NCBI GenBank assembly: GCA_049322655.1
Contig: JBMORP010000006.1
Span: 448,410-512,409 of the forward strand
Reading direction: 5' to 3'
Source of the DNA: Patescibacteria group bacterium
GTDB lineage: Bacteria > Patescibacteriota > Microgenomatia > UBA1400 > PJMF01
Length of the DNA stretch: 64,000 nt
The notes under the pieces: model-generated
Seen by the model: the letters and a program-made list of their open reading frames with translations, nothing else
Database searches by the model: none
What the model was told of the DNA's origin: nothing
Made by a program: the position numbers and the translations under genes
Shown: positions 1 to 64,000 of the stretch, one piece after another
Layout of the letters: every line of letters starts with the position of its first letter
How positions within the stretch are numbered: the stretch's first letter is position 1

Positions 1-364
1 CACAACCTAACTGCCAAACTTTATCAACCACTCTTTTTTCAGGAGTACTACTAGCTAATCTTTTTTTGTATAGCTCTTGGCTAATCCAATGTAGATTGAC
101 CGAAAATGGCACTGGGTGGTAATCAGAATTAGCTGTTCCGGGCAATAAAGGTAAAACACTTTTGGCTTTAACCTTAATTGCTGTTTCTTCCCAAAACTCA
201 CGTTCTGCTGCTTGGTGAGGTAGTTCAGCTTTATCTAAATGACCACCAGGAGCTAACCAAATTCCCAGTTTCTTGTGTTTGACCAACAAAACCTTATTGT
301 CATTTACCAAAAAACCAGCTGCTGTTAAACAAACTTTAGGATGAAATTTTGTTGATTCTGGCAC
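1..364 (-). CDS. Nudix hydrolase (partial; 3' end lies outside window; probable GTG start at 364)
   Basis: Reverse-strand translation from 364 gives VPESTKFHPKVCLTAAGFLVNDNKVLLVKHKKLGIWLAPGGHLDKAELPHQAAEREFWEETAIKV..., with a Nudix box (GGHLDx5Ex7REFWEETAI). An in-frame TAA lies just upstream of the GTG. Confidence 0.6.
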   Translation of the reverse strand, partial: MPESTKFHPKVCLTAAGFLVNDNKVLLVKHKKLGIWLAPGGHLDKAELPHQAAEREFWEETAIKVKAKSVLPLLPGTANSDYHPVPFSVNLHWISQELYKKRLASSTPEKRVVDKVWQLGC

Positions 365-384
365 AGGGGAATTGTAACATTACT

Positions 385-420
385 TCAGCCTTACTTCTAA
401 ATAAAAATCGAAGTAAGGCT
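385..420 (-). terminator. Hairpin (AGCCTTACTTC / GAAGTAAGGCT) between the exonuclease and Nudix genes
   Basis: Perfect 11-bp inverted repeat with 12-nt loop directly after stop of 422..1006; A/T-rich flank. Confidence 0.4.
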
Positions 421-421
421 A

Positions 422-1006
422 TTAAATTAAACTCATCTGAACTCCGGCGTTTTTTTGAGGAGTAAAAGAAAAATCAACGGGAGTAGTGATTAATCTATTC
501 CACTTATTACGAAACTTGATTTCGCCTTTACTATAGCCATAGTCCAAAATCTCCTTAGTAACTTTAACATCCTGAAGACAGTACTTTTCAAGTTTATCCC
601 ATTGTTGAGTTTGGTAGTATTTAATTGCATCAAGACCATCTCCTGTTTTACCAATCCCTAGGGTTTCTTTGGCCACTGCATCCAGACCAATCCGATGACC
701 AGTAGAGTCCTTGATTCTTAACATAATATCTAGGGTGGGAATTTGACTAATATCACCAGTGTAATAAGAGGTAAAAGTGGGCATATCAAAGCCATCAACA
801 TTAAAGCCAATGACTACATCAGCTTGCTCCAGTAATGGAAACAACTTGGGTAAATCCTTTTCAAAGTAAGACTGATATTCACCGGCTTCACCAAAACCAT
901 GGCGAACGTTAACTCCAACAAAAGAAATACCTAATCTATCAGGGAAGTAACCACCCACCTCTTCAAAGGTTTTTTTAGTTTCAACATCAAGAATTACCTG
1001 CAACAT
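422..1006 (-). CDS. Stand-alone 3'-5' exonuclease, DEDDy/DnaQ-like fold
   Basis: Exo motifs: ILDVETKK (DxE), GFNVDGFDMP (Exo II), KYCLQDVKVT (YxxxD). 194 aa. Confidence 0.55.
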   Translation of the reverse strand: MLQVILDVETKKTFEEVGGYFPDRLGISFVGVNVRHGFGEAGEYQSYFEKDLPKLFPLLEQADVVIGFNVDGFDMPTFTSYYTGDISQIPTLDIMLRIKDSTGHRIGLDAVAKETLGIGKTGDGLDAIKYYQTQQWDKLEKYCLQDVKVTKEILDYGYSKGEIKFRNKWNRLITTPVDFSFTPQKNAGVQMSLI

Positions 1007-1094
1007 ATAAATAAATCATTTCTATTTAAGAAAATAGTAACAGTAACCTTACAGAATTTTTTGACAGAAATAAAGAGTTGAAGTTATCAAGCTT

Positions 1095-1706
1095 TTAACT
1101 CATGGCTTGTTGGTAAAGCTCAGCCACTTTGGGCCAATTAACTACTTTCCAAAAAGCCTCAATATAATCTGGACGACGATTTTGATACTTCAGATAATAA
1201 GCATGTTCCCACACATCCAAAGCCAAAATTGGGGTTGTGTTTTCCATCCAAGGATTATCTTGATTAGCGGTGCTGGTCACTTTGAGCTTACCATTATCAA
1301 CTACCAACCAAGCCCAACCAGAGCCGAATCTAGTTGCAGCAGCCTCTGAAAAAATTTGTTTAAAACCTTCAACAGACCCAAAAGTTGCTTCCAAATCATC
1401 TTTTAAAACCCTAGGAAGCTCTTGTTTTTGAGGTGAGAGCAGTTGCCAGAAAAGACTATGATTGGCGTGACCACCACCATTATTTCTGACTGCTAGCATG
1501 GTTTTAGGATCATCAATTTCTTTTAGTGACTGCATCAAAGTCTCGATTGGTAAGTCTTGCATATCTGGCAAACCAGTCAGGGCAGCGTTCAATTTATCAA
1601 CATAAGCTTGGTGATGCTTAGTATGATGAATCTCCATAGTCTGAGCATCAATAACTGGCTCCAAGGCATCATAAGCATAGGGTAATTTGGGTAAAGAATG
1701 TGACAT
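1095..1706 (-). CDS. sod: Fe/Mn superoxide dismutase
   Basis: [13 protein letters not shown]...[10 protein letters not shown]...DVWEHAYYL; classic Fe/Mn-SOD metal ligands and length (203 aa). Confidence 0.95.
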
Positions 1707-1796
1707 ATTTAGCTCCTTTTAAATAACTAAAAACTATTTATATAAATCATTATACAGTTGTTTAACCTAATCTCCGTGAAGAGCCTTACAAAAAAG

Positions 1797-2642
1797 CTAG
1801 CTAGCCTTAGACTCATTAACAATTCTCATTAGCTCAATCACTCGATCTTTGCCAATTGTTTTTAAAAACTTTTCAATGGCGGCAAAATCTGGTGATTGGT
1901 CTTCTAATCTCATTGAGTTAAGCTCTTCCCATAAAGTTTGACCAACCAGAAAACCTTCAGCTCCATTTTCCACACTAATTCTGACAAACTCTTTGAATTC
2001 AGCATATTTGAGCCCATCAGAAATCACCACCCAAGGTACATCCAAAGCACTGGTCAAAGTAGCAGTTGCCAAAGGATCTTGAGGATACTGCAAAGCTAAT
2101 AAACTAGCAAAACGCTGCAGTTCCCCCACAGCCTCTAGCTGAGTTTCCTGGAACTCTACTTTATCCAAAGTTTTACCTGGAGGATGATAAATTATTAACT
2201 TTAAAAGAAAATCTATTCCTTCATACTGACAAAAATCAAACAAATCAGCCACTAGTTTTTTTTTCTCAACTGCTAACTCTTCAGCCGGATGATAAAACAA
2301 CTCCAACTTAGCCACCCCATAATTGTTTCTGACATCTTCAATACCCCATTGAGGAATAAATTGAGGCAACCCCATAGGATCTTGTTCTTGTTCACGACCC
2401 AAGCGAATAACTAAACCAGAGTTATTATGTTTATAACTCAAAAAAGGTAATGAATAAGTAGGATCGAGAACTACTCCGGTCGTATATTCTGTATAAAGAA
2501 TCAAAAACCTCACTAACAAGGCATTAAGATTTTCCAAGTTAGTTGGTTCATCCAAGCTTAGGCCCAGCTGCTCAGCAAAAGTATAAGCCTCATCCAAAGC
2601 TAACAAACCAATGCCATTTTTTTGTAGGGCAGAAATTTTCAC
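1797..2642 (-). CDS. Class I aldolase of the LacD/tagatose-1,6-bisphosphate aldolase family
   Basis: Alignable blocks to LacD: GIGLLALDE (ISALAFDQ), GVVLDPTYSLP (SILLDPEYGLP), LLKLIIYHP (VKFLLYYD). Confidence 0.5.
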   Translation of the reverse strand: MKISALQKNGIGLLALDEAYTFAEQLGLSLDEPTNLENLNALLVRFLILYTEYTTGVVLDPTYSLPFLSYKHNNSGLVIRLGREQEQDPMGLPQFIPQWGIEDVRNNYGVAKLELFYHPAEELAVEKKKLVADLFDFCQYEGIDFLLKLIIYHPPGKTLDKVEFQETQLEAVGELQRFASLLALQYPQDPLATATLTSALDVPWVVISDGLKYAEFKEFVRISVENGAEGFLVGQTLWEELNSMRLEDQSPDFAAIEKFLKTIGKDRVIELMRIVNESKAS

Positions 2643-2719
2643 TTAACCAGTATATCGACTAGAAACCTCAAAAAAAAGCCCCGCAGTAAGCAGGGCTTTC
2701 TGGGTTGTCTATTTAGAGT

Positions 2720-5008
2720 TTAACGGAAGCCATCTCTTGATCTAAAACCACCTCTTCTATCTCCACCTCGGTTGTCTCTAGAAAATCTACGACCACCATT
2801 GCCACGATCATTTCGCCTGCCACCTCTGTCTCCACCACCATTACCGTTTTTCTTTTTCTCAGCTGATTGCTCAGCGGTCAACATCGATAGACCAATCTTG
2901 CCGTCTTCTTTGATTTCAGAGATTCTGACATGGGCCTGATCGCCAACCTTGGCCACCAAAGTCACATCTTCGATTCTGTCAGCTGACATTTCTGAAACGT
3001 GAACCAAACCTTCTCTACCTGGAAGATATTCGACAAAAACTCCATAGTTTTCTACTCTGGTAATTTCACCATCAAACTCATCCCCAACCTCAACTACTCT
3101 CACCAAACCAGTGACCTTGGACACCGCTGCTTCGATTTTAGCTTGATCAGATGAAGAAATGTTAACAATGCCGATTTCTTTATCTTTATCTTCATCGACA
3201 TTAACTTCAGCTCCAGTTTCTTCAATAATAGACTTAATCATTTTTCCTCCTGGACCGATCAGTTCACCAATTTTATCAGCTGGAATCTCGATTTGAACCA
3301 CCTTAGGTGCGTATTGAGAAAGACTGGTTCTTGGAGTATCAATTACTTTCATCATTTCAGCCAAGATATGCAATCTACCTTCTTTAGCTTGAGCAAGGGC
3401 TTCTTCCAAAATTTGTCTAGAAACTCCTTTAAGTTTGATGTCCATTTGAATAGCTGTAATACCTTGTTCAGAACCAGCTACTTTGAAATCCATGTCACCA
3501 ACATGATCTTCTAAGCCCTGGATGTCAGATAGCACCACATACTTTTCCCCATCACTCATCAACCCCATGGCAATACCAGAAACTGGACGTTTAATAGGCA
3601 CTCCAGCAGACATTAGAGATAAAGTGGAACCACAAACAGAAGCCTGTGAGGTTGAACCGTTAGAACTCATGATTTCAGAAACCACATGAATCGTATAAGG
3701 GAACTCTGCTTGACTTGGAATCATAGGCAATAAAGCTCTTTCAGCCAAAGCTCCATGACCAATCTCACGACGCTTTGGAAAACCAAATCTACCGACTTCT
3801 CCAGAGGCATAAGGAGGCATATTGTAATGGTGAATGTAATGTCTAGTTTCTTCACCATCGATACTCTCGATTAACTGGCCCAAAGTTGGATCAGCCAAAG
3901 TGGTTACGGTTAAAGCCTGAGTAGCTCCTCGTTTGAACATGGCAGAACCATGAGTTCTGGCAAACAAATCCACTTCACACCAAATTGGTCTAATTTCAGT
4001 GGTTTTACGACCGTCTGGACGAACACCTTCATCCAAGATCATTTTACGAGCCTCTTTTTTGGTCAGTAAATGTAAGGCCTCACTGATTTGTTTTTCAGTC
4101 ACCTGAGCTGCTTCGTCTTCAACTCCAGCATTAAGTTTCTCAAAAATAGCTACTTTTACTTCTGCTTCATTAGTGGGTAATAAGCGACCACTAGTCTCGA
4201 CAATCTCTCTAATTTCTTTAGCAAAGCTCTCATAGATCTTGGCTGCCAACTCTTCAACAGCGAAGGTCTTAGCTCGATCTTCTTCAGAAACTAATTCTAA
4301 TTTATCTTTACCAACTTCAGCGGTAATTTCTTCAATCACCTGACAAACTTCGCCCAATTTTTCCTGAGCTAACACCATTCCTTCGATGACCACAGCTTCA
4401 GAGACTTCATTAGCTCCAGCTTCAACCATCACAATAGTTTTGGCATTACCAGAAACAATTAAATCCAGATCACTAGTCTCTTGTTCTGTTTGAGTTGGAT
4501 TAATCAAAAACTCATTGGTTTCTTTTCTATAACCTACTCTCAAACCAGCCAAAGGACCGTCAAAAGGAATTTCTGAAATAGATAAACCAATCGCACTGCC
4601 AAGTAAACCCAACATGTCTGGATCGTTTTCTTCGTCATAAGAAAGCACCGTGTTAATCACCTGAACCTCATTAGTAATCCCATCTGGGAACATTGGTCTT
4701 AAAGAACGATCAATCACTCTTGCTTTTAAAATCACATCATCTGCAGGACGACCATCTCTCTTGATCCATCTAGAACCTTTAATCGTTCCAGCTGCATAAA
4801 GCTTTTCCGCAAACTCAACAGAGAGTGGAAAATAACCAAGATCAACTTTTCTACCCAAAGCTACGGTGGAATGAACCACTGTTTCACCACAGGTAACTAA
4901 AACAGCAGCGCTAACTTGTTCAGAAAACTTACCGATTTCGACTGTTACTTCTTTGCCTCCTAAAGTGAAGGTCTTTTTATATGTATCTGGATATTTTGGA
5001 TAACCCAT
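2720..5008 (-). CDS. pnp: Polynucleotide phosphorylase (PNPase) with C-terminal Arg/Gly-rich tail
   Basis: Two RNase PH domains (FKRGATQALTVTTLA, GDMDFKVAG), KH (GPGGKMIKSI) and S1 domains; 762 aa. C-terminal ~45 aa are RGG/RG repeats. Confidence 0.95.
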   Translation of the reverse strand: MGYPKYPDTYKKTFTLGGKEVTVEIGKFSEQVSAAVLVTCGETVVHSTVALGRKVDLGYFPLSVEFAEKLYAAGTIKGSRWIKRDGRPADDVILKARVIDRSLRPMFPDGITNEVQVINTVLSYDEENDPDMLGLLGSAIGLSISEIPFDGPLAGLRVGYRKETNEFLINPTQTEQETSDLDLIVSGNAKTIVMVEAGANEVSEAVVIEGMVLAQEKLGEVCQVIEEITAEVGKDKLELVSEEDRAKTFAVEELAAKIYESFAKEIREIVETSGRLLPTNEAEVKVAIFEKLNAGVEDEAAQVTEKQISEALHLLTKKEARKMILDEGVRPDGRKTTEIRPIWCEVDLFARTHGSAMFKRGATQALTVTTLADPTLGQLIESIDGEETRHYIHHYNMPPYASGEVGRFGFPKRREIGHGALAERALLPMIPSQAEFPYTIHVVSEIMSSNGSTSQASVCGSTLSLMSAGVPIKRPVSGIAMGLMSDGEKYVVLSDIQGLEDHVGDMDFKVAGSEQGITAIQMDIKLKGVSRQILEEALAQAKEGRLHILAEMMKVIDTPRTSLSQYAPKVVQIEIPADKIGELIGPGGKMIKSIIEETGAEVNVDEDKDKEIGIVNISSSDQAKIEAAVSKVTGLVRVVEVGDEFDGEITRVENYGVFVEYLPGREGLVHVSEMSADRIEDVTLVAKVGDQAHVRISEIKEDGKIGLSMLTAEQSAEKKKNGNGGGDRGGRRNDRGNGGRRFSRDNRGGDRRGGFRSRDGFR

Positions 5009-5232
5009 TTTGTTCTTTCTGTTAGTTCACCAAACCGACACGATCAAGGTATTCCTTGCGTGTTAATTCAGCTCGAGTGAGAGCTAACCTATTCATAAAT
5101 ACTAAGGGAATGCTTTTGCATCTGATAATAATTCCTCAATAAGCAGGGAGTACCTGTGGTTCAACCACTCCTTGCCAATCGAGGAAACTACACTCCCGAT
5201 GAAAGATATTATACAGGAAAAACAACAAAAAA
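5009..5232 (-). promoter_or_regulatory. Structured pnp 5' leader with its own -10-like element (TATAAT) downstream of the rpsO terminator
   Basis: On the minus strand: TGTATAATATC, then a long stem GGGAGT...ACTCCC enclosing the GTGGTTGAACCAC hairpin, ~200 nt before the pnp ATG. Confidence 0.35.
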
Positions 5233-5262
5233 GCCCCCAAGTTAATGAGGGCTTTTATTTGC
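5228..5262 (-). terminator. Rho-independent terminator after rpsO
   Basis: Minus strand AAGCCCTCATTAACTTGGGGGCTTTTTTG: GC stem followed by T-run. Confidence 0.45.
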
Positions 5263-5274
5263 AAAATAAATTAC

Positions 5275-5544
5275 TTATTTACTCAAGCCTAGTTTTTCAA
5301 TCAACTTAGCATAGCGCTCTTCACTTCTACCTTGCAAGAAACTAAGTAAACGACGTCTTTTGGAGACTTGTTTTAACAAACCTCTTCTGGAGTGATTATC
5401 TTTTTTGTGTTTCTTCAAGTGATCGGTGAGTTCTTGAATAGAAGCGGTCAATAAAGCGACCTGAACTTCTGGAGAACCAGTATCACCCTCGAAGAGTTGA
5501 AAATCTTTAACAAGTTGAGTTTTTTGGACTTTTGATAGTGCCAT
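5275..5544 (-). CDS. rpsO: Ribosomal protein S15
   Basis: 89 aa; [15 protein letters not shown]...[39 protein letters not shown] typical S15. Confidence 0.95.
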
Positions 5545-5647
5545 GGTATTTATTTCCTTCCCTTATAAAGCGAGCCTGAGCCTGCTTAATAAAGTAACCC
5601 TTATACTAGAGAGTGGATTATATCACACTCGATCTTTTTTATTGAGT

Positions 5648-7114
5648 TTACTCCTCATCTTCTTTTTTATAGGCAATAATCACATCGCCTACTTGGAAAT
5701 CTAATTTTTTATTTTTAAAAGTGAGACCACCTTCGTTTTTAGTTTTGATAACCAAAATATCGTCTTTACCATGTTTCATATTAGCAATCACTGGGTTGGC
5801 CACAATTTGATCATTTCGTTTGAGGTGAAGAAGGTCTGGCTTTTTGATTTCACCAGTTTTCACTCTCACGCCAGCAATTTTGTCACCCTTCATCTCAAAA
5901 ATCTGCACAATCTCTGCTTCACCAGTGATTACTTCATCAATCGTTGGTTCCAAAATCTTAAGCATTTGTTTTTGCAAATCTTCGATCAAGTGATAAATAA
6001 TTCCATATTCTTTAACCTTAACACCTAGTGTTTTGGCAAAATTTTTAGTCGCTCTTGGCACTTTCATCCCAAAGGCAATCACTAAAGCCTTACTAGTCTG
6101 AGCTAGTTCAAGTTCCTGTTCAGTTACAGGTCCGACTCCAGCCAAGATTAAATTAACACTATCTGGATCAATGTTCTGTTCAATAGCCTCAAGAGTCCCT
6201 TTGACATCTGCTTTCACAATCAGATTCATTTTGATCTTATCGCCAAAGACCCCATCAATATCAAAACCTGCCCATTCATCAACTTCACTAACAGCAACCT
6301 GTTCCACCACCGCTGGTTGATATTCTCGGCCAAGCTCTTTAACAATTGAACCCACTTCTGGGACATCTTTCAAGCCAATAATCTCTGCTGGATAACCAGG
6401 CTTGACTTCGGTTAGTTGTTGACCGGTTTCATCAGTTAATAATTTAACTCTACCTTGAATAGTGTCATCAATAAAAATATCTTGTCTGGTTGCTAAAGTA
6501 CCTTGTTGAACAATCACACTAACCAAAGGGCCTTTACGAGGATCTTTGGAAGACTCAATCACTACTGCTTCTAAAGGTAGCTCTGGGTCAGCCTTTAATT
6601 CCTGAAGTTCAGCCATTAAAGAAATAGTTTCTAACAATTTGTCTACTCCTTGACCAGTTTTAGCTGAAACCTCAGCCACTTCGATATCGCCACCAAAATC
6701 CTGAACAATAACTTCATGCTCCGCTAATTGAGCTTTAACATTATCTGTTCTGATATCTTGAATATCAATTTTATTGATTGCGATCAAAAAAGGAACATTT
6801 GCTTCTTTTATGTAACGAATTGATTCTATTGTTTGTGGTTTGACACCATCATTAGCAGCTACTACAAGCACCACGATATCAGTAATCTGAGCTCCGCGTT
6901 GTCTCATTTTGTTAAAGGCAGCATGACCAGGAGTATCAATAAAAGTAAGCTGTTTGCCTTGATGTTGAATACTATAAGCACCAATATGTTGAGTAATGCC
7001 TCCTTGCTCTCTGGCTTGAACATTAGTTTTACGAATGTAATCCAACAAACTCGTCTTGCCATGGTCAACATGACCCAAGATTGTAACAATTGGTGGACGA
7101 GCTATTAATGCCAT
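5648..7114 (-). CDS. infB: Translation initiation factor IF-2 (short form lacking N-terminal domains)
   Basis: G-domain GHVDHGKTSLLD, DTPGH, NKID; C-terminal beta-barrel domains; 488 aa. Confidence 0.9.
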   Translation of the reverse strand: MALIARPPIVTILGHVDHGKTSLLDYIRKTNVQAREQGGITQHIGAYSIQHQGKQLTFIDTPGHAAFNKMRQRGAQITDIVVLVVAANDGVKPQTIESIRYIKEANVPFLIAINKIDIQDIRTDNVKAQLAEHEVIVQDFGGDIEVAEVSAKTGQGVDKLLETISLMAELQELKADPELPLEAVVIESSKDPRKGPLVSVIVQQGTLATRQDIFIDDTIQGRVKLLTDETGQQLTEVKPGYPAEIIGLKDVPEVGSIVKELGREYQPAVVEQVAVSEVDEWAGFDIDGVFGDKIKMNLIVKADVKGTLEAIEQNIDPDSVNLILAGVGPVTEQELELAQTSKALVIAFGMKVPRATKNFAKTLGVKVKEYGIIYHLIEDLQKQMLKILEPTIDEVITGEAEIVQIFEMKGDKIAGVRVKTGEIKKPDLLHLKRNDQIVANPVIANMKHGKDDILVIKTKNEGGLTFKNKKLDFQVGDVIIAYKKEDEE

Positions 7115-7128
7115 AGACTAGGATTCCT

Positions 7129-8421
7129 TTATTCAGTAACTTCTTCTTTAAACTCAGCAGCTAAAGTAGCTTTTTCTACTTCTCTCTCTGCTTGAGCTTT
7201 TTTATCTGCTACCACTTTCTTTCTGAGAATTTCTTTTTGTTCATCGGCCAAATCTTCCATAGCCAACCATTTTTCCTCAAAACGAATCAAATCATTAAGG
7301 GTAGTGAGCTTGTGTTCAATCAAAATAGCTCTGGTTTCTTCAGTTAAACCAACAAAAGTATCGATTTCGTACTCTTCTTTACCAGTAGCTTGAGATTGAA
7401 CTTTACCAGTAGCTGACTTAATGGTGATTTTATAGCCCGTTAACTTGGCAGCCAAACGAACATTTTGCCCACCACGACCAATCGCCAAAGATAGTTGGTC
7501 ATCTGGAGCAGTTACAGTCACTAACTGTTTATCCTGATCAACTTCAATCAATAAATTCTCAGCAGGAGCCAAGGCACCCTTGAGGTATAAAACAGGGTCT
7601 TCAAAGAAAGGAATAATATCGATTTTTTCGTTATTTAGTTCTTCAATGACTTTTTGAACACGAACACCACGTTGACCAACACAAGAACCAACTGGATCAA
7701 CGCCTTCTTGAGTGGATCTAACTGACAACTTGGTTCTTACCCCAGCTTCACGAGCCAAAGAAACTATCTCAACAGCTCCAGAAGAAACCTCTGGTACTTC
7801 ACGATCGAATAGTTTGGCCACCAAGTCTTTATCAGCTCTGGAAACAACCACTACTTGACCACGATTAGTCTCACGGATATCTTTAATTAATACCGCCAGA
7901 CGAGAGTTGAGTCGATAGAACTCACCTCGCATTTGTTCTTCTGGTGGCATCCAACCATGACCTCTACCCAAATCCATAATCACATTTCTGCGATCCATTC
8001 TGAGCACCTGACCAGTCATGATTTGACCAACTTTATCTTCAAATTCAGAGATAATCTGATCTTTTTCTGATCGACGAATTTTTTGCAAAATAACTTGCTT
8101 GGCTGTTTGAGCCGCAATTCTGCCAAAACCAGCGGGAGTCACATCTTCTGATTTCTTTTCATCCCACTCGGTTGGTTCTAAAGTCTCTTCATCTCTAGCC
8201 AAAACCGGAGCTTTTAAGATCCGAGCTTCGCCAGTGTCTTCGTTAAGATCTACATAATAATGGAATTCTTCATCCAAAAAACCCATTTGTTTGCGATAAG
8301 CAGATACTAAAGCTTGACGAATTGCTTCATAAATAGAAGCAGGATCGATTTTTCTTTCAGAGGCAATTTGCGCAATAGCAGCCGCGAACTCAGTTCTAGC
8401 TACAGTAGAAATGTTTGGCAT
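7129..8421 (-). CDS. nusA: Transcription termination/antitermination factor NusA
   Basis: N-terminal NusA domain, S1 and two KH domains; 15-nt spacing to infB start (operon). Confidence 0.9.
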   Translation of the reverse strand: MPNISTVARTEFAAAIAQIASERKIDPASIYEAIRQALVSAYRKQMGFLDEEFHYYVDLNEDTGEARILKAPVLARDEETLEPTEWDEKKSEDVTPAGFGRIAAQTAKQVILQKIRRSEKDQIISEFEDKVGQIMTGQVLRMDRRNVIMDLGRGHGWMPPEEQMRGEFYRLNSRLAVLIKDIRETNRGQVVVVSRADKDLVAKLFDREVPEVSSGAVEIVSLAREAGVRTKLSVRSTQEGVDPVGSCVGQRGVRVQKVIEELNNEKIDIIPFFEDPVLYLKGALAPAENLLIEVDQDKQLVTVTAPDDQLSLAIGRGGQNVRLAAKLTGYKITIKSATGKVQSQATGKEEYEIDTFVGLTEETRAILIEHKLTTLNDLIRFEEKWLAMEDLADEQKEILRKKVVADKKAQAEREVEKATLAAEFKEEVTE

Positions 8422-8577
8422 TTTCTTCCTTTTTTATTTTTTATTTCAAATTATTTAATTTTGGCTCTAATATGAAAAAAGACGCGACCAAAAGTGAGTC
8501 CGTCTCTATCAGTATTTCGCCAGAGGCTATTATAACATAAGTCTAGAAAATATTAAAAACCTCAGAGCTAGTCAAAA

Positions 8578-9432
8578 TTAAAGACCTGCTTTCTCTAGCT
8601 CTTTGAAAAGTCTCTTTTGTTCTCTGGAGAGTTTCTCTGGAATCTCGACCACAATCTTGACATAAAGGTCACCATTACCCCTAGATCTAAGTCTAGGTAC
8701 ACCCTCATCTCTCAATCTAATAAGACTATTTGATTGAGTTCCTGGTCTAATCTTCATCTTAAGATGATCTTCCCTCAAGGTAGGAATCTCAATGGTGCCA
8801 CCCAAAACGGCTGTAGAAATCGAGATTTTTTCAGTTAAGAAAACATCATAACCATCTCTTTTGAATCGTTCATGAGGTCTTACCTCGATAGTCACATCAA
8901 AGTTTTCAAAACGAATCCGAGTACCATCATTGGCCCCAGCGGGAATCTTTACTTTTTGTTTTTTACCCTCGATCTCAACCTCTTTAGTCACTCCATGGAC
9001 AGCTTCCATAAACTCAATGGTAAGACCATATCTGGGACGACGCGCGGCCCGACCAAAACCACCACCAAAAAATGACTCAAAAATCTCAAATGGATCATTA
9101 AAATCAAAGTCAGGAGCACCGCCACCAGAAGTCTGATAAGTCCAAGTAAATGGTCCCTGTTGAAAACCGCCAAACGGATTACCACCACCAAAGCCTCCTG
9201 AGGCAGGATCAAACGCAGCATGACCAAATTGATCATAAGCTTGGCGTTTCTTGTCATCAGACAAAATTTGATAAGCTTCATTGATTTCTTTAAACTTGGC
9301 CTCGGCGTCTTTTTCCTTGTTCTTATCTGGATGGTATTTGAGCGCCATCTTCCTATAAGCAGCCTTAATCTCTGGCTGGGAAGCAGTTTTAGTAACTCCT
9401 AAAATCTCGTAATAATCACGTTTGGTTGACAT
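8578..9432 (-). CDS. DnaJ-class co-chaperone lacking the zinc-finger domain (type II/CbpA-like); probable ATG at 9432 (ORF track extends to TTG at 9453)
   Basis: J-domain with HPD (YYEILGV...KYHPDKN), G/F-rich linker (GGFGGGNPFGGF), C-terminal substrate-binding domains; no CxxCxGxG repeats. Confidence 0.8.
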   Translation of the reverse strand: MSTKRDYYEILGVTKTASQPEIKAAYRKMALKYHPDKNKEKDAEAKFKEINEAYQILSDDKKRQAYDQFGHAAFDPASGGFGGGNPFGGFQQGPFTWTYQTSGGGAPDFDFNDPFEIFESFFGGGFGRAARRPRYGLTIEFMEAVHGVTKEVEIEGKKQKVKIPAGANDGTRIRFENFDVTIEVRPHERFKRDGYDVFLTEKISISTAVLGGTIEIPTLREDHLKMKIRPGTQSNSLIRLRDEGVPRLRSRGNGDLYVKIVVEIPEKLSREQKRLFKELEKAGL

Positions 9433-9469
9433 AGAATGTAGTGATTGTAACAAGGAATTTTGAAAAAAT

Positions 9470-9518
9470 TAAGCAGAGAAAATGGTAGAGTGCTAAAGAT
9501 TCAAACTGCAAGTTTGAA
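9470..9518. promoter_or_regulatory. Upstream region of the dnaJ-class gene: perfect CIRCE right half GAGTGCTAA with degenerate left half, plus adjacent 8-bp-arm palindrome TTCAAACTGCAAGTTTGAA
   Basis: GAGTGCTAA at 9488-9496; palindrome at 9500-9518; located 40-90 nt upstream of the ATG at 9432 on the minus strand. Confidence 0.3.
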
Positions 9519-9787
9519 ATAAAAAAATAATCCTATAATATTGACATATTGGATGTATTCTGCTATAATAATCTTCTTCTTTGTGAAGCTACGCCAAAAT
9601 TAGCTTTTGGTAATTAATTTCATAAAGATGTTCTTTAACATCTGAAAGATTATTTGCTTACAAAAAAAAAGACGGGTCTGCCGTTTTCCTCATCAAATTT
9701 GGTGAAGAAGACGGCAGTACCTGTCTTCTTGGACATACAACTGTCCTCGGCAAGGGCTGACTATCAAAATTCATGGAGAAATTCCAA

Positions 9788-11026
9788 ATGAAGAAGAACG
9801 TCCTCTTTGCTATGGCAGTCATGATGATTGCCCCAACGGTGTTGCTTGCTGCCTGCAGTGGCTCAACACCTGAAGATATGTCCCTTGGTACAGCAAGCGG
9901 CGACTACGTTGCCCCAATGCTCCAAACAGTTCGTGTTGGCGGCACAGTTGCTGATGGCATCACCCTCGCTGTGGTTGCCGTGATTGTCGCTCTGATTGCT
10001 TCAGTGGCGGTATTCTTCGCTGTCAGATACTTCCGCGACCAGAACATGGTTAAAGGCGGTGGTATTGCAATGCCGATTTTCCTATCAGTGATGACTTTTG
10101 TGGTGGTGGCTGGGCTGATTTTCGGTCCTGGTTACTTCCGTAATTCTTATGTCGTCATTGACCAAGGCTCGGTGGGTGTGCAACTCAACCAGGGTAAAGC
10201 CGTTGGTACGCTCAACCCCGGTCCCCACTTTATTATTGGCTACCGAGACCAAGTGGTCATCTTCACTACCAGAGAATTCACTTTCTCTACCAACAGTAGC
10301 CCCCATGAACACGGTTCAGAACACTATCGAACCTGGGATATGGATGTCAATACTGCTGATGGTGTTGATGGTGATATTCCCTTCCAGCTCAGGCTGAAAG
10401 TCAACGCTTCTGATGCAATGGCTCTCTACGAAGAGTATGGCACGCTGGAAAATGCCATCGTTGGCGTAATCAAGACGCCAGCTCTCGAAGAAGCCCGCAA
10501 CGTTACCCGGAATAAAACGGCAGAACAGTTGATGACCAACATCGACGCCTACAATTCTACCGTCCAAGACCTGATTACGGCGGAAGCCGATGGCTTCATC
10601 ACCGTGATTTCTTTCGGTTTTCGCCAGCCAGACATGGGCGAATGGCAGGCTGAACGCAGTAAGGCTCAAACCGCACTGCAAACTGCCATCTACGAAGAGA
10701 ACCAAGAACAGGTCGTTCAACACCAGGAAAACCAACGCGTAATCAAAGCCCAAGCCACAGCCGACATCGCAATCATCAACTCGCAACAGGCAGCCGATTC
10801 AGCCGTTATCGCGGCAGAAGGGCAAGCTGAAGCAGACAAGATTGCGGCTGATGCAAAAGCCTACGTTATCCTGACAGAAGCGGCAGCGGAAGCCGAAGCT
10901 AACACCCTGGTCAGTGCCAGCTTGACGCCGGCGCTGATTGAATACATCAAGTGGGGTACAAAGTGGAATGGCGATGTTCCATCCACTGTCCTCGATGATG
11001 GAACAGGCGTGTTCATCACCCCATAA
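9788..11026 (+). CDS. SPFH/band-7 (HflK/C-, prohibitin-like) protein with N-terminal lipoprotein signal and Ala/Glu-rich C-terminal coiled coil; strongly GC-rich foreign gene
   Basis: Lipobox LLAAC; TM helices; SPFH core YVVIDQGSVGVQLNQGKAVGTLNPGPHFI; RBS GGAG 10 nt upstream of ATG 9788 (ORF track starts at 9773). GC and GC3 markedly higher than neighbours. Internal start at 10046 (MVKGGG) also possible. Confidence 0.7.
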   Translation: MKKNVLFAMAVMMIAPTVLLAACSGSTPEDMSLGTASGDYVAPMLQTVRVGGTVADGITLAVVAVIVALIASVAVFFAVRYFRDQNMVKGGGIAMPIFLSVMTFVVVAGLIFGPGYFRNSYVVIDQGSVGVQLNQGKAVGTLNPGPHFIIGYRDQVVIFTTREFTFSTNSSPHEHGSEHYRTWDMDVNTADGVDGDIPFQLRLKVNASDAMALYEEYGTLENAIVGVIKTPALEEARNVTRNKTAEQLMTNIDAYNSTVQDLITAEADGFITVISFGFRQPDMGEWQAERSKAQTALQTAIYEENQEQVVQHQENQRVIKAQATADIAIINSQQAADSAVIAAEGQAEADKIAADAKAYVILTEAAAEAEANTLVSASLTPALIEYIKWGTKWNGDVPSTVLDDGTGVFITP

Positions 11027-11045
11027 GCGAACCAATCTTCAGATG

Positions 11046-11074
11046 GTGGACCGGCGAAAGCCGGTCCACTTTCA
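11046..11074 (+). terminator. GC-rich rho-independent terminator (GTGGACCGGC-GAAA-GCCGGTCCAC + T-run)
   Basis: Perfect 10-bp stem, GNRA-like loop, TTT tail immediately after the SPFH gene stop. Confidence 0.7.
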
Positions 11075-11106
11075 AGAGTTTTTAATTTATTTTGAAAACT
11101 GTTGAG

Positions 11107-11129
11107 AGATTAAAATACCCACCTAACAG
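11107..11129. terminator. Bidirectional hairpin ACCCAC-ctaaca-GTGGGT flanked by A-run and T-run
   Basis: Seen directly; A5 upstream, T6 downstream. Confidence 0.45.
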
Positions 11130-11144
11130 TGGGTTTTTTAGTAC

Positions 11145-11405
11145 CTAATTTGCTAATTCATCTCCTTTAAAAAAGATATCTACTTCATGATCTACGGTGG
11201 TAAAAGCATTCTCGTGGTCTGTTGCACTACTCATAGCTACTCTGGTTGTTACTACATTTTTTGCTGTAGCCTCATACAAAACTTGATTGCACGCCCAACA
11301 CCACACCACCATTTCATGACTAGCTAGGGCTTGCCGAACCTCCTCAGGAACTAGTTGCTCCCAAGTTATTGGTTGACTGATTTCCTCTGTTGCTGCCATA
11401 ACCAA
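11145..11405 (-). CDS. Hypothetical small protein (86 aa), overlaps the 3' end of the yfhO-like gene by 40 nt
   Basis: ORF only; no recognisable motif except a single CWAC; weak support. Confidence 0.25.
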   Translation of the reverse strand: MVMAATEEISQPITWEQLVPEEVRQALASHEMVVWCWACNQVLYEATAKNVVTTRVAMSSATDHENAFTTVDHEVDIFFKGDELAN

Positions 11406-13762
11406 CCTCCCAATCCCAACAAAGTTAAACTACTAATTATTAAACTGACAACAAACAACCTGGGATAGTAAACAAAGCTAATCTGTTCAGCTCCATCACT
11501 CAAGCTAACTCTTCTCATCTGATTAAAATTTTCTATTGGTTGTTCTTGGCCATTTACAAATACTCGCCAGTCTTGATCATAGCGATCGGCCATAATCAAA
11601 TACTGGTGGTCTTGGCTGTTAATGTGCAAATCAATCCTACTGGGATTTTCTGCTTTGATTACAATCCCGTCACTACTGCCATCTTCAAATCTAAACCTAG
11701 ATAAAGCAGTTGGTCTTGCTAAAACTTGCCACCTTGCTTCACTTTTGATCTCTCCAGCTCCTCCTACTAACTCAACTTTACCTACCCCACCAACTCGTTC
11801 AAAGGCACTTAAATCCTCTTCTACTTTGAACCAACTATCTACCAAGTAATATTTCACTGCCCATTCATCCAACAACCGATTGCTGGGCTCAATTTCATCT
11901 ACAAAATTAATTCTTGGGCTAGCAGAAGTTTGCCATAAGTGTGCAAAGTCTTGTGGCAACAAAGTCGTGTAACCATGAATAGTAGAGACCCCAAACACCA
12001 TGTTCCAATTGGGCGTCATGCCATCACGTAAATTCTGAACATGCTTAAACTCTTTCAATTCTTGGTCATCCACAAAAGAATCAGAAAATGGTTTGCGCAC
12101 CACCATCGCTTCCCAATAAGAACCATAATCGGTGTAAGGAGTATTAACATTACGAGTTAAAATTCGGTAGTTAGTTTTAGTTTCTTCCAGTCCCAATTGC
12201 GCCATTAATTGATCGGAGTTGGCTGTAACAGAGTCGTAGATTTTATTGGGTGCAAAATAAAACATTCCTTGAGTGTTAACTAAAATCTCTAATATTAAAA
12301 TCGTGATAACAATTCGGTTTTTTTTCTGGTAAAAAAAGTACAATGATGCAATAAAGAAAATACTGTTAAATAAAATGTTTTTTGCTATTTCGAGTAAAAT
12401 AATTTTATCTCGCTCTAGGGTATGAAAGGGGCTACTAGAAAGCGAAGAAGAAGCGAACTTATCAATGATCTTCCAAGCCGATTCAAACCCGTACTGCCAC
12501 ACTCCCAAACCAACTAATCCAACCACCAGTCCTCCCACTCCCAAACTTAAAAATAAACGATATTGTTGAGTTGTCATTTGCCAGCTCTTTAATGCTTTCA
12601 CTGTCCACAAAATCACCACAACATTGGTCATAATCATTACCATGCTGGGATAACGAGCCACTCTAAATAATGGAAAAATCTGTTGAAAAAAATTAAATCC
12701 TGGTAAGTACTCACCTAGTGAAAAGATTAATGTCACTACGATAAAAATACTAAATAAAATCATTTCGCGATCAAGTTTTTTTAACCAAGTTTTCGATTTG
12801 CTAAATAGACTTTGAATAAAAGTTATCCCAATTGCTAACCAGCCCAACCACGTCACATAAATTCCCACATTAGGTTGGCCATTCCAAGCTGGCCCCCACT
12901 TCATACCCACAGCCGGATTATCAAAAAAGTAAGGTAAGAAAAACTTGATCAACATCGCTGGGTTTAATGAGCCAACTAAAGCTTGCTCTGCTGTTTGCTC
13001 CATCCTGGTGGAGTTTACTAACATCTGGACAAACGGCAACCAGGCGGCTGCAGAAACTAATAACACCAAACCAGCAGTAATACTCCATGCCTTTAGCCAC
13101 TTTATCAAGTTGAGTTTTTTAGCTTGGAAAGATATGAAAGCAGATAATAAAACAGCCAAACCAATGCCATATAAAACATGTTGAGGATAACCACCCCAGA
13201 ATTGTAAGGCCACAATCACACTAAACCAAACTCTGCTCTTTGGTGCTTTAACTAACTGCAACCCCAAATATGACAACCAGGGCAACCAAACAATTGACTG
13301 CAACGTAGAAAAATTATTCATACTGCCACTTACCTGGGTTGAGAACATCCACAGCCCGCCAGCCAAAATTGCCCACCAATGATCTTTGAACCAAAGCTTG
13401 GCTAGTAGATACATGCCACTATAAGCAATTAATGCGTGAGAAATTAACAGTAAATTCAAAGCAACAGCTGGAGAAAAAATTAAAAACAACAACGTACTGG
13501 GATAAAGTACCGATTGATTGATATCTGCCACCCACGGCATCCCAGCAAAAACATACGGGTTCCAGAGTGGTAAAACTCCTTGTTTGAGCCACTCTGCCGT
13601 AAAGATTTTGCCTGGCATCATTAGTGAATAATTGTCGCCAAAAACTAAAGTTTTTCCGAATAAAAAGGGTAAAAATCTGAGAACAATAAATATAAGAAAG
13701 ACCAACCAAAATTGAGATTTTTCTTTTCGAAAATATTTCTGACAACTAGCAAGTAAATTCAT
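11366..13762 (-). CDS. YfhO-family polytopic membrane protein (GT-C-like glycosyltransferase)
   Basis: 798 aa, >10 N-terminal TM helices, large extracytoplasmic C-terminal domain and terminal TM. Adjacent to a CsbB-like GT2, as in the csbB-yfhO arrangement. Confidence 0.55.
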   Translation of the reverse strand: MNLLASCQKYFRKEKSQFWLVFLIFIVLRFLPFLFGKTLVFGDNYSLMMPGKIFTAEWLKQGVLPLWNPYVFAGMPWVADINQSVLYPSTLLFLIFSPAVALNLLLISHALIAYSGMYLLAKLWFKDHWWAILAGGLWMFSTQVSGSMNNFSTLQSIVWLPWLSYLGLQLVKAPKSRVWFSVIVALQFWGGYPQHVLYGIGLAVLLSAFISFQAKKLNLIKWLKAWSITAGLVLLVSAAAWLPFVQMLVNSTRMEQTAEQALVGSLNPAMLIKFFLPYFFDNPAVGMKWGPAWNGQPNVGIYVTWLGWLAIGITFIQSLFSKSKTWLKKLDREMILFSIFIVVTLIFSLGEYLPGFNFFQQIFPLFRVARYPSMVMIMTNVVVILWTVKALKSWQMTTQQYRLFLSLGVGGLVVGLVGLGVWQYGFESAWKIIDKFASSSLSSSPFHTLERDKIILLEIAKNILFNSIFFIASLYFFYQKKNRIVITILILEILVNTQGMFYFAPNKIYDSVTANSDQLMAQLGLEETKTNYRILTRNVNTPYTDYGSYWEAMVVRKPFSDSFVDDQELKEFKHVQNLRDGMTPNWNMVFGVSTIHGYTTLLPQDFAHLWQTSASPRINFVDEIEPSNRLLDEWAVKYYLVDSWFKVEEDLSAFERVGGVGKVELVGGAGEIKSEARWQVLARPTALSRFRFEDGSSDGIVIKAENPSRIDLHINSQDHQYLIMADRYDQDWRVFVNGQEQPIENFNQMRRVSLSDGAEQISFVYYPRLFVVSLIISSLTLLGLGGWLWQQQRKSVNQ

Positions 13763-13777
13763 AATTTTAATTTCTGT

Positions 13778-14473
13778 TTACGGCAAAATCCGCAAACCAA
13801 AAATCACCCGCAAAGCATCAATCCCATCACGCCACGAAATTTTCTTACCTTCAGAAAAATCACGACCGACATAGGTAATCGGTACTTCAAAAATCTTCAC
13901 TCCTCTTTTTAGGAGTTTGCAGGTAATTTCTGGCTCCATATCGAATTTATTGGATTGAATATCTAACTCACGAAAAAGTTTTGTTGGTAAAACTTTATAA
14001 CAAGTCTCCATATCAGTGAGTGTAGTATCGTACAAAATATTAACCAAAAAATTCAGCAAACTATTACCCAACCGATGCCAAAACAACAAATTAGAGTGTG
14101 GCCCAATAAAGCGTGAGCCATAAACTACATCTACTCTTCCTTTGATAATATGTTCTATTAAAGCTGGAATATCACTTGGGTCATACTCCAAATCTGCATC
14201 TTGAATAAGGGTGTAATCACCAGTGACTTTCTTTAAACCAAAACGAATAGCTGAACCCTTGCCACCATTTGTCTTTTTAAGGTAAGAAATCTTCTTTACC
14301 CCTTTTTTCTTTGACTGTAAAAATTTATTGATTTCTTTGTCAGTGTTATCAGAACTACCATCATTAACCACAATTACTTCTTTAACTACTGGCACCACGA
14401 TTAATCTTTTCAAGATCTCTGCTACCGTTGCTTGCTCGTTATAAACTGGGACAATTACCGAAAGTTTCATCAC
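13778..14473 (-). CDS. GT2 polyprenol-phosphate sugar synthase (CsbB/GtrB/DPM1-like)
   Basis: SVIVPVYNE...VVNDGSSDNT...DADLEYDP (DxD) ...GSRF; 231 aa. Confidence 0.7.
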   Translation of the reverse strand: MMKLSVIVPVYNEQATVAEILKRLIVVPVVKEVIVVNDGSSDNTDKEINKFLQSKKKGVKKISYLKKTNGGKGSAIRFGLKKVTGDYTLIQDADLEYDPSDIPALIEHIIKGRVDVVYGSRFIGPHSNLLFWHRLGNSLLNFLVNILYDTTLTDMETCYKVLPTKLFRELDIQSNKFDMEPEITCKLLKRGVKIFEVPITYVGRDFSEGKKISWRDGIDALRVIFGLRILP

Positions 14474-14525
14474 CTGAGCATAGCAAGTTTTTTAAAAATT
14501 GGGGAGATGATTTATTTCTAAAATA

Positions 14526-14556
14526 AAAAAGGCCCCGCTTTCGCGAGGCCATCCAT
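14526..14556 (-). terminator. Rho-independent terminator after dnaK
   Basis: Minus strand GGCCTCGC-GAAA-GCGGGGCC-TTTTTT. Confidence 0.6.
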
Positions 14557-14577
14557 GTTCTGCAAACTTAAAGTTTG

Positions 14578-16503
14578 TTATTCCTCAACTACTTCACCTT
14601 CCTCAGCATCTTTCTTATCACCAGCTTTTTCTGCTTTTTTATTGCCCTTTTCATCTTTGCCAGCCTCTTTATTAGCTTCAGCCGCTTGTGCCTTTTGCAT
14701 CGCTTCGCCTAATTTCTGAGCTGAAGTCAAAGTTTCTTCCGTGGCTTTATCCAAAGCTTCTTTGGTAACATCATCTTTTTCTGCCATCTCTTTGAGTTTT
14801 TTAACATTCTCTTCGATGACTTCTTTATCTTTCTTATCCAACTTATCACCATAATCTTTGAGCTGTTTCTCCATTTCAAAAGCAACACTAGTGGCCTTAT
14901 TTTTGGTTTCAATCAACTCTTTCTTCTTTTTATCTTCTTCAGCGTGTTTCTCAGCATCAGCCTTCATTTTTTCAACTTCATCATCAGATAAATTAGTGCT
15001 GTTCTGAATAGTGATCTTTTGCTCTTTGCCAGAAGTTTTATCTTTAGCAGAAACATTCAAGATGCCACTTGAGTCAATATCAAAAGTGACTTCAACTTGA
15101 GGCACTCCTCTAGGTGCTGGAGGAATTCCATCCAAAACAAATCGACCCAAACTTTTGTTATCAGCAGCCATTTCTCTTTCACCCTGCAAGACATTGATCT
15201 CAACTTGGGTTTGATTATCAGCTGCCGTAGAGAAAACCTGTGATTTACTGGTGGGAATAGTGGTATTTCTTTCAATCAAAGGAGTTCGAATCCCACCCAG
15301 AGTCTCAAGACCCAGGGTTAGCGGGGTAACATCAAGTAATACCACATCAGAAACATCCCCACCAATTACTCCGGCTTGAATAGCAGCCCCAATGGCTACT
15401 ACTTCATCTGGATTTACCCCCTTATGTGGATCTTTACCAAAGAATTTCTTCACTTCCTCCTGAATCCTAGGCATTCTAGTTTGCCCACCAACCAAAATCA
15501 CATCACCAATATCCTTGGCTTCAAGCTTGGCGTCTCTTAAGGCTTTTTTAACCGGCTCAAAAGATTTTTTAACCAAGTCATCAACTAATTCTTCCAGTTT
15601 TGATCTAGTTAAAGTCATAGTTAAATGAAGAGGTTGACCAGCATCACCTTGTGCAATAAAAGGTTGGTTTATTTCTGTTTGTTGGGCAGAAGACAGTTCA
15701 ATTTTAGCTTTTTCGGCACTGTCTTTAATGCGTTGCATCGCTTGAGGATCTTTGGCTAAATCTTTACCATGTTCTTTCTTAAACTCAGCCAAAACATACT
15801 CGATAATAGCATTATCAAAGTCATCACCACCCAAGAAAGTATCACCATTGGTTGATTTGACTTCAAAAACACCATCACCAATCTCCAAAATCGAGATATC
15901 AAAAGTACCACCACCCAAATCATAAACTGCGATGGTCTTACTGCCTTTTTTGTCCAAACCATAAGCTAAAGCCGCTGCGGTTGGCTCATTAACAATCCGT
16001 TCTACCTTCAAACCAGCAATCTCACCAGCTTGTTTGGTAGCTTGGCGTTGAGAATCATCAAAGTAGGCTGGCACAGTAATCACCGCTCTAGTCACAGTTT
16101 CACCTAAATAACTTTCAGCATCAGCCTTAGCTTTAGCCAATACTTTAGCAGAGATTTCTTGAGGAGTTAAAGTTTTACCACTCACCTTAACCACCGCCAT
16201 TCCATCTTTACCATCAGTCACTTCGTAAGCAATATGTTTCAAAGCATTTTTCACTTCTTTATCACCAGCTTTACGACCCATGAAACGTTTCACTGAATGA
16301 ACTGTCGAAGTTGGGTTCATTACCATTTGTCGCTTAGCCGCGTCACCGACAATTACTTCATCACCTTTGAAAGCAATAATTGAAGGAAAAGTATTTCTTC
16401 CTTCTGCGGTTGCGATAATTTTGGGGGAGCCACCTTCCATCACTGCCACTGCAGAGTTGGTGGTTCCAAGATCAATACCAATGATTTTTCCAGAGTCTGC
16501 CAT
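14578..16503 (-). CDS. dnaK: Molecular chaperone DnaK (Hsp70)
   Basis: [18 protein letters not shown], full Hsp70 architecture with acidic/Lys-rich tail; 641 aa. Confidence 0.97.
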
Positions 16504-16569
16504 ATTTCCTCCTTATGTTTATTTTTTTGCAAATATTTACTAATTAATAATTGTTATTTGTACTATATT

Positions 16570-16596
16570 TTAGCAAACAAGTCAAATGACTGCTAG
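16570..16596. promoter_or_regulatory. CIRCE-like inverted repeat TTAGCAAAC-N9-GACTGCTAG between grpE and dnaK
   Basis: 6-bp arms TTAGCA/TGCTAA-type with 15-nt spacer; same architecture as sites upstream of hrcA and groES. Confidence 0.45.
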
Positions 16597-16622
16597 CATA
16601 AGTTTGATATTGGTGCTGAGAG

Positions 16623-17075
16623 TTATGCCAAGGTTACTTTAGCGTGCTGAATCACTACTCCGTTAAGTTTGTAACCTTTGCGCACCACTTCAATCACTTT
16701 ATTGCCTTGACCTTTTTTTTCAACTGCCTCCATTAAATTAACATCAAAATCTTTTCCCATCACTTCAATTTCTTCCAAGCCAGCATTGACTAAAACTTTC
16801 TTTAACTGGTCTAAAACCATATTCAAACCTGGATCGTTAAGTTGAGCAGCTGCCATTTCCAAATGTTCTAAAGGTTGAATTAGATCTTCCATTAATGATT
16901 GATTTGCTAATTTAATACCTTTCAACCGTTCTTCTTGAGTACGTCTCAATAAATTCTGATAATCAGCCAAAGATCTTTTTTCTTTTTCTGAAGCAACCTT
17001 AAGCTGTTCTTCCAAAGCAAGAAGCTTAACTTCAAGTTTCTTATCTTGGTTGGTTGGTGATGTTGTTTTTTTCAT
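16623..17075 (-). CDS. grpE: Nucleotide exchange factor GrpE
   Basis: Coiled-coil N-terminus plus C-terminal beta domain (RRTQEE...LMEDLIQPLE); 150 aa; between hrcA and dnaK. Confidence 0.9.
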   Translation of the reverse strand: MKKTTSPTNQDKKLEVKLLALEEQLKVASEKEKRSLADYQNLLRRTQEERLKGIKLANQSLMEDLIQPLEHLEMAAAQLNDPGLNMVLDQLKKVLVNAGLEEIEVMGKDFDVNLMEAVEKKGQGNKVIEVVRKGYKLNGVVIQHAKVTLA

Positions 17076-17160
17076 AATTTCAAAGTAAAAGAAAAATGCC
17101 CCAGCCCCTAATGGGGTTACCTCATACTAACCTGACACTTTTCGTAACAAATTTGTTAAT

Positions 17161-17886
17161 TTACCCTGCTATTTCTTCAATTAACCCTTTAAAGTACTTT
17201 AACATTGGAATGACATATGGATAGTCAAAACGGTGAGAACCAAGCACCCCTAGTTTGCAAGGTCTACCTGCAGCATTGACATTAGTGTAAATAACACTAA
17301 TTGGTTCTAAGTTTTTATTTCCCAACTCTTTGCCATAGACCAAGTGAACTAGGTTTTCACTTTGACCAAGACCAAAAACTTCCTTAATCATATCAACTTC
17401 TTCAATTAGGTTAAGCACATTCCTAGTCACTCTAATGTCAAAAAACTCTGGCATATTAAGTAAGTTGGCATAACCAGAGTGGTAAATTCGATGATCAGTA
17501 TCAGACATAGCCAAACCAACCGCTCCAGATTTATCAGCCAATAACTTCGCTGCCTCATAAAGTAAAGCATCTGTTTCTTGGCGATGTTTCCAGATCTTTT
17601 CTTTGGCGCTGACTTCATCAGCGACTGATAACTCTTTTTCTTTCATTAATTCATTAACATAAAGACGTAAAGCCAGAGGAGTAGGAATTCTGCCAGCAGA
17701 AATATGTGATTTTCTAAGATAACCCTGTTTAGTCAAGTAAACCATTTCATTACGAATCGTAGCTGGAGAAACACCAATATTGTATTTTTTATCAATCGTC
17801 TCAGAACCAACTGGCTTAGCAGTTTCGATAAATTCCTCGATAATAGCCCGTAAAATTTGTATCTGGCGCGCGACGAGATCGATCAT
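17161..17886 (-). CDS. hrcA: Heat-inducible transcription repressor HrcA (short, 241 aa)
   Basis: N-terminal wHTH: ILRAIIEEFIETAKPVGSETI...ISPATIRNEM; first gene of hrcA-grpE-dnaK. Confidence 0.85.
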   Translation of the reverse strand: MIDLVARQIQILRAIIEEFIETAKPVGSETIDKKYNIGVSPATIRNEMVYLTKQGYLRKSHISAGRIPTPLALRLYVNELMKEKELSVADEVSAKEKIWKHRQETDALLYEAAKLLADKSGAVGLAMSDTDHRIYHSGYANLLNMPEFFDIRVTRNVLNLIEEVDMIKEVFGLGQSENLVHLVYGKELGNKNLEPISVIYTNVNAAGRPCKLGVLGSHRFDYPYVIPMLKYFKGLIEEIAG

Positions 17887-17889
17887 ATA

Positions 17890-17916
17890 TTAGCAATAAT
17901 AAGGGCTGAGTGCTAG
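17890..17916. promoter_or_regulatory. CIRCE-like operator TTAGCAATA-N9-GAGTGCTAG immediately upstream of the hrcA start
   Basis: Right half matches CIRCE consensus GAGTGCTAA 8/9; abuts the hrcA ATG (3 nt). Confidence 0.55.
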
Positions 17917-17934
17917 GAAGTCAATAGTTTGCAG

Positions 17935-19059
17935 CTATTTGGCCAAAATAGAGTCAATAGCCTGCTTAATTCCCCGATTGAATTGTTCTTTACCAAAGTT
18001 CTTTGCCCATTCTTTGATTTTTGAACTAGAAAACTGACTATTATTGAAATCTTTAACTGCTGCTTTTAAGCCTGAGACCGTTAAATCTGTAAAAACAATT
18101 CCTGTTTTACCATTCACTACCGTTTCTCTGGGACCACCAGAATCATGAGCAATGACTGGTGTGCCATAAAGCATTGCCTCTACCGGCACCATTCCAAAAT
18201 CCTCATACTCAACCGGGTAAAGCAGAGCTTTTGCTTCCTGATACAACTTGGTTAAAGTTTCATCAGAAACTGCACCTAAAAACTCAACATTATCACCGGC
18301 GATTTGCTGTAATTTATTAAGCATTTTACCTGTTCCCACAACCTTAAGAGGTAGCTTTAACTCAGTACAAGCTTGTACTGCCAATTCTGGATGCTTAGCT
18401 AAAGCCAAGCGATTAACATATAAAAAATAATCACCTTTTTTAGTTTGAACTGGCTGCTGAACTGTTAAAAAAACAGGTGGATAGACAATTTCTGCATTTA
18501 GACGATAAAATTTTTTAATTCTACTGGCAGTTTCTTGGGAATTAGCTATGAACAAATCGACTCTTTCTCTAGAAATCTTAACATCAACTATTCTCATAAA
18601 ATGATTAAGAAGCTGGCCAGCAAACTTCATCAAGGGATTACTTTGCCAATCACTCATTGCCGAATAACCATAAAGAACTCGAGGAGGTGTGTGACAGTAA
18701 CAAATGTGCTTGCCATTTTTGACTTTTACTGCCTTAGCAAAGTAAGCATTAGAAGAAGAAATCACCAAATCATAAGCGGATAAATCTAATGATGCAAAAG
18801 CCCATGGAGCCAAAAATCTGAGCGGAGAATAAAGCTTTTTGAATAGTGGCAATTTGGCTAACCAAGTTTCTCTAACATCCCAATCAACAAACCGCCCGGC
18901 ATGGACTCCCAAAGCTTTTCGATCAAAAAATGCTGTATAAACTGGAGCCTCAGGATAAAGTTGATGTAAGGCTTCAAGCACTCTTTCTGCACCTCCAAAT
19001 TCACGCAAATAATCGTGAACCAAAGCGACTTTAAGAGATTGATTAGTTACTGAACTCAT
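17935..19059 (-). CDS. GT4-family glycosyltransferase
   Basis: GT-B fold pattern: N-terminal VALVHDYLREFGGAERV and C-terminal EDFGMVPVEAMLYGTPVIAHDSGGPRE (EX7E). Confidence 0.7.
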   Translation of the reverse strand: MSSVTNQSLKVALVHDYLREFGGAERVLEALHQLYPEAPVYTAFFDRKALGVHAGRFVDWDVRETWLAKLPLFKKLYSPLRFLAPWAFASLDLSAYDLVISSSNAYFAKAVKVKNGKHICYCHTPPRVLYGYSAMSDWQSNPLMKFAGQLLNHFMRIVDVKISRERVDLFIANSQETASRIKKFYRLNAEIVYPPVFLTVQQPVQTKKGDYFLYVNRLALAKHPELAVQACTELKLPLKVVGTGKMLNKLQQIAGDNVEFLGAVSDETLTKLYQEAKALLYPVEYEDFGMVPVEAMLYGTPVIAHDSGGPRETVVNGKTGIVFTDLTVSGLKAAVKDFNNSQFSSSKIKEWAKNFGKEQFNRGIKQAIDSILAK

Positions 19060-19988
19060 TAAAACAAGGCCTCCTGTACCGATGTCTCAAAAGTATCTTG
19101 AGGTAATATTCTAATAAGTGATTTAAAATCCAAATCAATAAATAACTGAGCAACTTTTTCCTTGTCATAAGAATTCACCAAGCAATCATTCAGGGCAAAC
19201 TCAATTGGTGCCGCTGTCACAATCGTGGCTAAACTTTTACTAGCGAAGGCATTGCTTTTGTCTGCTAGTAATTTTTTCTTAACTAATGGAGTAAAGACTG
19301 GATCCTCAACTCCAGTTTCTAAAGCTTGATAAACTCCTTCAACTGTTCCAAACCTTTGAATCAACGCACTCGCTGTTTTGGGACCAATTCCTTTTACACC
19401 AGGAATATTATCTGAACTGTCACCCATTAATCCCTTTAAGTCTGGAACTTGTGCCGGCATCACACCGAGTTTCTCCGTTACTGCTTGAATATCATACTCC
19501 TTATCCTGTTGAAACTTACCTCTAGCTGGTAAATAAACATGAGTATCATTATCAACTAGTTGCAACATATCTTTATCGCCAGTTAAAATTACTGTTAGCA
19601 ACTTTTTATCTAGTGTTTCTACCTTACGATTGATTGTACCGATCAAATCATCCGCCTCGAAACCTTCAACTTCAAATTGGGGAATATTCAAAGCCTTAAC
19701 CACTTCTTTAATCATTTCTACCTGAGGTTGGAGCTCTTCTGGCATCGTTGGTCGATTTGCTTTGTAATCAGCAAACTCTTTGTGTCTGTTGGTAGGTTTA
19801 GGATGGTCAAAAGCCACCGCAATATGAGTTGGTTCTTGTTTATTGATCACTGTTAATAAAATTCTGGAAAAGCCATAAACGGCGTTAATTAATTGACCAG
19901 TCTTAGTGGTTAATTCTTTAGGAAAACCATAAAACGAGCGATAAATCAAAGCATGACCATCAACTAATAAAAAAGTCTTTCGTTCCAT
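19059..19988 (-). CDS. Stand-alone 5'-3' exonuclease / flap endonuclease (Pol I N-terminal domain homologue)
   Basis: LLVDGHALIYRSFY, carboxylate clusters, H3TH region (GIGPKTA); 309 aa with no polymerase domain. Confidence 0.8.
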   Translation of the reverse strand: MERKTFLLVDGHALIYRSFYGFPKELTTKTGQLINAVYGFSRILLTVINKQEPTHIAVAFDHPKPTNRHKEFADYKANRPTMPEELQPQVEMIKEVVKALNIPQFEVEGFEADDLIGTINRKVETLDKKLLTVILTGDKDMLQLVDNDTHVYLPARGKFQQDKEYDIQAVTEKLGVMPAQVPDLKGLMGDSSDNIPGVKGIGPKTASALIQRFGTVEGVYQALETGVEDPVFTPLVKKKLLADKSNAFASKSLATIVTAAPIEFALNDCLVNSYDKEKVAQLFIDLDFKSLIRILPQDTFETSVQEALF

Positions 19989-20021
19989 AGTAATTAACTA
20001 TTTTACCAGGTTGGGTTTTTT

Positions 20022-20471
20022 TTAGATCCTCCATCTTTGCGGAGTTGGTGGAGTTTTATCTTTATTTTTAATCAAAAAATCAAGCTTATGTTTAACAGCA
20101 AGCAATTCATCTTCTGTTCTATCTAGTTTTTCGTGAACTCGACGCCACTCATAATCTTCTTGAACTTGGTTTAAATAAACAGTAATCGTACCAACTAAAG
20201 TACCAAACATTACTGCCCCAGAAAGTTGTAAAACAGCCCCAATAATTCTTCCACCAATTGTGATCGGAACCACATCACCGTAACCAACCGTCGTCACTGT
20301 AGTGATCGCCCACCATAACCCATCAACAGCCGTCTTGATTTGTGAGTTTTCGGCATTTATTTCAAAGGGAATAACTGTCATTCCCGCAAAAATAGTTAAA
20401 CTGAAAATAACTATCAAGATTCGACATAACCGACGAGCCAAAGGAAAACGACGCACAATTGGAGCAGACAT
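20022..20471 (-). CDS. Minimal 2-TM potassium channel (KcsA-like) with C-terminal coiled coil
   Basis: Pore helix plus selectivity filter WWAITTVTTVGYGDVVP; two TM helices; 149 aa. Confidence 0.7.
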   Translation of the reverse strand: MSAPIVRRFPLARRLCRILIVIFSLTIFAGMTVIPFEINAENSQIKTAVDGLWWAITTVTTVGYGDVVPITIGGRIIGAVLQLSGAVMFGTLVGTITVYLNQVQEDYEWRRVHEKLDRTEDELLAVKHKLDFLIKNKDKTPPTPQRWRI

Positions 20472-20514
20472 ACCTTAAATATACTGAAAAACTCAAACGA
20501 GAACAATCTCTGGT

Positions 20515-22461
20515 TTAAGATCTTGTTAGCTCTTTTCTGGCTTTTTTCATTGCCATGACTTTTTCAAACTCATCGCTATCCAAGGTCTCAACTTCCAAAA
20601 GTCTCTTTGTGACAGCATCTAGTTGCTTACGATGTTTTTTCAACAAAGTACTAGCTTTTTGTTGAGCTTGATCAATATATTTTTGAATTTCGGTATCAAC
20701 CTTTTCTTGAAGTTTGGTAGAAATCTTGTGAGGTTCACCCCAAATTCTAGAATAGCTTTTGTCATACTGAGGAGCAAAATTCATTGGACCTAAGTCGCTC
20801 ATACCATACTCCACTACCATGGCTCTAGCCACTCTAGTAGCTCGTTCAATGTCATTGCTCGCTCCAGCTGTCTGCTCGTTATAAACCAACATTTCAGCGG
20901 CTCGACCACCCATCATTACCACCAAGTCATCTAGCATTTCTGATTTGAGTAGCTGAACTTTATCTTTTTCTGGTGGAGTGAAGGTATAACCAAGGGCATG
21001 ACCTCTAGACACAATCGAAATTCGATGTACCGGATCGGCATATGGCAAAACGTGAGCCAACACCGCATGCCCCGCTTCGTGATAAGCAGTCATTTCCCGT
21101 TCATATTCATCATGAAGTCGTTTTTTACTTGGTCCATACTTGACCTTCATCGAGGCTTCTTCGATATCTTCCATATTGATCTCAGCTCTATTTTCTCGAG
21201 CAATGGCAATCGCTGCCTCATTCATCATGTTTTCCAAATCAGCACCAGAAAAACCGACTGTTCGTTTGGCAATTTTTTCCCAAGTTAAATCTTTTGACAA
21301 AGGTTTGCCTTTGGCATGAATCTTTAAGATAAATTTACGTTCTTCCAAGTCTGGTAGAGATACAGTGACCCGACGATCGAATCTACCTGGTCTAACTAAA
21401 GCAGGATCAAGCATATCGCCTCGGTTAGTGGCCGCCATCACAATCACATTTTCATTCCTGGCGAAACCATCCATCTCAACCAAGATTTGGTTAAGAGTTT
21501 GTTCTCGTTCATCATGTCCTCCCATGCTACCTTGACCTCTAACTCGGCCAATTGCGTCAATCTCATCAATAAAAATAATTGCTGGAGCAAGCTTTTTAGC
21601 TGTCTCAAATAAATCACGAACCCGAGAAGCTCCTACGCCAACCAACATTTCCATAAACTCAGAACCGGCAATTGATAAAAACTGCACATTAGCCTCGCCA
21701 GCCACTGCTCTAGCTAATAAAGTTTTACCTGTTCCAGAAGGACCAACCAATAACACTCCTTTAGGAGTTCTCGCCCCAACCTTAATGTATTTTTTGGGAT
21801 GTTTCAAGAAATCAACGATTTCCTGTAACTCTTTCTTGGCTTCATCCATCCCCCCAACATCAGCAAAAGTAACGTTTTGTTTACCTTTAATAAAGACTTT
21901 AGCTTTACTACGACCAATCCCCATAATTCCATCTTGAGTTCCTCTCGCCTGACGAAACATAAACAAGAAAAAGAAAATCATTAACCCAATTGGTAAAAAG
22001 TTAATCACTAACTCCCAAAAAAGCTGTCTGAAAGAAACATTTTCAACTGTGACATCAACAGTAGCAATATCAATGTCAGCTCGATCTAAAACCGACAAAG
22101 CTTCTTGACCTTCTTCTTTGATAGCATATTTTCTGGAATCATCCTTATAAATTCCCCTTAATTCTGTGCTAGAAACTTGAATTTTCTCGACTTTGTCATC
22201 CCTGATATCACGCACTAACTGACTAATCGAGATGTATTCTGCAGGGCTAAAACCAAACAAACTCTTGAGTGATGGCCAGAAGATTAAAAATAAAATCAAG
22301 AAAATGAAACCTTTATTCAAAAGGTTATTTAAATTCATATTAAATTGAAAAACTTTAATATCTTTTGGTAATTTTTGCTTGTTTTGATCTGGTGTAGGTT
22401 TTTTATTAACCTGTTTATTGCCTGGCTTTTCAGTCATAGTGACAGGTATTGTAGCATGCAA
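20515..22461 (-). CDS. ftsH: ATP-dependent zinc metalloprotease FtsH
   Basis: Walker [18 protein letters not shown] zinc motif, N-terminal TM; 648 aa (the true start may be internal). Confidence 0.95.
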
Positions 22462-22500
22462 AACAGCTCAAAAAAGTACGACAAACAAAAATAAACAAAA

Positions 22501-22995
22501 TTAACGACTGGGTAATTCTTTACCTAACTTTGAAAAAAGAGCTTCGATTTTTACTTGATGTTTTTCATAAAGTAGCCAAAACTTTGGTGCTGAAAAATAA
22601 TATAAACTCATCAAGTTTCCAATCGAAGATGAATAATTATCTTTTTCTGATAAACCGATATCTCTGGCTCTCCCAATATGTTGAAGATGCCACTCAGCTT
22701 CACAAGAGTAACAATGGAAACGCAAATTATTTAAAGTGTTATAGCGATTAGAACGATGCCCATTTTTTGCCAAAATCTTTGTATGATCCAAATGCCCAAC
22801 CACTCCAGCTGACCCAACCTGCTCGCCACAATTTTCGCACCGACCCCCAGCTCGTTCTCTCACTCCTCTTTTAGCACTATCTGAGGCAGCAGCCAAAGAT
22901 AAACCAACGATAGCACTAACTCCAACCAACCACCACCAGAGTTGATTGGGCGTTTTTTCTTGATTGTTAATAACTGGTAAAAGCTCTTTTCTCAA
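22501..22995 (-). CDS. HNH endonuclease-domain protein with N-terminal transmembrane anchor
   Basis: TM LWWWLVGVSAIVGLSLAAA; HNH core CENCG...GHLDH...NTLNN...HCYSCEAEWH. Confidence 0.6.
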   Translation of the reverse strand: MRKELLPVINNQEKTPNQLWWWLVGVSAIVGLSLAAASDSAKRGVRERAGGRCENCGEQVGSAGVVGHLDHTKILAKNGHRSNRYNTLNNLRFHCYSCEAEWHLQHIGRARDIGLSEKDNYSSSIGNLMSLYYFSAPKFWLLYEKHQVKIEALFSKLGKELPSR

Positions 22996-23024
22996 ACTAG
23001 CTTAACTAGGGCAGTTAGGCATTT

Positions 23025-23360
23025 TTAACGAACAACCGTTCCTGGTTCTACTGTTGGAGTAAGAGCAAAGGGCACTGGTTGGCCCTCTCCATCAGCCATA
23101 ATCATCATCCCTTGACTAACACCCTCGCCCATTTTTCTTTCAGCCAGATTAACAATAAACATATAACTGTTATTGACAAAATCAGCTGGAGAGTACCATT
23201 CTTTGATTCCAGACAAAATCGTTTTAGTCCCGATTTCCGCCCCAAAATCGACCGTAAATTGTAATAACTTTTTACTCCATTCTGGAGCTGTAGCTTCAAC
23301 AACTTTGCCGACTCTAATATCTAATTTTTCAAAATCACTATATTCAATGATTGGTTTCAT
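23025..23360 (-). CDS. tRNA-binding OB-fold protein (Trbp111/CsaA family)
   Basis: 111 aa; KLDIRVGKVVEA...MIMA core resembles the MetRS-C/Trbp111 tRNA-binding domain. Confidence 0.6.
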   Translation of the reverse strand: MKPIIEYSDFEKLDIRVGKVVEATAPEWSKKLLQFTVDFGAEIGTKTILSGIKEWYSPADFVNNSYMFIVNLAERKMGEGVSQGMMIMADGEGQPVPFALTPTVEPGTVVR

Positions 23361-23369
23361 GCTTACTTT

Positions 23370-24392
23370 CTAATTTAATTTATTTTTAATACCAATTACT
23401 TGATAAACTTCTTGCAAAGTTGCTGCCGCTAATTGATTAGCTCTTTGAGCTCCACCAAGCAAAATAGTTTTGACTTGCTCTAGGTTATTAACTAGTTCAA
23501 TTCTTTTTTCACGAGCCTGAGCAAAGGTTCTTTGATGAGCCAAAAACAATTTTTCTTTGACTTCCACATCACCCACCGTCCCAGCCCTATATCTGGCTTT
23601 AAGCTCTTCAACTTCGGCCGCGTTGTCATTTAGCAAATCATGGTAGATAAAGATCGGATTCCCCTCAACCCTACCAGGATCGGTGGCTTTTTTACGATTT
23701 GGATCAGTAAAACAACTCATAATTTGTTGACGAATGATTGCTTCATCCTCAAAAATACCAATTGTGTTTCCAAGAGACTTGCTCATTTTTCTCTGACCAT
23801 CGGTACCAATAATCTTGCCTGATTCTTTACCAATGATCGGTTCTGGTAAAGGAAAAACTTCCTGGTTGTAAGTACGGTTGAAGTTTTCTGCAATATCTCT
23901 GGTCAACTCAATATGTTGTCGTTGATCTTCACCAACTGGGATACCAGTCGGTTTATACAACAAAATATCAGCCGCCATTAAGATTGGATAGTTAAATAAG
24001 CCCATGTTAATCGAACCAACCTTAGTATCCTTTTGCAACTTGTCTTTGAAAGCATGCATCCGTTGCATTTGACCATAAGAAATATAGTTGGCCAAAACTA
24101 CGGCTAACTCACTATGAGCCGAAACCTGAGACTGACGAAAAAAAGCTGATTTTTCTGGATCTAAACCAAGCGCTAAATAATCCAACACTACTCCAGTAAT
24201 ATTGGCTTCTAAAGTTTTCTGGTTGTGAACCGTAGTTAAAGCATGCAAATCTGCCAAAAAATAATAAGTCTCTAACTCTTGGTTATTTTGTAGCTCAATG
24301 TGAGGTTTAACTGCACCAAAATAGTTACCAATATGGAGTGAATTGCCACTAGGCGTGATTCCGGCCAAAATTCTTTGTTTAGTTGTTTTCAT
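23370..24392 (-). CDS. trpS: Tryptophanyl-tRNA synthetase
   Basis: Class I motifs: PSGNSLHIGNY (HIGH variant) and KMSKS; 340 aa. Confidence 0.9.
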   Translation of the reverse strand: MKTTKQRILAGITPSGNSLHIGNYFGAVKPHIELQNNQELETYYFLADLHALTTVHNQKTLEANITGVVLDYLALGLDPEKSAFFRQSQVSAHSELAVVLANYISYGQMQRMHAFKDKLQKDTKVGSINMGLFNYPILMAADILLYKPTGIPVGEDQRQHIELTRDIAENFNRTYNQEVFPLPEPIIGKESGKIIGTDGQRKMSKSLGNTIGIFEDEAIIRQQIMSCFTDPNRKKATDPGRVEGNPIFIYHDLLNDNAAEVEELKARYRAGTVGDVEVKEKLFLAHQRTFAQAREKRIELVNNLEQVKTILLGGAQRANQLAAATLQEVYQVIGIKNKLN

Positions 24393-24439
24393 AAATATTT
24401 TTATCCTAAAAGTTACTAGTCACTAGGCAGCATTATAAA

Positions 24440-25666
24440 TCAAGAATGAAGTAAATTCTCATAAACATTTTCCACATCTTTATCACCTCTGCCTGAGAGA
24501 TTAATTACTACCATTTGGTTTTTACTCAGTTTACTGGCTAGCTTCAAACCATAAGCTATAGCATGAGCTGACTCTAAAGCGGGAATAATACCTTCTTCTC
24601 TAGCCAAAGTTCTGAAAGCCTTGACCGCTTGTTTGTCAGTAATCCCCACTACCTTTAATCTGCCTGCAGATGACAAATGACTTAGCTCTGGGCCAACACC
24701 GGGGTAGTCTAAGCCAGAGGCAGCACTATATGACTCAGCAATCTCACCAGCTTGGTTTTGCAATACATTACAAATAAAACCATGCACAGTCCCTTTCTTA
24801 CCTTTTAATAAAGATAGACCGTGTTTGCCAGATTTAACTCCTTTACCAGCTGGTTCTACTGCCACCAAAGAAACTTTTTCCTCTCGGATAAAATCATAAA
24901 AAGCACCTATTGCATTGGAACCTCCGCCAACACAAGCTACTACATAGTCAGGCAATCTCTTTTCACTAGCCAAAAGTTGAGCTCTAATCTCTTCACCGAC
25001 GATTTTTTGAAAATCTCGTACCATTACTGGGTAGGGATGTGGCCCAACCGCAGAACCCAACATATAGTAAGCAGCTGCCTCTTGTGCATAAGCTTGTAAG
25101 GCCACATCAACTGCATCCTTCAAAGTGCCTTGACCGGAATTAACTGGCACTACTCGGGCACCAAGTAACTTCATTCTAAAAACATTGACTTTTTGATTAT
25201 CAATATCTCTAGCACCCATGTAAACATCACACTTCATACCAAATAAAGCGGCAACCGTAGCTACCGCTACCCCGTGCTGACCAGCTCCAGTCTCAGCAAT
25301 AAGTTTAGTTTTACCCAAACGCTGGGCTAATAATGCTTGGCCAACCGTATTGTTAATTTTGTGAGCACCAGTGTGATTTAAATCTTCACGTTTTAAATAG
25401 ATCTTAGCCCCACCCCTTTTTTGAGTTAGTTTGTGAGCAAAATATAATTTGCTAGGTCGACCCACAAACTCACGATATAGTTTTTTTAACTCTGCTAAAA
25501 AACTTGGATCTTTACTGGCTTGTAGATAAGCCTGTTCCAACTCTTTCAAAACTTGCTCCAAAACCGGTGGTACAAACCGACCACCATAGGCACCAAAAAA
25601 GCCATCACTAGTGGGTTGTTGATAGTGTTTAAAATTAAATTTTGGTTGTTGATTATTTTTTTTCAT
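24440..25666 (-). CDS. trpB: Tryptophan synthase beta chain (orphan: no trpA in window)
   Basis: PLP-enzyme motifs: GAYGGRFVPP, LNHTGAHKINN (PLP lysine), GGGSNAIG; 408 aa. Confidence 0.9.
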   Translation of the reverse strand: MKKNNQQPKFNFKHYQQPTSDGFFGAYGGRFVPPVLEQVLKELEQAYLQASKDPSFLAELKKLYREFVGRPSKLYFAHKLTQKRGGAKIYLKREDLNHTGAHKINNTVGQALLAQRLGKTKLIAETGAGQHGVAVATVAALFGMKCDVYMGARDIDNQKVNVFRMKLLGARVVPVNSGQGTLKDAVDVALQAYAQEAAAYYMLGSAVGPHPYPVMVRDFQKIVGEEIRAQLLASEKRLPDYVVACVGGGSNAIGAFYDFIREEKVSLVAVEPAGKGVKSGKHGLSLLKGKKGTVHGFICNVLQNQAGEIAESYSAASGLDYPGVGPELSHLSSAGRLKVVGITDKQAVKAFRTLAREEGIIPALESAHAIAYGLKLASKLSKNQMVVINLSGRGDKDVENVYENLLHS

Positions 25667-25715
25667 AGTTTCTTTCTTATTCTTATTTTTTATTAATAGT
25701 TTTTTAAAACAAAAA

Positions 25716-25745
25716 ATCCCGGTGAAAACCGGGATTTAAACCTGA
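25716..25745 (-). terminator. Rho-independent terminator (ATCCCGGT-TTTC-ACCGGGAT + T6), bidirectional
   Basis: Perfect 8-bp stem; A-run on one side and T-run on the other. Confidence 0.6.
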
Positions 25746-25845
25746 CAAATCCTCCCTGTTTCACCACAAGTATTTACTGCTCCACCAATTTAAATAATTA
25801 TTTACTTTCATTTTTTATTTTTTCCTTCTTAAAACACAAATACAA

Positions 25846-25874
25846 AAAAACCCCTTTATATGGGGGTCTTCATG
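25846..25874 (-). terminator. Second terminator-like hairpin (ACCCC...GGGGT + T7) downstream of the recombinase gene
   Basis: Seen directly on the minus strand. Confidence 0.4.
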
Positions 25875-25992
25875 TAGTAATAACTTTAATAAACAAAAAA
25901 TCCTACCCCCAATTTATTTGGAGTTTAGCCAACAAGCTAAAGTAAGATTTTGATTAAACATTATTTTTTAATTCTAACTAAAGATTTAGCTT

Positions 25993-26880
25993 TTACAACT
26001 CCTCAATTTGAACATTAGGGTTCAAATCTGGAGATTCAATTAATTCTAAGTATTTTTCAGTAGTGGTGATTCTTTTGTGACCAACTAATTGAGAAACATA
26101 AACCAAAGGAGTGCTAGCTTTTAATTGCTCGACAATAAAAGTATGGCGTAAATCATTCACCTTGGCATCTTTAATCCCAGCTAATCTAAAGTAACGATCA
26201 ATAGCGGTACGAATGTTTCTCACCAAAAATGGTCTGCAGGTTTTAGTCAAGAATACAGTTTTTTCTTTAGCTCTTGGACGAACTTTTAGATAATCTATCA
26301 AGGCTTTTTTGGCAGCCTTGTTCAAAGGTACTTTTCTCTCTTCTCTGGAGTTTTGAGCTCTAATCAATAAAATACCTCTTTCAAGATCTACATCTTCTTG
26401 GGATAAAGCAGCTAACTCACTAATTCTCATGCCAGTTTGAAGTAATAGTTCAACAATCGCAAAAATACGCATATCACCTCGACAAGCATCACGAAGAGCT
26501 CGGTATTCCAATTTAGTTAAAACTCGAGGAGGAGCTTGATCTATCTTAGGATGGGAAACTGACCCTGCTGGATTAACCTCAACGATTCCTTCGCCAATCA
26601 AATAACGAAAAAATGATTTGATAGAGTTAATTTTTCTAGAGACAGATTTACTGGTATATCTTTTTTGTTTCAAGTCGCTTTTAAAAGCATCAATATCATC
26701 AGTCGTAACTTCAGCTACCAAAGTTTTACCTTTATCACCTACAAATTGAACTAATTGCTCGATGTCTTTGCTATAAGCAATCACAGTAGCATTAGCCTTA
26801 CCTTTTTCTCGAAGGCTTTTTTCAAATTTGGCATGGGCATCAACTAACACTGTTTGTTGCATATTTTTTTCTTTCCTCAC
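25993..26880 (-). CDS. Tyrosine recombinase, XerC/XerD-like
   Basis: N-terminal SAM-like core-binding domain; catalytic R (GMRISELAAL), H-x-x-R (LRHTF), Y (GHKRITTTEKY); 295 aa. Confidence 0.8.
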   Translation of the reverse strand: MRKEKNMQQTVLVDAHAKFEKSLREKGKANATVIAYSKDIEQLVQFVGDKGKTLVAEVTTDDIDAFKSDLKQKRYTSKSVSRKINSIKSFFRYLIGEGIVEVNPAGSVSHPKIDQAPPRVLTKLEYRALRDACRGDMRIFAIVELLLQTGMRISELAALSQEDVDLERGILLIRAQNSREERKVPLNKAAKKALIDYLKVRPRAKEKTVFLTKTCRPFLVRNIRTAIDRYFRLAGIKDAKVNDLRHTFIVEQLKASTPLVYVSQLVGHKRITTTEKYLELIESPDLNPNVQIEEL

Positions 26881-26992
26881 ATCTAGTGGAAAACTTAATT
26901 CTCACCAGTGTATGATGTGGGGCAGCTATTTATTTAATTTTCGAATAACTAGCGTCTTATAATATCATATTTAAGGATTTTTAGCAACCATC

Positions 26993-27352
26993 ATGAGAGA
27001 GATATTACAAAAACCGCTAATAATCATTATTGTGACGATTATAGCATTATTTTTCTTGATCTCTCTAAGAAAAACAGCATCAAAGAGTATCGTTTCACAA
27101 AAAAATATAGAGTTGCTGGAACAAAAGCTCCAGGATATAAATAACCAAGTTATAAATGAAGAAAAAGCTCTGAATATTGCGTCCTCAGAGTTTGAAAAAG
27201 AAAAAATTATTAGAGATGAATTATTACTGCAAAAACCTGGGGAATACATTCTTCAAATTCCTCTGGAAACAAATACTTACTCAAGTAATAATAACCCCAA
27301 TCAAGAGACACCTTTAGAAGCCTGGAAAGAACTATTTACCAATGAAAAATAA
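26993..27352 (+). CDS. FtsB/DivIC-like septum formation initiator (TM plus coiled coil)
   Basis: N-terminal TM; coiled coil; EKIIRDELLLQKPGEYILQIP resembles the FtsB [21 protein letters not shown]. Confidence 0.5.
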   Translation: MREILQKPLIIIIVTIIALFFLISLRKTASKSIVSQKNIELLEQKLQDINNQVINEEKALNIASSEFEKEKIIRDELLLQKPGEYILQIPLETNTYSSNNNPNQETPLEAWKELFTNEK

Positions 27353-28277
27353 ACCTCCCAAATTAACCGGTAAAACTGCATTTTTAACTTATTATCAGCA
27401 ATTTTTTAATGATGAAAAAGAATTCTCTGATTGGCAAAAAGCCTTAGAAACACCAACCTTACCTATCTTAAGATTTAACCCAAATGATGAACAACTACTA
27501 AAAGAATTGTGGCAGCAAGCTGGCTTAACTTGGAAAACTCTATCTTGGTATAACTATGCTCTAATCTGGCCTAAAGAAGCTCCAGTCAAAACGATTTTAC
27601 CAGGTTTTAAAGGAAAACTTTTTTATCCGATGAATGCAGCTTCTTTGCTACCTGTTTTGGCTTTGGGAGCTGGACCAGGAGATCTCGTCTTGGACGCCTG
27701 TGCTGCCCCAGGTGGCAAAGCGATGGTCATTGATGATTTTCTCGACAGAAAAGGACACCTAATAGCTAATGATTTATCGAGTGGTCGCCGAGGTACTATG
27801 AGACAAATTTTTGCTGATTACCATAAAGAACATATTGAGGTATGGGGACAAAAAGCAGAAACTTTATTTTATAAATATCCCAATTACTTTGATAAAGTTT
27901 TAATTGACGCTCCCTGTAGTAGTGAAAAACACATCCTTAACGAGGAAAAAGAACTTAAAAAATGGAGTGAAAACAGAGTTAAAACTCTGGCCAAACGTCA
28001 AAAAAATCTACTCAAAGCTGTTTGGCAAACACTTAAGCCTGAAGGAGTAATGGTTTATTCTACTTGTGCCGTTACTCCAGAGGAAAATGAAGAGGTCGTG
28101 AGCGATTTCTTGCAAAATAACCGTGATGCTCAACTGCAACCAATTACCTTAGATATTGGCCAGGCTGGTTTAAAAAACTATGTCCATGGTTTTGATGAAA
28201 AACTAGTGAAAAGAATTCAACCTCAGTTGGATAATTTAGATCCAATGTTTGTAGCTAAATTTAAAAAAATTAAGTAA
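27342..28277 (+). CDS. RsmB/RsmF (NOP2/Sun)-family rRNA cytosine-C5 methyltransferase
   Basis: SAM motif DACAAPGGK; catalytic DAPCSSE and YSTCA (two Cys motifs). Confidence 0.8.
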   Translation: MKNKPPKLTGKTAFLTYYQQFFNDEKEFSDWQKALETPTLPILRFNPNDEQLLKELWQQAGLTWKTLSWYNYALIWPKEAPVKTILPGFKGKLFYPMNAASLLPVLALGAGPGDLVLDACAAPGGKAMVIDDFLDRKGHLIANDLSSGRRGTMRQIFADYHKEHIEVWGQKAETLFYKYPNYFDKVLIDAPCSSEKHILNEEKELKKWSENRVKTLAKRQKNLLKAVWQTLKPEGVMVYSTCAVTPEENEEVVSDFLQNNRDAQLQPITLDIGQAGLKNYVHGFDEKLVKRIQPQLDNLDPMFVAKFKKIK

Positions 28278-28290
28278 AATTCAGAGTAAG

Positions 28291-28533
28291 TTATTTATTA
28301 ACATCTGTAGCATCCAAATCAGCAATAAACTTTTCTAGTTTGGGTAAATTTTCCTCATAAAACTGTTCAGCATTCTTCACTTCCAAAGCTAAGAATTGAC
28401 CTAAATTGTTAATGTCTTCCTCTGACATCTGAGGAATTTTATAAACTAATTCTGGTTTTTTGGCCTCATCAAGCAAAATACTTTGACGGATTAAAACCTC
28501 TAAAGCTTGTTTTTTTTCTTCTAAAGTCGGCAT
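28291..28533 (-). CDS. Hypothetical protein (80 aa)
   Basis: ORF with typical codon usage; no recognisable motif. Confidence 0.35.
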   Translation of the reverse strand: MPTLEEKKQALEVLIRQSILLDEAKKPELVYKIPQMSEEDINNLGQFLALEVKNAEQFYEENLPKLEKFIADLDATDVNK

Positions 28534-28541
28534 ACTCCTCC

Positions 28542-29162
28542 TTAAGCGGTTGCTGGTAAAAACATTGAAGCCGCTTTTTGTACTTGTTCAGACTTAACTA
28601 CTGCTTGATGAGTTCGCCAAATTTCCTGAGCCCGTTTTAGTCCTTCTTTCATTCTAGGTAAATCTTTAACAAATTGAAAACCAGTTTCAATAATATGAGA
28701 AGGCATGACCCCACCAGTAAATAATTCCAAAATTTCTGATCCCCAAGCGATCCCTTTACTCACGTCAGGGGTCAAATCAAATTTTGTTAATTTAGCCAAA
28801 TCAACCCCCAAAGAAACTACTTCTCCAATTCCAGGAATAGCATCAACTACAGAAACTCCCAAATTTAATAAAGTCCTAGTAAAAGCCAAGAGTGATTCTT
28901 TAACTTTTTCATCTTTGAGCATTTTGCTTAATAAAAAATTGCTCTCTTGTTTAGTTTGAAAAAGTTCACCAAAGTGGTTAGCTAATTCTTTAAGACCAGT
29001 TTTGACAAATTCAGGAATTTTTTTAAAGGTAGCAGATTCCTGACTAATAACTCGTTCTGATTCTTTCATAAAAACATCATTATCATACCTCAAAAAGAGG
29101 TAACCATGCCAACTTAAAGCTTGGTCAGATTCGATTTGATTAAAATCAAACACTATCCTCAT
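28542..29162 (-). CDS. Hypothetical protein (206 aa)
   Basis: ORF; no recognisable motif; 8-nt spacing to the downstream ORF. Confidence 0.45.
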   Translation of the reverse strand: MRIVFDFNQIESDQALSWHGYLFLRYDNDVFMKESERVISQESATFKKIPEFVKTGLKELANHFGELFQTKQESNFLLSKMLKDEKVKESLLAFTRTLLNLGVSVVDAIPGIGEVVSLGVDLAKLTKFDLTPDVSKGIAWGSEILELFTGGVMPSHIIETGFQFVKDLPRMKEGLKRAQEIWRTHQAVVKSEQVQKAASMFLPATA

Positions 29163-29184
29163 CAGTCACAAGCTATTAAAACAG

Positions 29185-29211
29185 AAAAATCTCCAAGTGG
29201 AGATTTTTTTG
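29185..29211. terminator. Bidirectional terminator hairpin ATCTCCA-agt-GGAGAT with T7
   Basis: Perfect 7-bp stem flanked by A-run/T-run; lies between the minus-strand tRNA and the ORF at 29162. Confidence 0.55.
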
Positions 29212-29220
29212 TTTTAAATG

Positions 29221-29289
29221 TTGCGGGACTAGGAGTCGAACCTAGCCTGTAAGATTATGAGCCTCACGTGCACCGTACACTATCCCGCG
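29221..29289 (-). tRNA. tRNA with CAT anticodon (Met/fMet/Ile2-type); atypical: short D-loop, C1.A72 mismatch under the best-fitting fold
   Basis: Minus strand CGCGGGA-TA-GTGT-ACGGT-GCAC-G-TGAGG-CTCATAA-TCTTA-CAGG-CTAGG-TTCGACT-CCTAG-TCCCGCA-A. T-loop TTCGACT, U8, GG in the D-loop, anticodon loop CTCATAA. The anticodon stem has two G.U pairs. No encoded CCA. Confidence 0.6.
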
Positions 29290-29361
29290 ATGATAAGACT
29301 GACATTATAAATCAAGATTGACTTAATTGCAAAATAGATGAAATTGTTATTAGATTAGTAG

Positions 29362-30717
29362 GTGAAAAAAATAAAAAATAAGTTGCTGGAGACATTCAGT
29401 ATAAATTCAGTTTTTCCCTGGTTAATTATTTTCGGAGTCCTAACTAGATTATTCCTAATTTATAAACTACCACTCTGGGGAGACGAAGCTTACTCTATTT
29501 GGGCAACAGAACAAGCTTGGTTAGGAATCATTAATAACTCTGTAGATCCAGTTCACCCGCCTGGCTATTACTTATTTATTAAAGTTTGGGGCCTAATTAG
29601 TGATCATTTATTCTGGCTAAGATTGTCCAGTTTTGGTGCTTTTTTAATTAATCTTAAATTAATCAAAAAAATATTTGAAAATAATCAAGATTTACAAAAA
29701 ATAATAACTTTTCTTTATGTTTTTTCAGGTTACTTCTTGGTTTTTGACTGGCAACTTAGAATGTACACTCCTAGTTTGACCTTGATATTAGCCTCTTTAC
29801 TATTACAGAAACAAAATAAAAATATACCTCTTCTGTTCATCAACACCCTTGGTTATTTTTTTGACTATGCTTTTTTCTGGTATGGAGCAAGTTTTACTTT
29901 TTTTAGAATTATCAGTGAATTATTCAAAGAGAAAAAAGTATCAACAACCAGCAAAATCAACTTAAGCTCGTTTTTAATTTTCTTAACTTGGCTAGGTTTT
30001 AATCCTGGTTTAATCTTTTCTGGAGAAGAAGGTATCGGCTGGGCAGTTAAATATTACGATCCTCTTTTTCACTTGCCTTATTTTTTGGGTACTCATGCTT
30101 TTCCTTGGCTGAGCATCTTTTTCATCATCTTATTAAGCCACGGAGTGATAACTTTTTTTAAAAAAGAGAAAACTGACTTAATCACAGAAATAATTTTTAT
30201 CAGCACTTGTTTTCTTTATTCAAGCACTCTTTTAGTATCTGTTTTACAAATCTTTAAAATTTTTCACTTCAGAAGTTTAAATATTATTCCTTTAATGTTT
30301 TTACTAGCAATTGCCTGGTCATTAAGATTTTTTAAGAAAAAAAACAAAAAAATATTTTTTTTAATTTTGCTTATTTATTTTATTAATTTTATTGGAGCAG
30401 TCATTGTGCATCTCAGCTATAAAGATGACAATGCCGGTAAACTAATCGTTCATTTTTTTCCATGGAAATACTCTTTTTCACAGATATTAAAAACCAATGA
30501 TGTCAATCAAAAATATATTTCAATTAAAGAAATACCCACAGAAAATATTGAATATCTATATATCTGGAGTTTTTTCTATACTGCGAGAGGTAAAGAGACT
30601 CTAGGAGAAAAATCAATCGAGGTTAAAATAGAACCAGCCAAAGATTATCAAGACTGTCAAAAAATAGAAAATATTGAATATTATTGGCAATCTTACCTTT
30701 GCCCAAAAAATTATTAA
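29362..30717 (+). CDS. GT-C-fold glycosyltransferase-like membrane protein (ArnT/PMT, GT39/83-like); very AT-rich
   Basis: ~11 TM helices; first extracytoplasmic loop carries PLWGDEAYS (DE motif typical of ArnT/PMT); 451 aa. Confidence 0.5.
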   Translation: MKKIKNKLLETFSINSVFPWLIIFGVLTRLFLIYKLPLWGDEAYSIWATEQAWLGIINNSVDPVHPPGYYLFIKVWGLISDHLFWLRLSSFGAFLINLKLIKKIFENNQDLQKIITFLYVFSGYFLVFDWQLRMYTPSLTLILASLLLQKQNKNIPLLFINTLGYFFDYAFFWYGASFTFFRIISELFKEKKVSTTSKINLSSFLIFLTWLGFNPGLIFSGEEGIGWAVKYYDPLFHLPYFLGTHAFPWLSIFFIILLSHGVITFFKKEKTDLITEIIFISTCFLYSSTLLVSVLQIFKIFHFRSLNIIPLMFLLAIAWSLRFFKKKNKKIFFLILLIYFINFIGAVIVHLSYKDDNAGKLIVHFFPWKYSFSQILKTNDVNQKYISIKEIPTENIEYLYIWSFFYTARGKETLGEKSIEVKIEPAKDYQDCQKIENIEYYWQSYLCPKNY

Positions 30718-30759
30718 CTCGTCAAAAAAACAATCTCTTGATATAATTCTTGCTTATAA

Positions 30760-30833
30760 GCCAGGGTAGCTCAGTTGGTTAGAGCATCGGATTCATAAAC
30801 CGAAGGTCGTGAGTTCAACTCTCACCCCTGGTA
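30760..30833 (+). tRNA. tRNA-Met (anticodon CAT)
   Basis: GCCAGGG-TA-GCTC-AGTTGGTTA-GAGC-A-TCGGA-TTCATAA-ACCGA-AGGTC-GTGAG-TTCAACT-CTCAC-CCCTGGT-A; canonical cloverleaf, G1.U72 wobble, A31.A39 mismatch. Confidence 0.85.
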
Positions 30834-30869
30834 CAAAATCACTTTTTCTCGTCATTTCATTCCTCGAAT

Positions 30870-30906
30870 GTGAGTTCACCCTAAAGGGTATAAACAACTC
30901 TCACCC
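30870..30906 (+). repeat. Partial direct duplicate of the tRNA-Met 3' end (T-arm/acceptor) interrupted by a 16-17 nt insertion
   Basis: GTGAGTTCA[ccctaaagggtataaa]CAACTCTCACCC versus the tRNA's GTGAGTTCAACTCTCACCC (30809-30827); 20/20 identity in two blocks. Confidence 0.5.
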
Positions 30907-30924
30907 ATGATAAAAAACGGCAAA

Positions 30925-30960
30925 GACCCGCCATTTAGGCGGGCCTTTTATTCGATTGTC
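30925..30960. terminator. GC hairpin CCCGCC-attta-GGCGGG followed by CCTTTTATT
   Basis: Seen directly; positioned between the tRNA/repeat and the convergent lipoprotein gene. Confidence 0.45.
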
Positions 30961-30975
30961 TTGGTGATTTTTCTG

Positions 30976-31458
30976 TTATGGATTTCGGTAATCTATTACC
31001 TCCAAGCTAGGGTACATTTCAGAGATGGTGAAGCGATGAGCGTCGCAAACCACATCTCCTGGTTGCAGGGTTGTATTGAAAACCGTTAGCAGGGTTTCCC
31101 AGTCATATCTCTCGATACGGCTTGGATTCCCATCTGCATAAACAAGAATCTCAATAACCTGACCGAAAATGCTTCCCATTTCGTGAGGCTCAGTCCCAGA
31201 CTCCCTCCTCAAAGCAGCAATCGGTCCTTCATCAGGACCAATCACCGCGCAAACACACCAATCAGTGCTCATATTACCTTTAGGGCAATACAAATCACCA
31301 ATGGTGGGCTCTGGGATTAGAGGAGTGGTCGGTTCGGGCATTGCCGTTGCAGTGGCTGTTGCCACAACCTGAGGAGTTACCTCCGGCGTTGGACTACAAG
31401 CCGCAACAAAGAAAACCATTACCCCCAAGACAAGCAAAACAAACTTGTGACTTTTCAT
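30976..31458 (-). CDS. Hypothetical secreted lipoprotein (GC-rich relative to neighbours); start at ATG 31458 with a strong GGAGGTG RBS
   Basis: MKSHKFVLLVLGVMVFFVAAC: signal peptide plus lipobox; Thr/Pro-rich linker; Cys-containing C-terminal domain; GC about 48%. Confidence 0.55.
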   Translation of the reverse strand: MKSHKFVLLVLGVMVFFVAACSPTPEVTPQVVATATATAMPEPTTPLIPEPTIGDLYCPKGNMSTDWCVCAVIGPDEGPIAALRRESGTEPHEMGSIFGQVIEILVYADGNPSRIERYDWETLLTVFNTTLQPGDVVCDAHRFTISEMYPSLEVIDYRNP

Positions 31459-31656
31459 AATAGTCACCTCCATAAAGTCTTGGCGAAAATTCTCCAGCAA
31501 CAATCTTAAAGAGCGAGTTATCTTTCCTAGCCAGGAAAGACAGCCAGCGTCTCTAAGGCATCGGAAAATTACTCACCAGACTTCTAGTATAACAAAATAT
31601 ATCAAAATAGTCAATGTTATAGGATACAAATCACCTTTCACAAAATAACTAAAAAA

Positions 31657-31678
31657 GCCCCTTATCAGGGGCTTTTTT
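31657..31678. terminator. Bidirectional terminator AGCCCCT-tatc-AGGGGCT flanked by A6/T6 (after groEL)
   Basis: Perfect 7-bp stem with poly-A/poly-T flanks. Confidence 0.7.
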
Positions 31679-31697
31679 AATTTTAAAACAATGTTTT

Positions 31698-33314
31698 TTA
31701 CATCATTCCAGGCATACCACCAGTTGGCATAGCTGGTTCTTCTTTTGGCACATCAGTAACTAAACACTCTGTAGTTAAAATCATTGAAGCTACAGAAGCA
31801 GCATTTTCCAAAGAAGAGATTGCTACTTTGGCTGGTTCAATCACCCCTGCCTCCACTAAGTCTTCCAACTTGTTGGTCACGGCGTTGAATCCATAAGTAT
31901 TACTGTTTTTTTGTAATACCTGACCAACTACCCAACCAGCATCTTCACCAGAGTTGGTAGCCAACATTCTCAGTGGCTCAGCCAAAACTGATTTGACTAG
32001 ATCCACTCCAGCTTTTTCATCTTCGCTGGTAGTTTTAAGTTCTTCTAGAACTTTAGTTGTTCTAAGTAAAGTCACTCCACCACCTGGAATAATGCCATCT
32101 TCAATCGCAGCTTTGGTGGCTTCTTTGGCGTCTTTAACTCGTTCTTGAAGATTTTTCATCTCAAGCTCGGTGCTAGCACCTACTTGGATTACTGCTACCC
32201 CACCAGTGAGCCGAGCTTTTCTCTCCTGAAGTTTTTCAATATCAAACTCAGAAGTAGAACTTTTAATCTCAGCCTCGATTTGAGCAACTCTAGCTGTGAT
32301 ATCGTTTTTACTACCTTTACCACCAACAATTCTGGTGGTGTCTTTGGTACATCTGACACTATCAGCTCGACCTAGAGACTCAATCGTAACATCTTTAAGT
32401 GCTCGACCGGTTTCACTACTAATAAAGTCAGCCCCGGTTAACACAGCAATATCTTGCAACATCGCTTTTCTTCTATCACCAAAGCCAGGAGCTTTGACTG
32501 GCAAAGCCTTGAAAGAACCACGAAGCTTGTTAACTACTAAAGTAGTCAAGGCTTCACCTTCAATATCATCAGCAATCATCACCAAACCTTTACCAGCATT
32601 CACCACTTGCTCTAAGACTGGCAAGATTTCTTTAATATTAGTGATTTTTTGGTCGGTCACCAAAATAAATGGATCTTCAATAACTGCCTCCATGTTTTCA
32701 GAATCAGTGACAAAGTAAGGAGAAGCATAACCTTTATCAAACTCCATTCCTTCTTTGTGTTGAATCTCGATTTCCATGGTTTTGCCTTCTTCGACCTCAA
32801 CCACTCCATCTTTGCCTACTAACTTAAGAGCTTCAGCGATTTTTTTACCGATCTCTTCATTTTGGGCAGAAATGGTGGCCACTTTTTCCCAATCACTTTC
32901 TTTGACTGGTTTAGCCACCTTGCGGATTTCTTTGACCACAGTCGCCACTGCTTTATCAATCCCTCGTTTCATAATCATTGGATTGGAACCAGCAGTGATG
33001 TATTTCATCCCTATTTCACTCATCTTCCAGGCTAGAAGGGTAGCCGTGGTGGTACCATCACCAGCTACATCATTAGTCTTAGAAGCAGCTTCTTTGACTA
33101 ATTGAGCACCCATGTTTTCAAATTTGTCTTCTAGTTCAATCTCTTTAGCCACAGACACGCCATCATGGATCACATTAGGAGCTCCCCAAGCTTTATCCAA
33201 AGCCACATTGCGCCCTTTGGGACCCAAGGTCGTAGTCACTGCTTGAGCTAACTGTGTAATTCCAGACAACATTTTTTGTCTAGCTTGATCACCAAATAAA
33301 AGTTGTTTTGCCAT
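31698..33314 (-). CDS. groEL: Chaperonin GroEL; start at ATG 33314 preceded by AGGAGG
   Basis: [12 protein letters not shown]...[10 protein letters not shown]...C-terminal GGM tail ([10 protein letters not shown]). Confidence 0.97.
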
Positions 33315-33351
33315 AATTGTTTCCTCCTTATTGTTCTTATTTATCAAAAAT

Positions 33352-33699
33352 TTATTTAACTATTGCTAAAATATCTTCAAATTTTAAGAATTGATACTCG
33401 ATGTCATCAATCATCACTTCGTTACCACCCCATTTCTTGTAAACTACCATATCGCCTTTTTTTAGCTCTACTTCACAACAGTCAGGAGCTTTTTCATTAC
33501 AGCAACCACCACCACAACACTGGTCCTCACAACAACCACGATCAGCTTCACCCACAGCAAGCACCTTACCATATTGAGGTTTTTCACTATCATTTTCTGG
33601 CAAGATAATTCCAGCTACTGTTTTTTGTTCACTTTTGGCTGGTTCTACCAAAACATAACCTGCCATCGGTTTTAATTGAGCGACTGAAAGACTTTTCAT
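33352..33699 (-). CDS. groES: Co-chaperonin GroES carrying an 8-Cys insertion in the roof hairpin
   Basis: GroES fold (YVLVEP...GKVLAVG...GDMVVYKKWGG...ILAIVK). Insert DRGCCEDQCCGGGCCNEKAPDCCEVE replaces the usual ~13-aa roof loop; 115 aa versus typical ~95. Confidence 0.85.
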   Translation of the reverse strand: MKSLSVAQLKPMAGYVLVEPAKSEQKTVAGIILPENDSEKPQYGKVLAVGEADRGCCEDQCCGGGCCNEKAPDCCEVELKKGDMVVYKKWGGNEVMIDDIEYQFLKFEDILAIVK

Positions 33700-33787
33700 G
33701 TTTTAACTCCTTTTCCCTCAGTTTTAAAACTGAGTACTAGAATAAATTACTTTATACTTGGGCAAACTGACAAAACCTGTCAGTCAA

Positions 33788-33814
33788 TTAGCAATTATAA
33801 TAATCGACTGCTAA
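33788..33814. promoter_or_regulatory. CIRCE-like operator TTAGCAATT-N9-GACTGCTAA upstream of groES
   Basis: Same variant architecture as the hrcA and dnaK sites; about 90 nt upstream of the groES ATG. Confidence 0.5.
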
Positions 33815-33845
33815 AAACTTGTCAACTACTTTTTATTGAGGAAAT

Positions 33846-34490
33846 TTATTCCTGAGGCACTGGCTTTTCTAACGTATCTTTTAAAGGCTGAGTTGGTTCT
33901 TTTTCCAAAACGGTTTGTTCTTTACCACTTGAAGAAATCATTTTTACCTCTGAAAGCAAGAAGCCTTCACAGTTTAAGCCTCTATCTTGGAAGTGTTTAT
34001 TAAGGTCATCTCTGATAATTGCCTCTATTTGTGATCGATTGTTTTTAATTTCATTCAAAGTATATTCACTCACCAATGAAGAGATTCTACTTCTAGAAAA
34101 CGGTCTCACTACCTTGGACACAACATTTTCACCAATGTTTTCCCAAATTTCTGGGGCATTACCTCGATCAATTCTAAACAACACCGACCCTTCAACCGAG
34201 ATATCTCGTCCATCTTTGGTCGAAGTCAAGATTGGAGTATCACCTAAGGCTTCCTTATTAGCTGATAAATCAAAATTTTTGTCAATTGAATATTCCAAAA
34301 CCTGGGCATTAAATAACTTAGCTACTTGCCAAAAAGGAATTTTAAGATGTAAACCAGGACCCCAAACTTTGGGTAAGACTCCACGACCGCGATCATACAC
34401 ACAGGCGACTTGTCCTGGTGGCACAGAAATAAAAAAGCCACCTACTACTTCATCTACTAAAAAAGAAACAACTAGTCTATCGAATTCCAT
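33846..34490 (-). CDS. SPFH/band-7 (prohibitin/HflC-like) domain protein
   Basis: N-terminal TM; ISVPPGQVACVYDRGRGV...GLHLKIPFWQV SPFH core; 214 aa. Confidence 0.65.
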   Translation of the reverse strand: MEFDRLVVSFLVDEVVGGFFISVPPGQVACVYDRGRGVLPKVWGPGLHLKIPFWQVAKLFNAQVLEYSIDKNFDLSANKEALGDTPILTSTKDGRDISVEGSVLFRIDRGNAPEIWENIGENVVSKVVRPFSRSRISSLVSEYTLNEIKNNRSQIEAIIRDDLNKHFQDRGLNCEGFLLSEVKMISSSGKEQTVLEKEPTQPLKDTLEKPVPQE

Positions 34491-34532
34491 AGAATATTAT
34501 TCTACCTTAAAAATTTATTATTTGGGAGTTGA

Positions 34533-34907
34533 CTAAGCCTCAAGATTATCTTCTCCAGATACAATTGTCTGAAAAAGACTCAATGTTTCCTTAAGTTCTG
34601 TCATAACTTGTACTGACAACTCCAAAGTTTTATTATCTAATTTAACTCCATCCAATTGAAAAAGAGATTCGTCAACAAAATTTTCCGCTAACTCACTAAC
34701 AAATTCCTCGTTTTCTCTAAGCCACTCTGTTTGTTCGGTTTGACCTTTAGCAGATAATTTTTTTAAAATTTGGGAGATTTCTTTGATTTGTTGTTGACGT
34801 TGATACAGATCAAATCTAACTTTGGCTGAAACTTGATCATTAGCATTATCTAGTTCGCTTGAAAAGTCATCATCAATAAAAACTTTTATTTTTCTACTTC
34901 TTGGCAT
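34533..34907 (-). CDS. Hypothetical protein (124 aa)
   Basis: ORF only. Confidence 0.35.
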   Translation of the reverse strand: MPRSRKIKVFIDDDFSSELDNANDQVSAKVRFDLYQRQQQIKEISQILKKLSAKGQTEQTEWLRENEEFVSELAENFVDESLFQLDGVKLDNKTLELSVQVMTELKETLSLFQTIVSGEDNLEA

Positions 34908-34997
34908 CTGCTGGCATTATACTGCAGATTTATCTGAAAAAAAGCTAAAACTAGTAAATTCATAGTTACTAGCCAAACCTGGTAAAATACACTCCTG

Positions 34998-36074
34998 GTG
35001 CAAATACTTAAATTAGATAAAAATAACCAACCACAAATTATTGACCAAGCTTGTCAAGTTTTGGCCAACGGTGGAATCGTCATTTACCCAACTGAAACAG
35101 TTTATGGCGTGGGCGTTGATGCCACTAACTTTCAAGCTGTAGAAAAATTATTAGCTTATAAAAGTCGTCGAGAGGGTAAACCATTATCGGTCGCTGTAAC
35201 CAGTCAAGAAATGGCAGAACAATACGTGATTTTGACTGAGCAAGCTAAAAAATTTTATCAACGGTTTTTACCTGGCCCTTATACCATTGTTTCTCAAGGT
35301 AAAAACCAAGTTGCGCCGGCTGTTGAATCAGAGTTTGGCACCTTGGGAATTAGAATTCCTGATTATCCACTGATCACTAACCTAGTCAAAGAATTTGGTA
35401 AACCAATTACTTCTACTTCAGCTAACGGCTCTGACAAAAAAAGACCTTACCAAATTCAAGACATTTTTGATAATTTATCTAAAAAACAAAAAAATCTAAT
35501 TGATTTAGTGATTGATGCTGGAGTTTTACCTCCCAACGAGCCCTCCATCGTCATTGATACTACCCTATCTACTCCTTTAGAAGTAAGAGGCCAATTATCA
35601 ACTCAACCAGCCGACAAAAAATTTTTGACCAAATCAGAGCAAGAAACCAAAAATCTAGCGGGCAAACTTCTCCTTAAATACTGGAACCAACTAAAAAACC
35701 AAGGTCTAATCATCGGTCTTAACGGGAAATTAGGCACAGGTAAAACCATCTTTACTCAAGGAATGGCTCAATTTCTCCAAATTGACCAACCCCTTTCATC
35801 GCCCACTTATAACTACCTAAATCAATATGACTTTACTAGACACAATACCAAAGGTATTCTTTACCACTTAGATGTTTGGAAAATAGACTCTGAACCATCC
35901 TTTAAACTGTTAAATATTCCCAGTTTAGTCGCTCCAAATACCGTAACTGTAATCGAGTGGTGGCAACAAATTGAACCATATTGGCCCACAAACCTGCCAC
36001 TTACTTTTCAAGCTTCGATTAGTGAGGTCGCTGGAGATATTGAAGCCAGAGAAATTAGGATTTTTGAATCATGA
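34998..36074 (+). CDS. Fused TsaC(YrdC/Sua5)-TsaE(YjeE) t6A biosynthesis protein
   Basis: N-terminal YrdC domain (IVIYPTETVYGVGVDATN...KSRREGKPLSVAV); C-terminal TsaE motifs GLNGKLGTGKT (P-loop), SSPTYNY, LYHLDVWKI. Confidence 0.75.
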   Translation: MQILKLDKNNQPQIIDQACQVLANGGIVIYPTETVYGVGVDATNFQAVEKLLAYKSRREGKPLSVAVTSQEMAEQYVILTEQAKKFYQRFLPGPYTIVSQGKNQVAPAVESEFGTLGIRIPDYPLITNLVKEFGKPITSTSANGSDKKRPYQIQDIFDNLSKKQKNLIDLVIDAGVLPPNEPSIVIDTTLSTPLEVRGQLSTQPADKKFLTKSEQETKNLAGKLLLKYWNQLKNQGLIIGLNGKLGTGKTIFTQGMAQFLQIDQPLSSPTYNYLNQYDFTRHNTKGILYHLDVWKIDSEPSFKLLNIPSLVAPNTVTVIEWWQQIEPYWPTNLPLTFQASISEVAGDIEAREIRIFES

Positions 36075-37132
36075 CCAAAATACCAACTATTCTAGCGATT
36101 GATACTTCCTGTGATGAAACTTCTGTAGCTGTAATTCAAGGTCAAAAAGTTCTAAGCAACACCATTGCTTCTCAAATAAATCTCCATAAACAATATGGAG
36201 GAGTTTTTCCCACTGTAGCCAAACAAGCCCATCAAGAAAATATCGATCCAACAATTACCGCTAGTTTAAGACAAGCCAAGCTTACTAAAAAAGAGATTGA
36301 TTATCTGGCCGTTACCCAGGGTCCTGGTCTAGCACCGGCTTTGGAGATAGGTATTCAAAAAGCTCTATCTCTAGGTAAAAACTGGCAAAAAAAGGTTATC
36401 CCAGTCAATCATATTGAAGGACATATCTTGTCTGTTTTAGCCCAACCCAACCCAATTAAAAAAAACTTCACTACCATCAAACCAAAACTTCCTGTTTTGG
36501 CCGTAGTGGTTTCTGGTGGTCACACTGAGTTTATTTTGGTTGAAAAAATCGGAACTTATAAAAAACTCGGGACAACCATCGATGATGCAGCTGGAGAATG
36601 TTTAGATAAAGTAGGTAGGCTCTTAGGTTTAGGCTACCCTGCTGGCCCAGTAGTGGAAAAATTAGCCAAAAAAGGTGATCCCAAATCATTTGCTTTCCCT
36701 TTACCAATGACTACCACTCACGATTACAATCTAAGTTTTTCTGGTATTAAAACCCACTCTCGAAATGCTATTGATAAACTTGAAAAAAACAACCAACTTG
36801 ATAAACAAGCAATTGCTAATTTTTGTGCTTCTTTGCAGTTTGGAGTCTTTCGACACATTACTTATAAACTGGAAAAACTCCTAACAGACCAACCAGTTAA
36901 AGAGTTGTGGCTCGGAGGCGGTGTGGCCGCGAATCTAGAGCTGAGAAAAGCTCTGAAAAAAGTAGCCAAAAAGTATCAATTGAAACTTAGAACCCCATAT
37001 AATAATAAACTTTGTGGTGATAATGCTGCCATGATTGGTCTAGCCGCCTACTATAAAATCAATCAAAACCAAGAATTGCCAACAAATATAGACCGTCGTC
37101 CTCAGTGGCAGATTGACAAGACTTATTTTTAA
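36071..37132 (+). CDS. tsaD: tRNA N6-adenosine threonylcarbamoyltransferase TsaD (Kae1/YgjD family)
   Basis: LAIDTSCDETSVAV, metal-binding VNHIEGH, GGVAAN; ATGA overlap with the upstream gene. Confidence 0.9.
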   Translation: MTKIPTILAIDTSCDETSVAVIQGQKVLSNTIASQINLHKQYGGVFPTVAKQAHQENIDPTITASLRQAKLTKKEIDYLAVTQGPGLAPALEIGIQKALSLGKNWQKKVIPVNHIEGHILSVLAQPNPIKKNFTTIKPKLPVLAVVVSGGHTEFILVEKIGTYKKLGTTIDDAAGECLDKVGRLLGLGYPAGPVVEKLAKKGDPKSFAFPLPMTTTHDYNLSFSGIKTHSRNAIDKLEKNNQLDKQAIANFCASLQFGVFRHITYKLEKLLTDQPVKELWLGGGVAANLELRKALKKVAKKYQLKLRTPYNNKLCGDNAAMIGLAAYYKINQNQELPTNIDRRPQWQIDKTYF

Positions 37133-37152
37133 AATAAGGATATAATGGAAAC

Positions 37153-38976
37153 GTGTCAAAATTTCAACTGACACCAGTTACCGGCCTGCCTCAAGTCGAT
37201 GGTTGGGCTCAAGTGATTTCTCATCCCTCTGGCTCATTCTTTTGTGTGTTGGCTGTTCAAGGTCAAAATGCTAACTCAATTGGTAAAAACTTAACTGAGT
37301 TCTTGCTCTCTCAAGAAATTAATACTAGCGCGTCTCTTCACCACGTTTTACTAGATTTATTACAAAAAGCCAGAGCCGAGCTTTGTAAAATTCAACTAGC
37401 TTGTCTAACCATAGGTGAAAAAAACAAAGTGATTGCAGCCACCCACAGTGGTTCTGTGCTACTCAAAAGAAATGGAAAGATCGGCGAAATTCTTTTTTCA
37501 ACTGGAGAACTAAAAATTATTGAAGGTGTTCTTCAAGATGGAGATCTCTTCAGCATCGCCACTGAAGAAGCCAAAGATACTTTTTCAAATCTCAAAGAAA
37601 AACTAGCTAATAAAACTGAAGAAATTGCCACCAAACTAGTTTCGGAATTACAAGATAATCAAACTTCCTCCTTGGTTGCTGTGGGACTACTAGAAGAAAC
37701 AATAATCGAAGTAGATTCAACCACTAAAAAAGTTAATAGAAAAGTTTTTAAAGAAAAACTAGCTAACTTAATTAACTATTCCAGAAAAGTTAATCTAAAA
37801 AACTTGTTCTTAGTTCCCAAAAAAATCAGTACTAAAATTAATTTTTCTAAAGAAAAAGTTACCTTAGAACAACAAAATAATCTGCAGTTGTTTTTGAAAA
37901 TAGCCTTTTTCTTGATTACTGTTTTTGTAGCAATTATTTTTTGGAAACAACAAGCCATTAAAAAAGAACTTGAGCCAATTACTCCTGTTTTAGAAAATAT
38001 TGACCAAAGATTTGAACAACTAAAAAACAACGATCGAACCAGTCAGCTTGAACTAAGAACAGAATCTAGAAACTTACTTAAAGAACTAGAAGATCTCATT
38101 ACCCAAAATAAAGATAACAAATACAGTTTAGAAGCTATTAAAAAACAATATCAAGAAATTCAAGCATTCAGTGAAACTATCTCTGGAGTAGAAACCCAAG
38201 GACCTCTAGATCCATTTTTTGACTTAAGGCTGGCTGAACCAGAATTTATTGAAAAACAAACCAGCCTTGACGGGCAACAACTTTTTGCATTAGATGCTGC
38301 TGGTGAATATGGTATTTATTTAGATTTAACTAACAAACAAACCACCAAATTTGATTTAGGAAAAGTTGAAGTTAGTACCAAAGCTATTGCTATTGGAGAA
38401 AACTCTTTATTTGCTCTAGGCAATGGGATCCATGTTTTCAACCTTACAGACCCTGAAAAACACCAACAACTCAAGGAAGAAGGAGACTCAGACCGTGGCG
38501 GTACAATTATTAAGGCTTACGGTCCATATATTTATATCTTTAACCCTGAAAAAAGAAATATTTATCGCTACCTACTTAAAGATGAAGAACTTAGTGAGCC
38601 AATTGGCTGGTTAATAGATAAACAAGATTTAGATTTTTCTGCAGTTGAATCAATGGCTGTTGATGGAGATCTATGGTTAACAGATAACAACGGTCAAATC
38701 TTCAAATATACTCAAGGGCAAAAACAAGACTTCACTATTAAGGATTTACCCACAACCTTAGGTAAAACTATCAAAATTGCGGCCTCTGAAAACAATGACT
38801 ACTTATACATTTTGGACAAAGACCAACAAAAAGTCGTGATTCTACAAAAAGATGGCCAGTTTGTTAAAGAAATTAGCAGTGAATCGCTCTCTTCTGGTGG
38901 AAATATCGTTGCTTTAACTGATAAACCAGGCGCTCTAGTTATTAGTGGTTCACTTATCTATCAGCTATTCCCTTAA
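37153..38976 (+). CDS. Hypothetical membrane protein with central TM/coiled-coil and C-terminal beta-propeller-like repeats
   Basis: TM FLKIAFFLITVFVAIIFW; C-terminal repeats (DGDLWLTDNNGQIFKY, YLYILDKDQQKVVILQKDGQFV); no confident family. Confidence 0.45.
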   Translation: MSKFQLTPVTGLPQVDGWAQVISHPSGSFFCVLAVQGQNANSIGKNLTEFLLSQEINTSASLHHVLLDLLQKARAELCKIQLACLTIGEKNKVIAATHSGSVLLKRNGKIGEILFSTGELKIIEGVLQDGDLFSIATEEAKDTFSNLKEKLANKTEEIATKLVSELQDNQTSSLVAVGLLEETIIEVDSTTKKVNRKVFKEKLANLINYSRKVNLKNLFLVPKKISTKINFSKEKVTLEQQNNLQLFLKIAFFLITVFVAIIFWKQQAIKKELEPITPVLENIDQRFEQLKNNDRTSQLELRTESRNLLKELEDLITQNKDNKYSLEAIKKQYQEIQAFSETISGVETQGPLDPFFDLRLAEPEFIEKQTSLDGQQLFALDAAGEYGIYLDLTNKQTTKFDLGKVEVSTKAIAIGENSLFALGNGIHVFNLTDPEKHQQLKEEGDSDRGGTIIKAYGPYIYIFNPEKRNIYRYLLKDEELSEPIGWLIDKQDLDFSAVESMAVDGDLWLTDNNGQIFKYTQGQKQDFTIKDLPTTLGKTIKIAASENNDYLYILDKDQQKVVILQKDGQFVKEISSESLSSGGNIVALTDKPGALVISGSLIYQLFP

Positions 38977-39001
38977 CCTCTGGTATACTACCAGATATAG
39001 T

Positions 39002-39454
39002 ATGCTGTTGCTAAAAAATAAAAAAGCTTTCCATCAGTATGAGATCAAAGAGAAAATTCAAGCAGGAATTGTTCTCACTGGTCCTGAAGTTAAAAGTCTC
39101 CGCAATAAAAGTGGCAGTTTAACTGGTAGTTACGTCAAAGTTTTAAATAATGAATTATTTTTACTTGGCACCCAAATTACTCCTTATAAATTTGCTGATA
39201 ATAGTAATTACGACCCCAAAAGAACTAGAAAGTTACTAGTTAAAAAAAGACAAATTTTTCACATCATGACTGTTACTGACAAAAAAGGTTGGGCCGCTGT
39301 GCCACTATCGATTGAATTAGAAGGAAAAAATATCAAGTTAGTTATTGGACTAGGTCGTGGTAAACAAGAATTTGAAAAAAGAGAAGTTTTGAAAAATAGA
39401 GCGCTAAAAAGAGCAATGCAAAAAGAAATTAAGCAAGCACATCTAAAGTTCTAA
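39002..39454 (+). CDS. smpB: SsrA-binding protein SmpB (start at ATG 39002; ORF track starts at 38945)
   Basis: LLKNKKAFHQYEIKEKIQAGIVLTGPEVKS aligns with E. coli SmpB; Lys/Arg-rich C-terminal tail. Confidence 0.85.
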   Translation: MLLLKNKKAFHQYEIKEKIQAGIVLTGPEVKSLRNKSGSLTGSYVKVLNNELFLLGTQITPYKFADNSNYDPKRTRKLLVKKRQIFHIMTVTDKKGWAAVPLSIELEGKNIKLVIGLGRGKQEFEKREVLKNRALKRAMQKEIKQAHLKF

Positions 39455-39515
39455 ACTGTAAAAACATTACCTAATACCCAATTCCTACCCAACACCCCTT
39501 TCCCCCCGTGGGTAA

Positions 39516-41150
39516 GTGTCTCACCACAACCTGACAATTTTCGGTTGTTTTGCTGCTGGTGCCTTTTTGATAAAAAAAGTAAGATTATTTTTAATGACGC
39601 TAAAGAAAAAAATTACCAAGTTAATACCATGGTTACTTTTCTTAGTTCTTGCTTTCACTTATACCTTCATCTTAGCCAAACCGATTGATTTAACTATCAC
39701 CGATATTGGTCGTCATTTAGTTAATGGTCGAGAAATTATCAATCAACACTGGCAAGTAGTCTTCACAAACACCTACTCATATACCATGCCAGATCAAAAC
39801 TTCATCAATCATCATTGGTTAACTGGTGTAATATTTTGGCTAATTTTTTCAGTTGGAGATTTTTTTTACTTACATCTTTTTCATACTGTTATCTTGTTAA
39901 GTTTTCTAGGTTGTTTTTTTTACTTACTGAGAAGTAAAAGCTCCACTAGTGTTGGCTTTTTTGTCAGTCTATTAGCTTTAGTTTTTTTGGCAACTAGAAC
40001 AGAAATTAGACCAGAAAGTTTTGGTTACTTATTAAGCTCAATTTATCTGATTATCATCAACCACATTCAAAAAACTAAAAAAATTAGTTTTAAAACCATA
40101 GCTGGAGTTTTTTTGTTACAACTGATTTGGGTAAACCTGCATATTTCTTTTGTCTTTGGTTTGTTTGTTTTTGGACTGTTTGGCTTATTAGAACTAGGCT
40201 CTCAACACACTTTAAAAAAAGAAAACAAAAGAAATTTAATTATCCTGCTCATCGTTATTGTTTTAACTGCTCTTTTTAATCCCAATACCATTCAAGGAGC
40301 CCTGACTCCATTCACAATTTTTCAAGATTATGGCTACAAAGTTTTTGAAAACCAAAATCTATGGTTTCTCAGGTCTTTTTATCCTGGCCCAATTATTCCC
40401 CTGTTTTACTTGACTGCAATCACAACTATTGTGTTTCTTTTTGTTTTTTCAGAAGCGCCGCTCTTTGACAAAGCCTTGGCTGTAACTGGTATTTTTTTGG
40501 GTTGGACAGCTTTGAGAAATATGCCAATCTTTGTAATTTTTGCTTTTCCTTTTTTGGCTATCGCTCTACAAGAACTAATTAAAAATTTAAAAAATAACTT
40601 CACCTTTGAAGAACCAAAACTTGCTCGATTTTTATTTTTAATTATCCCTTTGATTATGTTCTGGTTAACTTTAGCCTTTCATCCTTTTTTCAAAAAAAAT
40701 AGCAAAGCTTTTGAGTTTGGTTTAATTAATGGTCAACAAGAAACGATCGAATTTTTACAAAAACTTCCAGAAGGAAGTCGTATTTTCAATAATTATGATG
40801 TTGGCAGTGCCTTGGTTTTCTCTCTCTATCCCAAACAAAAAGTATTTGTCGATAATCGACCAGAAGCCTACTCTTCTTCATTCTTTCAAAACCTCTATAT
40901 TCCAGCTCAAAGCAGTGAAACCACCTGGGAAAAAGCCGTTTTAACTTACCAGTTTGACTTTATCATTTTTGGTCATAGAGATATTACTCCCTGGGCTCAA
41001 ATCTTTATCAAAAATAGATTAAGAGATAGCAACTGGAAAATGATCTATATTGACGATTTTATTTTCATTTTTGCCAAGGACACTCCAGATAATAAAACAC
41101 TAATTGAACAGTATTCAGTAGAAGTCCCCTTGTCTCGACTTAAAATTTAA
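39516..41150 (+). CDS. Polytopic membrane protein, possibly GT-C-like glycosyltransferase (AT-rich)
   Basis: ~12 TM helices, first loop ITDIGRHLVNGREII; architecture similar to the gene at 29362..30717; start may be at ATG 39594. Confidence 0.45.
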   Translation: MSHHNLTIFGCFAAGAFLIKKVRLFLMTLKKKITKLIPWLLFLVLAFTYTFILAKPIDLTITDIGRHLVNGREIINQHWQVVFTNTYSYTMPDQNFINHHWLTGVIFWLIFSVGDFFYLHLFHTVILLSFLGCFFYLLRSKSSTSVGFFVSLLALVFLATRTEIRPESFGYLLSSIYLIIINHIQKTKKISFKTIAGVFLLQLIWVNLHISFVFGLFVFGLFGLLELGSQHTLKKENKRNLIILLIVIVLTALFNPNTIQGALTPFTIFQDYGYKVFENQNLWFLRSFYPGPIIPLFYLTAITTIVFLFVFSEAPLFDKALAVTGIFLGWTALRNMPIFVIFAFPFLAIALQELIKNLKNNFTFEEPKLARFLFLIIPLIMFWLTLAFHPFFKKNSKAFEFGLINGQQETIEFLQKLPEGSRIFNNYDVGSALVFSLYPKQKVFVDNRPEAYSSSFFQNLYIPAQSSETTWEKAVLTYQFDFIIFGHRDITPWAQIFIKNRLRDSNWKMIYIDDFIFIFAKDTPDNKTLIEQYSVEVPLSRLKI

Positions 41151-41229
41151 TTTACTATCAATAGTACAGGTTATCTGCCTCTTCTCATTAATTAGTACTA
41201 GTTAGAGAAGCTTAACCTCAAAGGAAATT

Positions 41230-41448
41230 ATGCCTAAAAAAGTATTTTGGCCAGTAAGTTTAGTCATTATGGGTTTAATTTTTTTAGCCTCTAATATGGG
41301 CTATTTACCAGCTAGATTTTGGAATCTTTGGCCAATTATTTTGATCGTAGTTGGTTTGGGTGGTTTGCTCACTTCAGATAGAGATGAATGGATAGAAGAA
41401 CCAAAGAAAAAAACTGCCAAAAAAAGAACTACTAAGAAAAGAAAATAA
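41230..41448 (+). CDS. Small membrane protein (72 aa) with Lys-rich tail
   Basis: Two predicted TM helices; ORF only. Confidence 0.3.
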   Translation: MPKKVFWPVSLVIMGLIFLASNMGYLPARFWNLWPIILIVVGLGGLLTSDRDEWIEEPKKKTAKKRTTKKRK

Positions 41449-41461
41449 AAATTAAAGTAAA

Positions 41462-41497
41462 GAAGAAGGGGTCAAATTTACCCCTTCTTTTTTTACC
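41462..41497 (+). terminator. Rho-independent terminator AGAAGGGGT-caaattt-ACCCCTTCT + T8
   Basis: 9-bp stem and T-run. Confidence 0.7.
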
Positions 41498-41509
41498 TAG
41501 AAAGATCAT

Positions 41510-42211
41510 ATGGGCAGTAATTACTTTCATATAGCTATCGATGGACCAGTTGCAGCTGGTAAAGGAACTGTTTCTAGATTAGTTGCCCAAAGACTAAATT
41601 TCTTATATGTCGATACCGGTGCCATGTATCGCATGACAGCCTATCTGGCTTTTACTCATAACGTGCCCTATTCCAACGAACAAACAATTGTTGAATTAAT
41701 TAAAAAATCAAAAATGGAGATGAGAAATCCCAATGATAAAGAAAAAGATGGCCGATTAACAACCGTGTTCTTGGACGATGATGACGTTTCCTGGAAAATT
41801 AGAACCGAAGAAATCAGCCAAGGCTCATCAAAAGTAGCTGTTCTACCAGCGGTCAGAAAAGTATTAGTTGAAAAACAACAACAAATAGCCAAAGGCCAGA
41901 ATGTCATTATGGAAGGACGTGATATCACTCACACGGTTCTACCCGAAGCAGAATTAAAAATCTATTTAACAGCCAAAACCAAAGAAAGAGCTGAAAGAAG
42001 ATTACTCCAACTTCAACAAAAAGGCATCGATACCACTTTACAACAAGTGATGAGTGATATTGAACAAAGAGATGAAAGAGATATGAATCGAGCCACTGAT
42101 CCACTCAAAAAAATACCTGAAGCTTGGGAAATAGATACTTCTAATTTATCAATCGAAAAAGTAGTTGATAAAATTGTCGCTAAAGTAGAAGCAATGAGAA
42201 TAAAAAAATGA
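41510..42211 (+). CDS. cmk: Cytidylate kinase
   Basis: IAIDGPVAAGKGTVSRLVAQRL...YVDTGAMYR; 233 aa. Confidence 0.9.
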   Translation: MGSNYFHIAIDGPVAAGKGTVSRLVAQRLNFLYVDTGAMYRMTAYLAFTHNVPYSNEQTIVELIKKSKMEMRNPNDKEKDGRLTTVFLDDDDVSWKIRTEEISQGSSKVAVLPAVRKVLVEKQQQIAKGQNVIMEGRDITHTVLPEAELKIYLTAKTKERAERRLLQLQQKGIDTTLQQVMSDIEQRDERDMNRATDPLKKIPEAWEIDTSNLSIEKVVDKIVAKVEAMRIKK

Positions 42212-42405
42212 CCAAAGATCCTGAAGAAATTAAAGATATCCAAGAAAAAACTATTAAAACAGAAGAAAAACTGCTCAAAAAGAAAAAAGAACGAGACAGT
42301 AAAAATCCAAAAGAAGAAACTTCTGCTCAAGAAAAACTAATCGCTCCAACTTTACTAGTGATTACTCTGTTGTTGTCTTACCTTATTTATCTTTTTAAAA
42401 ACTAG
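42208..42405 (+). CDS. Small Lys/Glu-rich protein with C-terminal TM (65 aa)
   Basis: ORF overlapping the cmk stop by 4 nt; weak. Confidence 0.3.
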   Translation: MTKDPEEIKDIQEKTIKTEEKLLKKKKERDSKNPKEETSAQEKLIAPTLLVITLLLSYLIYLFKN

Positions 42406-44813
42406 TTACTAATCATTGCTCCTCCACCCAATTGGTCTCGTGGTTGTTCTTTATCTTTTGGCAGAAATGAATTTTCATTACAAGCAAATCTTGGTTCTTG
42501 CCCCTTGATAAAAATTTCTTTGCTTATATAAGGACATTGTTGACAGGGTAAAGTCCCAGTGGCTTTACAAATCGACACCTCAACCAAACCTTCAGGTAAA
42601 ACAAATTGATGGGGCTCATTATCATCAAGTAATAACCTCATTACTTTGTTCCAGATTGGTGAAGCTCCAGTAATACCAGAAGCAACATAGCTCATTGGTG
42701 TATTGTCGTTGTTACCCACCCAAACAGCCACTAAGCGGTCAGTAGTATAACCAACTGCCCAGTTATCTCGCAAACTATTAGTTGTCCCGGTTTTAACCGC
42801 AACTTGTTGGTTTGGGATATTTAAAACCGAGTAAGGACCAAAGGCAGGAGTTCGAGCTGTGTTGTCTGCCAAGATATCACTGATCAAAAACGATGCTTCT
42901 GGAGAAAAAACCTGGTTATCAAAACAATCTCTTTGCTCAAAAACACACTTGTTTTCATACCAAGTTTGACCATCGTTAGTGTGCACTTCTAATAAAGGAT
43001 TTAATTTCGCCAAATTACCTTGATTAGCAAAAACACCATAAACCTGTGACAACTCAAACATCGTCACTTCACCACCGCCTAAAGTTAAAGATAAACCAAA
43101 ACGACTTCTGTCTTTCCAAGTAGTAATACCAGCTTCTTCTGCTTTGTCTAAAAATTGATTAAGACCAATCTCTGCTAACGTTTTTACAGCTGGAATATTG
43201 TAAGAAGAAGCTAACGCTTCTCTTAAAGTAACCAAACCATGAAACTTTCCATCATAGTTTTGTGGAGCATAAGGTGGACTACCAACTGTCTGATAAACAA
43301 TCGGCGAATCATCAATAATCGTTGATGGGCTCTTACCATTTTCTAGAGCAATAGCATAAGTTAAAGGTTTGATTGACGAACCTGGTTGTCTAGGTCTTAA
43401 AACGACATTGACTTGGCCATCATGGGCAAAATCAAAGTAGTCTTTAGAACCCACCATAGCCAAGATTTCACCGGTTTCTGGCTTGGTTACCAAGACTGCT
43501 CCATTGCCCACTTTTAGCGCTTCTAATCTAAGCAGTTCTTGAGCTAAAATCTGCTCGACCTCTTTTTGTAAATCTAGGTCCAAAGTCGTTCTAACCTCAA
43601 AACCGGCTGTTTGTAGAACATCTTCCCCATATTTTTCAGCCAAAAGTTTTTTAACGTACATGACAAAATGTGGTGCCTGAATATCGATTTTATCTTCAGC
43701 AAAAACTATTTTGGTTTGCTGTGCTTCAACTAACTGTTGGTGAGAAATATAGCCATCTTCAAACATTCTTCTCAAAACTTCTTCCTGTCTAGCAAAAGCC
43801 AATTCAGGATTAGAACCAAAAGGTGAATAAATCGAAGGAGCAGCCGGCAAACCAGCCAATAAAGCTGCTTCTGCTAAGTTCAAATCTCTCGCTGATTTAT
43901 TAAAGTAACGCCAAGCAGCCTCTTCAACTCCATAAGTTGAACCTCCATAAGAAACTTGATTTAAATACATTTCCAAAATCTCATCCTTGTTATAAACCCC
44001 CTCTGTTAAAACCGCCAAAACTAATTCTCTAATTTTTCTTTGAACAGTTCTTTCTGGACTAAGTAAGCGATTTTTGATTAATTGCTGAGTAATAGTTGAG
44101 CCTCCTTGTTTAATCGTTTCTTCTTTTGAATTAGCAACCAAAGCTCTCGTAATTCCAGTTAAAGAAAAGCCATGATGGTGATAAAAATCTTTGTCTTCGA
44201 TAGCAATCGTCGCGTTAATCAAGTATGGAGAAACAGCTGCTAAAGGAACTAAAGTTCTATTTTCGTCTTCATAGATTCTAAATAAAACTTTACCATTTCT
44301 ATCCAAAATTCTAGTTGTCTGCAGTGGCTTTTTTTGAGTTAAATCTAAAACAGAAGGTAATCCTTTAAAAACATAATCATAGCTAAACCAAGAAAAGCTA
44401 AGAATTAACACTGTAAAAAAAGCAGACCAGAAATTAACCCAAGCAATTCTGGGTAAAAAATAAACTTTAGTTATTTTTTTAGGTCGGCCTCTTTTTCTTT
44501 TAGCGCCAAAAAAAATTAATAACTTCTTTTGCAAAAAATAATATTTTTTAAAAAAAATTAAATAATTTTGTTCTATTTTTTTGAAAAATATTTTTTTTCT
44601 AGCTGAATAATCTTGAAAAAATTTAGAAGTTTTTCTTGGACGACCTTTTTTACGGTAAAAACCAAGCTTAACTAAAACTGCATAACCTCTGGAATATGTT
44701 TCATCTAAGTATTTATTCCAGTTTTTTTTCTTTTTTTTAAAATAAACAATAATATTTTTTCTGAAGTGATAAAAAAAAGATTTTTTTGGTCGTCCTCTTT
44801 TCCTGCTGGCCAT
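42402..44813 (-). CDS. Class A penicillin-binding protein (PBP1A: GT51 transglycosylase + transpeptidase) with AT-hook-like repeats in the cytoplasmic N-tail; probable ATG at 44813
   Basis: GT51 motifs (AIEDKDFYHHHG, GGSTITQQL); TPase SSIKP (SxxK), SYN, KTGTT; N-tail has RKRGRPKK, KKGRPRK, KRKRGRPKK before the TM helix. Confidence 0.9.
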   Translation of the reverse strand: MASRKRGRPKKSFFYHFRKNIIVYFKKKKKNWNKYLDETYSRGYAVLVKLGFYRKKGRPRKTSKFFQDYSARKKIFFKKIEQNYLIFFKKYYFLQKKLLIFFGAKRKRGRPKKITKVYFLPRIAWVNFWSAFFTVLILSFSWFSYDYVFKGLPSVLDLTQKKPLQTTRILDRNGKVLFRIYEDENRTLVPLAAVSPYLINATIAIEDKDFYHHHGFSLTGITRALVANSKEETIKQGGSTITQQLIKNRLLSPERTVQRKIRELVLAVLTEGVYNKDEILEMYLNQVSYGGSTYGVEEAAWRYFNKSARDLNLAEAALLAGLPAAPSIYSPFGSNPELAFARQEEVLRRMFEDGYISHQQLVEAQQTKIVFAEDKIDIQAPHFVMYVKKLLAEKYGEDVLQTAGFEVRTTLDLDLQKEVEQILAQELLRLEALKVGNGAVLVTKPETGEILAMVGSKDYFDFAHDGQVNVVLRPRQPGSSIKPLTYAIALENGKSPSTIIDDSPIVYQTVGSPPYAPQNYDGKFHGLVTLREALASSYNIPAVKTLAEIGLNQFLDKAEEAGITTWKDRSRFGLSLTLGGGEVTMFELSQVYGVFANQGNLAKLNPLLEVHTNDGQTWYENKCVFEQRDCFDNQVFSPEASFLISDILADNTARTPAFGPYSVLNIPNQQVAVKTGTTNSLRDNWAVGYTTDRLVAVWVGNNDNTPMSYVASGITGASPIWNKVMRLLLDDNEPHQFVLPEGLVEVSICKATGTLPCQQCPYISKEIFIKGQEPRFACNENSFLPKDKEQPRDQLGGGAMISN

Positions 44814-44882
44814 GCTAGGCGAGATTATAACAAAACTCCCCACTAAATAGTGGGGAGAAATAAGCAATAAAAATTTTATTTT

Positions 44883-47054
44883 TTAGATTGGGCAAGCACC
44901 ACTTTCACATTTGAGATGGTCCAAGTTAATGTCTTCCAGCAAGCCATCTTCATCACTAATTTCACGAATAACTTTCATAAATTCATTGATATTAATTGCT
45001 TCTTCTGGTTGATATTCATAAGCTGTTGCATCAATCTTGGGCATCACACTACAAGTTCTAATTTGTGGCTGATATTTGGTTACCATCGCTTTGAATTTTT
45101 GATAGGAAACTTTATCTGGATCATATTTCAAAGTATAAGAAACTTGGTTACCAGTATCAGGTTCTAATGGTTTGCCAGCTTCATCGATACCTCTAATCCA
45201 ATATTTTTCTAGTAACATCAACCATTTATATTGTTCTTCAGGAGTAGCTTCAGCGGCAGTAACTAATTGGCCATTCATTCCCAATTTACAGATTTCTGGT
45301 TGAGTGGGAAAACCAACGACCGTAGTCCCTGGATAGCTTTTTAGTTCTCTAACTGGGTAACCCATTTTCTTATATTTCTTAACTAGTGGATCATCCTCTC
45401 TAAACTGCACCCAACGAATATATTCCCTCATGGCTGGTAAATGAGCTCCTTCAGAAAGACCAAAAAGTTTTGATGTAGTACCAGCTGGTTTAATCGTGGT
45501 ATTAGTATGAGGCAAATTAACTCCCAATTTTTTGGAGTATTTTTCAGCTTCATCAACCACTGCTCTTTTAAATCTAGCAATAGTTAACCAAAAGTCTTTA
45601 GCTTTTTTTTCATCAATTAAATCTCTAAAGCTGTAACCAAAAGCATTCCAAGCATACTCGTGAATACCAGTCATCCCCACTCCAATTCGGTTAGTTCTTT
45701 TAACCTCCCTGGTGTAAAGAGAATCCATGGTGTTAGTTCTAATCAAAGCTCTGGTAGCAACTCTGAAAGCTTCTTCAGCTGCTTCAACATCTGGAGCATG
45801 ATATGGCACCACATCAGCAATCACACAATAACCACCCAACATGTTAAGAGTAATCTCTCCACAAGGGTTGGGAATCTGCGTATAGTATTTAGCACCAGCT
45901 TTTTTAGCTACCTTGGCTAGTAATTTTCGAGCATTATTAGTTGGTTGATATTTTTTACTATCAGCATATTTACCATCAACATAACCGTTAAAACCTTTGT
46001 CATTTTGCACATACTTATGTTGATTAACAAAACCTGGCTCTCCAGTTTTGTCGTAGTAAGCTGCTTTCAAGATAGCATCCAAAACTTTCTTTGAATGTTT
46101 GGTTTTTTGTTTCCAAAACTTGTCATCAACAGCAACACTATTGTTAGCAGACCACAAAAAGCCACCTTTCTTGATCGAGATAAAATCAAAAATACCAGCA
46201 TCAGTCCAAGTTTTAACCGCAATTCTAGCGGCTCTTCTAGCGCCACCCACCAATACACACTCTGACAAATAGTGATCGACAAAAATAGTTTGTCGCCATG
46301 GTTCCATACCAGAATTTTTCACTGTCGCCACTTTCTGAATTGCTTTCATTAAAGGTCTGGGACCAGAAGCTGGTCTGTTCTGCATTCCTTTAATCTTGGC
46401 GCCTTTAGGTCTAACTTTGGAAAAATCAATAATTAACAAATCATCTTTGTATTTTTTCTCAAAGGCCATGGTTTCAATCTTCTCAATTGCTTGAGCCCAA
46501 CCTTCGCGCGTATCTGGTACCTCAAACCAAAAAACTTTACCATATTTATGCTTGGCATCTCGCACACTCTCATCTTCACCCCAAATAAAGTCTGGATGAT
46601 TCTCGTCTAAAACACAACGAATGATGGGCATCTGGTCCCAATCAACCACCATTAAATCATCATCATAGGCTCTACCCACACCAGAGCCATTCAACAATAA
46701 GTAAAATAACAAGAAAGAACTAGAAGCAGTACTACAGTTCGTAAAAACCTCCATATTTCTGCTGGGTTGAGTCTCATCACCATGTTGAAGGTGGCGACCA
46801 CTCATTAATAAAGAAGCATTAGCAATGTGTTTTTTTAATAATTCGTACTCAGCTTGTTGGTGTTTTTTGTCATTCTTAACCAACAAAGAATTGCCCAAGG
46901 CAACTCGGTCAGCTACTTCACTCCAAGTCTCAAGGTTGCCTTTTTCATCAGTACGCAAAATAGTTCTCTTAGCAACAGCTTCACCCAAGCCCTTAGCCAA
47001 TCTTCTATCGGTAAATTTCATTTTTTTCTTTGGTAGTGCTCCCGCTTGGGTCAT
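44883..47054 (-). CDS. nrdJ: Class II (adenosylcobalamin-dependent) ribonucleotide reductase
   Basis: 723 aa monomeric type; active-site NPCGEI motif, C-terminal Cys pair (CESGACPI); 21 nt downstream of nrdR. Confidence 0.7.
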   Translation of the reverse strand: MTQAGALPKKKMKFTDRRLAKGLGEAVAKRTILRTDEKGNLETWSEVADRVALGNSLLVKNDKKHQQAEYELLKKHIANASLLMSGRHLQHGDETQPSRNMEVFTNCSTASSSFLLFYLLLNGSGVGRAYDDDLMVVDWDQMPIIRCVLDENHPDFIWGEDESVRDAKHKYGKVFWFEVPDTREGWAQAIEKIETMAFEKKYKDDLLIIDFSKVRPKGAKIKGMQNRPASGPRPLMKAIQKVATVKNSGMEPWRQTIFVDHYLSECVLVGGARRAARIAVKTWTDAGIFDFISIKKGGFLWSANNSVAVDDKFWKQKTKHSKKVLDAILKAAYYDKTGEPGFVNQHKYVQNDKGFNGYVDGKYADSKKYQPTNNARKLLAKVAKKAGAKYYTQIPNPCGEITLNMLGGYCVIADVVPYHAPDVEAAEEAFRVATRALIRTNTMDSLYTREVKRTNRIGVGMTGIHEYAWNAFGYSFRDLIDEKKAKDFWLTIARFKRAVVDEAEKYSKKLGVNLPHTNTTIKPAGTTSKLFGLSEGAHLPAMREYIRWVQFREDDPLVKKYKKMGYPVRELKSYPGTTVVGFPTQPEICKLGMNGQLVTAAEATPEEQYKWLMLLEKYWIRGIDEAGKPLEPDTGNQVSYTLKYDPDKVSYQKFKAMVTKYQPQIRTCSVMPKIDATAYEYQPEEAININEFMKVIREISDEDGLLEDINLDHLKCESGACPI

Positions 47055-47075
47055 TGCTCCCTTTCCGTTTGATTA

Positions 47076-47525
47076 TTATTTTTCTAATTTGCTAATCTCA
47101 CCCTTAAAGTCTTCTAGACTGTCAAAATCTCGATAAACAGTCGCAAATAACAAGTAAGCCAAAGGATCTAGTTTTTTTAGTCTATTAATGACTAAATTAC
47201 CTATCTCCCAACTTTTGATCTCGGTAACATGCTTATCTCTAATTTTCGATTCAACCTCATTAATTAAAGTATCAATTTCTGCCACGGAGACAGGCCTTTT
47301 CCAAGTTGCTTTGATTAAACCTCTTTTGATTTTTTCCCGACTAAAGAACTCTTTAGAACCATTTTTTTTGATTACTTTTAAATCAATTCCTTCTGCACGT
47401 TCATAAGTAGTGAAACGACGTTTGCAACTTTCACATTCACGTCTCCTGCGAGTAGCCTCACCACCCTCGGCATCTCTGGAGTCAATGACTGCTAAATTGC
47501 TTTCTTTACAAAAAGGACACAACAT
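47076..47525 (-). CDS. nrdR: Transcriptional repressor NrdR (zinc ribbon + ATP-cone); start at ATG 47525
   Basis: MLCPFCK...CESCKRRFTTYE plus ATP-cone. Confidence 0.9.
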   Translation of the reverse strand: MLCPFCKESNLAVIDSRDAEGGEATRRRRECESCKRRFTTYERAEGIDLKVIKKNGSKEFFSREKIKRGLIKATWKRPVSVAEIDTLINEVESKIRDKHVTEIKSWEIGNLVINRLKKLDPLAYLLFATVYRDFDSLEDFKGEISKLEK

Positions 47526-47540
47526 ATTCTCTTCCCAATA

Positions 47541-47556
47541 CCACAATATATTGTGG
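47541..47556. promoter_or_regulatory. NrdR box 1 (CCACAATATATTGTGG)
   Basis: Perfect 16-bp palindrome matching the NrdR-box consensus acaCwAtATaTwGtgt; 16 nt upstream of the nrdR ATG. Confidence 0.6.
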
Positions 47557-47573
47557 TTTAGACAAATTTTCTG

Positions 47574-47589
47574 CACAACAAGTTGTACA
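47574..47589. promoter_or_regulatory. NrdR box 2 (degenerate: CACAACAAGTTGTACA), ~33 bp from box 1
   Basis: ACAAC-aa-GTTGT palindrome; spacing consistent with the tandem NrdR boxes described for nrd operons. Confidence 0.4.
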
Positions 47590-47667
47590 GAAAATTCTTA
47601 GGGTATAAAGAATCTCATATCGAACGGAATAGAGTCAATAGATAAAAAAAGATCAAAGATAATCAGC

Positions 47668-48192
47668 TTATTTGAGTTTTGTTAATAATAAGCTCTGCTC
47701 TTGAATTAAGCGGTCAAGCAACTGTTGTTGTTCATCATCAAAACTTGGTTTTAAAGCTAACACTTTTTCTCTAAATTGATCTGCCTGAAAAACCAGTTCT
47801 GACTTGGTTGCCTCATCAAGCCCTTCAGCTTCAATTAAACCCGTGTTTTGGTACTTATAAGCCTTAGTTAAAGTAGAAAAAGAAAGACTTTGATAACCTT
47901 TTTTCAATAGCTGTTCTGTAGCAACCAACCTTTGCCAACCATAAGAGATATTAAGCTCTGATTTTTTTTCTTCACTAGCTAAAGTCAGCCTAACTCGATC
48001 AAAAACCATAAAAACTGGATACAAAATATGATCAGGTAAAATCTCTTTTTCTAAATACATTTTTTTTTCAGTTAGTTGCAAAGATTTTCCTTGAGAAAAA
48101 ATTCTATTGGCAGAGAAAAAAGATAGAAAAACAATCAATAAACCAAAAACCAAAAAAATAAACTGAGGAGCTGTTTTAACAATAAATTTCAT
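47668..48192 (-). CDS. Hypothetical membrane-anchored protein (174 aa)
   Basis: N-terminal TM; ORF only. Confidence 0.4.
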   Translation of the reverse strand: MKFIVKTAPQFIFLVFGLLIVFLSFFSANRIFSQGKSLQLTEKKMYLEKEILPDHILYPVFMVFDRVRLTLASEEKKSELNISYGWQRLVATEQLLKKGYQSLSFSTLTKAYKYQNTGLIEAEGLDEATKSELVFQADQFREKVLALKPSFDDEQQQLLDRLIQEQSLLLTKLK

Positions 48193-48229
48193 AATTAGCT
48201 ACAAAAAAGGAGATTATATAATCTCCTGG

Positions 48230-48910
48230 TTAAAAGTGAAGTAACAACACCATTCCCCAAAGAGCTTGAGAAATTACTAAGGTATAACCATTTTCCTCAA
48301 CATAAAAAAGCAAAGCTTGACCCAAACCAAATAAACTCAGTAAAAATACTTGATAAGCAATTCCCAAGCCTTCAAAACGTAAAATAATATTGGGCAAGTG
48401 AAAAAGCAAAAAAATCGCAGTCACAAACAGCACCTGTTTAATTAATGACCACTTGGGAAATTGGGCTTTGGTTGCCAAAAAAACAAAGCTAAAAAAGAAT
48501 AAGGTCTCCCAAAAACCAGTTACTAGAGCCCAAAAAAACTCATACCAAAAAACTCCTGATTCAAAAGGATAAGCAGGCACCACTGTTCCTTTTTGCCAAA
48601 CCGCCAAAGTTGCCGCCAAAAAACCATATAAACCACCAATGGCGATTCCCATCATCAAACCACGCTTAACTTTATAGGAAGCAAAAGTATCGACAATTTC
48701 TCTTTGTTTGCTCACCAAAATATAAAGCCAAACAGGCAAACCAAAAAAAATTGTTTTACCAATTGATTCATCGAACCACACTGGAAAATCAAACAAACCT
48801 CGATAAAGAAACCAAAAAACAAAACTTAAAAAAAGTAATGGTAAAAAAGCCACCGTCGAAATACGTGGTTTGACAACTGTATGCTTAGTCTTTTTTCTTC
48901 TTGAGGGCAT
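48230..48910 (-). CDS. Polytopic membrane protein, possibly CPBP/Abi (CAAX-protease-like) family
   Basis: 6-7 TM helices; conserved-looking E/H positions (FWETLFF, LLFHLPN, LLLHF); weak. Confidence 0.4.
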   Translation of the reverse strand: MPSRRKKTKHTVVKPRISTVAFLPLLFLSFVFWFLYRGLFDFPVWFDESIGKTIFFGLPVWLYILVSKQREIVDTFASYKVKRGLMMGIAIGGLYGFLAATLAVWQKGTVVPAYPFESGVFWYEFFWALVTGFWETLFFFSFVFLATKAQFPKWSLIKQVLFVTAIFLLFHLPNIILRFEGLGIAYQVFLLSLFGLGQALLFYVEENGYTLVISQALWGMVLLLHF

Positions 48911-49550
48911 TCAAGACCTTGTTGAGTGACTGTTCTTTACTTAATGAGTAAGTATCTAACACTACATCGTAAAGATCTGGATGCCAAAAATCAATCGGAG
49001 CATCAGCTTTTAGAGTTCCAGCTTTCACGACCCACTCTTTCCATTCTTTAGCATACATTTTGGACCATTTTTGAAGATTCTCAATGTATCTTTGGTGCAT
49101 ATTGTCTTTGGCTTCTTCAACAGTTACCGAGTCCCTATTCACCACTCGGTCAATTCTGATAGATTCTTCACTACAAATCATTAAAACTTTTAAAGTTCCC
49201 TCAACCCCTTGAGCCATAAAACCAGACAACCAAGACTCAATAATCCAGCGACGTTCTGTTGATAGTTTTTCTCTAATCCCCATATCTACTTTTCTGTCAA
49301 AATCTTCGCCATAGGCCATCGAAGAATGGTGGAGTTTTAACTTTGGATCAAACAAATTATTTTCAGCAGCATAAGCTCTCATGAATTCTCCACCACTGAA
49401 ACCAGACCATTTGTCGAATTTTAGGGCTTCTTTCAACATTGACAGCAAAGTTGTAGAACCAGCTCCAGGCAAACCAGAAATAGTAATATTTTTATAAGCA
49501 AAAGAATGATCCATTTGCATGTTTTTTCTTTCTAATAATTGGTTGCACAA
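48885..49550 (-). CDS. P-loop nucleotide kinase, archaeal-type cytidylate-kinase-like family
   Basis: ITISGLPGAGSTTL...GGEFMRAYAAENNL resembles the archaeal CMP kinase family (ITISGLPGSGKTT...AGEIFRELA). Confidence 0.55.
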   Translation of the reverse strand: MCNQLLERKNMQMDHSFAYKNITISGLPGAGSTTLLSMLKEALKFDKWSGFSGGEFMRAYAAENNLFDPKLKLHHSSMAYGEDFDRKVDMGIREKLSTERRWIIESWLSGFMAQGVEGTLKVLMICSEESIRIDRVVNRDSVTVEEAKDNMHQRYIENLQKWSKMYAKEWKEWVVKAGTLKADAPIDFWHPDLYDVVLDTYSLSKEQSLNKVLNALKKKKD

Positions 49551-50017
49551 GACTGTGCTAAATCCATAGCTGCTACAATCAGAGAAATTCTCTTTTTCAT
49601 TTTTTCATAAGAATACAAGGTTTCTTCTCCCGGGAAAGAATGAACCACTCTATTCCTCCCCTCTAACCAAGCTTGCCAAAGAGCATCGCCAACCGCTTCT
49701 CCACAATGTTGAACCACATCATCGTATAACCACCATTCATCACGATGATTATTTCTAATATCTGGGTTAAGGGCTCGACCGATTCTAAAGCGCTTGCTAT
49801 GATAAAGCTTATCATCAATCAAACCAGCATCTAGTAAATATTTTTTAATAAACGCTTCGTAAACCTTGGCCATTAAGAAAACAATAAAAGAATAATCTTC
49901 AAGGTTTGACATTAGTTCTTTATCTTCAGCCAACCTAACTGCTGTCCTGACCAAAGCTTGGTGCTCAGCATCCAAGTAACTAAACCAATTGCTAGAAAGA
50001 AAACCTTGCCAATTCAT
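49532..50017 (-). CDS. Alpha-helical protein with HEPN-like RNRVVHSF (Rx4HxF) motif (HepT/DUF86-like?)
   Basis: 161 aa; motif GRNRVVHSF near the C-terminus; 19-nt overlap with the downstream kinase-like gene. Confidence 0.4.
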   Translation of the reverse strand: MNWQGFLSSNWFSYLDAEHQALVRTAVRLAEDKELMSNLEDYSFIVFLMAKVYEAFIKKYLLDAGLIDDKLYHSKRFRIGRALNPDIRNNHRDEWWLYDDVVQHCGEAVGDALWQAWLEGRNRVVHSFPGEETLYSYEKMKKRISLIVAAMDLAQSCATNY

Positions 50018-50119
50018 AGATTAATAAGCCATAATTCAATACTACTTGTCCATCCTAGATGATAGGATACAAAAACTATAACATAAGATTATATTTAATT
50101 CCTCTGAAATAGCCTCACC

Positions 50120-52441
50120 ATGAATAAAAAGAAAAAAAACAACCATCTTAAAGAAATCTCCAAAAAAGCCTTACTAGGAAAAACTGAACCAAAACAAAAA
50201 AAAACTAAAGCAAATAGTTTTTTAAAAGAAATCATTACTGATCCCTTGACGAAATATGTTATTTTGGGCGTTTTTACGGTTGCGCTAGCGCTCTTTGCTT
50301 TTTTTATTAAAGACTTACCATCTCCTAAAAACCTAACTTCCCAAGAAAATTTTTCCGTTAGCACCCAAATTTTTGATCGCCACGGCAAACTACTTTATGA
50401 AATTTATGCAGACGAAAATAGAATTCCTATTAAGATTGAAGATCTCCCTCCCCATGTTCTCCAAGCAACTATTGCTATCGAAGATAAAAATTTTTATAAA
50501 CATTTTGGTTTTGATCTTGAAGGTATAGCTAGAGCTTTAAAAAATAATTTAACTGGAGATAAACTTGAAGGTGGTTCTACCATTACTCAACAGTTAGTCA
50601 AAAATGCTTTATTAACTCCAGAAAAATCACTACAAAGAAAAGTCAAAGAGGCAACTTTGTCAGTTTTGACCGAAATAATTTATACCAAAGAAGAAATCTT
50701 AGAGATGTATCTCAACTACATCTCCTACGGTGGAACAGCCGTAGGGATTGAATCAGCAGCCAAAAAATACTTTGATAAAAGCGCTAAAGATTTAACTTTG
50801 GCAGAAGCTACCATGCTAGTTGGACTTCCTCAAGCTCCGAGTCTCTATTCTCCTTTTGGTTCAGATCCAGAAAGAGCAAAAAATAGACAAGCCGAGGTTT
50901 TGAGAAGGATGGTAGAGGAAGGATATATCTCTCCACTGGAAGCAGAGGATGCTAAAGCTGAAACTTTGCAATTTGCCCTTAAGAAAACCGACATTAAAGC
51001 TCCTCATTTCGTTTTTTATGTCAAAGATATACTTTATGAAAAATATGGAGAAGAAACTGTTGAAAAAGGAGGCTTGAGAGTCACTACAACTCTAGATTTA
51101 GATTTACAAGAAGCAGCCCAAGCGTCTTTATCTGCTGAAATAGACAGTCTACAAAGACTTAAAGTTGGTAATGGGGCTGCAATGGTAACAAAGCCTAATA
51201 CTGGTGAAATCCTAGCCATGGTTGGCTCCAAAAATTACTTCAATTCTGAAGAAGATGGTCAAGTCAATGTTGCCATAGCCTATCGTCAACCAGGTTCCTC
51301 TATCAAACCAATTGTCTATGCCACTGCCTTCCAAGAAAAAACCCTTAATCCAGGAACTATTCTGCTAGATATTCCCACCTGTTTTAAGCTACCCAACCAA
51401 GCTGACTATTGTCCAAATAACTACACTGGAGACTTCAAAGGACCAATCTCTGTCAGACAATCATTAGGCAACTCACTTAATATTCCAGCTGTTAAAGCTA
51501 TTAGTACCATCGATGTGCCAACTTTTATCAATCAGGCCCAAAAAATGGGGATTACTGGTTGGAACGATCCTAGTAATTACGGCCCCTCGATTGCCCTAGG
51601 TGGTGGTGAAGTGAGGATGATCGACATGGCCCAAGCTTTTGGTTCTTTAGCTAACCTGGGGATTAAGGTTCCCCTAACTCCGATCTTAAAAATCGAAAAC
51701 TATAAAGGTGAAACTTTAGAAGAGTTTGATCGAGAAAAAACAAAACAAACTTTAAAAGAGCTACAAGCTGATGAGTTTTCATCTAGACAAGGGGATTTAG
51801 AAAGAGTCTTAGAGGCTGGCCCAGCCTATTTAGTCAGTCATATTATGCAAGATAATACAGCTAGAACTTTAGCTTTTGGTTCAAATTCTCAGTTAGTTAT
51901 TCCTGGTCAAGTAGTCAGTGCTAAAACTGGCACCACCAATGATTTAAAAGATAACTGGACAATTGGATTTACCCCCGAATTTTTGACTGTTACTTGGGTG
52001 GGTAACAATGATGGCTCATCGATGAGCTACGTTGCTTCTGGCGTAACTGGAGCAGCTCCAATTTTCAACGACATTATGAGCTATGCTTTGAGAGACCAAG
52101 AGTCACTTTGGCCAGAAAAACCAGAAAGTGTTATCAAAGGACCAATTTGTTCTTCTGGCTTTCCACCCCAACTGGACGAAAATAACTGCAGTGTGATCGG
52201 TGAAGACTACTACTGGAAAGAAAGCCAACCTTCCTTGTCAACAAAGATGGAAAAAGAGGTTTGGATCAAACCAGAAACAGGCTTGCCCCCAGAATATGGG
52301 GAGCAAGCAGAAGGCTTAGTTTTGGAAAAACACACTCTATACCAAGACCCAGTCACTGAACTCTACTGTGCTGATTGTAATCGTCCCGTGGATGAACAAG
52401 GAAAGGTTGTTTACGAAAAACATTATGTTGAACAACGCTAA
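50120..52441 (+). CDS. Second class A penicillin-binding protein (PBP1A-like)
   Basis: AIEDKNFYKHFG, GGSTITQQL, SSIKP, SLGN, KTGTT; 773 aa. Confidence 0.9.
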   Translation: MNKKKKNNHLKEISKKALLGKTEPKQKKTKANSFLKEIITDPLTKYVILGVFTVALALFAFFIKDLPSPKNLTSQENFSVSTQIFDRHGKLLYEIYADENRIPIKIEDLPPHVLQATIAIEDKNFYKHFGFDLEGIARALKNNLTGDKLEGGSTITQQLVKNALLTPEKSLQRKVKEATLSVLTEIIYTKEEILEMYLNYISYGGTAVGIESAAKKYFDKSAKDLTLAEATMLVGLPQAPSLYSPFGSDPERAKNRQAEVLRRMVEEGYISPLEAEDAKAETLQFALKKTDIKAPHFVFYVKDILYEKYGEETVEKGGLRVTTTLDLDLQEAAQASLSAEIDSLQRLKVGNGAAMVTKPNTGEILAMVGSKNYFNSEEDGQVNVAIAYRQPGSSIKPIVYATAFQEKTLNPGTILLDIPTCFKLPNQADYCPNNYTGDFKGPISVRQSLGNSLNIPAVKAISTIDVPTFINQAQKMGITGWNDPSNYGPSIALGGGEVRMIDMAQAFGSLANLGIKVPLTPILKIENYKGETLEEFDREKTKQTLKELQADEFSSRQGDLERVLEAGPAYLVSHIMQDNTARTLAFGSNSQLVIPGQVVSAKTGTTNDLKDNWTIGFTPEFLTVTWVGNNDGSSMSYVASGVTGAAPIFNDIMSYALRDQESLWPEKPESVIKGPICSSGFPPQLDENNCSVIGEDYYWKESQPSLSTKMEKEVWIKPETGLPPEYGEQAEGLVLEKHTLYQDPVTELYCADCNRPVDEQGKVVYEKHYVEQR

Positions 52442-52473
52442 GGCTGTTACAATCTGATATACTTTGTGAAAGT

Positions 52474-53670
52474 GTGAAAAAAATAATTAACGGCATTTTA
52501 CTTTTAAGTTTTTTTACTTTAATAGCTATCTGGCTTTTTGTTGAGATTCCTTTATTTTCACCCTTTTCACCTGATATAAATAAACTAACCAAATCATCTC
52601 AAACCAATAAAAAAATCTATGGTTTTCTTCCATATTGGAATCTAAACGATGTTGTTTTGCAAGACGAACTAACCGATCTTGCCTACTTTTCTCTGACAAT
52701 TAATGACGATGGCACTATTAAAACCAATGATGAAGAAAATCTAGATCCAGGATTCTATAAACTTCAATCAGAAGAATTTTCCCAACTCCAAAACCATACA
52801 ATTAACCAAGGAAAAAAAACCCATGTGGTCTTAACCCTTTTTGAAAATAAAAAAATCACTGCTTTCCTCGACTCGCCAAAAGCCATGGCCAAGTTTTATG
52901 AGTCAATAGATTCTCTCCTGCTAGCTTACCCTTTTGACGGCCTAAACTTAGATATTGAGTACACTGGTGAAGCCAGTGATGAACTAAGAAATAAATATAC
53001 TCAATTTGTACAAAACCTCTCCATCCATCTCAAAACAAAATACCCAACTATTGAATTCAGTCTGGATACCTATGCAGCTGCAGCCAGTAAAAAAATGCTT
53101 TGGGATATTAAAAATCTTCATCAACACGTGGATTATATTGTAGTGATGGCCTATGACTTCAGTCAAAGCCACTCAGCTCAAGCTGGTCCAGTTGCGCCAT
53201 TATTTAATAAAGAAAATTCCTGGCAAGAAAGTATTCATTCTTACCTATCAGATTTTGCCAAACAAGTACCAACCAACAAAATTTTATTGGGCATCCCTTT
53301 TTATGGATATGAATGGCAGACAACTACCAGAGAACCACAGGCTTTTACCTTTCCCAAAACTGGGGCCACAGCCAGTTACAAACGAGTTAAAGAGATAATC
53401 GCTAGAAAAGATGAACTGCAACTAGAACAACATTGGGATGAAGCAGCTCTGGAACCATACCTAACTTACTCAGAAAACGGGAACTTTTTTACAATTTACT
53501 ATGAAAATCCAGAATCACTAAAATACAAACTTGAATATGTTAACCAACTCAATTTAGGTGGAATTGCTATCTGGTCACTTGGCTACGAAGGAAGTTCAAG
53601 AGAGCTCTGGGATGTTATTCATCAGCAGCTTCTACCTCCTGAGCCAACCACCAACTCCATAAGCCAGTAA
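52474..53670 (+). CDS. Membrane-anchored glycoside hydrolase family 18 protein
   Basis: Signal-anchor TM; GH18 catalytic motif FDGLNLDIEY (DxxDxDxE); MAYDF. Confidence 0.75.
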   Translation: MKKIINGILLLSFFTLIAIWLFVEIPLFSPFSPDINKLTKSSQTNKKIYGFLPYWNLNDVVLQDELTDLAYFSLTINDDGTIKTNDEENLDPGFYKLQSEEFSQLQNHTINQGKKTHVVLTLFENKKITAFLDSPKAMAKFYESIDSLLLAYPFDGLNLDIEYTGEASDELRNKYTQFVQNLSIHLKTKYPTIEFSLDTYAAAASKKMLWDIKNLHQHVDYIVVMAYDFSQSHSAQAGPVAPLFNKENSWQESIHSYLSDFAKQVPTNKILLGIPFYGYEWQTTTREPQAFTFPKTGATASYKRVKEIIARKDELQLEQHWDEAALEPYLTYSENGNFFTIYYENPESLKYKLEYVNQLNLGGIAIWSLGYEGSSRELWDVIHQQLLPPEPTTNSISQ

Positions 53671-55150
53671 ACATAAAAAACAATCCACCAATCACCAAAG
53701 CAATCGTGTTACCTACAGAACCAGCTGTATAGGTACCACTATCTGTAGAAACAATGGCTGATCTAGTTGATGGCTCTACTGGAGAGGATGCTACTGGACT
53801 AGTGGGAGCAATTGTTGGAGTTTCGATGGGGAAAGGATTACCAGAACCGAATGGTGAAGTGTTTTCTGCAAAAGGATCAGTAGCCTGAACAATAAAAGAC
53901 TGAGTCTCAGTAATAGTTTGACCTGTTGTTGGATTGGTATAACTGTAAGTTACCGTATGATTACCTGGCTCAAGAATTTTTTGTAACTCAATAATATTTA
54001 AAACAAAATCACCAGTACTATCAGCTTTAACAGTTTGGTTAATCACCGCTTCAGAATGTACTTCTATTTTTACCTCTACGTTGGGGGCTGCCTTCCCTTT
54101 AATAATCGGTTGGTTAATTAAAACTGGAGTATCTGTTTTGGCAACGGTAGTTAAGTCTAAAACCTCTGCTGCCACTTGTTCAGCAATAGTTTCGAGCGTT
54201 TGAGCACCCTGTTGAGTAGTAGTTGATTCTGAGCTCGTGTCTTCATCAGCAAAATCTATTAAGTCTGTTAGGGAAGCCAACTTTTTATCGCCACTAATAC
54301 TTACATCTACCACCAAATCTTCTTGATTCAAAACGGCTTCTTCAGCAACTTCATTGGTTGCTTCTTGGATTTGAGGAACTTGGCCCAGAATTACTTCAGG
54401 AACAGGCTGAGCAGCATTGATACCAACAGAGAAATTAGAAACTTTGGTTGGCTCAACTCCCTGAACAATTACATTCACTGAGTCGGTGTCAGTTAGCTCA
54501 GCATAACCAGAACCATCTTTTTTCCTAGCATTAGAAAGAGCTAAAGCCCAACTCCCGGAAGATTTAACCAAGGTAGACATTTCACCAACATCGACCGTAG
54601 AAACAAAAACAATACTTCCCTCTGCGGGAGCGCCTGATTCCGTCACAATAGTTCCATAAATAGTTTTATTAGTGGGCGGAGCGCTGGTTGGTGGAGGGAG
54701 AGTTTTAATAGCAAATGGTACTCCATTATTATCAAAGTTAGATCCAGAAGCAGTCCCCAAGACATAATTATAGTTAGTGTTGGGAGTCAATCCTCTAACC
54801 GTCACATGGTGCAATCTATAATTGCCAATCGAACCTGATAACTGATCACGATCATCGGTGGCTTGGGACTTTAGTGAATTAGCCTCGGTACCATACTTCA
54901 CAAAGCCATTAGTACTTTCATCTGTATAAAAAACCACAGTAAAAGACTTATCTGTAAGATTAGTCACTTTAACATTTTTGGGGGTAGTTTGAGGGGTAGC
55001 CCTTGGAGCAAAGACACCAGTGCCTTCACCAAACATCATTAAACCAGCTACCAAAGAGATAATTAAGATTCCCAAACCAAGTAAAGTGGGAATTTGTTTT
55101 TTGGCTAGTGGTGTTTTTCGTTGATTGGCAGGTACTTGCATACAAAACAC
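53615..55150 (-). CDS. Large surface protein with FN3-like and Ig-like domains, N-terminal signal anchor and C-terminal TM
   Basis: VKVTNLTDKSFTVVFYTDE...YRLHHVTVRGLTPNTNYNY (FN3-like); Thr/Pro-rich linkers; C-terminal IALVIGGLFFMFTGLWSWWL; overlaps the GH18 gene 3' end by 56 nt. Confidence 0.5.
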   Translation of the reverse strand: MFCMQVPANQRKTPLAKKQIPTLLGLGILIISLVAGLMMFGEGTGVFAPRATPQTTPKNVKVTNLTDKSFTVVFYTDESTNGFVKYGTEANSLKSQATDDRDQLSGSIGNYRLHHVTVRGLTPNTNYNYVLGTASGSNFDNNGVPFAIKTLPPPTSAPPTNKTIYGTIVTESGAPAEGSIVFVSTVDVGEMSTLVKSSGSWALALSNARKKDGSGYAELTDTDSVNVIVQGVEPTKVSNFSVGINAAQPVPEVILGQVPQIQEATNEVAEEAVLNQEDLVVDVSISGDKKLASLTDLIDFADEDTSSESTTTQQGAQTLETIAEQVAAEVLDLTTVAKTDTPVLINQPIIKGKAAPNVEVKIEVHSEAVINQTVKADSTGDFVLNIIELQKILEPGNHTVTYSYTNPTTGQTITETQSFIVQATDPFAENTSPFGSGNPFPIETPTIAPTSPVASSPVEPSTRSAIVSTDSGTYTAGSVGNTIALVIGGLFFMFTGLWSWWLAQEVEAADE

Positions 55151-55269
55151 TGGAGCTAAAACACTCCTGTTAATACTCTAGAGAAATCTAAGTAAAACCA
55201 CAAGGCGAAAAAAACATGAAACTTTTTTGATTATTACTCAAGTAAAGGCCTCTCCTAAAATTCCAAAGT

Positions 55270-55665
55270 TTAATTACCAATGGGTGACAGCTCTTCCGCT
55301 GCAGTAGTTGATTCAGCAACATCACTTTTAATAATCAGATCTTCATCTGGTAGTCCATCTCTAACATCGATTACTTTAGTTGTCCCCCCATCTTGGTAAA
55401 GAGCATAGATCGGAAAATCTTGTAGTTCAAACTCAGAAAAAACTCTTTTTTGTTCTACTTTTTCCAAAACGCTAACATTAATATTTGGTGTTAAAGGTTG
55501 AGCTAATTTTTTTTGTTCAGGAGTAATTCCTAGTTTTTGCTGAGAAGTAAATAAACTCAAACCAATCCAAAAAATAATAATTACAAATAAAAACAATAAA
55601 ATAATCAATAACTCTTTTCTCTTTTGTAAGCTTTTTAATTGATCTTGAAAAGAATTTTCTACCAT
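55270..55665 (-). CDS. Hypothetical single-TM protein in the pilus-like cluster (131 aa)
   Basis: TM LLIILLFLFVIIIFWIGLSLF; start overlaps the PilO-like stop. Confidence 0.35.
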   Translation of the reverse strand: MVENSFQDQLKSLQKRKELLIILLFLFVIIIFWIGLSLFTSQQKLGITPEQKKLAQPLTPNINVSVLEKVEQKRVFSEFELQDFPIYALYQDGGTTKVIDVRDGLPDEDLIIKSDVAESTTAAEELSPIGN

Positions 55666-56285
55666 TATTCCTTTTCTCCAAAATAAGGAGCAGCAATTAA
55701 AATAGTTGCCTCCAATGACTTCTGGCCTCGATTATCTTCCGTAGAGAAAGTAATTCTCTCTGTCGTAAAACTTCTACGAGAATTTCTCAGACCTTCCACA
55801 AAACCTCTGATAGAACTATAAGAACCAACGACCGACATTTGAATCGGCATAGCCTTTCTCTCTAAATCAACCAAAGCTTTATCAACTGAAGGATCTTCAG
55901 GAATATCCAATAAAGTCATGTTGGTAATAGCTAAATTCTGCTCACTAGCAATTCTTTCAATGATTTTTAAGGTCTGAGTCACGTTTGCCCCTCTAGGCAA
56001 CGCTTCTTCTAACACGCCAATTCTATCTTGAATTGTCAGGTATTGAGCTTGAGCTGTTCCCAAAGCAGCTACTTTTTGAGCCATTTGAGTATCTAATTTG
56101 CGCTTATCCTCGATTTCTTTAACTAGCTCAGACATCGTTAATAAAGTTGGTCTGATGGCAAAAACAGCAAAAAAGATCACCACTACTATTGATAAAAATA
56201 ATTCAAAAGAAACTACTGCCACTGGATTGTGGTAAAAATTATCAAGAAGTTTAGTAATTTGTTCTTGTCGAGTTGTTTGTGCCAT
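55665..56285 (-). CDS. PilO-like type IV pilus assembly protein
   Basis: Short N-terminus, TM, coiled coil, C-terminal domain; order after the PilN-like gene. Confidence 0.4.
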   Translation of the reverse strand: MAQTTRQEQITKLLDNFYHNPVAVVSFELFLSIVVVIFFAVFAIRPTLLTMSELVKEIEDKRKLDTQMAQKVAALGTAQAQYLTIQDRIGVLEEALPRGANVTQTLKIIERIASEQNLAITNMTLLDIPEDPSVDKALVDLERKAMPIQMSVVGSYSSIRGFVEGLRNSRRSFTTERITFSTEDNRGQKSLEATILIAAPYFGEKE

Positions 56286-56305
56286 TTTTTAGATCACTAA
56301 ATTAA

Positions 56306-56884
56306 TTATTTTTTTACTGCCTTTTGGGTCACTGCTTCCTGAGTTTGGGCTGTTAATTGAAACGAAAAACCAGATGACTTTATGCCTTCAGATTCAATCG
56401 TACTAACAACAATATTATGAAACTTGGGTGAAATTTGAAGATTATTAATCAAAATATTTAGTGATTTCTGAGATAAGACCGTTCCTTTTAAGGCAACTCT
56501 ATCAGGGTAAATCACTAACTCATCCAACTTAATTCCAGTTGGCACAACCTCAGCCAACGAAGGAAAAGTATCGGCAATATTGGCGCTTTGTTCTATCTCT
56601 TCATATTGGGCAATTCTTGTTTGAATCGCTCTTACCTCTTGTTCAAAATTACCATAAGAATTAATCACTGATTCTTTCTGAAAAATTGCTCTATTTAAAT
56701 CAGTAATTTGTCGATCAAGATAAAAACGAGTCACAAAACTCAAAACTACAATCAACTCAGTAAACATCACAATATATCGACCAGCAGACAATGCCCACTT
56801 CAAACCTCTCCCTAGTAAAGTCTCAAAAAAGGGGTCTTTGGGAACAAGGTTAATATCGATTGTCGCGGTTTTTTCAGTTGGCAT
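56306..56884 (-). CDS. PilN-like type IV pilus assembly protein
   Basis: N-terminal IDINLVP (INLLP-type motif) followed by a TM helix and coiled coil; 192 aa. Confidence 0.5.
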   Translation of the reverse strand: MPTEKTATIDINLVPKDPFFETLLGRGLKWALSAGRYIVMFTELIVVLSFVTRFYLDRQITDLNRAIFQKESVINSYGNFEQEVRAIQTRIAQYEEIEQSANIADTFPSLAEVVPTGIKLDELVIYPDRVALKGTVLSQKSLNILINNLQISPKFHNIVVSTIESEGIKSSGFSFQLTAQTQEAVTQKAVKK

Positions 56885-56940
56885 AAGGGCAGTACTAAAC
56901 TCATTGTAAGCTGTTTTTACTCAAGCTACAAGGAAAACAA

Positions 56941-58632
56941 CTAAACTTCATTCCCTTCCACCTTGGTATCAACCAAAATTTCTTTAGAACTAGACAACAA
57001 GCCTTGCCATTTACCACTCACCATTGAAAATATCTTAGATATATAACTCAGTTCTTTGACATCGAAGAGGTATGAAAAATAAATATAAACTAACATCCCT
57101 ACCGTTCCAGTAGAAAAGGTCAACGCAATTAATTCTAAAGTTCTGGAAGTATCAAACACCACTTCATCCAAAATTCTAAAAGGCAAATACAAGAACACCG
57201 CCATTAAAAAACTAGACATAATCATTTTAAGTTGTGGCCACCAAAAATCTGAGCTGGTAAAACACTTGGCCCTTGGCTGAAGAAAAATAAAAAATAAAGC
57301 CAATTCTAGATAAGCACTAATGGTGGTAGCCCAAGCTAAACCCAGGACTCCCCAGTTAGTGACATAAACAAAAAATACACTGATCAAAAAATACACTGCA
57401 ACTGTAATCGAAGTAATCAAAAATGGAGTTTTAGTATTTTTTAAAGCATAAAAAGCCCGCACTAATAACTGCACCATAGCTTGAGCTGCCACTGAAATAG
57501 CCAAGATTGCAACGACTTTTCCAGTTAAAACTGTAGTTTTCCAAGGAAAGTTTTCTGCTCCAAAAACCAAACGAACAATAGGAATTCTTAAGATTAATAG
57601 TAGTACCGAAGCTGGTAGAGCAAAAAAAGAGATTTGATGCAAAGACTGAACCACCAATGAAGCAAACCTTTTTCTTTCTTCTTCTTGAGTTTCTTGAGAA
57701 AAAAAAGGTAAAGATGCCTGGCTAATAGGAACTCCAAATAATCTAATTGGAATCGTCATCAGTCGCAAACCCAACCGAATCACCACAAAACTTAATCCCC
57801 CAATAGTAGTCGCAAAAAATCCCAAACCCAAATTCTGTAATTCAGAAACACTCAAAGCTAAAACTCTCGGAGGCATTAAAGAAAACAATCGTCTTACTGA
57901 CCAATCTTTAATATCAAAAACAAAACGATGCCTGAAACCCAATCTTTTAACTGAAGGAAGTTGTACCAACATATGTAAAAAAGCACCAATAATTACCCCC
58001 AAACCAGCTGAGTAAATTCCAAACACATCTTTAAACAGAAACACACCAAGAATAATGCCAAAATTATAAAAAACTGGAGCAACAGCCGAGACGATAAATC
58101 TTTGATAAGACTGCAACATACCAGTCAAAAAATTAGAAATAGCAAAAAAGAGTTGACTAAAAAGCATTAGTCTAGTCAAACCAACGGCCAACTCAACCTG
58201 AGTAGCCGTAAACTCTATTCCCGTTCTCCATTTAGTGATCGGTTCAGCAAAAACCGCCACCACGATTGCCACTACCAAAAACACCAGCACTAATAAGTTC
58301 ATCACTGAAGAAGTAAACCGAAAAGCCTGTTGTTCATCTTTTTTTCTTAAATCAGTAAAAAGTGGAATAAAGGCTGCAGAGACAGCTCCTAGCACGATTA
58401 ATTGGAAAAGCATGTCTGGAATCTGAAAAGCAATCTGGAAAGCTTCGTAAGCTTGTTGCGTAGCTACTGAATCAAAAAATGAAGAGATCAACAATCTTTC
58501 TCTCAATAATCCCGCCACTGAAGAAGCAATATTAGCCAAAGTGATAATCAAAGCAGCCGACAAAATAGAGGTTTGTTGTTTCTCTAGCCATTTAGTATTT
58601 TGACTGAAAAATCTTGAAAGTTTAAAAAACAT
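56941..58632 (-). CDS. murJ: Lipid II flippase MurJ (MviN)
   Basis: 563 aa, 14 TM MOP-superfamily pattern; SSVAGLLRERLLISSF typical MurJ N-terminus. Confidence 0.85.
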   Translation of the reverse strand: MFFKLSRFFSQNTKWLEKQQTSILSAALIITLANIASSVAGLLRERLLISSFFDSVATQQAYEAFQIAFQIPDMLFQLIVLGAVSAAFIPLFTDLRKKDEQQAFRFTSSVMNLLVLVFLVVAIVVAVFAEPITKWRTGIEFTATQVELAVGLTRLMLFSQLFFAISNFLTGMLQSYQRFIVSAVAPVFYNFGIILGVFLFKDVFGIYSAGLGVIIGAFLHMLVQLPSVKRLGFRHRFVFDIKDWSVRRLFSLMPPRVLALSVSELQNLGLGFFATTIGGLSFVVIRLGLRLMTIPIRLFGVPISQASLPFFSQETQEEERKRFASLVVQSLHQISFFALPASVLLLILRIPIVRLVFGAENFPWKTTVLTGKVVAILAISVAAQAMVQLLVRAFYALKNTKTPFLITSITVAVYFLISVFFVYVTNWGVLGLAWATTISAYLELALFFIFLQPRAKCFTSSDFWWPQLKMIMSSFLMAVFLYLPFRILDEVVFDTSRTLELIALTFSTGTVGMLVYIYFSYLFDVKELSYISKIFSMVSGKWQGLLSSSKEILVDTKVEGNEV

Positions 58633-58745
58633 TACTTATAGATTATAGGGATTGTCTGGAGAAAAAAAAGAGTTTGATCTGCATTTCTCATTCTTGAGAA
58701 CAGTCCATTGCGAAAACTAGATCTAGGCTGTATAATTCTCGATCT

Positions 58746-59060
58746 ATGCCAATCTTATCTAATGCAAAAAAAGCCTTAAGAGTTAGCAAGAAAAAAACTA
58801 CTCGCAATAAGGTCACCAAAAGCAAAACTAAAACATCTATAGATAAAGTCAAAAAGAACCCAACTATGGAAGTTTTGGCTGGGGCTTACTCTTCTATCGA
58901 TAAAGCTGTTAAGAAAAATATTTTTCATGCAAATAAAGCTGCTCGTTTGAAAAAACAACTTGCTAAGCTAGTAAAACCAACTAAAATTGACAAAAAAGTT
59001 GCTAATAAAAAAACCTCCACAGCAAAGAAAAAAACCACAAAAAAACCCACAAAAAAATAA
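58746..59060 (+). CDS. rpsT: Ribosomal protein S20 with Lys-rich C-terminal extension
   Basis: SNAKKALRVSKKK...FHANKAARLKKQLAKL matches the S20 pattern (SAKKRA...HKNKAARHK). Confidence 0.85.
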   Translation: MPILSNAKKALRVSKKKTTRNKVTKSKTKTSIDKVKKNPTMEVLAGAYSSIDKAVKKNIFHANKAARLKKQLAKLVKPTKIDKKVANKKTSTAKKKTTKKPTKK

Positions 59061-59147
59061 GTTGTTCCGTGGTTAATTGTGAAAACTTTAATTTATCAAT
59101 AAATTGGTATTATATTCATATATCAATCTATTAGTTAATGGTAAAAA

Positions 59148-60941
59148 ATGGAAAACAAGCTTGCTCACATCAGAAATTTTTCAATTATTGCTCACATTGA
59201 TCATGGGAAAACTACTCTCACTGACTCATTTTTAAAAGCAACTAATACGATTTCCAAAAATGAAACTCGACAAAGAGTGATGGACTCAAATCCAATCGAA
59301 CAAGAAAAAGGCGTAACCATCAAACTTGCTCCAGTCATGATGAACTATGAGCTAAATGGTAAAAACTACCAACTCAACTTGATTGATACACCAGGTCATG
59401 TCGACTTTGGCTATGAAGTTAGTAGATCACTGGCTGCTTGTGAAGGAGCCCTCTTACTAATTGATGCAACTCAAGGTGTACAGGCACAGACACTAGCCAA
59501 CTTTGAAAAAGCTAAAGCCTTAGGCCTTAAAATTATTCCTGTGATCAATAAAATTGACTTGCCTTCGGCAGATATTGACCAAGTCACTCTTGAAATCATG
59601 GAGCTGCTTGGAGTAACAGAACAAGAAATTTATAAAACATCAGCCAAAAATAACCTCGGCATTGAAGAAGTTCTCCAAGCTATTGTAGAAAAAATCCCAG
59701 CTCCAACTGGAGATTTAACTAAACCAACTAAAGCAATGGTGATAACTTCTTTATTCGATAGTCATCAAGGGGTTATTGCTTATCTAAGAGTAATTGACGG
59801 CAAACTAACCAAAGCACCCATGCATTTACTCTCAACAGAAACTACTTTTCAACCCATTAGTTTGGGAATTTTTAGACCTGAAAGAGTTGCAAAAAATGAG
59901 TTGGCGGCCGGTGATGTGGGTTATGTAGCCACCGGTTTAAAGGATATCTCTCTCGTTAAGGTGGGTGACACTTTAACACTGCACCAGGATAAAGATAAAG
60001 TTACTAGATTGGCAGGCTATAAAGAGCCTACCCCAATGGTTTTTATGGAGCTTTATCCAATTGATGCTAATGATTTTACTGCTTTAAAAGACGCTTTTGA
60101 AAAGCTGTCATTACATGACTCAGCTTTACAAAGCAAACCAACCCACTCAACAGCTTTGGGCAATGGTTTAAGAGTTGGGTTTTTGGGGATTTTTCATGCC
60201 GAAATTGTACGAGAACGTTTAACTAGAGAATTTGACTTGGATTTAATTGCCACGGCACCATCAGTGAGTTATCAAATCACCAACAAACAAGGAAACAAAA
60301 TTATCGTTAACACTCCAGCAGAGTTCCCTGATCCAAGTTTAATCCAAACCATTGAAGAACCAATGGTTAAAGCAACGATTTTTACTCCAGAAGATTATGT
60401 TGGCACTGTTTATAAACTAGCCAGAGAAAAAAGAGGTGTTTTAACTAATACCATTGGAGCTGGTACTAGAGTTAGATTGGAGTACCAAATTCCCCTAGCA
60501 GAGCTTATCACTGATTTTCATGATCTACTCAAATCGGCTACTTCTGGTTTTGCTTCTTTGGAATATGAGCTAGATGGTTATCAACTAGTGAATGCCATTA
60601 AAGTCGATATTATGATCAACAAAGAATCGATCGAGGCGCTTAGTTTTATTACTGTCAAAGAAAAGGCTGAACAAAAAGGCAGAGACTTAGTCAAAAAACT
60701 TAAAGAAGTTGTGCCCCGCCAAATGTTTGAAGTGCCAATTCAAGCTGCTATTGGTGGCAAAATCATTGCTCGTGAAACTATTAAAGCCTACCGCAAAGAT
60801 GTCACTGCCAAACTTTATGGGGGTGATGTAACTAGAAGAATGAAGCTCTTACGAAAACAAAGTAAGGGTAAGAAAAAAATGAAATCTATCGGCAAGGTTG
60901 AACTAAATCAAGAAACATTTTTGGCAGTATTAAAGACCTAA
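59148..60941 (+). CDS. lepA: Elongation factor 4 (LepA)
   Basis: IRNFSIIAHIDHGKTTL, DTPGHVDF, NKIDL; LepA-specific C-terminal domain; 597 aa. Confidence 0.95.
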   Translation: MENKLAHIRNFSIIAHIDHGKTTLTDSFLKATNTISKNETRQRVMDSNPIEQEKGVTIKLAPVMMNYELNGKNYQLNLIDTPGHVDFGYEVSRSLAACEGALLLIDATQGVQAQTLANFEKAKALGLKIIPVINKIDLPSADIDQVTLEIMELLGVTEQEIYKTSAKNNLGIEEVLQAIVEKIPAPTGDLTKPTKAMVITSLFDSHQGVIAYLRVIDGKLTKAPMHLLSTETTFQPISLGIFRPERVAKNELAAGDVGYVATGLKDISLVKVGDTLTLHQDKDKVTRLAGYKEPTPMVFMELYPIDANDFTALKDAFEKLSLHDSALQSKPTHSTALGNGLRVGFLGIFHAEIVRERLTREFDLDLIATAPSVSYQITNKQGNKIIVNTPAEFPDPSLIQTIEEPMVKATIFTPEDYVGTVYKLAREKRGVLTNTIGAGTRVRLEYQIPLAELITDFHDLLKSATSGFASLEYELDGYQLVNAIKVDIMINKESIEALSFITVKEKAEQKGRDLVKKLKEVVPRQMFEVPIQAAIGGKIIARETIKAYRKDVTAKLYGGDVTRRMKLLRKQSKGKKKMKSIGKVELNQETFLAVLKT

Positions 60942-60956
60942 AGTTGTAATAAAAAA

Positions 60957-60979
60957 CCCCTCAGCTAAGAGGGGTTTTT
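60957..60979. terminator. Bidirectional terminator ACCCCTC-agctaa-GAGGGGT with A6/T5 flanks
   Basis: Perfect 7-bp stem. Confidence 0.7.
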
Positions 60980-61004
60980 AAGTTATTTCAAATAAATTAA
61001 TTTT

Positions 61005-61805
61005 TTATAAAGCTGCGGAGTATTCTTTGAGATAAATAATCTTTGCTTCATCTTGAATTCCTTGAACCCAATTTTGAATTTCTTCATTAATTTTTGAAGA
61101 TTTCAGTTGTTCTTTGACTAGTTCTCTCATCGAATCAAGATCGGAACCCTCTGGGAAAAACTCCTTGTTTTCTTCCATATAGGCATCAACTTCTTCTTCG
61201 GTAATCTCAATTTTGTCAGCAACAATTTTTTCGGCACTCTTTTGCAACACAATATCTTCAATTAATTGATCTTTAGTCATACCTTGATCTGCCAAGGCTT
61301 GGTCTAAAGACATCCCCTGAGCCAGGATTCTATCCTCAATCTCTTTAATCGCAGCATCAATTTCGGCTTGTTCTACTTTGATTCCAGAGCTATCGATTGC
61401 TTGCTTAACTAGTTTTTCAGTAATAATCGAATCAAGAATTTGTCGACCACCTTGTTCTTCCAACCGTTGAATCACTGTCCAACGATAAACTGGCTTACCA
61501 TTAACCATGGCTACAACAAATATATCTTTCAACAAATAACCAACTCCCAAAAACAATAACGCAGCGACCAAAATAACTACATTTTTTTGGTTAGCAAAGA
61601 ACTTTTTCACATTATCTAGTCCTGGTGATAATGGTGTTGCTGCTGTTACAACGGGTTTAACTACCTTTTTTGGAGCTGTTTCAGTAATTTTCTTAGTTAC
61701 TGCTACTGATTTTTTGCCACTAGTCTTAGTTGTTTTTTTGGCAACTGTAGACTTATTTGTACGAGTAGGAGTTTTTTTGCTCTTTTTTGTGGTTGTTTTT
61801 GACAT
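61005..61805 (-). CDS. Membrane-anchored SurA-N-domain-like periplasmic chaperone (PpiD/PrsA-like, no obvious PPIase domain)
   Basis: Lys/Thr-rich N-tail, TM, then a helical domain resembling the SurA N-terminal chaperone module. Confidence 0.45.
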   Translation of the reverse strand: MSKTTTKKSKKTPTRTNKSTVAKKTTKTSGKKSVAVTKKITETAPKKVVKPVVTAATPLSPGLDNVKKFFANQKNVVILVAALLFLGVGYLLKDIFVVAMVNGKPVYRWTVIQRLEEQGGRQILDSIITEKLVKQAIDSSGIKVEQAEIDAAIKEIEDRILAQGMSLDQALADQGMTKDQLIEDIVLQKSAEKIVADKIEITEEEVDAYMEENKEFFPEGSDLDSMRELVKEQLKSSKINEEIQNWVQGIQDEAKIIYLKEYSAAL

Positions 61806-61877
61806 TCCTTGAATGTATCAAACCTTCTGCAAAATGCCTAGACCTGATTTAAAAATGCTATAATAAGGTTTATTGCT

Positions 61878-62576
61878 ATGCCTGAAATATTTAATGCTTC
61901 TAACCAGGCTAAAAAGAAAGACCAAGTGACTCAAAACTCTGCTGATGCTCCATCAACTACTAAAAAACGTCATTCTGTTGATGAGTATTCAGAAATCATG
62001 AGACAAGAAAAACCACAAAAAAATTATCTTGCCTCTTTTTTGCCCAAACCATTTAAAATCGGTTTTGATACCCAAATGGATGGAGAGCAAATCGTTTTGG
62101 TTCTCAGACAACACCCTATTACCTTGATTAAAAAAGTAGCAACTATTCTAGTAATGTTGCTAATGCCAATTATATTGCCCAAGGTATCATTTGTTGATTT
62201 TTTCCCACTTTCCTACCAATCAGCTATGGTTTTGGGTTGGTATACCATTACTTTAGGCTTTGCTCTAGAAACATTTTTAGTGTGGTTCTTTAGTGTTTTT
62301 ATTATTACTGATGAACGAATTATTGATGTGGATTTTTTGTCATTATTATTCAAAGATATTTCCTCAGCCAAAATAGATGCTATCCAAGACATTAGCTCAA
62401 AGACTGGAGGAATGTTGGCCACAGTAGTAGATTATGGCACTGTTTATATCCAAACAGCTGGAGAAAAAACCGAGATCCAGTTTGAAAATGTGCCCCAACC
62501 AGCCAAAGTAGCCGCTATTTTAAATGAATTGCTTTTAGAAGAAGAAAAAGAAAAGATAGAAGGAAGAGTAAGATAA
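61878..62576 (+). CDS. Membrane protein with bacterial PH (bPH_2/YdbS-YdbT-like) domain
   Basis: Two TM helices followed by the ~80-aa pattern typical of DUF304/bPH_2. Confidence 0.5.
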   Translation: MPEIFNASNQAKKKDQVTQNSADAPSTTKKRHSVDEYSEIMRQEKPQKNYLASFLPKPFKIGFDTQMDGEQIVLVLRQHPITLIKKVATILVMLLMPIILPKVSFVDFFPLSYQSAMVLGWYTITLGFALETFLVWFFSVFIITDERIIDVDFLSLLFKDISSAKIDAIQDISSKTGGMLATVVDYGTVYIQTAGEKTEIQFENVPQPAKVAAILNELLLEEEKEKIEGRVR

Positions 62577-62800
62577 TGACAACAAATTTTAGTTTTCCCT
62601 TATTAATGATCTTTAAATATCTACTTATTTCAGCTTCTTTCTTTTACTTAATCTTTGCTTTTGTCGTGATCAGACAAATCTCAATCATGAAGAGAACTTT
62701 AATCACCCCTGTTTCTGGGAAAATTACGTTGCTTGGTTGGATCCACTTTGGCTTTGCCCTAACCGTTTTATTTTCATTTTTGTTTTTCGTTCAACCATAA
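62576..62800 (+). CDS. Small 2-TM membrane protein (74 aa)
   Basis: ATGA overlap with the upstream gene; hydrophobic. Confidence 0.3.
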   Translation: MTTNFSFPLLMIFKYLLISASFFYLIFAFVVIRQISIMKRTLITPVSGKITLLGWIHFGFALTVLFSFLFFVQP

Positions 62801-63028
62801 ATAAAAAGCTTAAAGTTGAGTGTTCTAATCTAGTTTTAAACATAATAGGATTTGTCTTGTGGAAATAAATAACTATCAACAAAAGCCTCATTTCCAACCC
62901 AAAAAAATGGGTAAGCTTAAAAATAAAAAAACACCACCACCTACGACAACAAATTTCCCTAGTTAAACAAGCCAAATTTGATTTTTCAGGAATTAATTTT
63001 AACAACTAGACGTAAAAAAAGCGCTTTA

Positions 63029-63146
63029 TTCTGGCCTCGACCTATCTTCGCATTCCAACGAGGGAAAACTATTGTCAGCGCTGAGGCGTTTCAAGACTCT
63101 GTTCGGGATGGGAAGAGTTGGTACCACCTCGCTCTAGAGACCAGAA
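63029..63146 (-). rRNA. rrf: 5S ribosomal RNA
   Basis: Minus strand ...GGTGGTACCAACTCTTCCCATCCCGAACAGAGTCTTGAAACGCCTCAGCGCTGACAATAGT... matches conserved 5S loop B/C and helix regions; terminal helix CTGGTCTC/GAGGCCAG. Confidence 0.85.
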
Positions 63147-63259
63147 TAAAACGCTTTTATGTTAATTTAGAGTATTGTACTCTAAAAGGTGAAGAGAAAT
63201 TGTCATCTGACAGCTTATTGTCGCGAATTCATAATGTAAATTTTTAATACTAATTATGT

Positions 63260-64000
<741 letters not shown>

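Follow-up and report, generated by a model that had tools for sequence, protein, structure and literature searches.

A probable horizontally exchanged SPFH expression module within the dnaK-dnaJ locus of a Patescibacteria genome

Genes and signals at the locus

The 64-kb stretch of CPR genome analysed here (the window) carries the heat-shock genes dnaJ (8578..9432, minus strand) and hrcA-grpE-dnaK (14578-17886), with dnaJ cut off from the others by an insert. The NusA protein encoded in the window is identical to MFZ5438174.1, whose annotation reads 'Patescibacteria group bacterium'. The insert holds a plus-strand gene for an SPFH protein (9788..11026) and three minus-strand genes, orf86 (11145-11405), a YfhO-like GT-C gene (11366-13762) and a Pfam-assigned GT2 gene (13778-14473). 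PF09586 is recorded for orthologs of the YfhO-like protein, and the window's own protein has no Pfam match at E up to 0.01. The GT2-YfhO-orf86 block (11145..14473) is near-native in composition, and YfhO is hypervariable among three haplotypes (dS 0.79-0.96, amino acid identity 79-84%).

Wherever relatives show the junction (eight loci and others), dnaK adjoins dnaJ, and neither the SPFH gene nor YfhO nor orf86 lies near dnaJ in the 80 DnaJ loci examined; in the closest DnaJ relative (76%) the contig stops 83 nt upstream of dnaJ and the junction is not visible. The ancestral state is dnaK directly beside dnaJ, with the whole GT2-YfhO-orf86-SPFH block of ~5.1 kb derived. A preliminary description of this DNA had proposed a 1.4-kb foreign insertion between dnaJ and yfhO; the foreign origin holds, as relatives lack the gene at this site and high-GC homologs match their hosts, but a lone insertion into a native dnaJ/yfhO junction does not, since the larger block is derived as a whole. 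Neither the SPFH unit nor the 5.1-kb insert has a mobility gene, a tRNA, a target-site duplication or a flanking direct repeat; the nearest tRNAs lie at 29221 and 30760, and the borders carry no tRNA/integrase or direct-repeat marks of a genomic island. Since the module breaks up hrcA-grpE-dnaK-dnaJ, an operon conserved elsewhere, one may ask how dnaJ is controlled at this locus.

The SPFH gene was also credited with a leader and a terminator of its own, which our analysis supports, the terminator being probable; the unit had been made to begin at 9655, which is too far in, as a consensus promoter at 9541 starts it. This sigma-70 promoter (TTGACA-17-TGcTATAAT, 9541..9569, plus strand) matches the consensus at 12/12 positions, has an extended -10 element and would start transcription at about 9576. 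It is kept in the related loci L001, L002, L004 and L095, and counterparts at the same relative position can be read from the sequence of two more distant copies, L013 (TTGACC-17-TATAAT) and L014 (TTGACT-17-TATACT). The structured 5′ leader that follows (~211 nt, 9577..9787; fold dG -79.4, z -8.2) consists of a 5′ hairpin (9578-9628), a box TTAACATCTGAAAG (9635-9648), a long bulged hairpin (9669-9728, or 9666-9730 as the conserved element; dG -39.3, z -9.0), a second box GGGCTGACTATCAAAA (9754-9769) and the Shine-Dalgarno (SD) motif GGAG (9775-9778), all on the plus strand. Between the window and L001, positions 9668-9787 differ at 1/120 sites against a background divergence of about 10%, and the boxes, the long hairpin and the SD are kept in L013, L014, L098 and L099.

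At the 3′ end, a GC-rich 10-bp hairpin with a GAAA loop (GTGGACCGGC-GAAA-GCCGGTCCAC, 11046-11069, plus strand; dG -25.7 kcal/mol, z -6.2) is the sole perfect hairpin of at least 9 bp with a stem GC of at least 0.7 in the 64 kb. A whole-window hairpin scan bears out the earlier remark that it is GC-rich, perfect and unlike the local hairpins, which are of the A-run/short GC core/T-run type. Its U-tail is poor (UUUC; 3-4 U), because of which a consensus terminator scan made no call there. In L013, L014 and L099 this position is likewise taken by a perfect GC-rich hairpin, each time with a stem sequence of its own and then UUUUC, and the window's hairpin is probably the intrinsic terminator of the SPFH gene. 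A second, AU-rich hairpin (11068..11108, plus strand; CUUUCAAGAGUUUUUAAU...UUGAAAACUGUUGAGAG) takes in the U-tract; RNAalifold on the window, L013, L014 and L099 gives a consensus of 19 pairs, six of them with compensatory changes. Beyond it lies a native-type bidirectional terminator hairpin (ACCCAC...GTGGGT + T6, 11117..11134), common to the convergent orf86-YfhO operon and kept in L001 and L095.

The long leader hairpin has a 9-bp lower stem, one 3′ bulge, an 11-bp middle stem and a variable apex, ~25 bp in total. The inverted repeats reported earlier within the leader do exist, but they nest into this one bulged hairpin and are not alternative hairpins; an attenuator reading was likewise rejected, as other loci have no consistent U-run after the hairpin. 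RNAalifold finds 25 pairs, 16 with compensatory changes, a covariation that rests on few sequences, as the UTRs compared come from only about five independent copies. Across the alignment 93.6% of cells are paired (30-50% in slid controls), and the observed values were reached by 0/500 shuffles. A covariance model of the hairpin (R1) matches once per locus, only upstream of the CPR clade of the gene and nowhere else in 375 kb, and its scores are higher in sense (56-74 bits) than in antisense (20-42 bits). Together with conserved G.U pairs, this strand asymmetry indicates that the hairpin works as RNA. In Rfam 15 the leader and the 3′ UTR stay below the gathering score, with sub-threshold matches to miRNA-precursor-type hairpins only.

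Several other roles were considered and set aside. A minus-strand terminator (the hairpin followed by U9 in the window) is contradicted by the missing A-run in L013 and L099 and by the same G.U pairs and strand scores; an upstream leader peptide whose frame would stop at the TTAACAGCTGA box, by the lack of an in-frame start codon in L099 and of the box in L013; and a generic REP-like repeat, by the single match per locus. As a sense-strand RNA the hairpin might most plausibly control mRNA stability or processing, a role we propose with low confidence. Strongly covarying and not in Rfam, it is a candidate new cis-regulatory RNA.

The composition of the coding sequence sets it apart from its surroundings, as noted from the start and borne out by windowed and per-ORF values. 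Overall GC is 0.514, with GC1/2/3 of 0.593/0.407/0.543; the 51 long ORFs of the window have a mean GC3 of 0.293 (SD 0.054), which makes the SPFH gene its top GC3 outlier, at about +4.7 SD. On a finer scale, the limits of the GC-rich region fall at ~9669 and ~11070.

The SPFH protein

The 412-residue product, referred to below as allele A, combines a lipobox, two transmembrane (TM) helices and an SPFH domain. A signal peptide ending at lipobox Cys23 (9788-9856) is followed by an external conserved motif (9857-9958), TM1 (~9959-10033) with a basic loop after it, TM2 (~10073-10147), the SPFH domain (10154-10726) and coiled-coil helices (~10640-10921), after which comes a C-terminal W..W.G.LP motif, all on the plus strand. 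The lipobox-2TM-SPFH-coiled-coil architecture had been read from the sequence, and a Pfam match, the family alignment and a structure model uphold it. Band_7 (PF01145) matches residues 123-313 with E 8.4e-22 (78.5 bits against a cut-off of 23.6), and the LAAC lipobox is found together with both TM helices and the long helices of the C-terminal part. The N-terminus (MKKNVLFAMAVMMIAPTVLLAAC) has the basic n-region, hydrophobic h-region and lipobox ([LVI][ASTVI][GAS]C) of a lipoprotein signal; the family alignment shows an invariant lipobox Cys (25/25 members, 23/25 with the strict lipobox pattern), an acidic external segment and a basic inter-TM loop.

The start codon at 9788 has GGAG 9 nt upstream, invariant in alignment A4, and the N-terminus that it opens is conserved throughout the family. 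An internal start at 10046, offered as an alternative, has to be rejected because the lipobox Cys is invariant; Met occurs at that position in only 2/25 members, and it has no SD. A start at 9773 was discarded as well: it overlaps the invariant GGAG, and there is no recorded gene with either product.

An AlphaFold (AF2) model from an 8-sequence alignment is of moderate quality, with a mean pLDDT of 66, with 70-87 in the SPFH core, and Foldseek assigns it a probability of 1.00 to erlin, prohibitin, HflK/C, stomatin, QmcA and flotillin, that is, to the SPFH alpha/beta fold with long helices. The best structural matches are the cages of erlin1/2, prohibitin and HflK/C, and the nearest PDB sequences are those of prohibitin 1/2, HflC, erlin-2 and HflK. 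We posit that the product is exported, is lipid-modified at Cys23 and spans the membrane twice, so that its SPFH domain and coiled coil would face outward. There it could oligomerise into a prohibitin/erlin/HflK-C-like cage that organises a membrane microdomain, with FtsH as a possible partner. The topology, the oligomer and the partner are predictions throughout; an FtsH gene lies in the window (20515-22461), unlinked to the SPFH gene. The second SPFH gene reported in this stretch (33846..34490) is real as well: Band_7 matches it with E 3e-23, and its composition is that of the native genes (GC3 0.284). With a 124-aa ORF upstream, it may be of the stomatin-NfeD type.

Copies, alleles and rival explanations

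The SPFH unit recurs in at least five unrelated genomic contexts. L013, L014, L098 and L099 have a homologous promoter, leader, hairpin, boxes, SD and 3′ hairpins, and their proteins are 38-47% identical. The GC of the coding sequence and of the host, paired, is 0.514/0.37, 0.519/0.38, 0.531/0.38, 0.488/0.46, 0.541/0.37, 0.522/0.41 and 0.509/0.43, so that the CPR clade always lies at 0.49-0.54 in hosts of 0.37-0.46, whereas the homologs of a high-GC sister clade (L006, L008-L010) fit their hosts (0.58-0.61 vs 0.58-0.65). The family is extremely rare, with about 20 clusters (50% identity) in a set of 1.84 billion representative proteins and a single locus in 185,579 species representatives; a family-profile search of a 5.8-billion-protein set, in which the word prefilter was swamped, added at least one new member. 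One copy, in Cand. Pacebacteria UBA6180 (L014), sits beside type I restriction-modification and Mrr genes, but a phage or defence origin was rejected, as IMG/VR viral contigs hold no relative and PADLOC gives no match.

At the window's own site, near-identical strains carry two different coding sequences. The window and L001 have allele A, and L095-L097 have allele B, 38% identical to A at the amino acid level, between neighbouring genes that are 99-100% identical to those of the window. By blastn against the window, identity of 96.5% extends up to 9798 and resumes at 11030, with no match in between; in the alignments it runs through ATGAA and returns from TAAGC, the breaks coinciding exactly with the start codon and the stop codon. 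In the flanks, IF2, NusA and PNPase have dS of 0.01-0.04, whereas the SPFH coding sequence is saturated. The haplotypes form a three-way mosaic with breakpoints at ~8600, at the edges of the coding sequence and at ~11420, and the UTRs of the L001 and L095 haplotypes are 100% identical. Chimeric assembly of the allele-B contigs is unlikely because three independent samples (SRR6488458, GCA_964433225.1 and SRR5011273) give the same junctions. No close relative of allele B was found among 5.8 billion proteins that could point to its source.

These data could also be read as an ancient balanced dimorphism, akin to idiomorphs, in which A and B have long coexisted while recombination homogenised the flanks, with no recent import. 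The exact codon boundaries, the identical UTRs and the mosaic flanks all agree with such a history, and a product predicted to be surface-exposed, next to a hypervariable YfhO, would fit frequency-dependent selection. Yet the distance between the alleles equals the full depth of the family's CPR clade, and two alleles only have been seen so far. Their divergence goes far beyond that of any flanking gene (maximum dS about 1), which implies that at least one allele came originally from outside, and we regard long coexistence without import as possible but somewhat doubtful.

A recent one-off transfer, in which a 1.4-kb cassette from a high-GC donor landed between dnaJ and yfhO too recently to have ameliorated, is the reading that the preliminary description favoured. 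It accounts for a GC-rich gene within an AT-rich genome, for relatives without the gene at the site and for sister-clade homologs whose composition matches genomes of 0.58-0.65 GC, but it is improbable. In sister lineages at about 10% divergence the gene occupies this site as well, where it has diverged normally and kept its GC3 (0.543 vs 0.556), and between the window and L001 its dS of 0.22 is below that of the flanks (0.35-0.79). In four other contexts, of low or intermediate GC, the copies at 38-47% identity are no less GC-rich and have kept these UTRs, and the site itself is also used by a second, unrelated allele. Moreover, R1 finds no leader hairpin in the high-GC clade, which is therefore not the direct donor. 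Since deeply diverged copies in low-GC genomes are just as GC-rich, the composition belongs to the module itself and tells nothing of when it arrived.

A site-specific mobile cassette, with the 5′ and 3′ hairpins as recombinase sites (integron attC-like, or MITE/REP-like ends), would explain the unrelated contexts and the imperfect long hairpin with its conserved bulge on the 5′ side and a hairpin on the 3′ side. We hold it to be very improbable: the A/B swap is bounded by the start and stop codons and leaves both hairpins outside the exchanged segment, the G.U pairs and the strand asymmetry of the covariance model point to a sense RNA rather than to one or the other DNA strand in single-stranded form, each locus has the hairpin once, there are no direct or flanking repeats and no target-site duplications, direct reading of the sequence shows no GTTRRRY-type core, and viral contigs give no match. 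Finally, a native gene whose composition stems from amino acid content or expression-linked codon bias is effectively refuted: a protein rich in Ala, Gly and Val does raise GC1 and GC2, but GC3 is the most deviant codon position, the highly expressed neighbours DnaK, GroEL, PNPase and IF2 reach a GC3 of only 0.27-0.33, and the family is rare and absent from this site in relatives.

Interpretation and comparison with known systems

The best explanation, and in our judgement a likely one, is that 9541-11110 forms an expression module of a CPR genome, complete in itself and exchanged horizontally. It would comprise a strong sigma-70 promoter, the structured leader, a GC-rich coding sequence and a tandem-hairpin 3′ end, and would fill, together with the GT2-YfhO-orf86 operon, plausibly one for envelope glycosylation, the derived insert that split the ancestral heat-shock operon. 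We posit that the module is drawn from a small gene pool whose CPR-clade members keep their UTRs and a coding GC of ~0.5 in any host, a stability in AT-rich hosts that continued horizontal flux could explain. At the present site the coding sequence would have been replaced as a unit, most plausibly by homologous recombination through the conserved UTRs and flanks in a mosaic, recombining population.

A bolder and distinctly tentative extension, which we think rather unlikely, is that the UTRs act as a portable socket for swapping divergent surface SPFH alleles, one coding sequence for another, by homologous recombination, and that the hairpin represents an undescribed, module-specific class of cis-regulatory RNA. 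If this were true, the locus would be a population-level system of antigenic or phage-receptor variation for an extracytoplasmic scaffold, and continual exchange would hold the coding GC at ~0.5 whatever the host.

SPFH scaffolds and their lateral transfer are already well known. In the literature searched, however, we found no description of a rare SPFH subfamily marked by an invariant lipoprotein signal together with an additional TM helix and a conserved peptide outside the membrane, of a complete transcription unit conserved while its protein diverges to <40% identity, of an exchange of coding sequences exactly from start to stop between near-identical strains, or of the covarying leader hairpin of the module. 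From the subfamily one would predict a cage with three anchors that faces outward, in ultra-small CPR bacteria whose envelopes are still little understood, and the exchange would offer a concrete example of surface-component variation in episymbiotic Patescibacteria. The GC anomaly, for its part, warns against the use of composition as a clock for recent transfer.

Among characterised proteins, the FtsH-modulating HflK/HflC cage (PDB 7vhp, 7wi3, 9cz2) shares with the window protein the SPFH domain, long coiled-coil helices, a C-terminal cap motif and a TM helix right before the SPFH domain, which makes that domain extracytoplasmic in HflK/HflC and, by prediction, here; the likeness is measurable in structure (Foldseek E 1e-9 to 1e-8) and in sequence (E 4e-9), and an FtsH gene is present in the window. 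Unlike hflK-hflC, the gene is single, standing alone between dnaJ and orf86 and in every other context, and is unlinked to hflX or ftsH; its product adds the lipoprotein signal, the external peptide and the extra TM helix, and an NCBIfam scan at E up to 1 matches no HflK or HflC model. The prohibitin-1/2 and erlin-1/2 cages (PDB 8rrh, 9o9z, 9vvj, 9o9u) give the best match in both sequence (E 5e-13, profile positions 221-330) and fold (E 6e-11), and combine an N-terminal anchor, a non-cytosolic SPFH domain and ring or cage oligomers, features that for the window protein are predicted; they differ in being eukaryotic and organellar, in their 13-18% identity and in lacking the lipobox and the second TM helix. 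Closer to home, the prokaryotic subfamilies SPFH1-12 are membrane-anchored and have a patchy distribution put down to lateral transfer (Hinderhofer et al. 2009, PMC2636767), two properties shared by the window protein, and the words "lipoprotein" and "signal peptide" are absent from that paper. Stomatin-type (SPFH1) genes pair with NfeD (PMC2636767), and no NfeD gene adjoins 9788-11026, where both neighbours lie on the opposite strand.

The exchange itself invites comparison with integron attC cassettes, which likewise are single-gene units with an imperfect hairpin bearing an extrahelical base and occur in varied contexts; unlike attC, the SPFH hairpin lies 5′ of the gene, in the mRNA leader downstream of its own promoter and outside the exchanged segment, has conserved G.U pairs that point to RNA, lacks R′/R″ core sites and forms no array, and no integrase is seen at the locus. 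The pneumococcal cps locus between dexB and aliA and the fungal mating-type idiomorphs hold unrelated or very divergent sequences at one chromosomal site between conserved flanks. By analogy only, the SPFH site shares their sharp homology boundaries and mosaic flanks; unlike them, its unit of exchange is a single coding sequence whose limits are precisely the start codon and the stop codon, and its arms are the gene's own UTRs, which travel with the family to other genomes.

A GC-rich unit in a split heat-shock operon

The SPFH gene at 9788..11026 is best seen as part of an expression module for lipoprotein-SPFH proteins that is rare and passes horizontally between genomes; here the module is housed in a recombination-mosaic envelope island that splits a heat-shock operon. 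The preliminary description had ascribed higher GC and GC3 to this gene than to its flanks, and windowed values bear this out: against a window mean of 37.4%, GC reaches 0.50-0.53 in 500-nt windows at 10001-11000, and the ORF at 9773/9788..11026 (GC 0.514, GC3 0.543) is the top outlier among 51 non-overlapping long ORFs (GC3 mean 0.293, SD 0.054). The GC-rich stretch extends from ~9669 to ~11070 (80-nt resolution). Expression-linked bias is no explanation, since the highly expressed neighbors DnaK, GroEL, PNPase, and IF2 have GC3 of only 0.27-0.33. Elsewhere, the rise in GC at 63001-64000 is due to rRNA: 63029-64000 (-), the end of the window, holds a 5S gene and the 3′ portion of a 23S gene. 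The second-strongest GC3 outlier, at 30976-31503 (-; GC 0.473, GC3 0.455), between the GroEL terminator hairpin (31650-31679) and a tRNA (30760-30833), encodes a predicted lipoprotein (MKSHKFVLLVLGVMVFFVAAC, followed by SPTPE) with a Pro/Thr-rich linker; it had no Pfam match and may be another imported surface lipoprotein. A second SPFH gene noted earlier, at 33846..34490, is real and has native composition.

We compared 80 loci retrieved with the neighboring gene product, DnaJ, as query; groundwater and sediment metagenomes are the main sources of related DnaJ loci. In every relative with a visible junction, dnaJ directly follows dnaK (gaps of ~175-850 nt), and SPFH, YfhO, or orf86 lies near DnaJ in none of the 80. 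The closest informative relatives are L039 (DnaK 81%, DnaJ 66%) and L016 (DnaK 84%, DnaJ 63%), the latter with contiguous hrcA-grpE-dnaK-dnaJ. The window's NusA has the same sequence as NCBI protein MFZ5438174.1, whose annotation names a “Patescibacteria group bacterium” MAG as source. Here ~5.1 kb separates dnaK (14578-16503) from dnaJ (8578-9432); in this gap, GT2, orf86, and the gene for a YfhO-like GT-C transferase follow the operon's orientation, whereas the SPFH gene runs the other way. The contiguity in relatives and the content of the gap therefore make the derived state a larger envelope-related insert, of which the SPFH unit is the compositionally deviant part; the proposed foreign insertion of ~1.4 kb survives as an SPFH cassette that is GC-rich, foreign, and equipped with a probable terminator of its own but must be placed within these ~5.1 kb. 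No tRNA, direct repeat, or target-site duplication was found at the boundaries of either the unit or the insert. Upstream of dnaJ, a CIRCE half-site (9468-9498) matches the consensus fully in its right arm, GAGTGCTAA, departs from it at 4 positions in its degenerate left arm, TAAGCAGAG, and is kept in L001, L002, and L004; full CIRCE-like operators precede hrcA (17890-17916) and the groES/groEL region (33788-33814). Having been severed from its operon, dnaJ may thus have acquired or retained partial HrcA control. The dnaJ-nusA junction is another variable spot of the same neighborhood: the two genes are adjacent in the window, and in L015, which of all loci outside the species complex has the most similar DnaJ (76%; NusA 80%), ~4.5 kb (L015 957-5444) is inserted between them.

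Foreign origin had also been made to depend on what sister genomes carry at this locus: none of the more distant DnaJ relatives has the gene nearby (0/80), but sister lineages have it. Five contigs of other samples (L001-L005) carry, at this position, the gene of P0001, a protein with 93% identity to that of the window. L001 and the window share ~90% identity over 20 kb; their SPFH genes, 90-96% identical, diverge no more than the surrounding housekeeping genes, with dS of 0.22, below that of flanking genes (0.35-0.79), and dN/dS of 0.147, vs 0.02-0.04 for housekeeping genes. The gene is not a very recent strain-specific acquisition.

A conserved expression module and its leader RNA

A sigma-70 promoter at 9541-9569 (TTGACA-17-TGcTATAAT, 12/12 consensus) precedes a ~211-nt leader whose fold is much more stable than those of shuffled controls (z -8.2). 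Two inverted repeats previously read as alternative hairpins are the lower and middle parts of a single hairpin at 9669-9728 (-39.3 kcal/mol, z -9). Window and L001 differ at 1/120 positions at 9668-9787, vs ~10% genome-wide, and their 3′ UTRs are 97-99% identical. Downstream, the GC-rich 3′ hairpin at 11046-11069 (perfect 10-bp stem, GAAA loop, -25.7 kcal/mol, z -6.2) does differ from local ones, as had been stated, and is the window's only perfect hairpin of at least 9 bp with a stem GC of at least 0.7; its U-tail is weak, which is why scanning for consensus terminators picks up only the next hairpin, a bidirectional one of native type at 11117-11134. Transcription would extend from 9541-9569 to about 11070-11110.

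This architecture is retained around 38-47%-identical members in unrelated contexts (loci L013, L014, L098, and L099): a near-consensus promoter, a 5′ hairpin with a TTAACAGCTGAAGA box, a long bulged hairpin with a GCUGACUA..AAA box, GGAG and ATG, and, past the stop codon, TTCAGA, a GC-rich hairpin whose sequence is unrelated between loci, UUUUCA.AAG.UUUUAAU, and a second, AU-rich hairpin. In L014 (3394-9063), the module copy adjoins type I restriction-modification genes (HsdM-like, HsdR-like) and an Mrr-like ORF; these neighbors, called by eye from translations, suggest a defense or variable island. RNAalifold predicts 25 pairs for the long hairpin, and double changes preserve 16 of them; with the structure fixed, 93.6% of cells are paired, vs 30-50% with partners slid, and the 16 covarying pairs compare with 8.0 ± 1.7 in shuffles, 0/500 of which reach the observed values. 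Conserved G.U pairs and higher covariance-model scores in sense (56-74 bits) than in antisense (20-42) orientation indicate that the leader hairpin acts as sense RNA. The model matches exactly once per locus, always just 5′ of the SPFH gene of the patescibacterial clade, with no further match in 375 kb and none upstream of high-GC sister-clade genes. An Rfam search with the leader matched no family; we regard the hairpin as a new conserved leader RNA of the module and speculate that it could serve mRNA stability, RNase III-type processing, or protein binding.

High GC is likewise a property of the module rather than a timestamp of its arrival. SPFH coding sequences and their surroundings have GC of 0.514 and 0.37 in the window, 0.519 and 0.38 in L001 (GC3 0.556 vs 0.38 in the remainder of the locus), 0.531 and 0.38 in L095, 0.488 and 0.46 in L013, 0.541 and 0.37 in L014, 0.522 and 0.41 in L098, and 0.509 and 0.43 in L099; in the sister clade (L006, L008-L010), the homologs match host genomes of 0.58-0.65 GC. 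Long residence in AT-rich genomes, until proteins share 40-45% identity, is expected to bring amelioration. Its absence at such identity therefore suggests (i) continuing horizontal flux in a common gene pool or (ii) a maintaining force, such as biased gene conversion at a recombination hot spot, either of which could hold GC at ~0.5.

Exchange of the coding sequence

Three independent assemblies, L095, L096 (GCA_964433225.1), and L097, have at this site P0021, which shares only 38% identity with the window protein, a distance that no pair in the clade exceeds. Blastn aligns the window to L095 at 96.5% over 4799-9798 and 84.5% over 11030-16010, with nothing between: identity continues through promoter, leader, and ATGAA, homology ends at codon 3 and resumes at the stop (TAAGC), with 100% identity up to and including both 3′ hairpins. 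The flanks are mosaic. Across PNPase-IF2-NusA, the window equals L095 (99-100%, dS 0.01-0.04), both being ~92% identical to L001; over ~8600-9798 (dnaJ, promoter, leader), L095 turns L001-like (100% in the leader); the window and L001 share SPFH allele A, and L095 has allele B; the 3′ UTR and orf86 are alike in all three; and no two of the three agree in YfhO, GT2, or dnaK (dS 0.5-0.96). Divergence in place could not have produced such a pattern; the coding sequence was exchanged as a unit, most simply by homologous recombination via the conserved UTRs and flanks. The alleles may represent an old balanced dimorphism or a recent import; no source of allele B was found in the searched collections.

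The YfhO-like GT-C glycosyltransferase gene (11366-13762, -) is hypervariable among these otherwise close haplotypes (79-84% amino acid identity, dS 0.79-0.96, dN/dS 0.11-0.13, lowest 200-nt windows at 66% nucleotide identity) and has the third highest GC3 in the window (0.372), which suggests that surface glycans diversify beside the SPFH locus. Far better conserved (dS 0.02-0.17) is orf86 (11145-11405, -), which shares 40 nt with the end of YfhO; neither Pfam nor PADLOC gave a match for it. In high-GC sister-clade loci L008, L010, and L011, a PMT/PMT_2 GT-C glycosyltransferase lies ~640 nt downstream of the SPFH homolog; pairing of SPFH with GT-C genes may be recurrent or coincidental. Speculatively, phage or host contact could impose diversifying selection on the surface island, including its hypervariable YfhO/GT2 glycosylation genes.

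A predicted lipoprotein branch of the SPFH proteins

The protein has a Band_7/SPFH domain (E 8e-22) and is rare: only 7 close homologs were found among 5.8 billion clustered proteins, ~20 full-length family clusters among 1.84 billion 50%-identity representatives, and one locus, L014 (Cand. Pacebacteria UBA6180), in 185,579 species-representative genomes. The architecture first described, with lipobox, two TM helices, SPFH domain, and Ala/Glu-rich helices, recurs in 25/25 aligned members; in all of these, a signal peptide closed by an invariant lipobox Cys is followed by a segment of acidic or neutral character with a GTASGDYVxPxLxT-like motif, by TM1 and TM2 with a short basic loop between them, by the SPFH domain with its helices, and by a C-terminal W..W.G.LP motif. 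An internal start at 10046, floated as giving a conventional HflK/YqiK-like protein, has Met in only 2/25 members; together with a GGAG 9 nt 5′ of 9788 that is invariant across loci, this leaves 9788 as the start. Applied to the mature protein, the positive-inside rule predicts a lipid anchor on the outside, two membrane crossings, and an SPFH domain and coiled coil that face outward. A 2009 survey of prokaryotic SPFH subfamilies (PMC2636767) found lateral transfer to be frequent; the terms “lipoprotein” and “signal peptide” are absent from it.

FtsH is encoded 9.5 kb from the SPFH gene, and a link between the two is speculative. No NCBIfam HflK or HflC model matches the protein, and the gene lacks both the paralog pair of HflK/HflC and the NfeD partner of stomatin/NfeD-type genes. 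A profile search against PDB sequences retrieves prohibitin-1/2 (5e-13), HflC (4e-9), erlin-2, and HflK, and an AF2 model (mean pLDDT 66; 73-87 in the TM hairpin and SPFH core) has its best matches in the cages of erlin1/2, prohibitin, and HflK/C, the branches in which the SPFH domain lies on the non-cytosolic side. The protein would form an outward-facing cage and work like the prohibitin, erlin, and HflK/C cages while standing outside those families.

Follow-up and report, generated by a model that had tools for sequence, protein, structure and literature searches.

The locus described here occupies the interval between groEL and rsmB in a 64-kb stretch of DNA that was analysed as a whole and is called the window below. 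The window has a GC content of 37.4% and derives from a bacterium of the candidate phyla radiation (Patescibacteria); its GroEL is closest to proteins source-named Pacebacteria, Paceibacterota, Woesebacteria or Microgenomates. Reading away from groEL, we find a lipoprotein gene with its promoter and a long 5' leader, a terminator, a partial copy of the 3' end of a tRNA gene, the intact tRNA(CAU) gene itself, a gene for a polytopic membrane protein, a second tRNA with a CAT anticodon and, further out, a tyrosine recombinase (Table 1). A first-pass annotation of this DNA had joined the repeat, the lipoprotein gene, the second tRNA and the recombinase into a small islet at a tRNA hotspot, with a foreign lipoprotein gene as cargo. 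Our analysis separates these parts, and we argue that the copy is a relic of its own.

Table 1. Features of the tRNA(CAU) locus, in window coordinates.
Feature	Position	Strand	Evidence or remark
Xer-type tyrosine recombinase, 295 aa	25993..26880	-	core gene
Initiator-type tRNA(CAT), 70 nt	29220..29289	-	ARAGORN, Rfam 43.3 bits; C1 opposite A72
Polytopic membrane protein, 451 aa	29362..30717	+	weak EpsG match; some homologues source-named GT39
Promoter-like site of tRNA, TCGTCA-17-TATAAT	30719..30747	+	TG upstream; cttgatataattc motif kept 5' of tRNA in all relatives
Intact tRNA, anticodon CAT	30760..30834	+	ARAGORN, Rfam; no CCA encoded
Spacer, 35 nt	30835..30869	+	sole content between tRNA and copy
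Copy, 5' half of T-arm (GTGAG TTCA)	30870..30878	+	exact 9-mer match to 30809-30817
T-loop insert, 16 nt, CCCTAAAGGGTATAAA	30879..30894	+	splits T-loop of copy
Copy, 3' half of T-arm, 3' acceptor strand and first trailer bases	30895..30917	+	20/23 identity to 30816-30838
Bidirectional intrinsic terminator	30922..30948	both	common to tRNA unit (+) and lipoprotein gene (-)
Lipoprotein, 160 aa	30976..31458	-	lipobox VAAC, RBS GGAGGTG
5' leader, 126 nt, one long rod-like hairpin	31459..31584	-	folding versus shuffles
Lipoprotein promoter, TTGACT-17-TATACT	31586..31614	-	TG upstream; conserved in relatives
groEL terminator	31647..31682	-	in L008 the tRNA 3' end directly abuts the homologous hairpin

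ARAGORN and Rfam agree on the tRNA gene (69.7 bits), with its 3' end placed at 30833 or 30834. It is of the elongator Met type, or possibly of Ile2/lysidine identity, and its sequence is identical in one related locus (L001) and near-identical in four others (L004, L008, L009 and L011). The terminator beyond it is a strong one, having an 11-bp stem with 7 GC pairs and T runs on both strands. Since a promoter-like site lies 5' of the tRNA and this terminator lies 3' of the copy, the copy falls within the tRNA transcription unit, in its 3' trailer, where it is presumably transcribed with the tRNA precursor and then trimmed off.

That the tRNA is followed by a partial duplicate of its own 3' end, as the first-pass annotation had reported, is borne out. 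The copy (30870-30917) repeats tRNA(CAU) in direct orientation from the first T-stem base onwards, taking in the T-arm, the 3' acceptor strand and the first 4 nt of the trailer. On the plus strand of the window GTGAGTTCA occurs at 30809 and 30870 only, and on both strands the 12-mer CAACTCTCACCC occurs at 30816 and 30895 only. The second copy runs on as CAACTCTCACCCaTGaTAaAAAA, with 20/23 positions matching the tRNA 3' end and trailer, and its point changes disrupt acceptor pairing. Shuffled sequences gave 0 matches, and the repeat is not a product of chance because a specific 9-mer and a collinear 12-mer lie within 100 nt of their source. No third copy was found on either strand of the window or in any relative's locus examined.

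Two further parts of the structure were characterised, the insert and the spacer. The insert, described earlier as a hairpin-forming insertion of 16-17 nt, is 16 nt long; CA is duplicated at its edges, and inside lies a weak hairpin, ACCC-UAAA-GGGU. It does not recur in the window and has no match in IMG/VR, which rules it out as a repeated mini-element. The tRNA-to-copy gap, 35-36 nt depending on where the tRNA is taken to end, is non-coding and does not resemble the 5' part of the tRNA (p = 0.58), and the sequences 3' of the two copies differ from each other. This layout of copy, unrelated spacer, copy and different downstream sequence is neither that of a simple tandem duplication nor that of a decayed second tRNA gene, and both were rejected, the first on the differing downstream sequences and the second on a spacer unlike the 5' two-thirds of the tRNA.

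To place the structure in context we compared the locus with contigs of relatives, which came from lipoprotein homologues and were supplemented with contigs fetched through GroEL. All relatives share a synteny block on one side (PBP...SmpB-TsaD-Sua5/TsaE-Band7-GroES-GroEL) and another on the other side (RsmB, which is missing in some, followed by DivIC-Xer-TrpRS-FtsH). The interval between the two blocks varies, and the divergent pair formed by tRNA-Met and the initiator-type tRNA is always inside it. One variable part is the slot that separates the groEL terminator from the tRNA-Met 3' end. This slot is empty in L008 and holds a GNAT acetyltransferase in L009; it holds the lipoprotein gene and its leader in the window and L001-L003, the same pair with an additional 114-aa gene in L004/5, a lipoprotein homologue (42% identical) in L011-L014, a more remote family member in L016 and, in L017, a candidate remote member whose N-terminus resembles the family representative P0168 by eye. 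The 451-aa gene is likewise variable: it lies between the two tRNAs in the window, L001 and L011-L013 and is absent from L004, L008, L009 and L015-L017. With a rigid synteny block on either side, the groEL-to-rsmB interval is a zone of plasticity.

Within this zone the copy has a very narrow distribution. Among the loci compared, it is present in the window and in L001 and L002 only; it is absent from L004/5, L008, L009, L011-L014 and L016, where the tRNA directly precedes a terminator or a gene. This tally leaves out L003, the closest genome by flanking genes, because its contig ends exactly at CAACTCTCAC; the neighbouring 451-aa gene of the L003 assembly, sought to settle the matter, has no copy on record. 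The first-pass annotation had recommended comparison with related genomes, asking whether the lipoprotein gene or the repeat is missing there. The repeat is confined to the nearest relatives and is not a conserved functional element of all of them. The lipoprotein gene is missing only in some relatives (L008 and L009) and is kept in others that have no repeat.

The copies that do exist are decaying. The 5' half of the T-arm has the same sequence in L001 and L002 as in the window, and the T-loop insert is 32 nt long in both, with an extra CACTTGTACTCTAGAG. On the acceptor strand L001 carries a single change (CCCATGGTACAAA / CCCATGGTAC) and the window copy carries 3. Overall, the window and L001 copies differ by 3 substitutions in 47 nt and by the T-loop indel, and 4-fold sites near the copy differ by 12-14% between the same two loci. 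Because we read 3/47 substitutions as no lower than this local 4-fold rate, the copy shows no sign of constraint. Homology between the window and L001 spacers is significant (p = 0.0005), yet ~38% of their positions differ, threefold the local neutral rate.

A T-arm-like hairpin with an insert in a tRNA trailer could also be a functional RNA, acting as a processing signal, a decoy or a tRNA-like small RNA. In its favour, the element is located inside the tRNA transcription unit, and the window and L001 have the same T-arm halves and insert edges despite the divergence of the spacer. However, its fold is no better than that of shuffled sequences (z = -0.68 and +0.55 for the element alone, neither significant), its acceptor strand is unpaired and has mutated differently in the lineages of the window and L001, the window copy lacks half of the insert, and no relative outside the closest clade has the element. 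A search of 30835-30920 against Rfam gave no match even at E <= 10 apart from noise, ARAGORN called no tRNA at the copy, and the copy neither reaches an Rfam threshold score nor forms a cloverleaf or a mini-helix with a paired acceptor. With conservation no better than the local neutral rate, a functional RNA appears very improbable, and an interrupted T-arm in a trailer is much less likely to be a functional tRNA-derived element than the lipoprotein leader discussed below is to be a novel RNA. From the sequence comparisons we read the copy as a young, non-functional displaced tDNA fragment with a divergence consistent with neutral drift, and we estimate at roughly 80% the probability that a rearrangement at the tRNA 3' end left it behind as a non-functional relic.

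What kind of rearrangement left this relic is less clear-cut. The likeliest origin, to which we give about even odds, is an insertion of DNA at the T-stem/3' end of the tRNA gene, of the tyrosine-integrase type, with nearly all of the cargo later deleted. DNA inserting at this position would supply its own replacement 3' end, the same route by which tyrosine-integrase elements regenerate their tRNA target, and the original 3' end would be displaced together with the original downstream DNA, here the terminator and the lipoprotein gene. Almost all of the inserted DNA would have been deleted afterwards, leaving 35-36 nt, and the orphan fragment would then have decayed through acceptor-strand substitutions and a T-loop indel, whose length is now 16 nt in the window and 32 nt in L001. 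The sequence 3' of the copy in L001 (CAAATACTTTAAAAACAGCAAAAACCCGCC) is homologous to that following the 3'-end sequence in L003, as is expected if the second copy is the ancestral 3' end and has kept the downstream DNA that it had before the event. An empty-site allele would join GTGAGTTCAACTCTCACCCCTGGTAC directly to AAAATACTTT/AAAAACGGC, and the predicted attP junction would read NNTCGAAT-GTGAGTTCAACTCTCACCCCTGGTAC-AAA[AG].

Several observations bear on how far this insertion history can be taken. There is no integrase or other element gene between the copies, and none of the relatives examined has an occupied site. The first-pass annotation had suggested searching the repeat and its insertion against phage and other mobile-element att sites, and no relevant match emerged: IMG/VR holds no match to the exact 3' end, the junction or the predicted attP, and GenBank phages gave generic tRNA similarity only (query positions 2-107). 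L018, the sole match to a degenerate pattern with 17 specified bases, was discarded as a chance match inside unrelated sequence. The ~38% divergence of the spacer against 12-14% at neutral sites is not predicted by a single inherited scar and counts against it. Of the integration scar as first proposed, what stands is a directly oriented 3' fragment with its start at the T-stem and a variable slot beside it; what does not stand is any integrase, cargo, attP or occupied site to go with it. An integrase-type origin followed by deletion of the cargo is thus something that we infer from the anatomy of the fragment.

The same negative results, together with an entire structure of less than 100 nt and the many small indels that separate the window from L001 in this region, suit a local rearrangement that involved no mobile element. 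Through replication slippage, template switching or break repair, a copy of the final ~30 nt of the tRNA gene would have ended up in the trailer of that gene, the spacer would be filler DNA, and the product would still be a non-functional fossil. Such an event did not yield a tandem duplication, since the sequences after the first and second copies differ, and the borders, at the T-stem start and at +4 past the 3' end, suit att identity blocks better than random breaks. A non-integrase origin by template switching or patch repair takes about as many steps as insertion and deletion. We consider a local event possible, though on the doubtful side.

We next turn to the lipoprotein gene, which is central to the islet model. 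Its position, VAAC lipobox and GGAGGTG ribosome-binding site are as first described. The protein consists of the lipobox, a Pro/Thr/Ala-rich linker and a domain of ~100 residues with four conserved cysteines, and the family is recognisable by the motif YCPxGNMxxDWCVCA...ALRR...EPHE...YDW...GDxVCD. The N-terminus, MKSHKFVLLVLGVMVFFVAAC, has the form of a signal peptide ending in a lipobox, and its Cys21 is invariant in an alignment of five homologues, so that the protein is predicted to be lipidated; other family members have the lipobox variants LAAC, LSAC, LVAC and LTGC. No match was found in Pfam or NCBIfam, and an AlphaFold2 model (pLDDT 66) matched no fold in the PDB. Homologues form three clusters only among 5.8 billion proteins, and ~11 genuine family representatives were found among 1.84 billion; every representative examined is a small lipoprotein from a low-GC genome, and most of them are encoded in the same slot.

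The compositional deviation of this gene, noted in the first pass as a GC content of ~48%, is statistically real. Its GC is 0.480 against 0.374 for the window and ranks 2/55 among the genes, its GC3 is 0.44 against a mean of 0.29, and z is +2.9 for both GC and GC3, a deviation of the kind expected of a horizontally acquired gene. The further step, that the gene is foreign, does not hold. Every genome with a recognisable family member shows an excess of ~8-13 points over its background: 0.484 against 0.366 in L001, 0.484 against 0.368 in L003, 0.459 against 0.358 in L004, 0.425 against 0.348 in L011, 0.529 against 0.396 in L016, 0.456 against 0.357 in L019 and 0.393 against 0.316 in L020. High GC therefore characterises the family and follows the composition of the host; it does not mark a recent import. 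We found neither unrelated matching donors nor a deviation that the orthologues lack.

Synteny gives the gene its age. Homologues that are 42-93% identical lie beside groEL and tRNA-Met in relatives; the gene occupies the same slot with the conserved leader in L004 and L011-L014, and L016 has a family member there. The divergence of 4-fold sites in these relatives, at 55-61%, is near saturation, and their GroEL is 87-90% identical. Because the lipoprotein gene sits in the same slot in diverged relatives that lack the repeat, it predates the repeat by a wide margin. Together with its promoter and structured leader, it has long been kept in the slot by vertical inheritance and is not cargo.

The islet model can draw on the outlying GC and GC3 of the gene and on its absence from L008 and L009, in which groEL or the GNAT gene directly adjoins the tRNA. 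Against it, the gene lies outside the repeat pair, which encloses only 35-36 nt, and no far-side copy of the repeat exists; the gene and leader are syntenic in repeat-free lineages at saturated synonymous divergence, the GC excess recurs in every host, and the family is confined to a handful of similar low-GC genomes. The GC-rich hairpins that had been noted on both sides of the gene are present, and they are the bidirectional terminator and part of the 5'-UTR hairpin. The remaining members of the proposed islet are likewise ordinary residents. The second CAT tRNA, which reads CGCGGGA...TCCCGCAA, is there as described, and C1 opposite A72 is a hallmark of bacterial initiators; it belongs to no islet, being the conserved initiator-type partner divergent from tRNA-Met in all relatives. 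The tyrosine recombinase ~4 kb away is also real and is unrelated to the repeat. It is always located between DivIC/FtsB and TrpRS, its best matches are XerA/XerC/XerD models, and its conservation over eight genomes (83-94% identity) is on a par with that of GroEL. This identity and the fixed synteny in all relatives mark it as a core gene, a predicted housekeeping Xer outside any islet. We regard an islet with the lipoprotein gene as its cargo as scarcely credible. The apparent islet resolves into three unrelated things: a young scar, an old lineage-specific lipoprotein gene of high GC and a housekeeping Xer. The useful outcome is mostly negative, in that a GC-rich gene, a tRNA repeat and a tyrosine recombinase together mimicked an islet.

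What stands out most in this interval is the lipoprotein mRNA leader. It has a predicted folding energy of -48.2 kcal/mol (z = -5.07), 0/200 shuffles were as stable, and the fold leaves the ribosome-binding site free. About 85 nt of it are almost invariant in five distinct lineages, whose lipoproteins are only 43-59% identical and whose 4-fold sites are 55-61% diverged; compared with L004 there are 5 differences, against a divergence of ~55-60% at neutral sites. L016 has a different leader sequence that also forms a long hairpin and has the GCTCTTTAA tail in common. The leader is single-copy and always lies 5' of the lipoprotein gene. It has no match in Rfam. Scans of genomes and metagenomes with leader 20/22-mers recovered only the contig of L003 itself, and a looser pattern recovered two L011-like contigs. 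Compensatory changes occur in 2/35 pairs with an unfavourable covariation term, there being too little variation to prove the structure. The episymbiotic lifestyle proposed for Patescibacteria gives surface proteins, and the way they are regulated, a central role. We tentatively suggest that the leader, rather than the tRNA fragment, is the unusual element of this locus and may represent a novel RNA, cis-regulatory or protein-binding, through which a clade-specific surface lipoprotein is controlled. It is a modestly interesting side lead, and a clade-restricted family of small lipoproteins with a strongly conserved rod-like leader may merit a separate look.

Each of the three elements can be set beside a known system. 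The ompA and aprE leaders are stabilising or regulatory stem-loops at the 5' ends of bacterial mRNAs. The lipoprotein leader shares with them a stable hairpin at or near the predicted 5' end and a free ribosome-binding site; it differs in being far longer (~110 nt paired), in belonging to no Rfam family and in being more conserved in sequence than stability alone would need. The recombinase resembles chromosomal Xer proteins of the XerC/XerD/XerA type in having a SAM-like N-terminal domain and a catalytic domain and in being single, highly conserved and fixed in synteny, whereas its scores lie under the equivalog cut-offs (165 bits versus 220-335).

For the copy, the closest comparison is with the displaced tDNA fragments catalogued by Islander, in which 3760/3919 mapped islands have a 3' tDNA fragment and 1836 have a site in the T-stem region (PMC4383910). 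The present locus differs from these islands in its gap of 35-36 nt, its interrupted T-loop and the lack of a known cognate attP in the viral data searched. No tyrosine integrase lies between tDNA and fragment, the sole recombinase being 4 kb off on the other side, and no island-length cargo that would be missing from the relatives' empty site lies between the putative att sites. What it shares with them is an intact, regenerated tRNA gene followed, on the same replicon, by a cognate direct-orientation copy of its 3' part, with a fragment that starts in the T-stem region and ends just past the 3' end, at a locus that varies among relatives (PMC4383910). Seen in this light, the scar is a minor and ordinary footprint, and one more example suggesting that the tRNA-Met 3' end has served as a site of DNA insertion in this Patescibacteria lineage.

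The synonymous divergence of the window's groEL gene suggests that homologous recombination brought in this allele, with one breakpoint near the spacer between groEL and the lipoprotein gene. Between the window and each of two relatives' contigs (L001 and L003), 38-39% of the 4-fold sites of groEL differ, despite 97-99% identity of the protein. In the lipoprotein, groES and band7 genes that flank groEL, just 5-8% of 4-fold sites differ between the window and L003. The public title of the record holding L003 and L007 (CAYSQA010000007.1, GCA_964433225.1) is 'uncultured Pseudomonadales bacterium'. Because its gene content, its 37% GC and its GroEL relatives are Patescibacteria-like, this contig was probably either mislabelled or misbinned. 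GroES, encoded next to groEL in the window, has a Cys-rich insert in its interior (CCEDQCCGGGCCNEKAPDCCE). The insert was found in 8/8 relatives compared, and its length and sequence are highly variable among them, with the whole protein spanning 109-143 aa.

Locations of the features discussed, in the window and in relatives' contigs
Feature	Location	Strand	Remark
Band_7/SPFH-domain gene, 417 aa	window 9773-11026	+	
408-aa ORF	window 24440-25666	-	flanked by TrpRS and the Xer gene
Polytopic membrane protein, 451 aa	window 29362-30717	+	weak EpsG match
Spacer, tRNA to partial copy	window 30835-30869		
Spacer counterpart	L001 8167-8200		
Lipoprotein gene promoter and leader	window 31459-31614	-	
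Promoter/leader counterpart	L001 7417-7545		
Promoter/leader counterpart	L003 9872-10000		
Promoter/leader counterpart	L004 9871-10000		
Promoter/leader counterpart	L011 11733-11867		
Promoter/leader counterpart	L016 9761-9893		
groEL	window 31698-33314	-	set against L001 and L003
GroES gene	window 33352-33699	-	
Second Band_7 gene, ordinary	window 33846-34490		

The 417-aa Band_7/SPFH gene is the top compositional outlier of the window (GC 0.51 against a mean of 0.37; GC3 0.54 against 0.29); as a candidate for foreign DNA it outranks the lipoprotein gene. The 126-nt leader of the lipoprotein gene folds into a single rod-shaped hairpin of great stability (-48.2 kcal/mol, z = -5.07), and about 85 nt of it are nearly invariant between lineages whose synonymous divergence is saturated. 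The leader occurs once per genome, and a comparison with Rfam returned no match.

The spacer between tRNA-Met and the partial copy of its 3' end is homologous in the window and L001, yet about 38% of its positions differ, roughly three times the divergence at nearby 4-fold sites; in its right-hand part all differences are, by eye, transitions. Farther away, the 408-aa ORF reads, from its translation alone, like a putative tryptophan synthase beta chain, and it is missing from the TrpRS/Xer interval in four relatives' loci (L004, L008, L009 and L011).

The gene for the 451-aa membrane protein is likewise present at the tRNA pair in some genomes and absent in others, the second such polymorphism there. 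It separates tRNA-Met from the initiator-type tRNA in the window, L001 and L011-L013; in L004, L008, L009 and L015-L017 the two tRNAs lie only about 80-120 nt apart. Some homologues of this protein are named GT39 in their source records.

What the first reader, a model, noticed from the sequence alone, without database searches (positions are those of the whole stretch)
33463..33545. GroES with an 8-cysteine (CC-x3-CC-x3-CC-x6-CC) insertion in the roof hairpin
The groES gene, directly upstream of groEL, encodes 115 aa instead of the usual ~95. The extra ~14 residues sit where the roof beta-hairpin normally is, between the conserved VLAVG and GDxVxF blocks, and read DRGCCEDQCCGGGCCNEKAPDCCEVE.

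The roof hairpins of the seven GroES subunits meet at the apex of the dome, so a heptamer would cluster 56 cysteines around the dome orifice. That geometry could bind metal or form a redox-sensitive cap. The known precedent for metal-binding GroES is a C-terminal His/Cys-rich tail (H. pylori HspA), not an internal roof-loop insertion.

The surrounding frame is clean and the codons run in-frame through the insert (tgt/tgc pairs), so this is not a frameshift artefact.
Basis: partly seen in the sequence, partly recalled or inferred. Interest (0 to 1): 0.75.

Follow-up and report, generated by a model that had tools for sequence, protein, structure and literature searches.

The report
Cysteine-packed roof loop on GroES
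In this ultra-small uncultured bacterium (Patescibacteria), the chaperonin lid protein GroES has its roof hairpin replaced by a cysteine-packed, metallothionein-like loop, which would place 56 thiols at the apex of the lid; over 200 related protein clusters carry versions of it, it was gained or lost at least four times, and I found no description of it in the literature.

Summary
groES (33352..33699, minus strand, 115 aa) lies 37 nt upstream of groEL. Residues 51-78 read EADRGCCEDQCCGGGCCNEKAPDCCEVE. These 8 Cys are the only Cys in the protein, and they sit exactly at the tip of the roof hairpin.

It is not an assembly artefact. The same gene was assembled independently in two other datasets, with all 8 Cys kept and a synonymous change in one Cys codon.

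It is not a one-off. 96 of the 120 closest protein clusters ("Pacebacteria"-type) and 117 of 118 in a second clade (Roizmanbacteria-type) have Cys-rich roofs of 16-85 residues with 2-20 Cys. Some also carry (HX)n runs.

A tree of the adjacent GroEL puts the trait in four well-supported clades interleaved with normal-roof relatives, so there were at least 4 gains or losses.

Composition is metallothionein-like: about 24% Cys, 27% Asp+Glu and under 4% hydrophobic residues, with CxC or CC spacings enriched and CxxC depleted.

The rest of GroES, GroEL and the heat-shock promoter (CIRCE-like element) are ordinary.

Best reading: a metal-thiolate cap on a working co-chaperonin, analogous to the H. 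pylori HspA tail but at a different site. The function is inferred, not shown. Nine searches of the held paper library found no description.

The parts
33352..33699 (-). groES (co-chaperonin Cpn10), 115 aa
   Evidence: ORF. Pfam PF00166 E=7e-23. The AF2 model matches GroES/Cpn10 structures 1P3H, 4V4O and 1AON.
33466..33549 (-). Cys-rich segment replacing the roof beta-hairpin, residues 51-78: EADRGCCEDQCCGGGCCNEKAPDCCEVE
   Evidence: Aligned over the roof hairpin of solved GroES and in A1. Contains 8 Cys, 8 Asp/Glu and no hydrophobic core. Residues 55-75 have pLDDT below 50.
33475..33534 (-). Span of the four Cys-Cys pairs (C56/57, C61/62, C66/67, C74/75), with a GGG turn between pairs 2 and 3
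   Evidence: Read directly from the sequence. All 8 Cys are conserved in L082 and L083, with a synonymous TGC>TGT change at Cys66. The CCGGGC core recurs in 24 of 96 Pacebacteria-type roofs and 3 of 117 Roizmanbacteria-type roofs.
33577..33636 (-). Mobile loop (residues 22-41, KSEQKTVAGIILPENDSEKP) with the hydrophobic tripeptide I31-I32-L33 that contacts GroEL
   Evidence: Aligned with the E. coli, T. thermophilus and M. tuberculosis mobile loops. G30, I31, L33 and P34 are invariant or nearly invariant across the family.
31698..33314 (-). groEL (Cpn60), 538 aa from the ATG of MAKQLLFG, ending in a normal GGM-type tail (PTGGMPGMM)
   Evidence: Pfam PF00118 E=3e-66. The start was read. It has 2 Cys and an ordinary tail, like the GroEL partners of normal-roof GroES.
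33797..33825 (-). Sigma-70-type promoter-like site: TTGACA, 17 nt spacer, TATTAT (11 of 12 matches)
33788..33814 (.). CIRCE-like inverted repeat (TTAGCAATTATAATAATCGACTGCTAA) overlapping the promoter; presumed HrcA operator
   Evidence: 2 matches in the window against 0.04 expected. The other match lies just upstream of hrcA (17890-17916). hrcA was confirmed by Pfam.
33707..33712 (-). Ribosome-binding site AAGGAG, 7 nt before the groES ATG
   Evidence: Read.
31647..31682 (-). Intrinsic-terminator-like hairpin (16-bp stem plus T run) just after groEL; end of the groES-groEL operon

Best explanation
This is the organism's working, heat-shock-regulated GroES. Its roof beta-hairpin has been replaced by a two-armed, Gly-turned, Cys/Asp/Glu-rich loop: CC-x3-CC, then GGG, then CC-x6-CC.

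In the heptamer the seven roof tips converge on the seven-fold axis. This is established GroES architecture and was not modelled here.

I propose that the cap binds soft or borderline metal ions as metallothionein-like multinuclear thiolate clusters. Candidates are Zn(II), Cu(I) and Cd(II), plus Ni(II)/Zn(II) in relatives that also carry (HX)n runs. The loop would be disordered without metal and would fold around it.

The likely role is metal buffering, storage or detoxification on a very abundant, stress-induced scaffold. This is the same logic as the Ni-binding C-terminal domain B of H. pylori HspA, but at a different site and built mainly from Cys.

The cap most likely projects outward from the dome, so the folding chamber and GroEL binding stay unchanged.

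Shown: gene, position, conservation, composition, recurrent evolution, and ordinary GroEL, mobile loop and regulation. Inferred: heptamer geometry, metal binding, identity of the metal, and physiological role.
For: (1) The GroES is a normal working copy apart from the roof. It has the Cpn10 fold, a conserved mobile-loop tripeptide, a groES-groEL operon, a CIRCE-like element and a promoter. The GroEL partners are ordinary.

(2) The Cys are under selection. The background Cys frequency is 0.52%, against 29% in the insert. The rest of GroES has 0.05% Cys across 96 homologues. All 8 Cys are kept across strains, with a synonymous Cys-codon change. Indels relative to the orthologue L081 are all in frame (15, 6 and 9 nt) and add Cys.

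(3) The trait is broad and recurrent. 96 of 120 and 117 of 118 clusters in two GroES clades carry it, and the flanks of the two clades are only 50% identical. On the GroEL tree there are four Cys-roof clades, each with bootstrap support of at least 97%. They are never monophyletic together (0 of 100 replicates), and at least 4 state changes are needed.

(4) The chemistry is metallothionein-like. Roofs are 24% Cys, 27% Asp+Glu, 11% Gly and under 4% hydrophobic or aromatic. CxC and Cx3C spacings (Pacebacteria-type) or CC (Roizmanbacteria-type) are enriched. CxxC, the hallmark of zinc ribbons, thioredoxin-type redox sites and ferredoxin motifs, is depleted in both clades (z = -4.5 and -3.6).

(5) 14 of 96 roofs add His runs such as HSHSHSHSH, HDHDHDH or HEHSHEEHTHDEH. 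These are typical Ni/Zn ligand repeats and resemble HspA domain B.

(6) AF2 gives low confidence and no secondary structure for the roof even with a deep, nearly ungapped alignment. This is what is expected of a metal-dependent fold; apo-metallothionein is disordered (established knowledge).

(7) No other coding segment in 672 kb of window plus related loci is Cys-dense. So this is not a genome-wide low-complexity habit.
Against: No metal binding was or could be measured.

The insert has no detectable homology to any Pfam family, metallothioneins included. The one precomputed hit, DUF7205, is faint.

No metal-homeostasis genes are linked to the operon in the window or in the related loci examined.

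The roofs are far more acidic than classical metallothioneins.

The Cys count varies from 2 to 20, so no fixed stoichiometry is conserved.

Even Cys counts are modestly over-represented (129 of 213, p=0.0025). This could reflect disulfide pairing rather than duplication of CC units.

The window encodes an Fe/Mn superoxide dismutase. The organism therefore meets oxygen, and a redox role is possible.

The z-scores are inflated because the sequences are related.
Confidence: 0.5

Rival explanations
1. Redox cap. The clustered thiols act as a redox sensor or a sacrificial antioxidant sink. On oxidation, intra- or inter-subunit disulfides would form at the apex and either lock or stabilise the heptamer or scavenge oxidants, in organisms with few antioxidant systems.
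For: There would be 56 thiols at one spot. Even Cys counts are modestly favoured (129 of 213). H. pylori HspA domain B uses its CC pairs as two disulfides (C94-C111, C95-C112). An Fe/Mn SOD in the window shows exposure to oxygen.
Against: CxxC, the usual redox-active spacing, is depleted. Odd Cys counts are common (84 of 213). The His-rich (HX)n runs in 14 roofs have no obvious redox role. The bacterial cytoplasm is reducing, and vicinal CC disulfides are strained (established knowledge). Redox and metal roles are not mutually exclusive, because metal release on oxidation is known for metallothioneins.
Confidence: 0.2
2. Purely structural plug. The loop, stapled by a few structural metal ions or disulfides, closes or reshapes the dome orifice or stiffens the heptamer. 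It would have no role in metal homeostasis.
For: The roof is the part of GroES that tolerates remodelling. T4 gp31, which lacks the roof hairpin (own knowledge), is matched by fold search, though more distantly than cellular GroES. A GGG turn flanked by CC pairs suggests that a hairpin-like two-armed topology is retained.
Against: A structural role would predict a conserved length and Cys pattern. Instead roofs range from 16 to 85 residues with 2-20 Cys, and indels occur even between congeners. Normal-roof sister clades manage without it. AF2 sees no defined fold.
Confidence: 0.12
3. Metal hand-off inside the folding chamber. The loops hang into the dome and supply metal ions to substrates folding in the GroEL cis cavity, or scaffold a cofactor for them.
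For: The roof tips line the only opening at the top of the cis cavity (established structure). The short Roizmanbacteria-type roofs of 16-24 residues would fit inside.
Against: Long roofs would fill 30-45% of a 175,000 cubic-angstrom cavity (57-85 residues x 7), which is hard to reconcile with encapsulation. No co-variation is seen in GroEL. There is no evidence for any client protein.
Confidence: 0.08
4. Neutral low-complexity expansion. Slippage of TGT/TGC/GAT-rich repeats in a tolerant loop, with no function.
For: Length is hypervariable. In-frame indels occur in TGTTGT-rich DNA between close relatives. There is no detectable fold.
Against: Cys is the rarest residue class in this proteome (0.52%) yet reaches 23-24% specifically here, in four separate clades. 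Nothing similar exists in 672 kb of related sequence. Cys spacing is non-random. Cys codons change synonymously. Neutral drift would not hold free thiols in an essential, abundant protein.
Confidence: 0.05
5. Sequencing, assembly or frameshift artefact.
For: None found.
Against: There are independent assemblies from two other datasets with the same insert. There are hundreds of homologous clusters, some seen on dozens of contigs (P0281 is indexed in 140 blocks of the collection).
Confidence: 0.01

Closest known systems
Helicobacter pylori HspA (GroES with the C-terminal metal-binding domain B)
   Same: A functional GroES carries an extra Cys/His-rich segment with CC pairs, presented seven-fold on the heptamer. 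In HspA this segment binds 2 Ni per monomer and serves nickel storage and detoxification. Some relatives of the window protein also carry His-X repeats like those of HspA.
   Different: HspA's segment is a 27-residue C-terminal tail that extends radially. It is His-dominated (8 His, 4 Cys), and its Cys form two disulfides. [quoted passage not shown] Here the segment is internal, at the tip of the roof hairpin on the seven-fold axis. It is Cys- and acid-dominated (8 Cys, 0 His in the window), and the C-terminus is ordinary (…ILAIVK). There is no sequence homology between the two segments.
Metallothioneins (e.g. mammalian MT, cyanobacterial SmtA)
   Same: Cys content is about 25-30%. CC and CxC motifs dominate. 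Aromatic and hydrophobic residues are almost absent. No fold is predicted without metal. Length and sequence evolve fast.
   Different: This is not a free-standing small protein but a loop inside Cpn10. It is much more acidic (27% Asp+Glu). It matches no Pfam metallothionein family. Metal binding is untested.
Mycobacterium tuberculosis Cpn10 acidic dome loop (structures 1HX5, 1P3H)
   Same: The roof (dome) loop tips form a cluster of acidic residues around the orifice. From memory of the structural literature, not retrieved here, this cluster interacts with divalent cations. It shows that the roof apex can be a cation site. It is the best fold match to the model.
   Different: The length is normal, there are no Cys, the ligands are carboxylates only, and there is no insertion.
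Bacteriophage T4 gp31
   Same: It is a co-chaperonin whose roof region is drastically remodelled while GroEL binding is retained, showing that the roof is evolutionarily plastic. Fold search matches it distantly (rank 35).
   Different: From my own knowledge, gp31 deletes the roof hairpin to enlarge the cavity. Here the roof is enlarged and chemically specialised.
SlyD-type chaperones with His/Cys/Asp/Glu-rich metal-binding tails
   Same: A general folding helper is fused to a low-complexity metal-binding segment used in Ni/Zn handling (own knowledge; the SlyD metallochaperone papers surfaced but were not read).
   Different: The fold is unrelated (FKBP). The segment is a C-terminal tail rather than an internal loop, and it is monomeric rather than clustered seven-fold.

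Membership tests
Cpn10 / GroES co-chaperonin | Sequence match to the Cpn10 family profile above the curated threshold | tested here: met
   PF00166: 80.8 bits against a cut-off of 21.1, E=7e-23, in two stretches flanking the insert.
Cpn10 / GroES co-chaperonin | GroES beta-barrel fold | tested here: met
   The AF2 core has pLDDT 70-85. The Foldseek top hits are all Cpn10/GroES (1P3H, 4PJ1, 1WNR, 4V4O, 1AON), with probability 1.00 and TM-score about 0.6-0.75.
Cpn10 / GroES co-chaperonin | Mobile loop with a conserved hydrophobic tripeptide for GroEL binding | tested here: met
   G30-I31-I32-L33-P34 aligns with E. coli GGIVL and T. thermophilus GGIVLP, and is invariant or nearly invariant in the family.
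Cpn10 / GroES co-chaperonin | Operon with groEL under heat-shock control | tested here: met
   groEL lies 37 nt downstream. The operon has a promoter, a CIRCE-like repeat and a terminator, and hrcA is in the window. The arrangement is the same in all related loci with a complete groEL.
Cpn10 / GroES co-chaperonin | Heptameric dome that caps GroEL and supports folding | not testable with these tools
   Only monomer prediction was available. This needs biochemistry or multimer modelling.
HspA-type metal-binding GroES | C-terminal His/Cys-rich extension (domain B) | tested here: not met
   The window protein ends …FEDILAIVK at the normal GroES C-terminus. The extra segment is internal.
HspA-type metal-binding GroES | His-rich HX4DH / HDHXH nickel motifs | tested here: not met
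   The window insert has 0 His. His-rich runs occur in only 14 of 96 related roofs.
HspA-type metal-binding GroES | Binds Ni(II) or other metal and affects metal tolerance | not testable with these tools
   Requires purified protein or genetics.
Metallothionein (functional class) | High Cys content with CC/CxC motifs and few aromatic residues | tested here: met
   8 of 28 residues are Cys in the window. Family-wide, roofs are 23-24% Cys and under 1% aromatic. CxC or CC is enriched and CxxC depleted.
Metallothionein (functional class) | Homology to a described metallothionein family | tested here: not met
   An hmmscan of nine isolated inserts against Pfam at E<=10 returned 0 families.
Metallothionein (functional class) | Small, free-standing, metal-induced protein that forms metal-thiolate clusters | tested here: not met
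   The segment is embedded in GroES, and the operon carries a CIRCE-like (heat-shock) element rather than a recognisable metal-responsive one. Cluster formation itself is not testable here.
Zinc ribbon / zinc knuckle / thioredoxin-like CxxC site | Paired CxxC motifs | tested here: not met
   The window insert has no CxxC. CxxC is depleted relative to shuffles in both clades (z = -4.5 and -3.6).
Ferredoxin-type Fe-S site | CxxCxxC…CP motif in a hydrophobic environment | tested here: not met
   The motif is absent. The insert has no hydrophobic residues apart from one Ala and one Val near its ends.

The most novel reading that the evidence does not exclude
The Cys-rich roof makes the chaperonin lid an active metal station. 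Seven loops would hold a large thiolate-metal cluster, or a labile Fe-S or Zn pool, at the top of the folding chamber, and hand metal to newly folded metalloproteins inside GroEL or release it on oxidation. This would be a 'metallochaperonin', which organisms with minimal genomes evolved several times in place of dedicated metallochaperones.
Probability: 0.08. Interest if true: 0.9.

Novelty: new variant of a known kind. Interest (0 to 1): 0.68.

Why it matters
GroES is one of the most studied and most conserved proteins in biology, and Cys is rare in it.

A lid whose apex carries 56 to 140 thiols, found in over 200 clusters from uncultured lineages and gained or lost at least four times, points to a strong and unexplained selective pressure in Patescibacteria. 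These organisms have tiny genomes and few known stress or metal-handling systems.

If the cap binds metal, it would be only the second kind of metal-binding GroES after H. pylori HspA, and it would have arisen independently at a different site. It would also indicate how minimal cells buffer Zn, Cu or Ni, or cope with oxygen.

The protein is small, should be easy to express, and can be tested directly. The heptameric Cys ring could also be useful as a self-assembling metal-binding scaffold.

Tried and rejected
(1) Artefact or frameshift: rejected. There are independent assemblies, and the synonymous change at Cys66 shows the codons are real.

(2) Exact look-up of the window protein in the public assemblies: not on record. 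The 97%-identical P0001 was used instead.

(3) Homology of the insert itself. An hmmscan of nine isolated inserts against Pfam found nothing. A search of the 5.8-billion-protein database with a 56-aa insert failed because no candidate shared enough words with the query, possibly because the sequence is low-complexity; that search was wasted. The precomputed PF23835 label on three homologues is only a faint DUF7205 hit.

(4) Genome-wide Cys-rich low complexity: rejected. The other ORFs flagged as Cys-dense are out-of-frame or antisense products.

(5) Co-adaptation of GroEL (Cys content, C-terminal tail): none seen.

(6) Linked metal genes. None are conserved next to the operon. The conserved neighbours are band-7, sua5/tsaE, tsaD and smpB. 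An MgtC gene appears only in L081.

(7) Structure of the roof. AF2 was run on the window protein and on a Roizmanbacteria-type protein with a deep, nearly ungapped alignment. Both roofs came out with low confidence and no secondary structure, so no geometry could be derived. A heptamer could not be submitted.

(8) Literature. Nine searches found no description: GroES or co-chaperonin with cysteine-rich, Patescibacteria, CPR, Microgenomates, roof, metal or metallothionein terms. The library lacks most subscription journals, so absence is not proof.

(9) Single origin of the trait: rejected on the GroEL tree. Caveats are the NJ method and possible operon transfer.

Full report
**What is there.**
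On the minus strand, an ORF at 33352..33699 encodes a 115-aa protein. An AAGGAG ribosome-binding site lies 7 nt upstream of its ATG.

The protein matches Pfam Cpn10 (E=7e-23) in two stretches separated by a non-matching middle. groEL follows 37 nt downstream (31698..33314; Pfam Cpn60 E=3e-66).

The operon has a strong sigma-70-type promoter-like site, TTGACA-17-TATTAT, at 33825..33797. A CIRCE-like inverted repeat at 33788..33814 overlaps it. A terminator-like hairpin follows groEL at 31682..31647.

A second CIRCE-like site sits in front of hrcA (17890-17916). This looks like the organism's regular heat-shock chaperonin operon.

**The feature.**
Residues 51-78 read EADRGCCEDQCCGGGCCNEKAPDCCEVE. 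The segment has four Cys-Cys pairs (CC-x3-CC-x3-CC-x6-CC), 8 acidic residues and 2 basic residues. There is no Cys anywhere else in the protein.

Alignment with solved GroES chains places this segment over the roof hairpin, T. thermophilus GTGRVLENGQRVPLE. In a multiple alignment with E. coli, T. thermophilus and M. tuberculosis GroES, the extra residues open at the hairpin tip.

Close relatives with a normal roof (GSVWESGVKEIKSP) are 100-102 aa. The window protein has therefore replaced the hairpin with a loop 13-14 residues longer.

The window's ORFs contain only 0.52% Cys. The chance of 8 or more Cys in 28 residues at that frequency is 1.6e-12.

**Not an artefact.**
Two independent assemblies carry the same 115-aa gene in the same gene order, smpB–x–tsaD–sua5/tsaE–x–band7–groES–groEL. 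They are GCA_964433225.1 (L082) and Logan SRR6827980 (L083), and they are 95.5-96.3% identical in DNA to the window.

Within groES they differ from the window at 9 codons. Six differences are synonymous, including Cys66 TGC>TGT, and all 8 Cys are kept.

A more distant orthologue, L081 (about 78% DNA identity, same synteny), has 12 Cys. It differs in the insert by in-frame indels of 15, 6 and 9 nt, while the groES flanks stay about 90% identical.

**How widespread.**
The 120 closest 90%-identity clusters were examined together with the window protein. Of the 120 sequences that could be parsed, 96 have Cys-rich roofs of 18-85 residues with 2-20 Cys. The other 24 have normal 13-14-residue roofs.

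The names that sources give these proteins are Candidatus Pacebacteria or Patescibacteria group.

A second GroES clade, named Candidatus Roizmanbacteria by sources, has flanks only 50% identical to the first. In it, 117 of 118 parsed clusters have Cys-rich roofs of 16-24 residues with 2-7 Cys. One member is indexed in 140 blocks of the public collection.

Among GTDB species representatives, 18 of the 73 parsed loci from the 80 best hits have Cys-rich roofs. Collierbacteria, Woesebacteria and other Microgenomates have normal roofs.

**Evolution.**
I built a neighbour-joining tree of the adjacent GroEL (539 columns, 80 loci plus E. coli). It puts the Cys-rich roofs in four clades, each with bootstrap support of at least 97%, interleaved with normal-roof clades. 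One Cys-roof clade is sister to a normal-roof group in 100 of 100 replicates.

All Cys-roof taxa together are never monophyletic (0 of 100). Parsimony needs at least 4 changes in every replicate.

So the trait was either gained several times or is old and repeatedly lost. Either way it is not a neutral accident of one lineage. Caveats: NJ only, GroEL used as a proxy for the species tree, and operon transfer not excluded.

**Chemistry of the roofs.**
- Pacebacteria-type roofs pooled: 24% Cys, 27% Asp+Glu, 11% Gly, 11% Ser, 7% Lys and under 4% hydrophobic or aromatic. The rest of the same proteins has 0.05% Cys.
- Roizmanbacteria-type roofs: 23% Cys.
- Against within-roof shuffles, CxC and Cx3C are enriched in the first clade (z = +6.6 and +5.4), and CC is enriched in the second (+3.1).
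- CxxC is depleted in both clades (-4.5 and -3.6). These z-scores are inflated by relatedness, but the direction is the same in two separate clades.
- Fourteen roofs add (HX)n runs such as HSHSHSHSH, HDHDHDH and HEHSHEEHTHDEH.
- Many long roofs are bipartite: a Cys cluster, then a Lys/Glu/His-rich linker, then a second Cys cluster.
- A CC-GGG-C(C) core recurs in 24 of 96 and 3 of 117 roofs. I read this as a retained two-armed hairpin with a Gly turn. This is an inference.

The isolated inserts match no Pfam family.

**Structure.**
AF2 models the Cpn10 core with pLDDT 70-85 for the window protein and about 90 for the Roizmanbacteria-type protein. The roof is modelled at below 50 and at 55-58 respectively, with no secondary structure, even with a deep and nearly ungapped alignment. 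The model's best structural matches are GroES/Cpn10.

The mobile-loop tripeptide (I31-I32-L33) and the other family invariants are intact. The GroEL partners of Cys-roof and normal-roof GroES look alike, with 0-3 Cys and GGM-type tails. No other coding segment in 672 kb of window plus related loci is Cys-dense.

**Interpretation.**
In solved GroES structures the seven roof hairpins converge on the seven-fold axis and line a small acidic orifice. This is established knowledge and was not recomputed here. Seven copies of this loop would therefore put 56 thiolates and 56 carboxylates at the apex.

Three things match metal-thiolate clusters of the metallothionein type. Cys is extremely enriched with almost no hydrophobic residues. 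CC and CxC spacings are favoured while CxxC is avoided. No fold is predicted without a ligand.

The His-repeat variants point to Ni or Zn. The one experimentally studied parallel is H. pylori HspA. Its C-terminal domain B (8 His, 4 Cys in two CC pairs) binds two Ni per monomer and serves nickel storage and detoxification. It is described as unique among GroES proteins.

A volume estimate argues that the cap lies outside the dome. Roofs of 57-85 residues x 7 would fill 30-45% of a 175,000 cubic-angstrom cis cavity (the cavity size is from the literature, from memory).

The rivals are a redox-active thiol cap (0.2), a purely structural plug (0.12), metal hand-off into the folding chamber (0.08) and neutral low-complexity expansion (0.05). 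The modest excess of even Cys counts (129 of 213, p=0.0025) and the SOD gene in the window keep the redox reading alive. It may coexist with metal binding.

**Comparison with what is known, and novelty.**
The protein is a full member of the Cpn10/GroES family by every feature that could be tested.

It is not a member of the HspA type, because it has no C-terminal tail and no His. It is not a member of any described metallothionein family, because there is no homology. It resembles both in how it probably works.

Nine literature searches found no description of Cys-rich roof loops in GroES. Public records call these proteins simply 'co-chaperone GroES' or '10 kDa chaperonin'.

I rate it a new variant of a known kind: a metal-binding appendage on GroES, at a new site, with different chemistry, and evolved recurrently. 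Interest is 0.68.

Noticed in passing
window 17890-17916 and 33788-33814: There are two CIRCE-like inverted repeats (3 mismatches each to TTAGCACTC-N9-GAGTGCTAA; 0.04 expected by chance). One lies just upstream of hrcA and one overlaps the groES promoter. This suggests an intact HrcA/CIRCE heat-shock regulon in this Patescibacteria genome.
   Followed up: partly
window 1095-1706 (-): An Fe/Mn superoxide dismutase gene is present (Pfam Sod_Fe_N and Sod_Fe_C, E=1e-31 and 7e-42). This implies the organism meets oxygen, which bears on a possible redox role for the Cys cap.
   Followed up: partly
related loci, e.g. L019, L020, L021, L029, L043, L053, L067, L078 (roof ...EIKCPVKK): Many normal-length roofs in relatives carry a single conserved Cys just before the Pro at the end of the hairpin (K-C-P). 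Seven such Cys would ring the orifice. This may be the evolutionary seed of the Cys-rich roofs.
   Followed up: no
window 34998-36074 (+): Sua5/YrdC and TsaE domains are fused in one 358-aa protein, immediately followed by tsaD with an overlapping stop and start (36071). The same fusion is conserved in relatives L081, L082 and L084.
   Followed up: partly
window 33718-33738 (groES 5' leader): A perfect 7-bp inverted repeat, ACTCAGT-TTTAAA-ACTGAGG-like (ctcagttttaaaactgag), lies between the promoter and the ribosome-binding site. It may be a leader stem-loop of unknown role.
   Followed up: no
loci L001, L005, L008, L010, L011 and many others (record titles): Dozens of MAG records titled 'uncultured Pseudomonadales bacterium' carry Patescibacteria-type groES-groEL loci. 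The taxon label in these records looks like a placeholder or an error.
   Followed up: no
window 14578-17886 (-) and 8578-9453 (-): An hrcA-grpE-dnaK cluster and a separate dnaJ-like gene are present. DnaK and GrpE contain no Cys at all, in line with the very low Cys usage (0.52%) of this genome segment (only hrcA was checked by Pfam).
   Followed up: partly
window 44883-47054 (-) and 47076-47576 (-): A ribonucleotide reductase matching the B12-dependent class II insertion domain lies next to a Cys-containing NrdR-like ORF. The NrdR-like ORF is one of the few other ORFs here with several Cys, probably in a zinc ribbon.
   Followed up: partly
P0037, P0085, P0119 and others (homologues, not in the window): Some roofs are near-perfect internal repeats, e.g. 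CGEGCGDCGEGCGDCG in P0037 or (CxCG)n in P0085. The longest roof (P0119, 85 residues, 20 Cys) makes GroES 173 aa. This suggests growth by tandem duplication of short Cys units.
   Followed up: no
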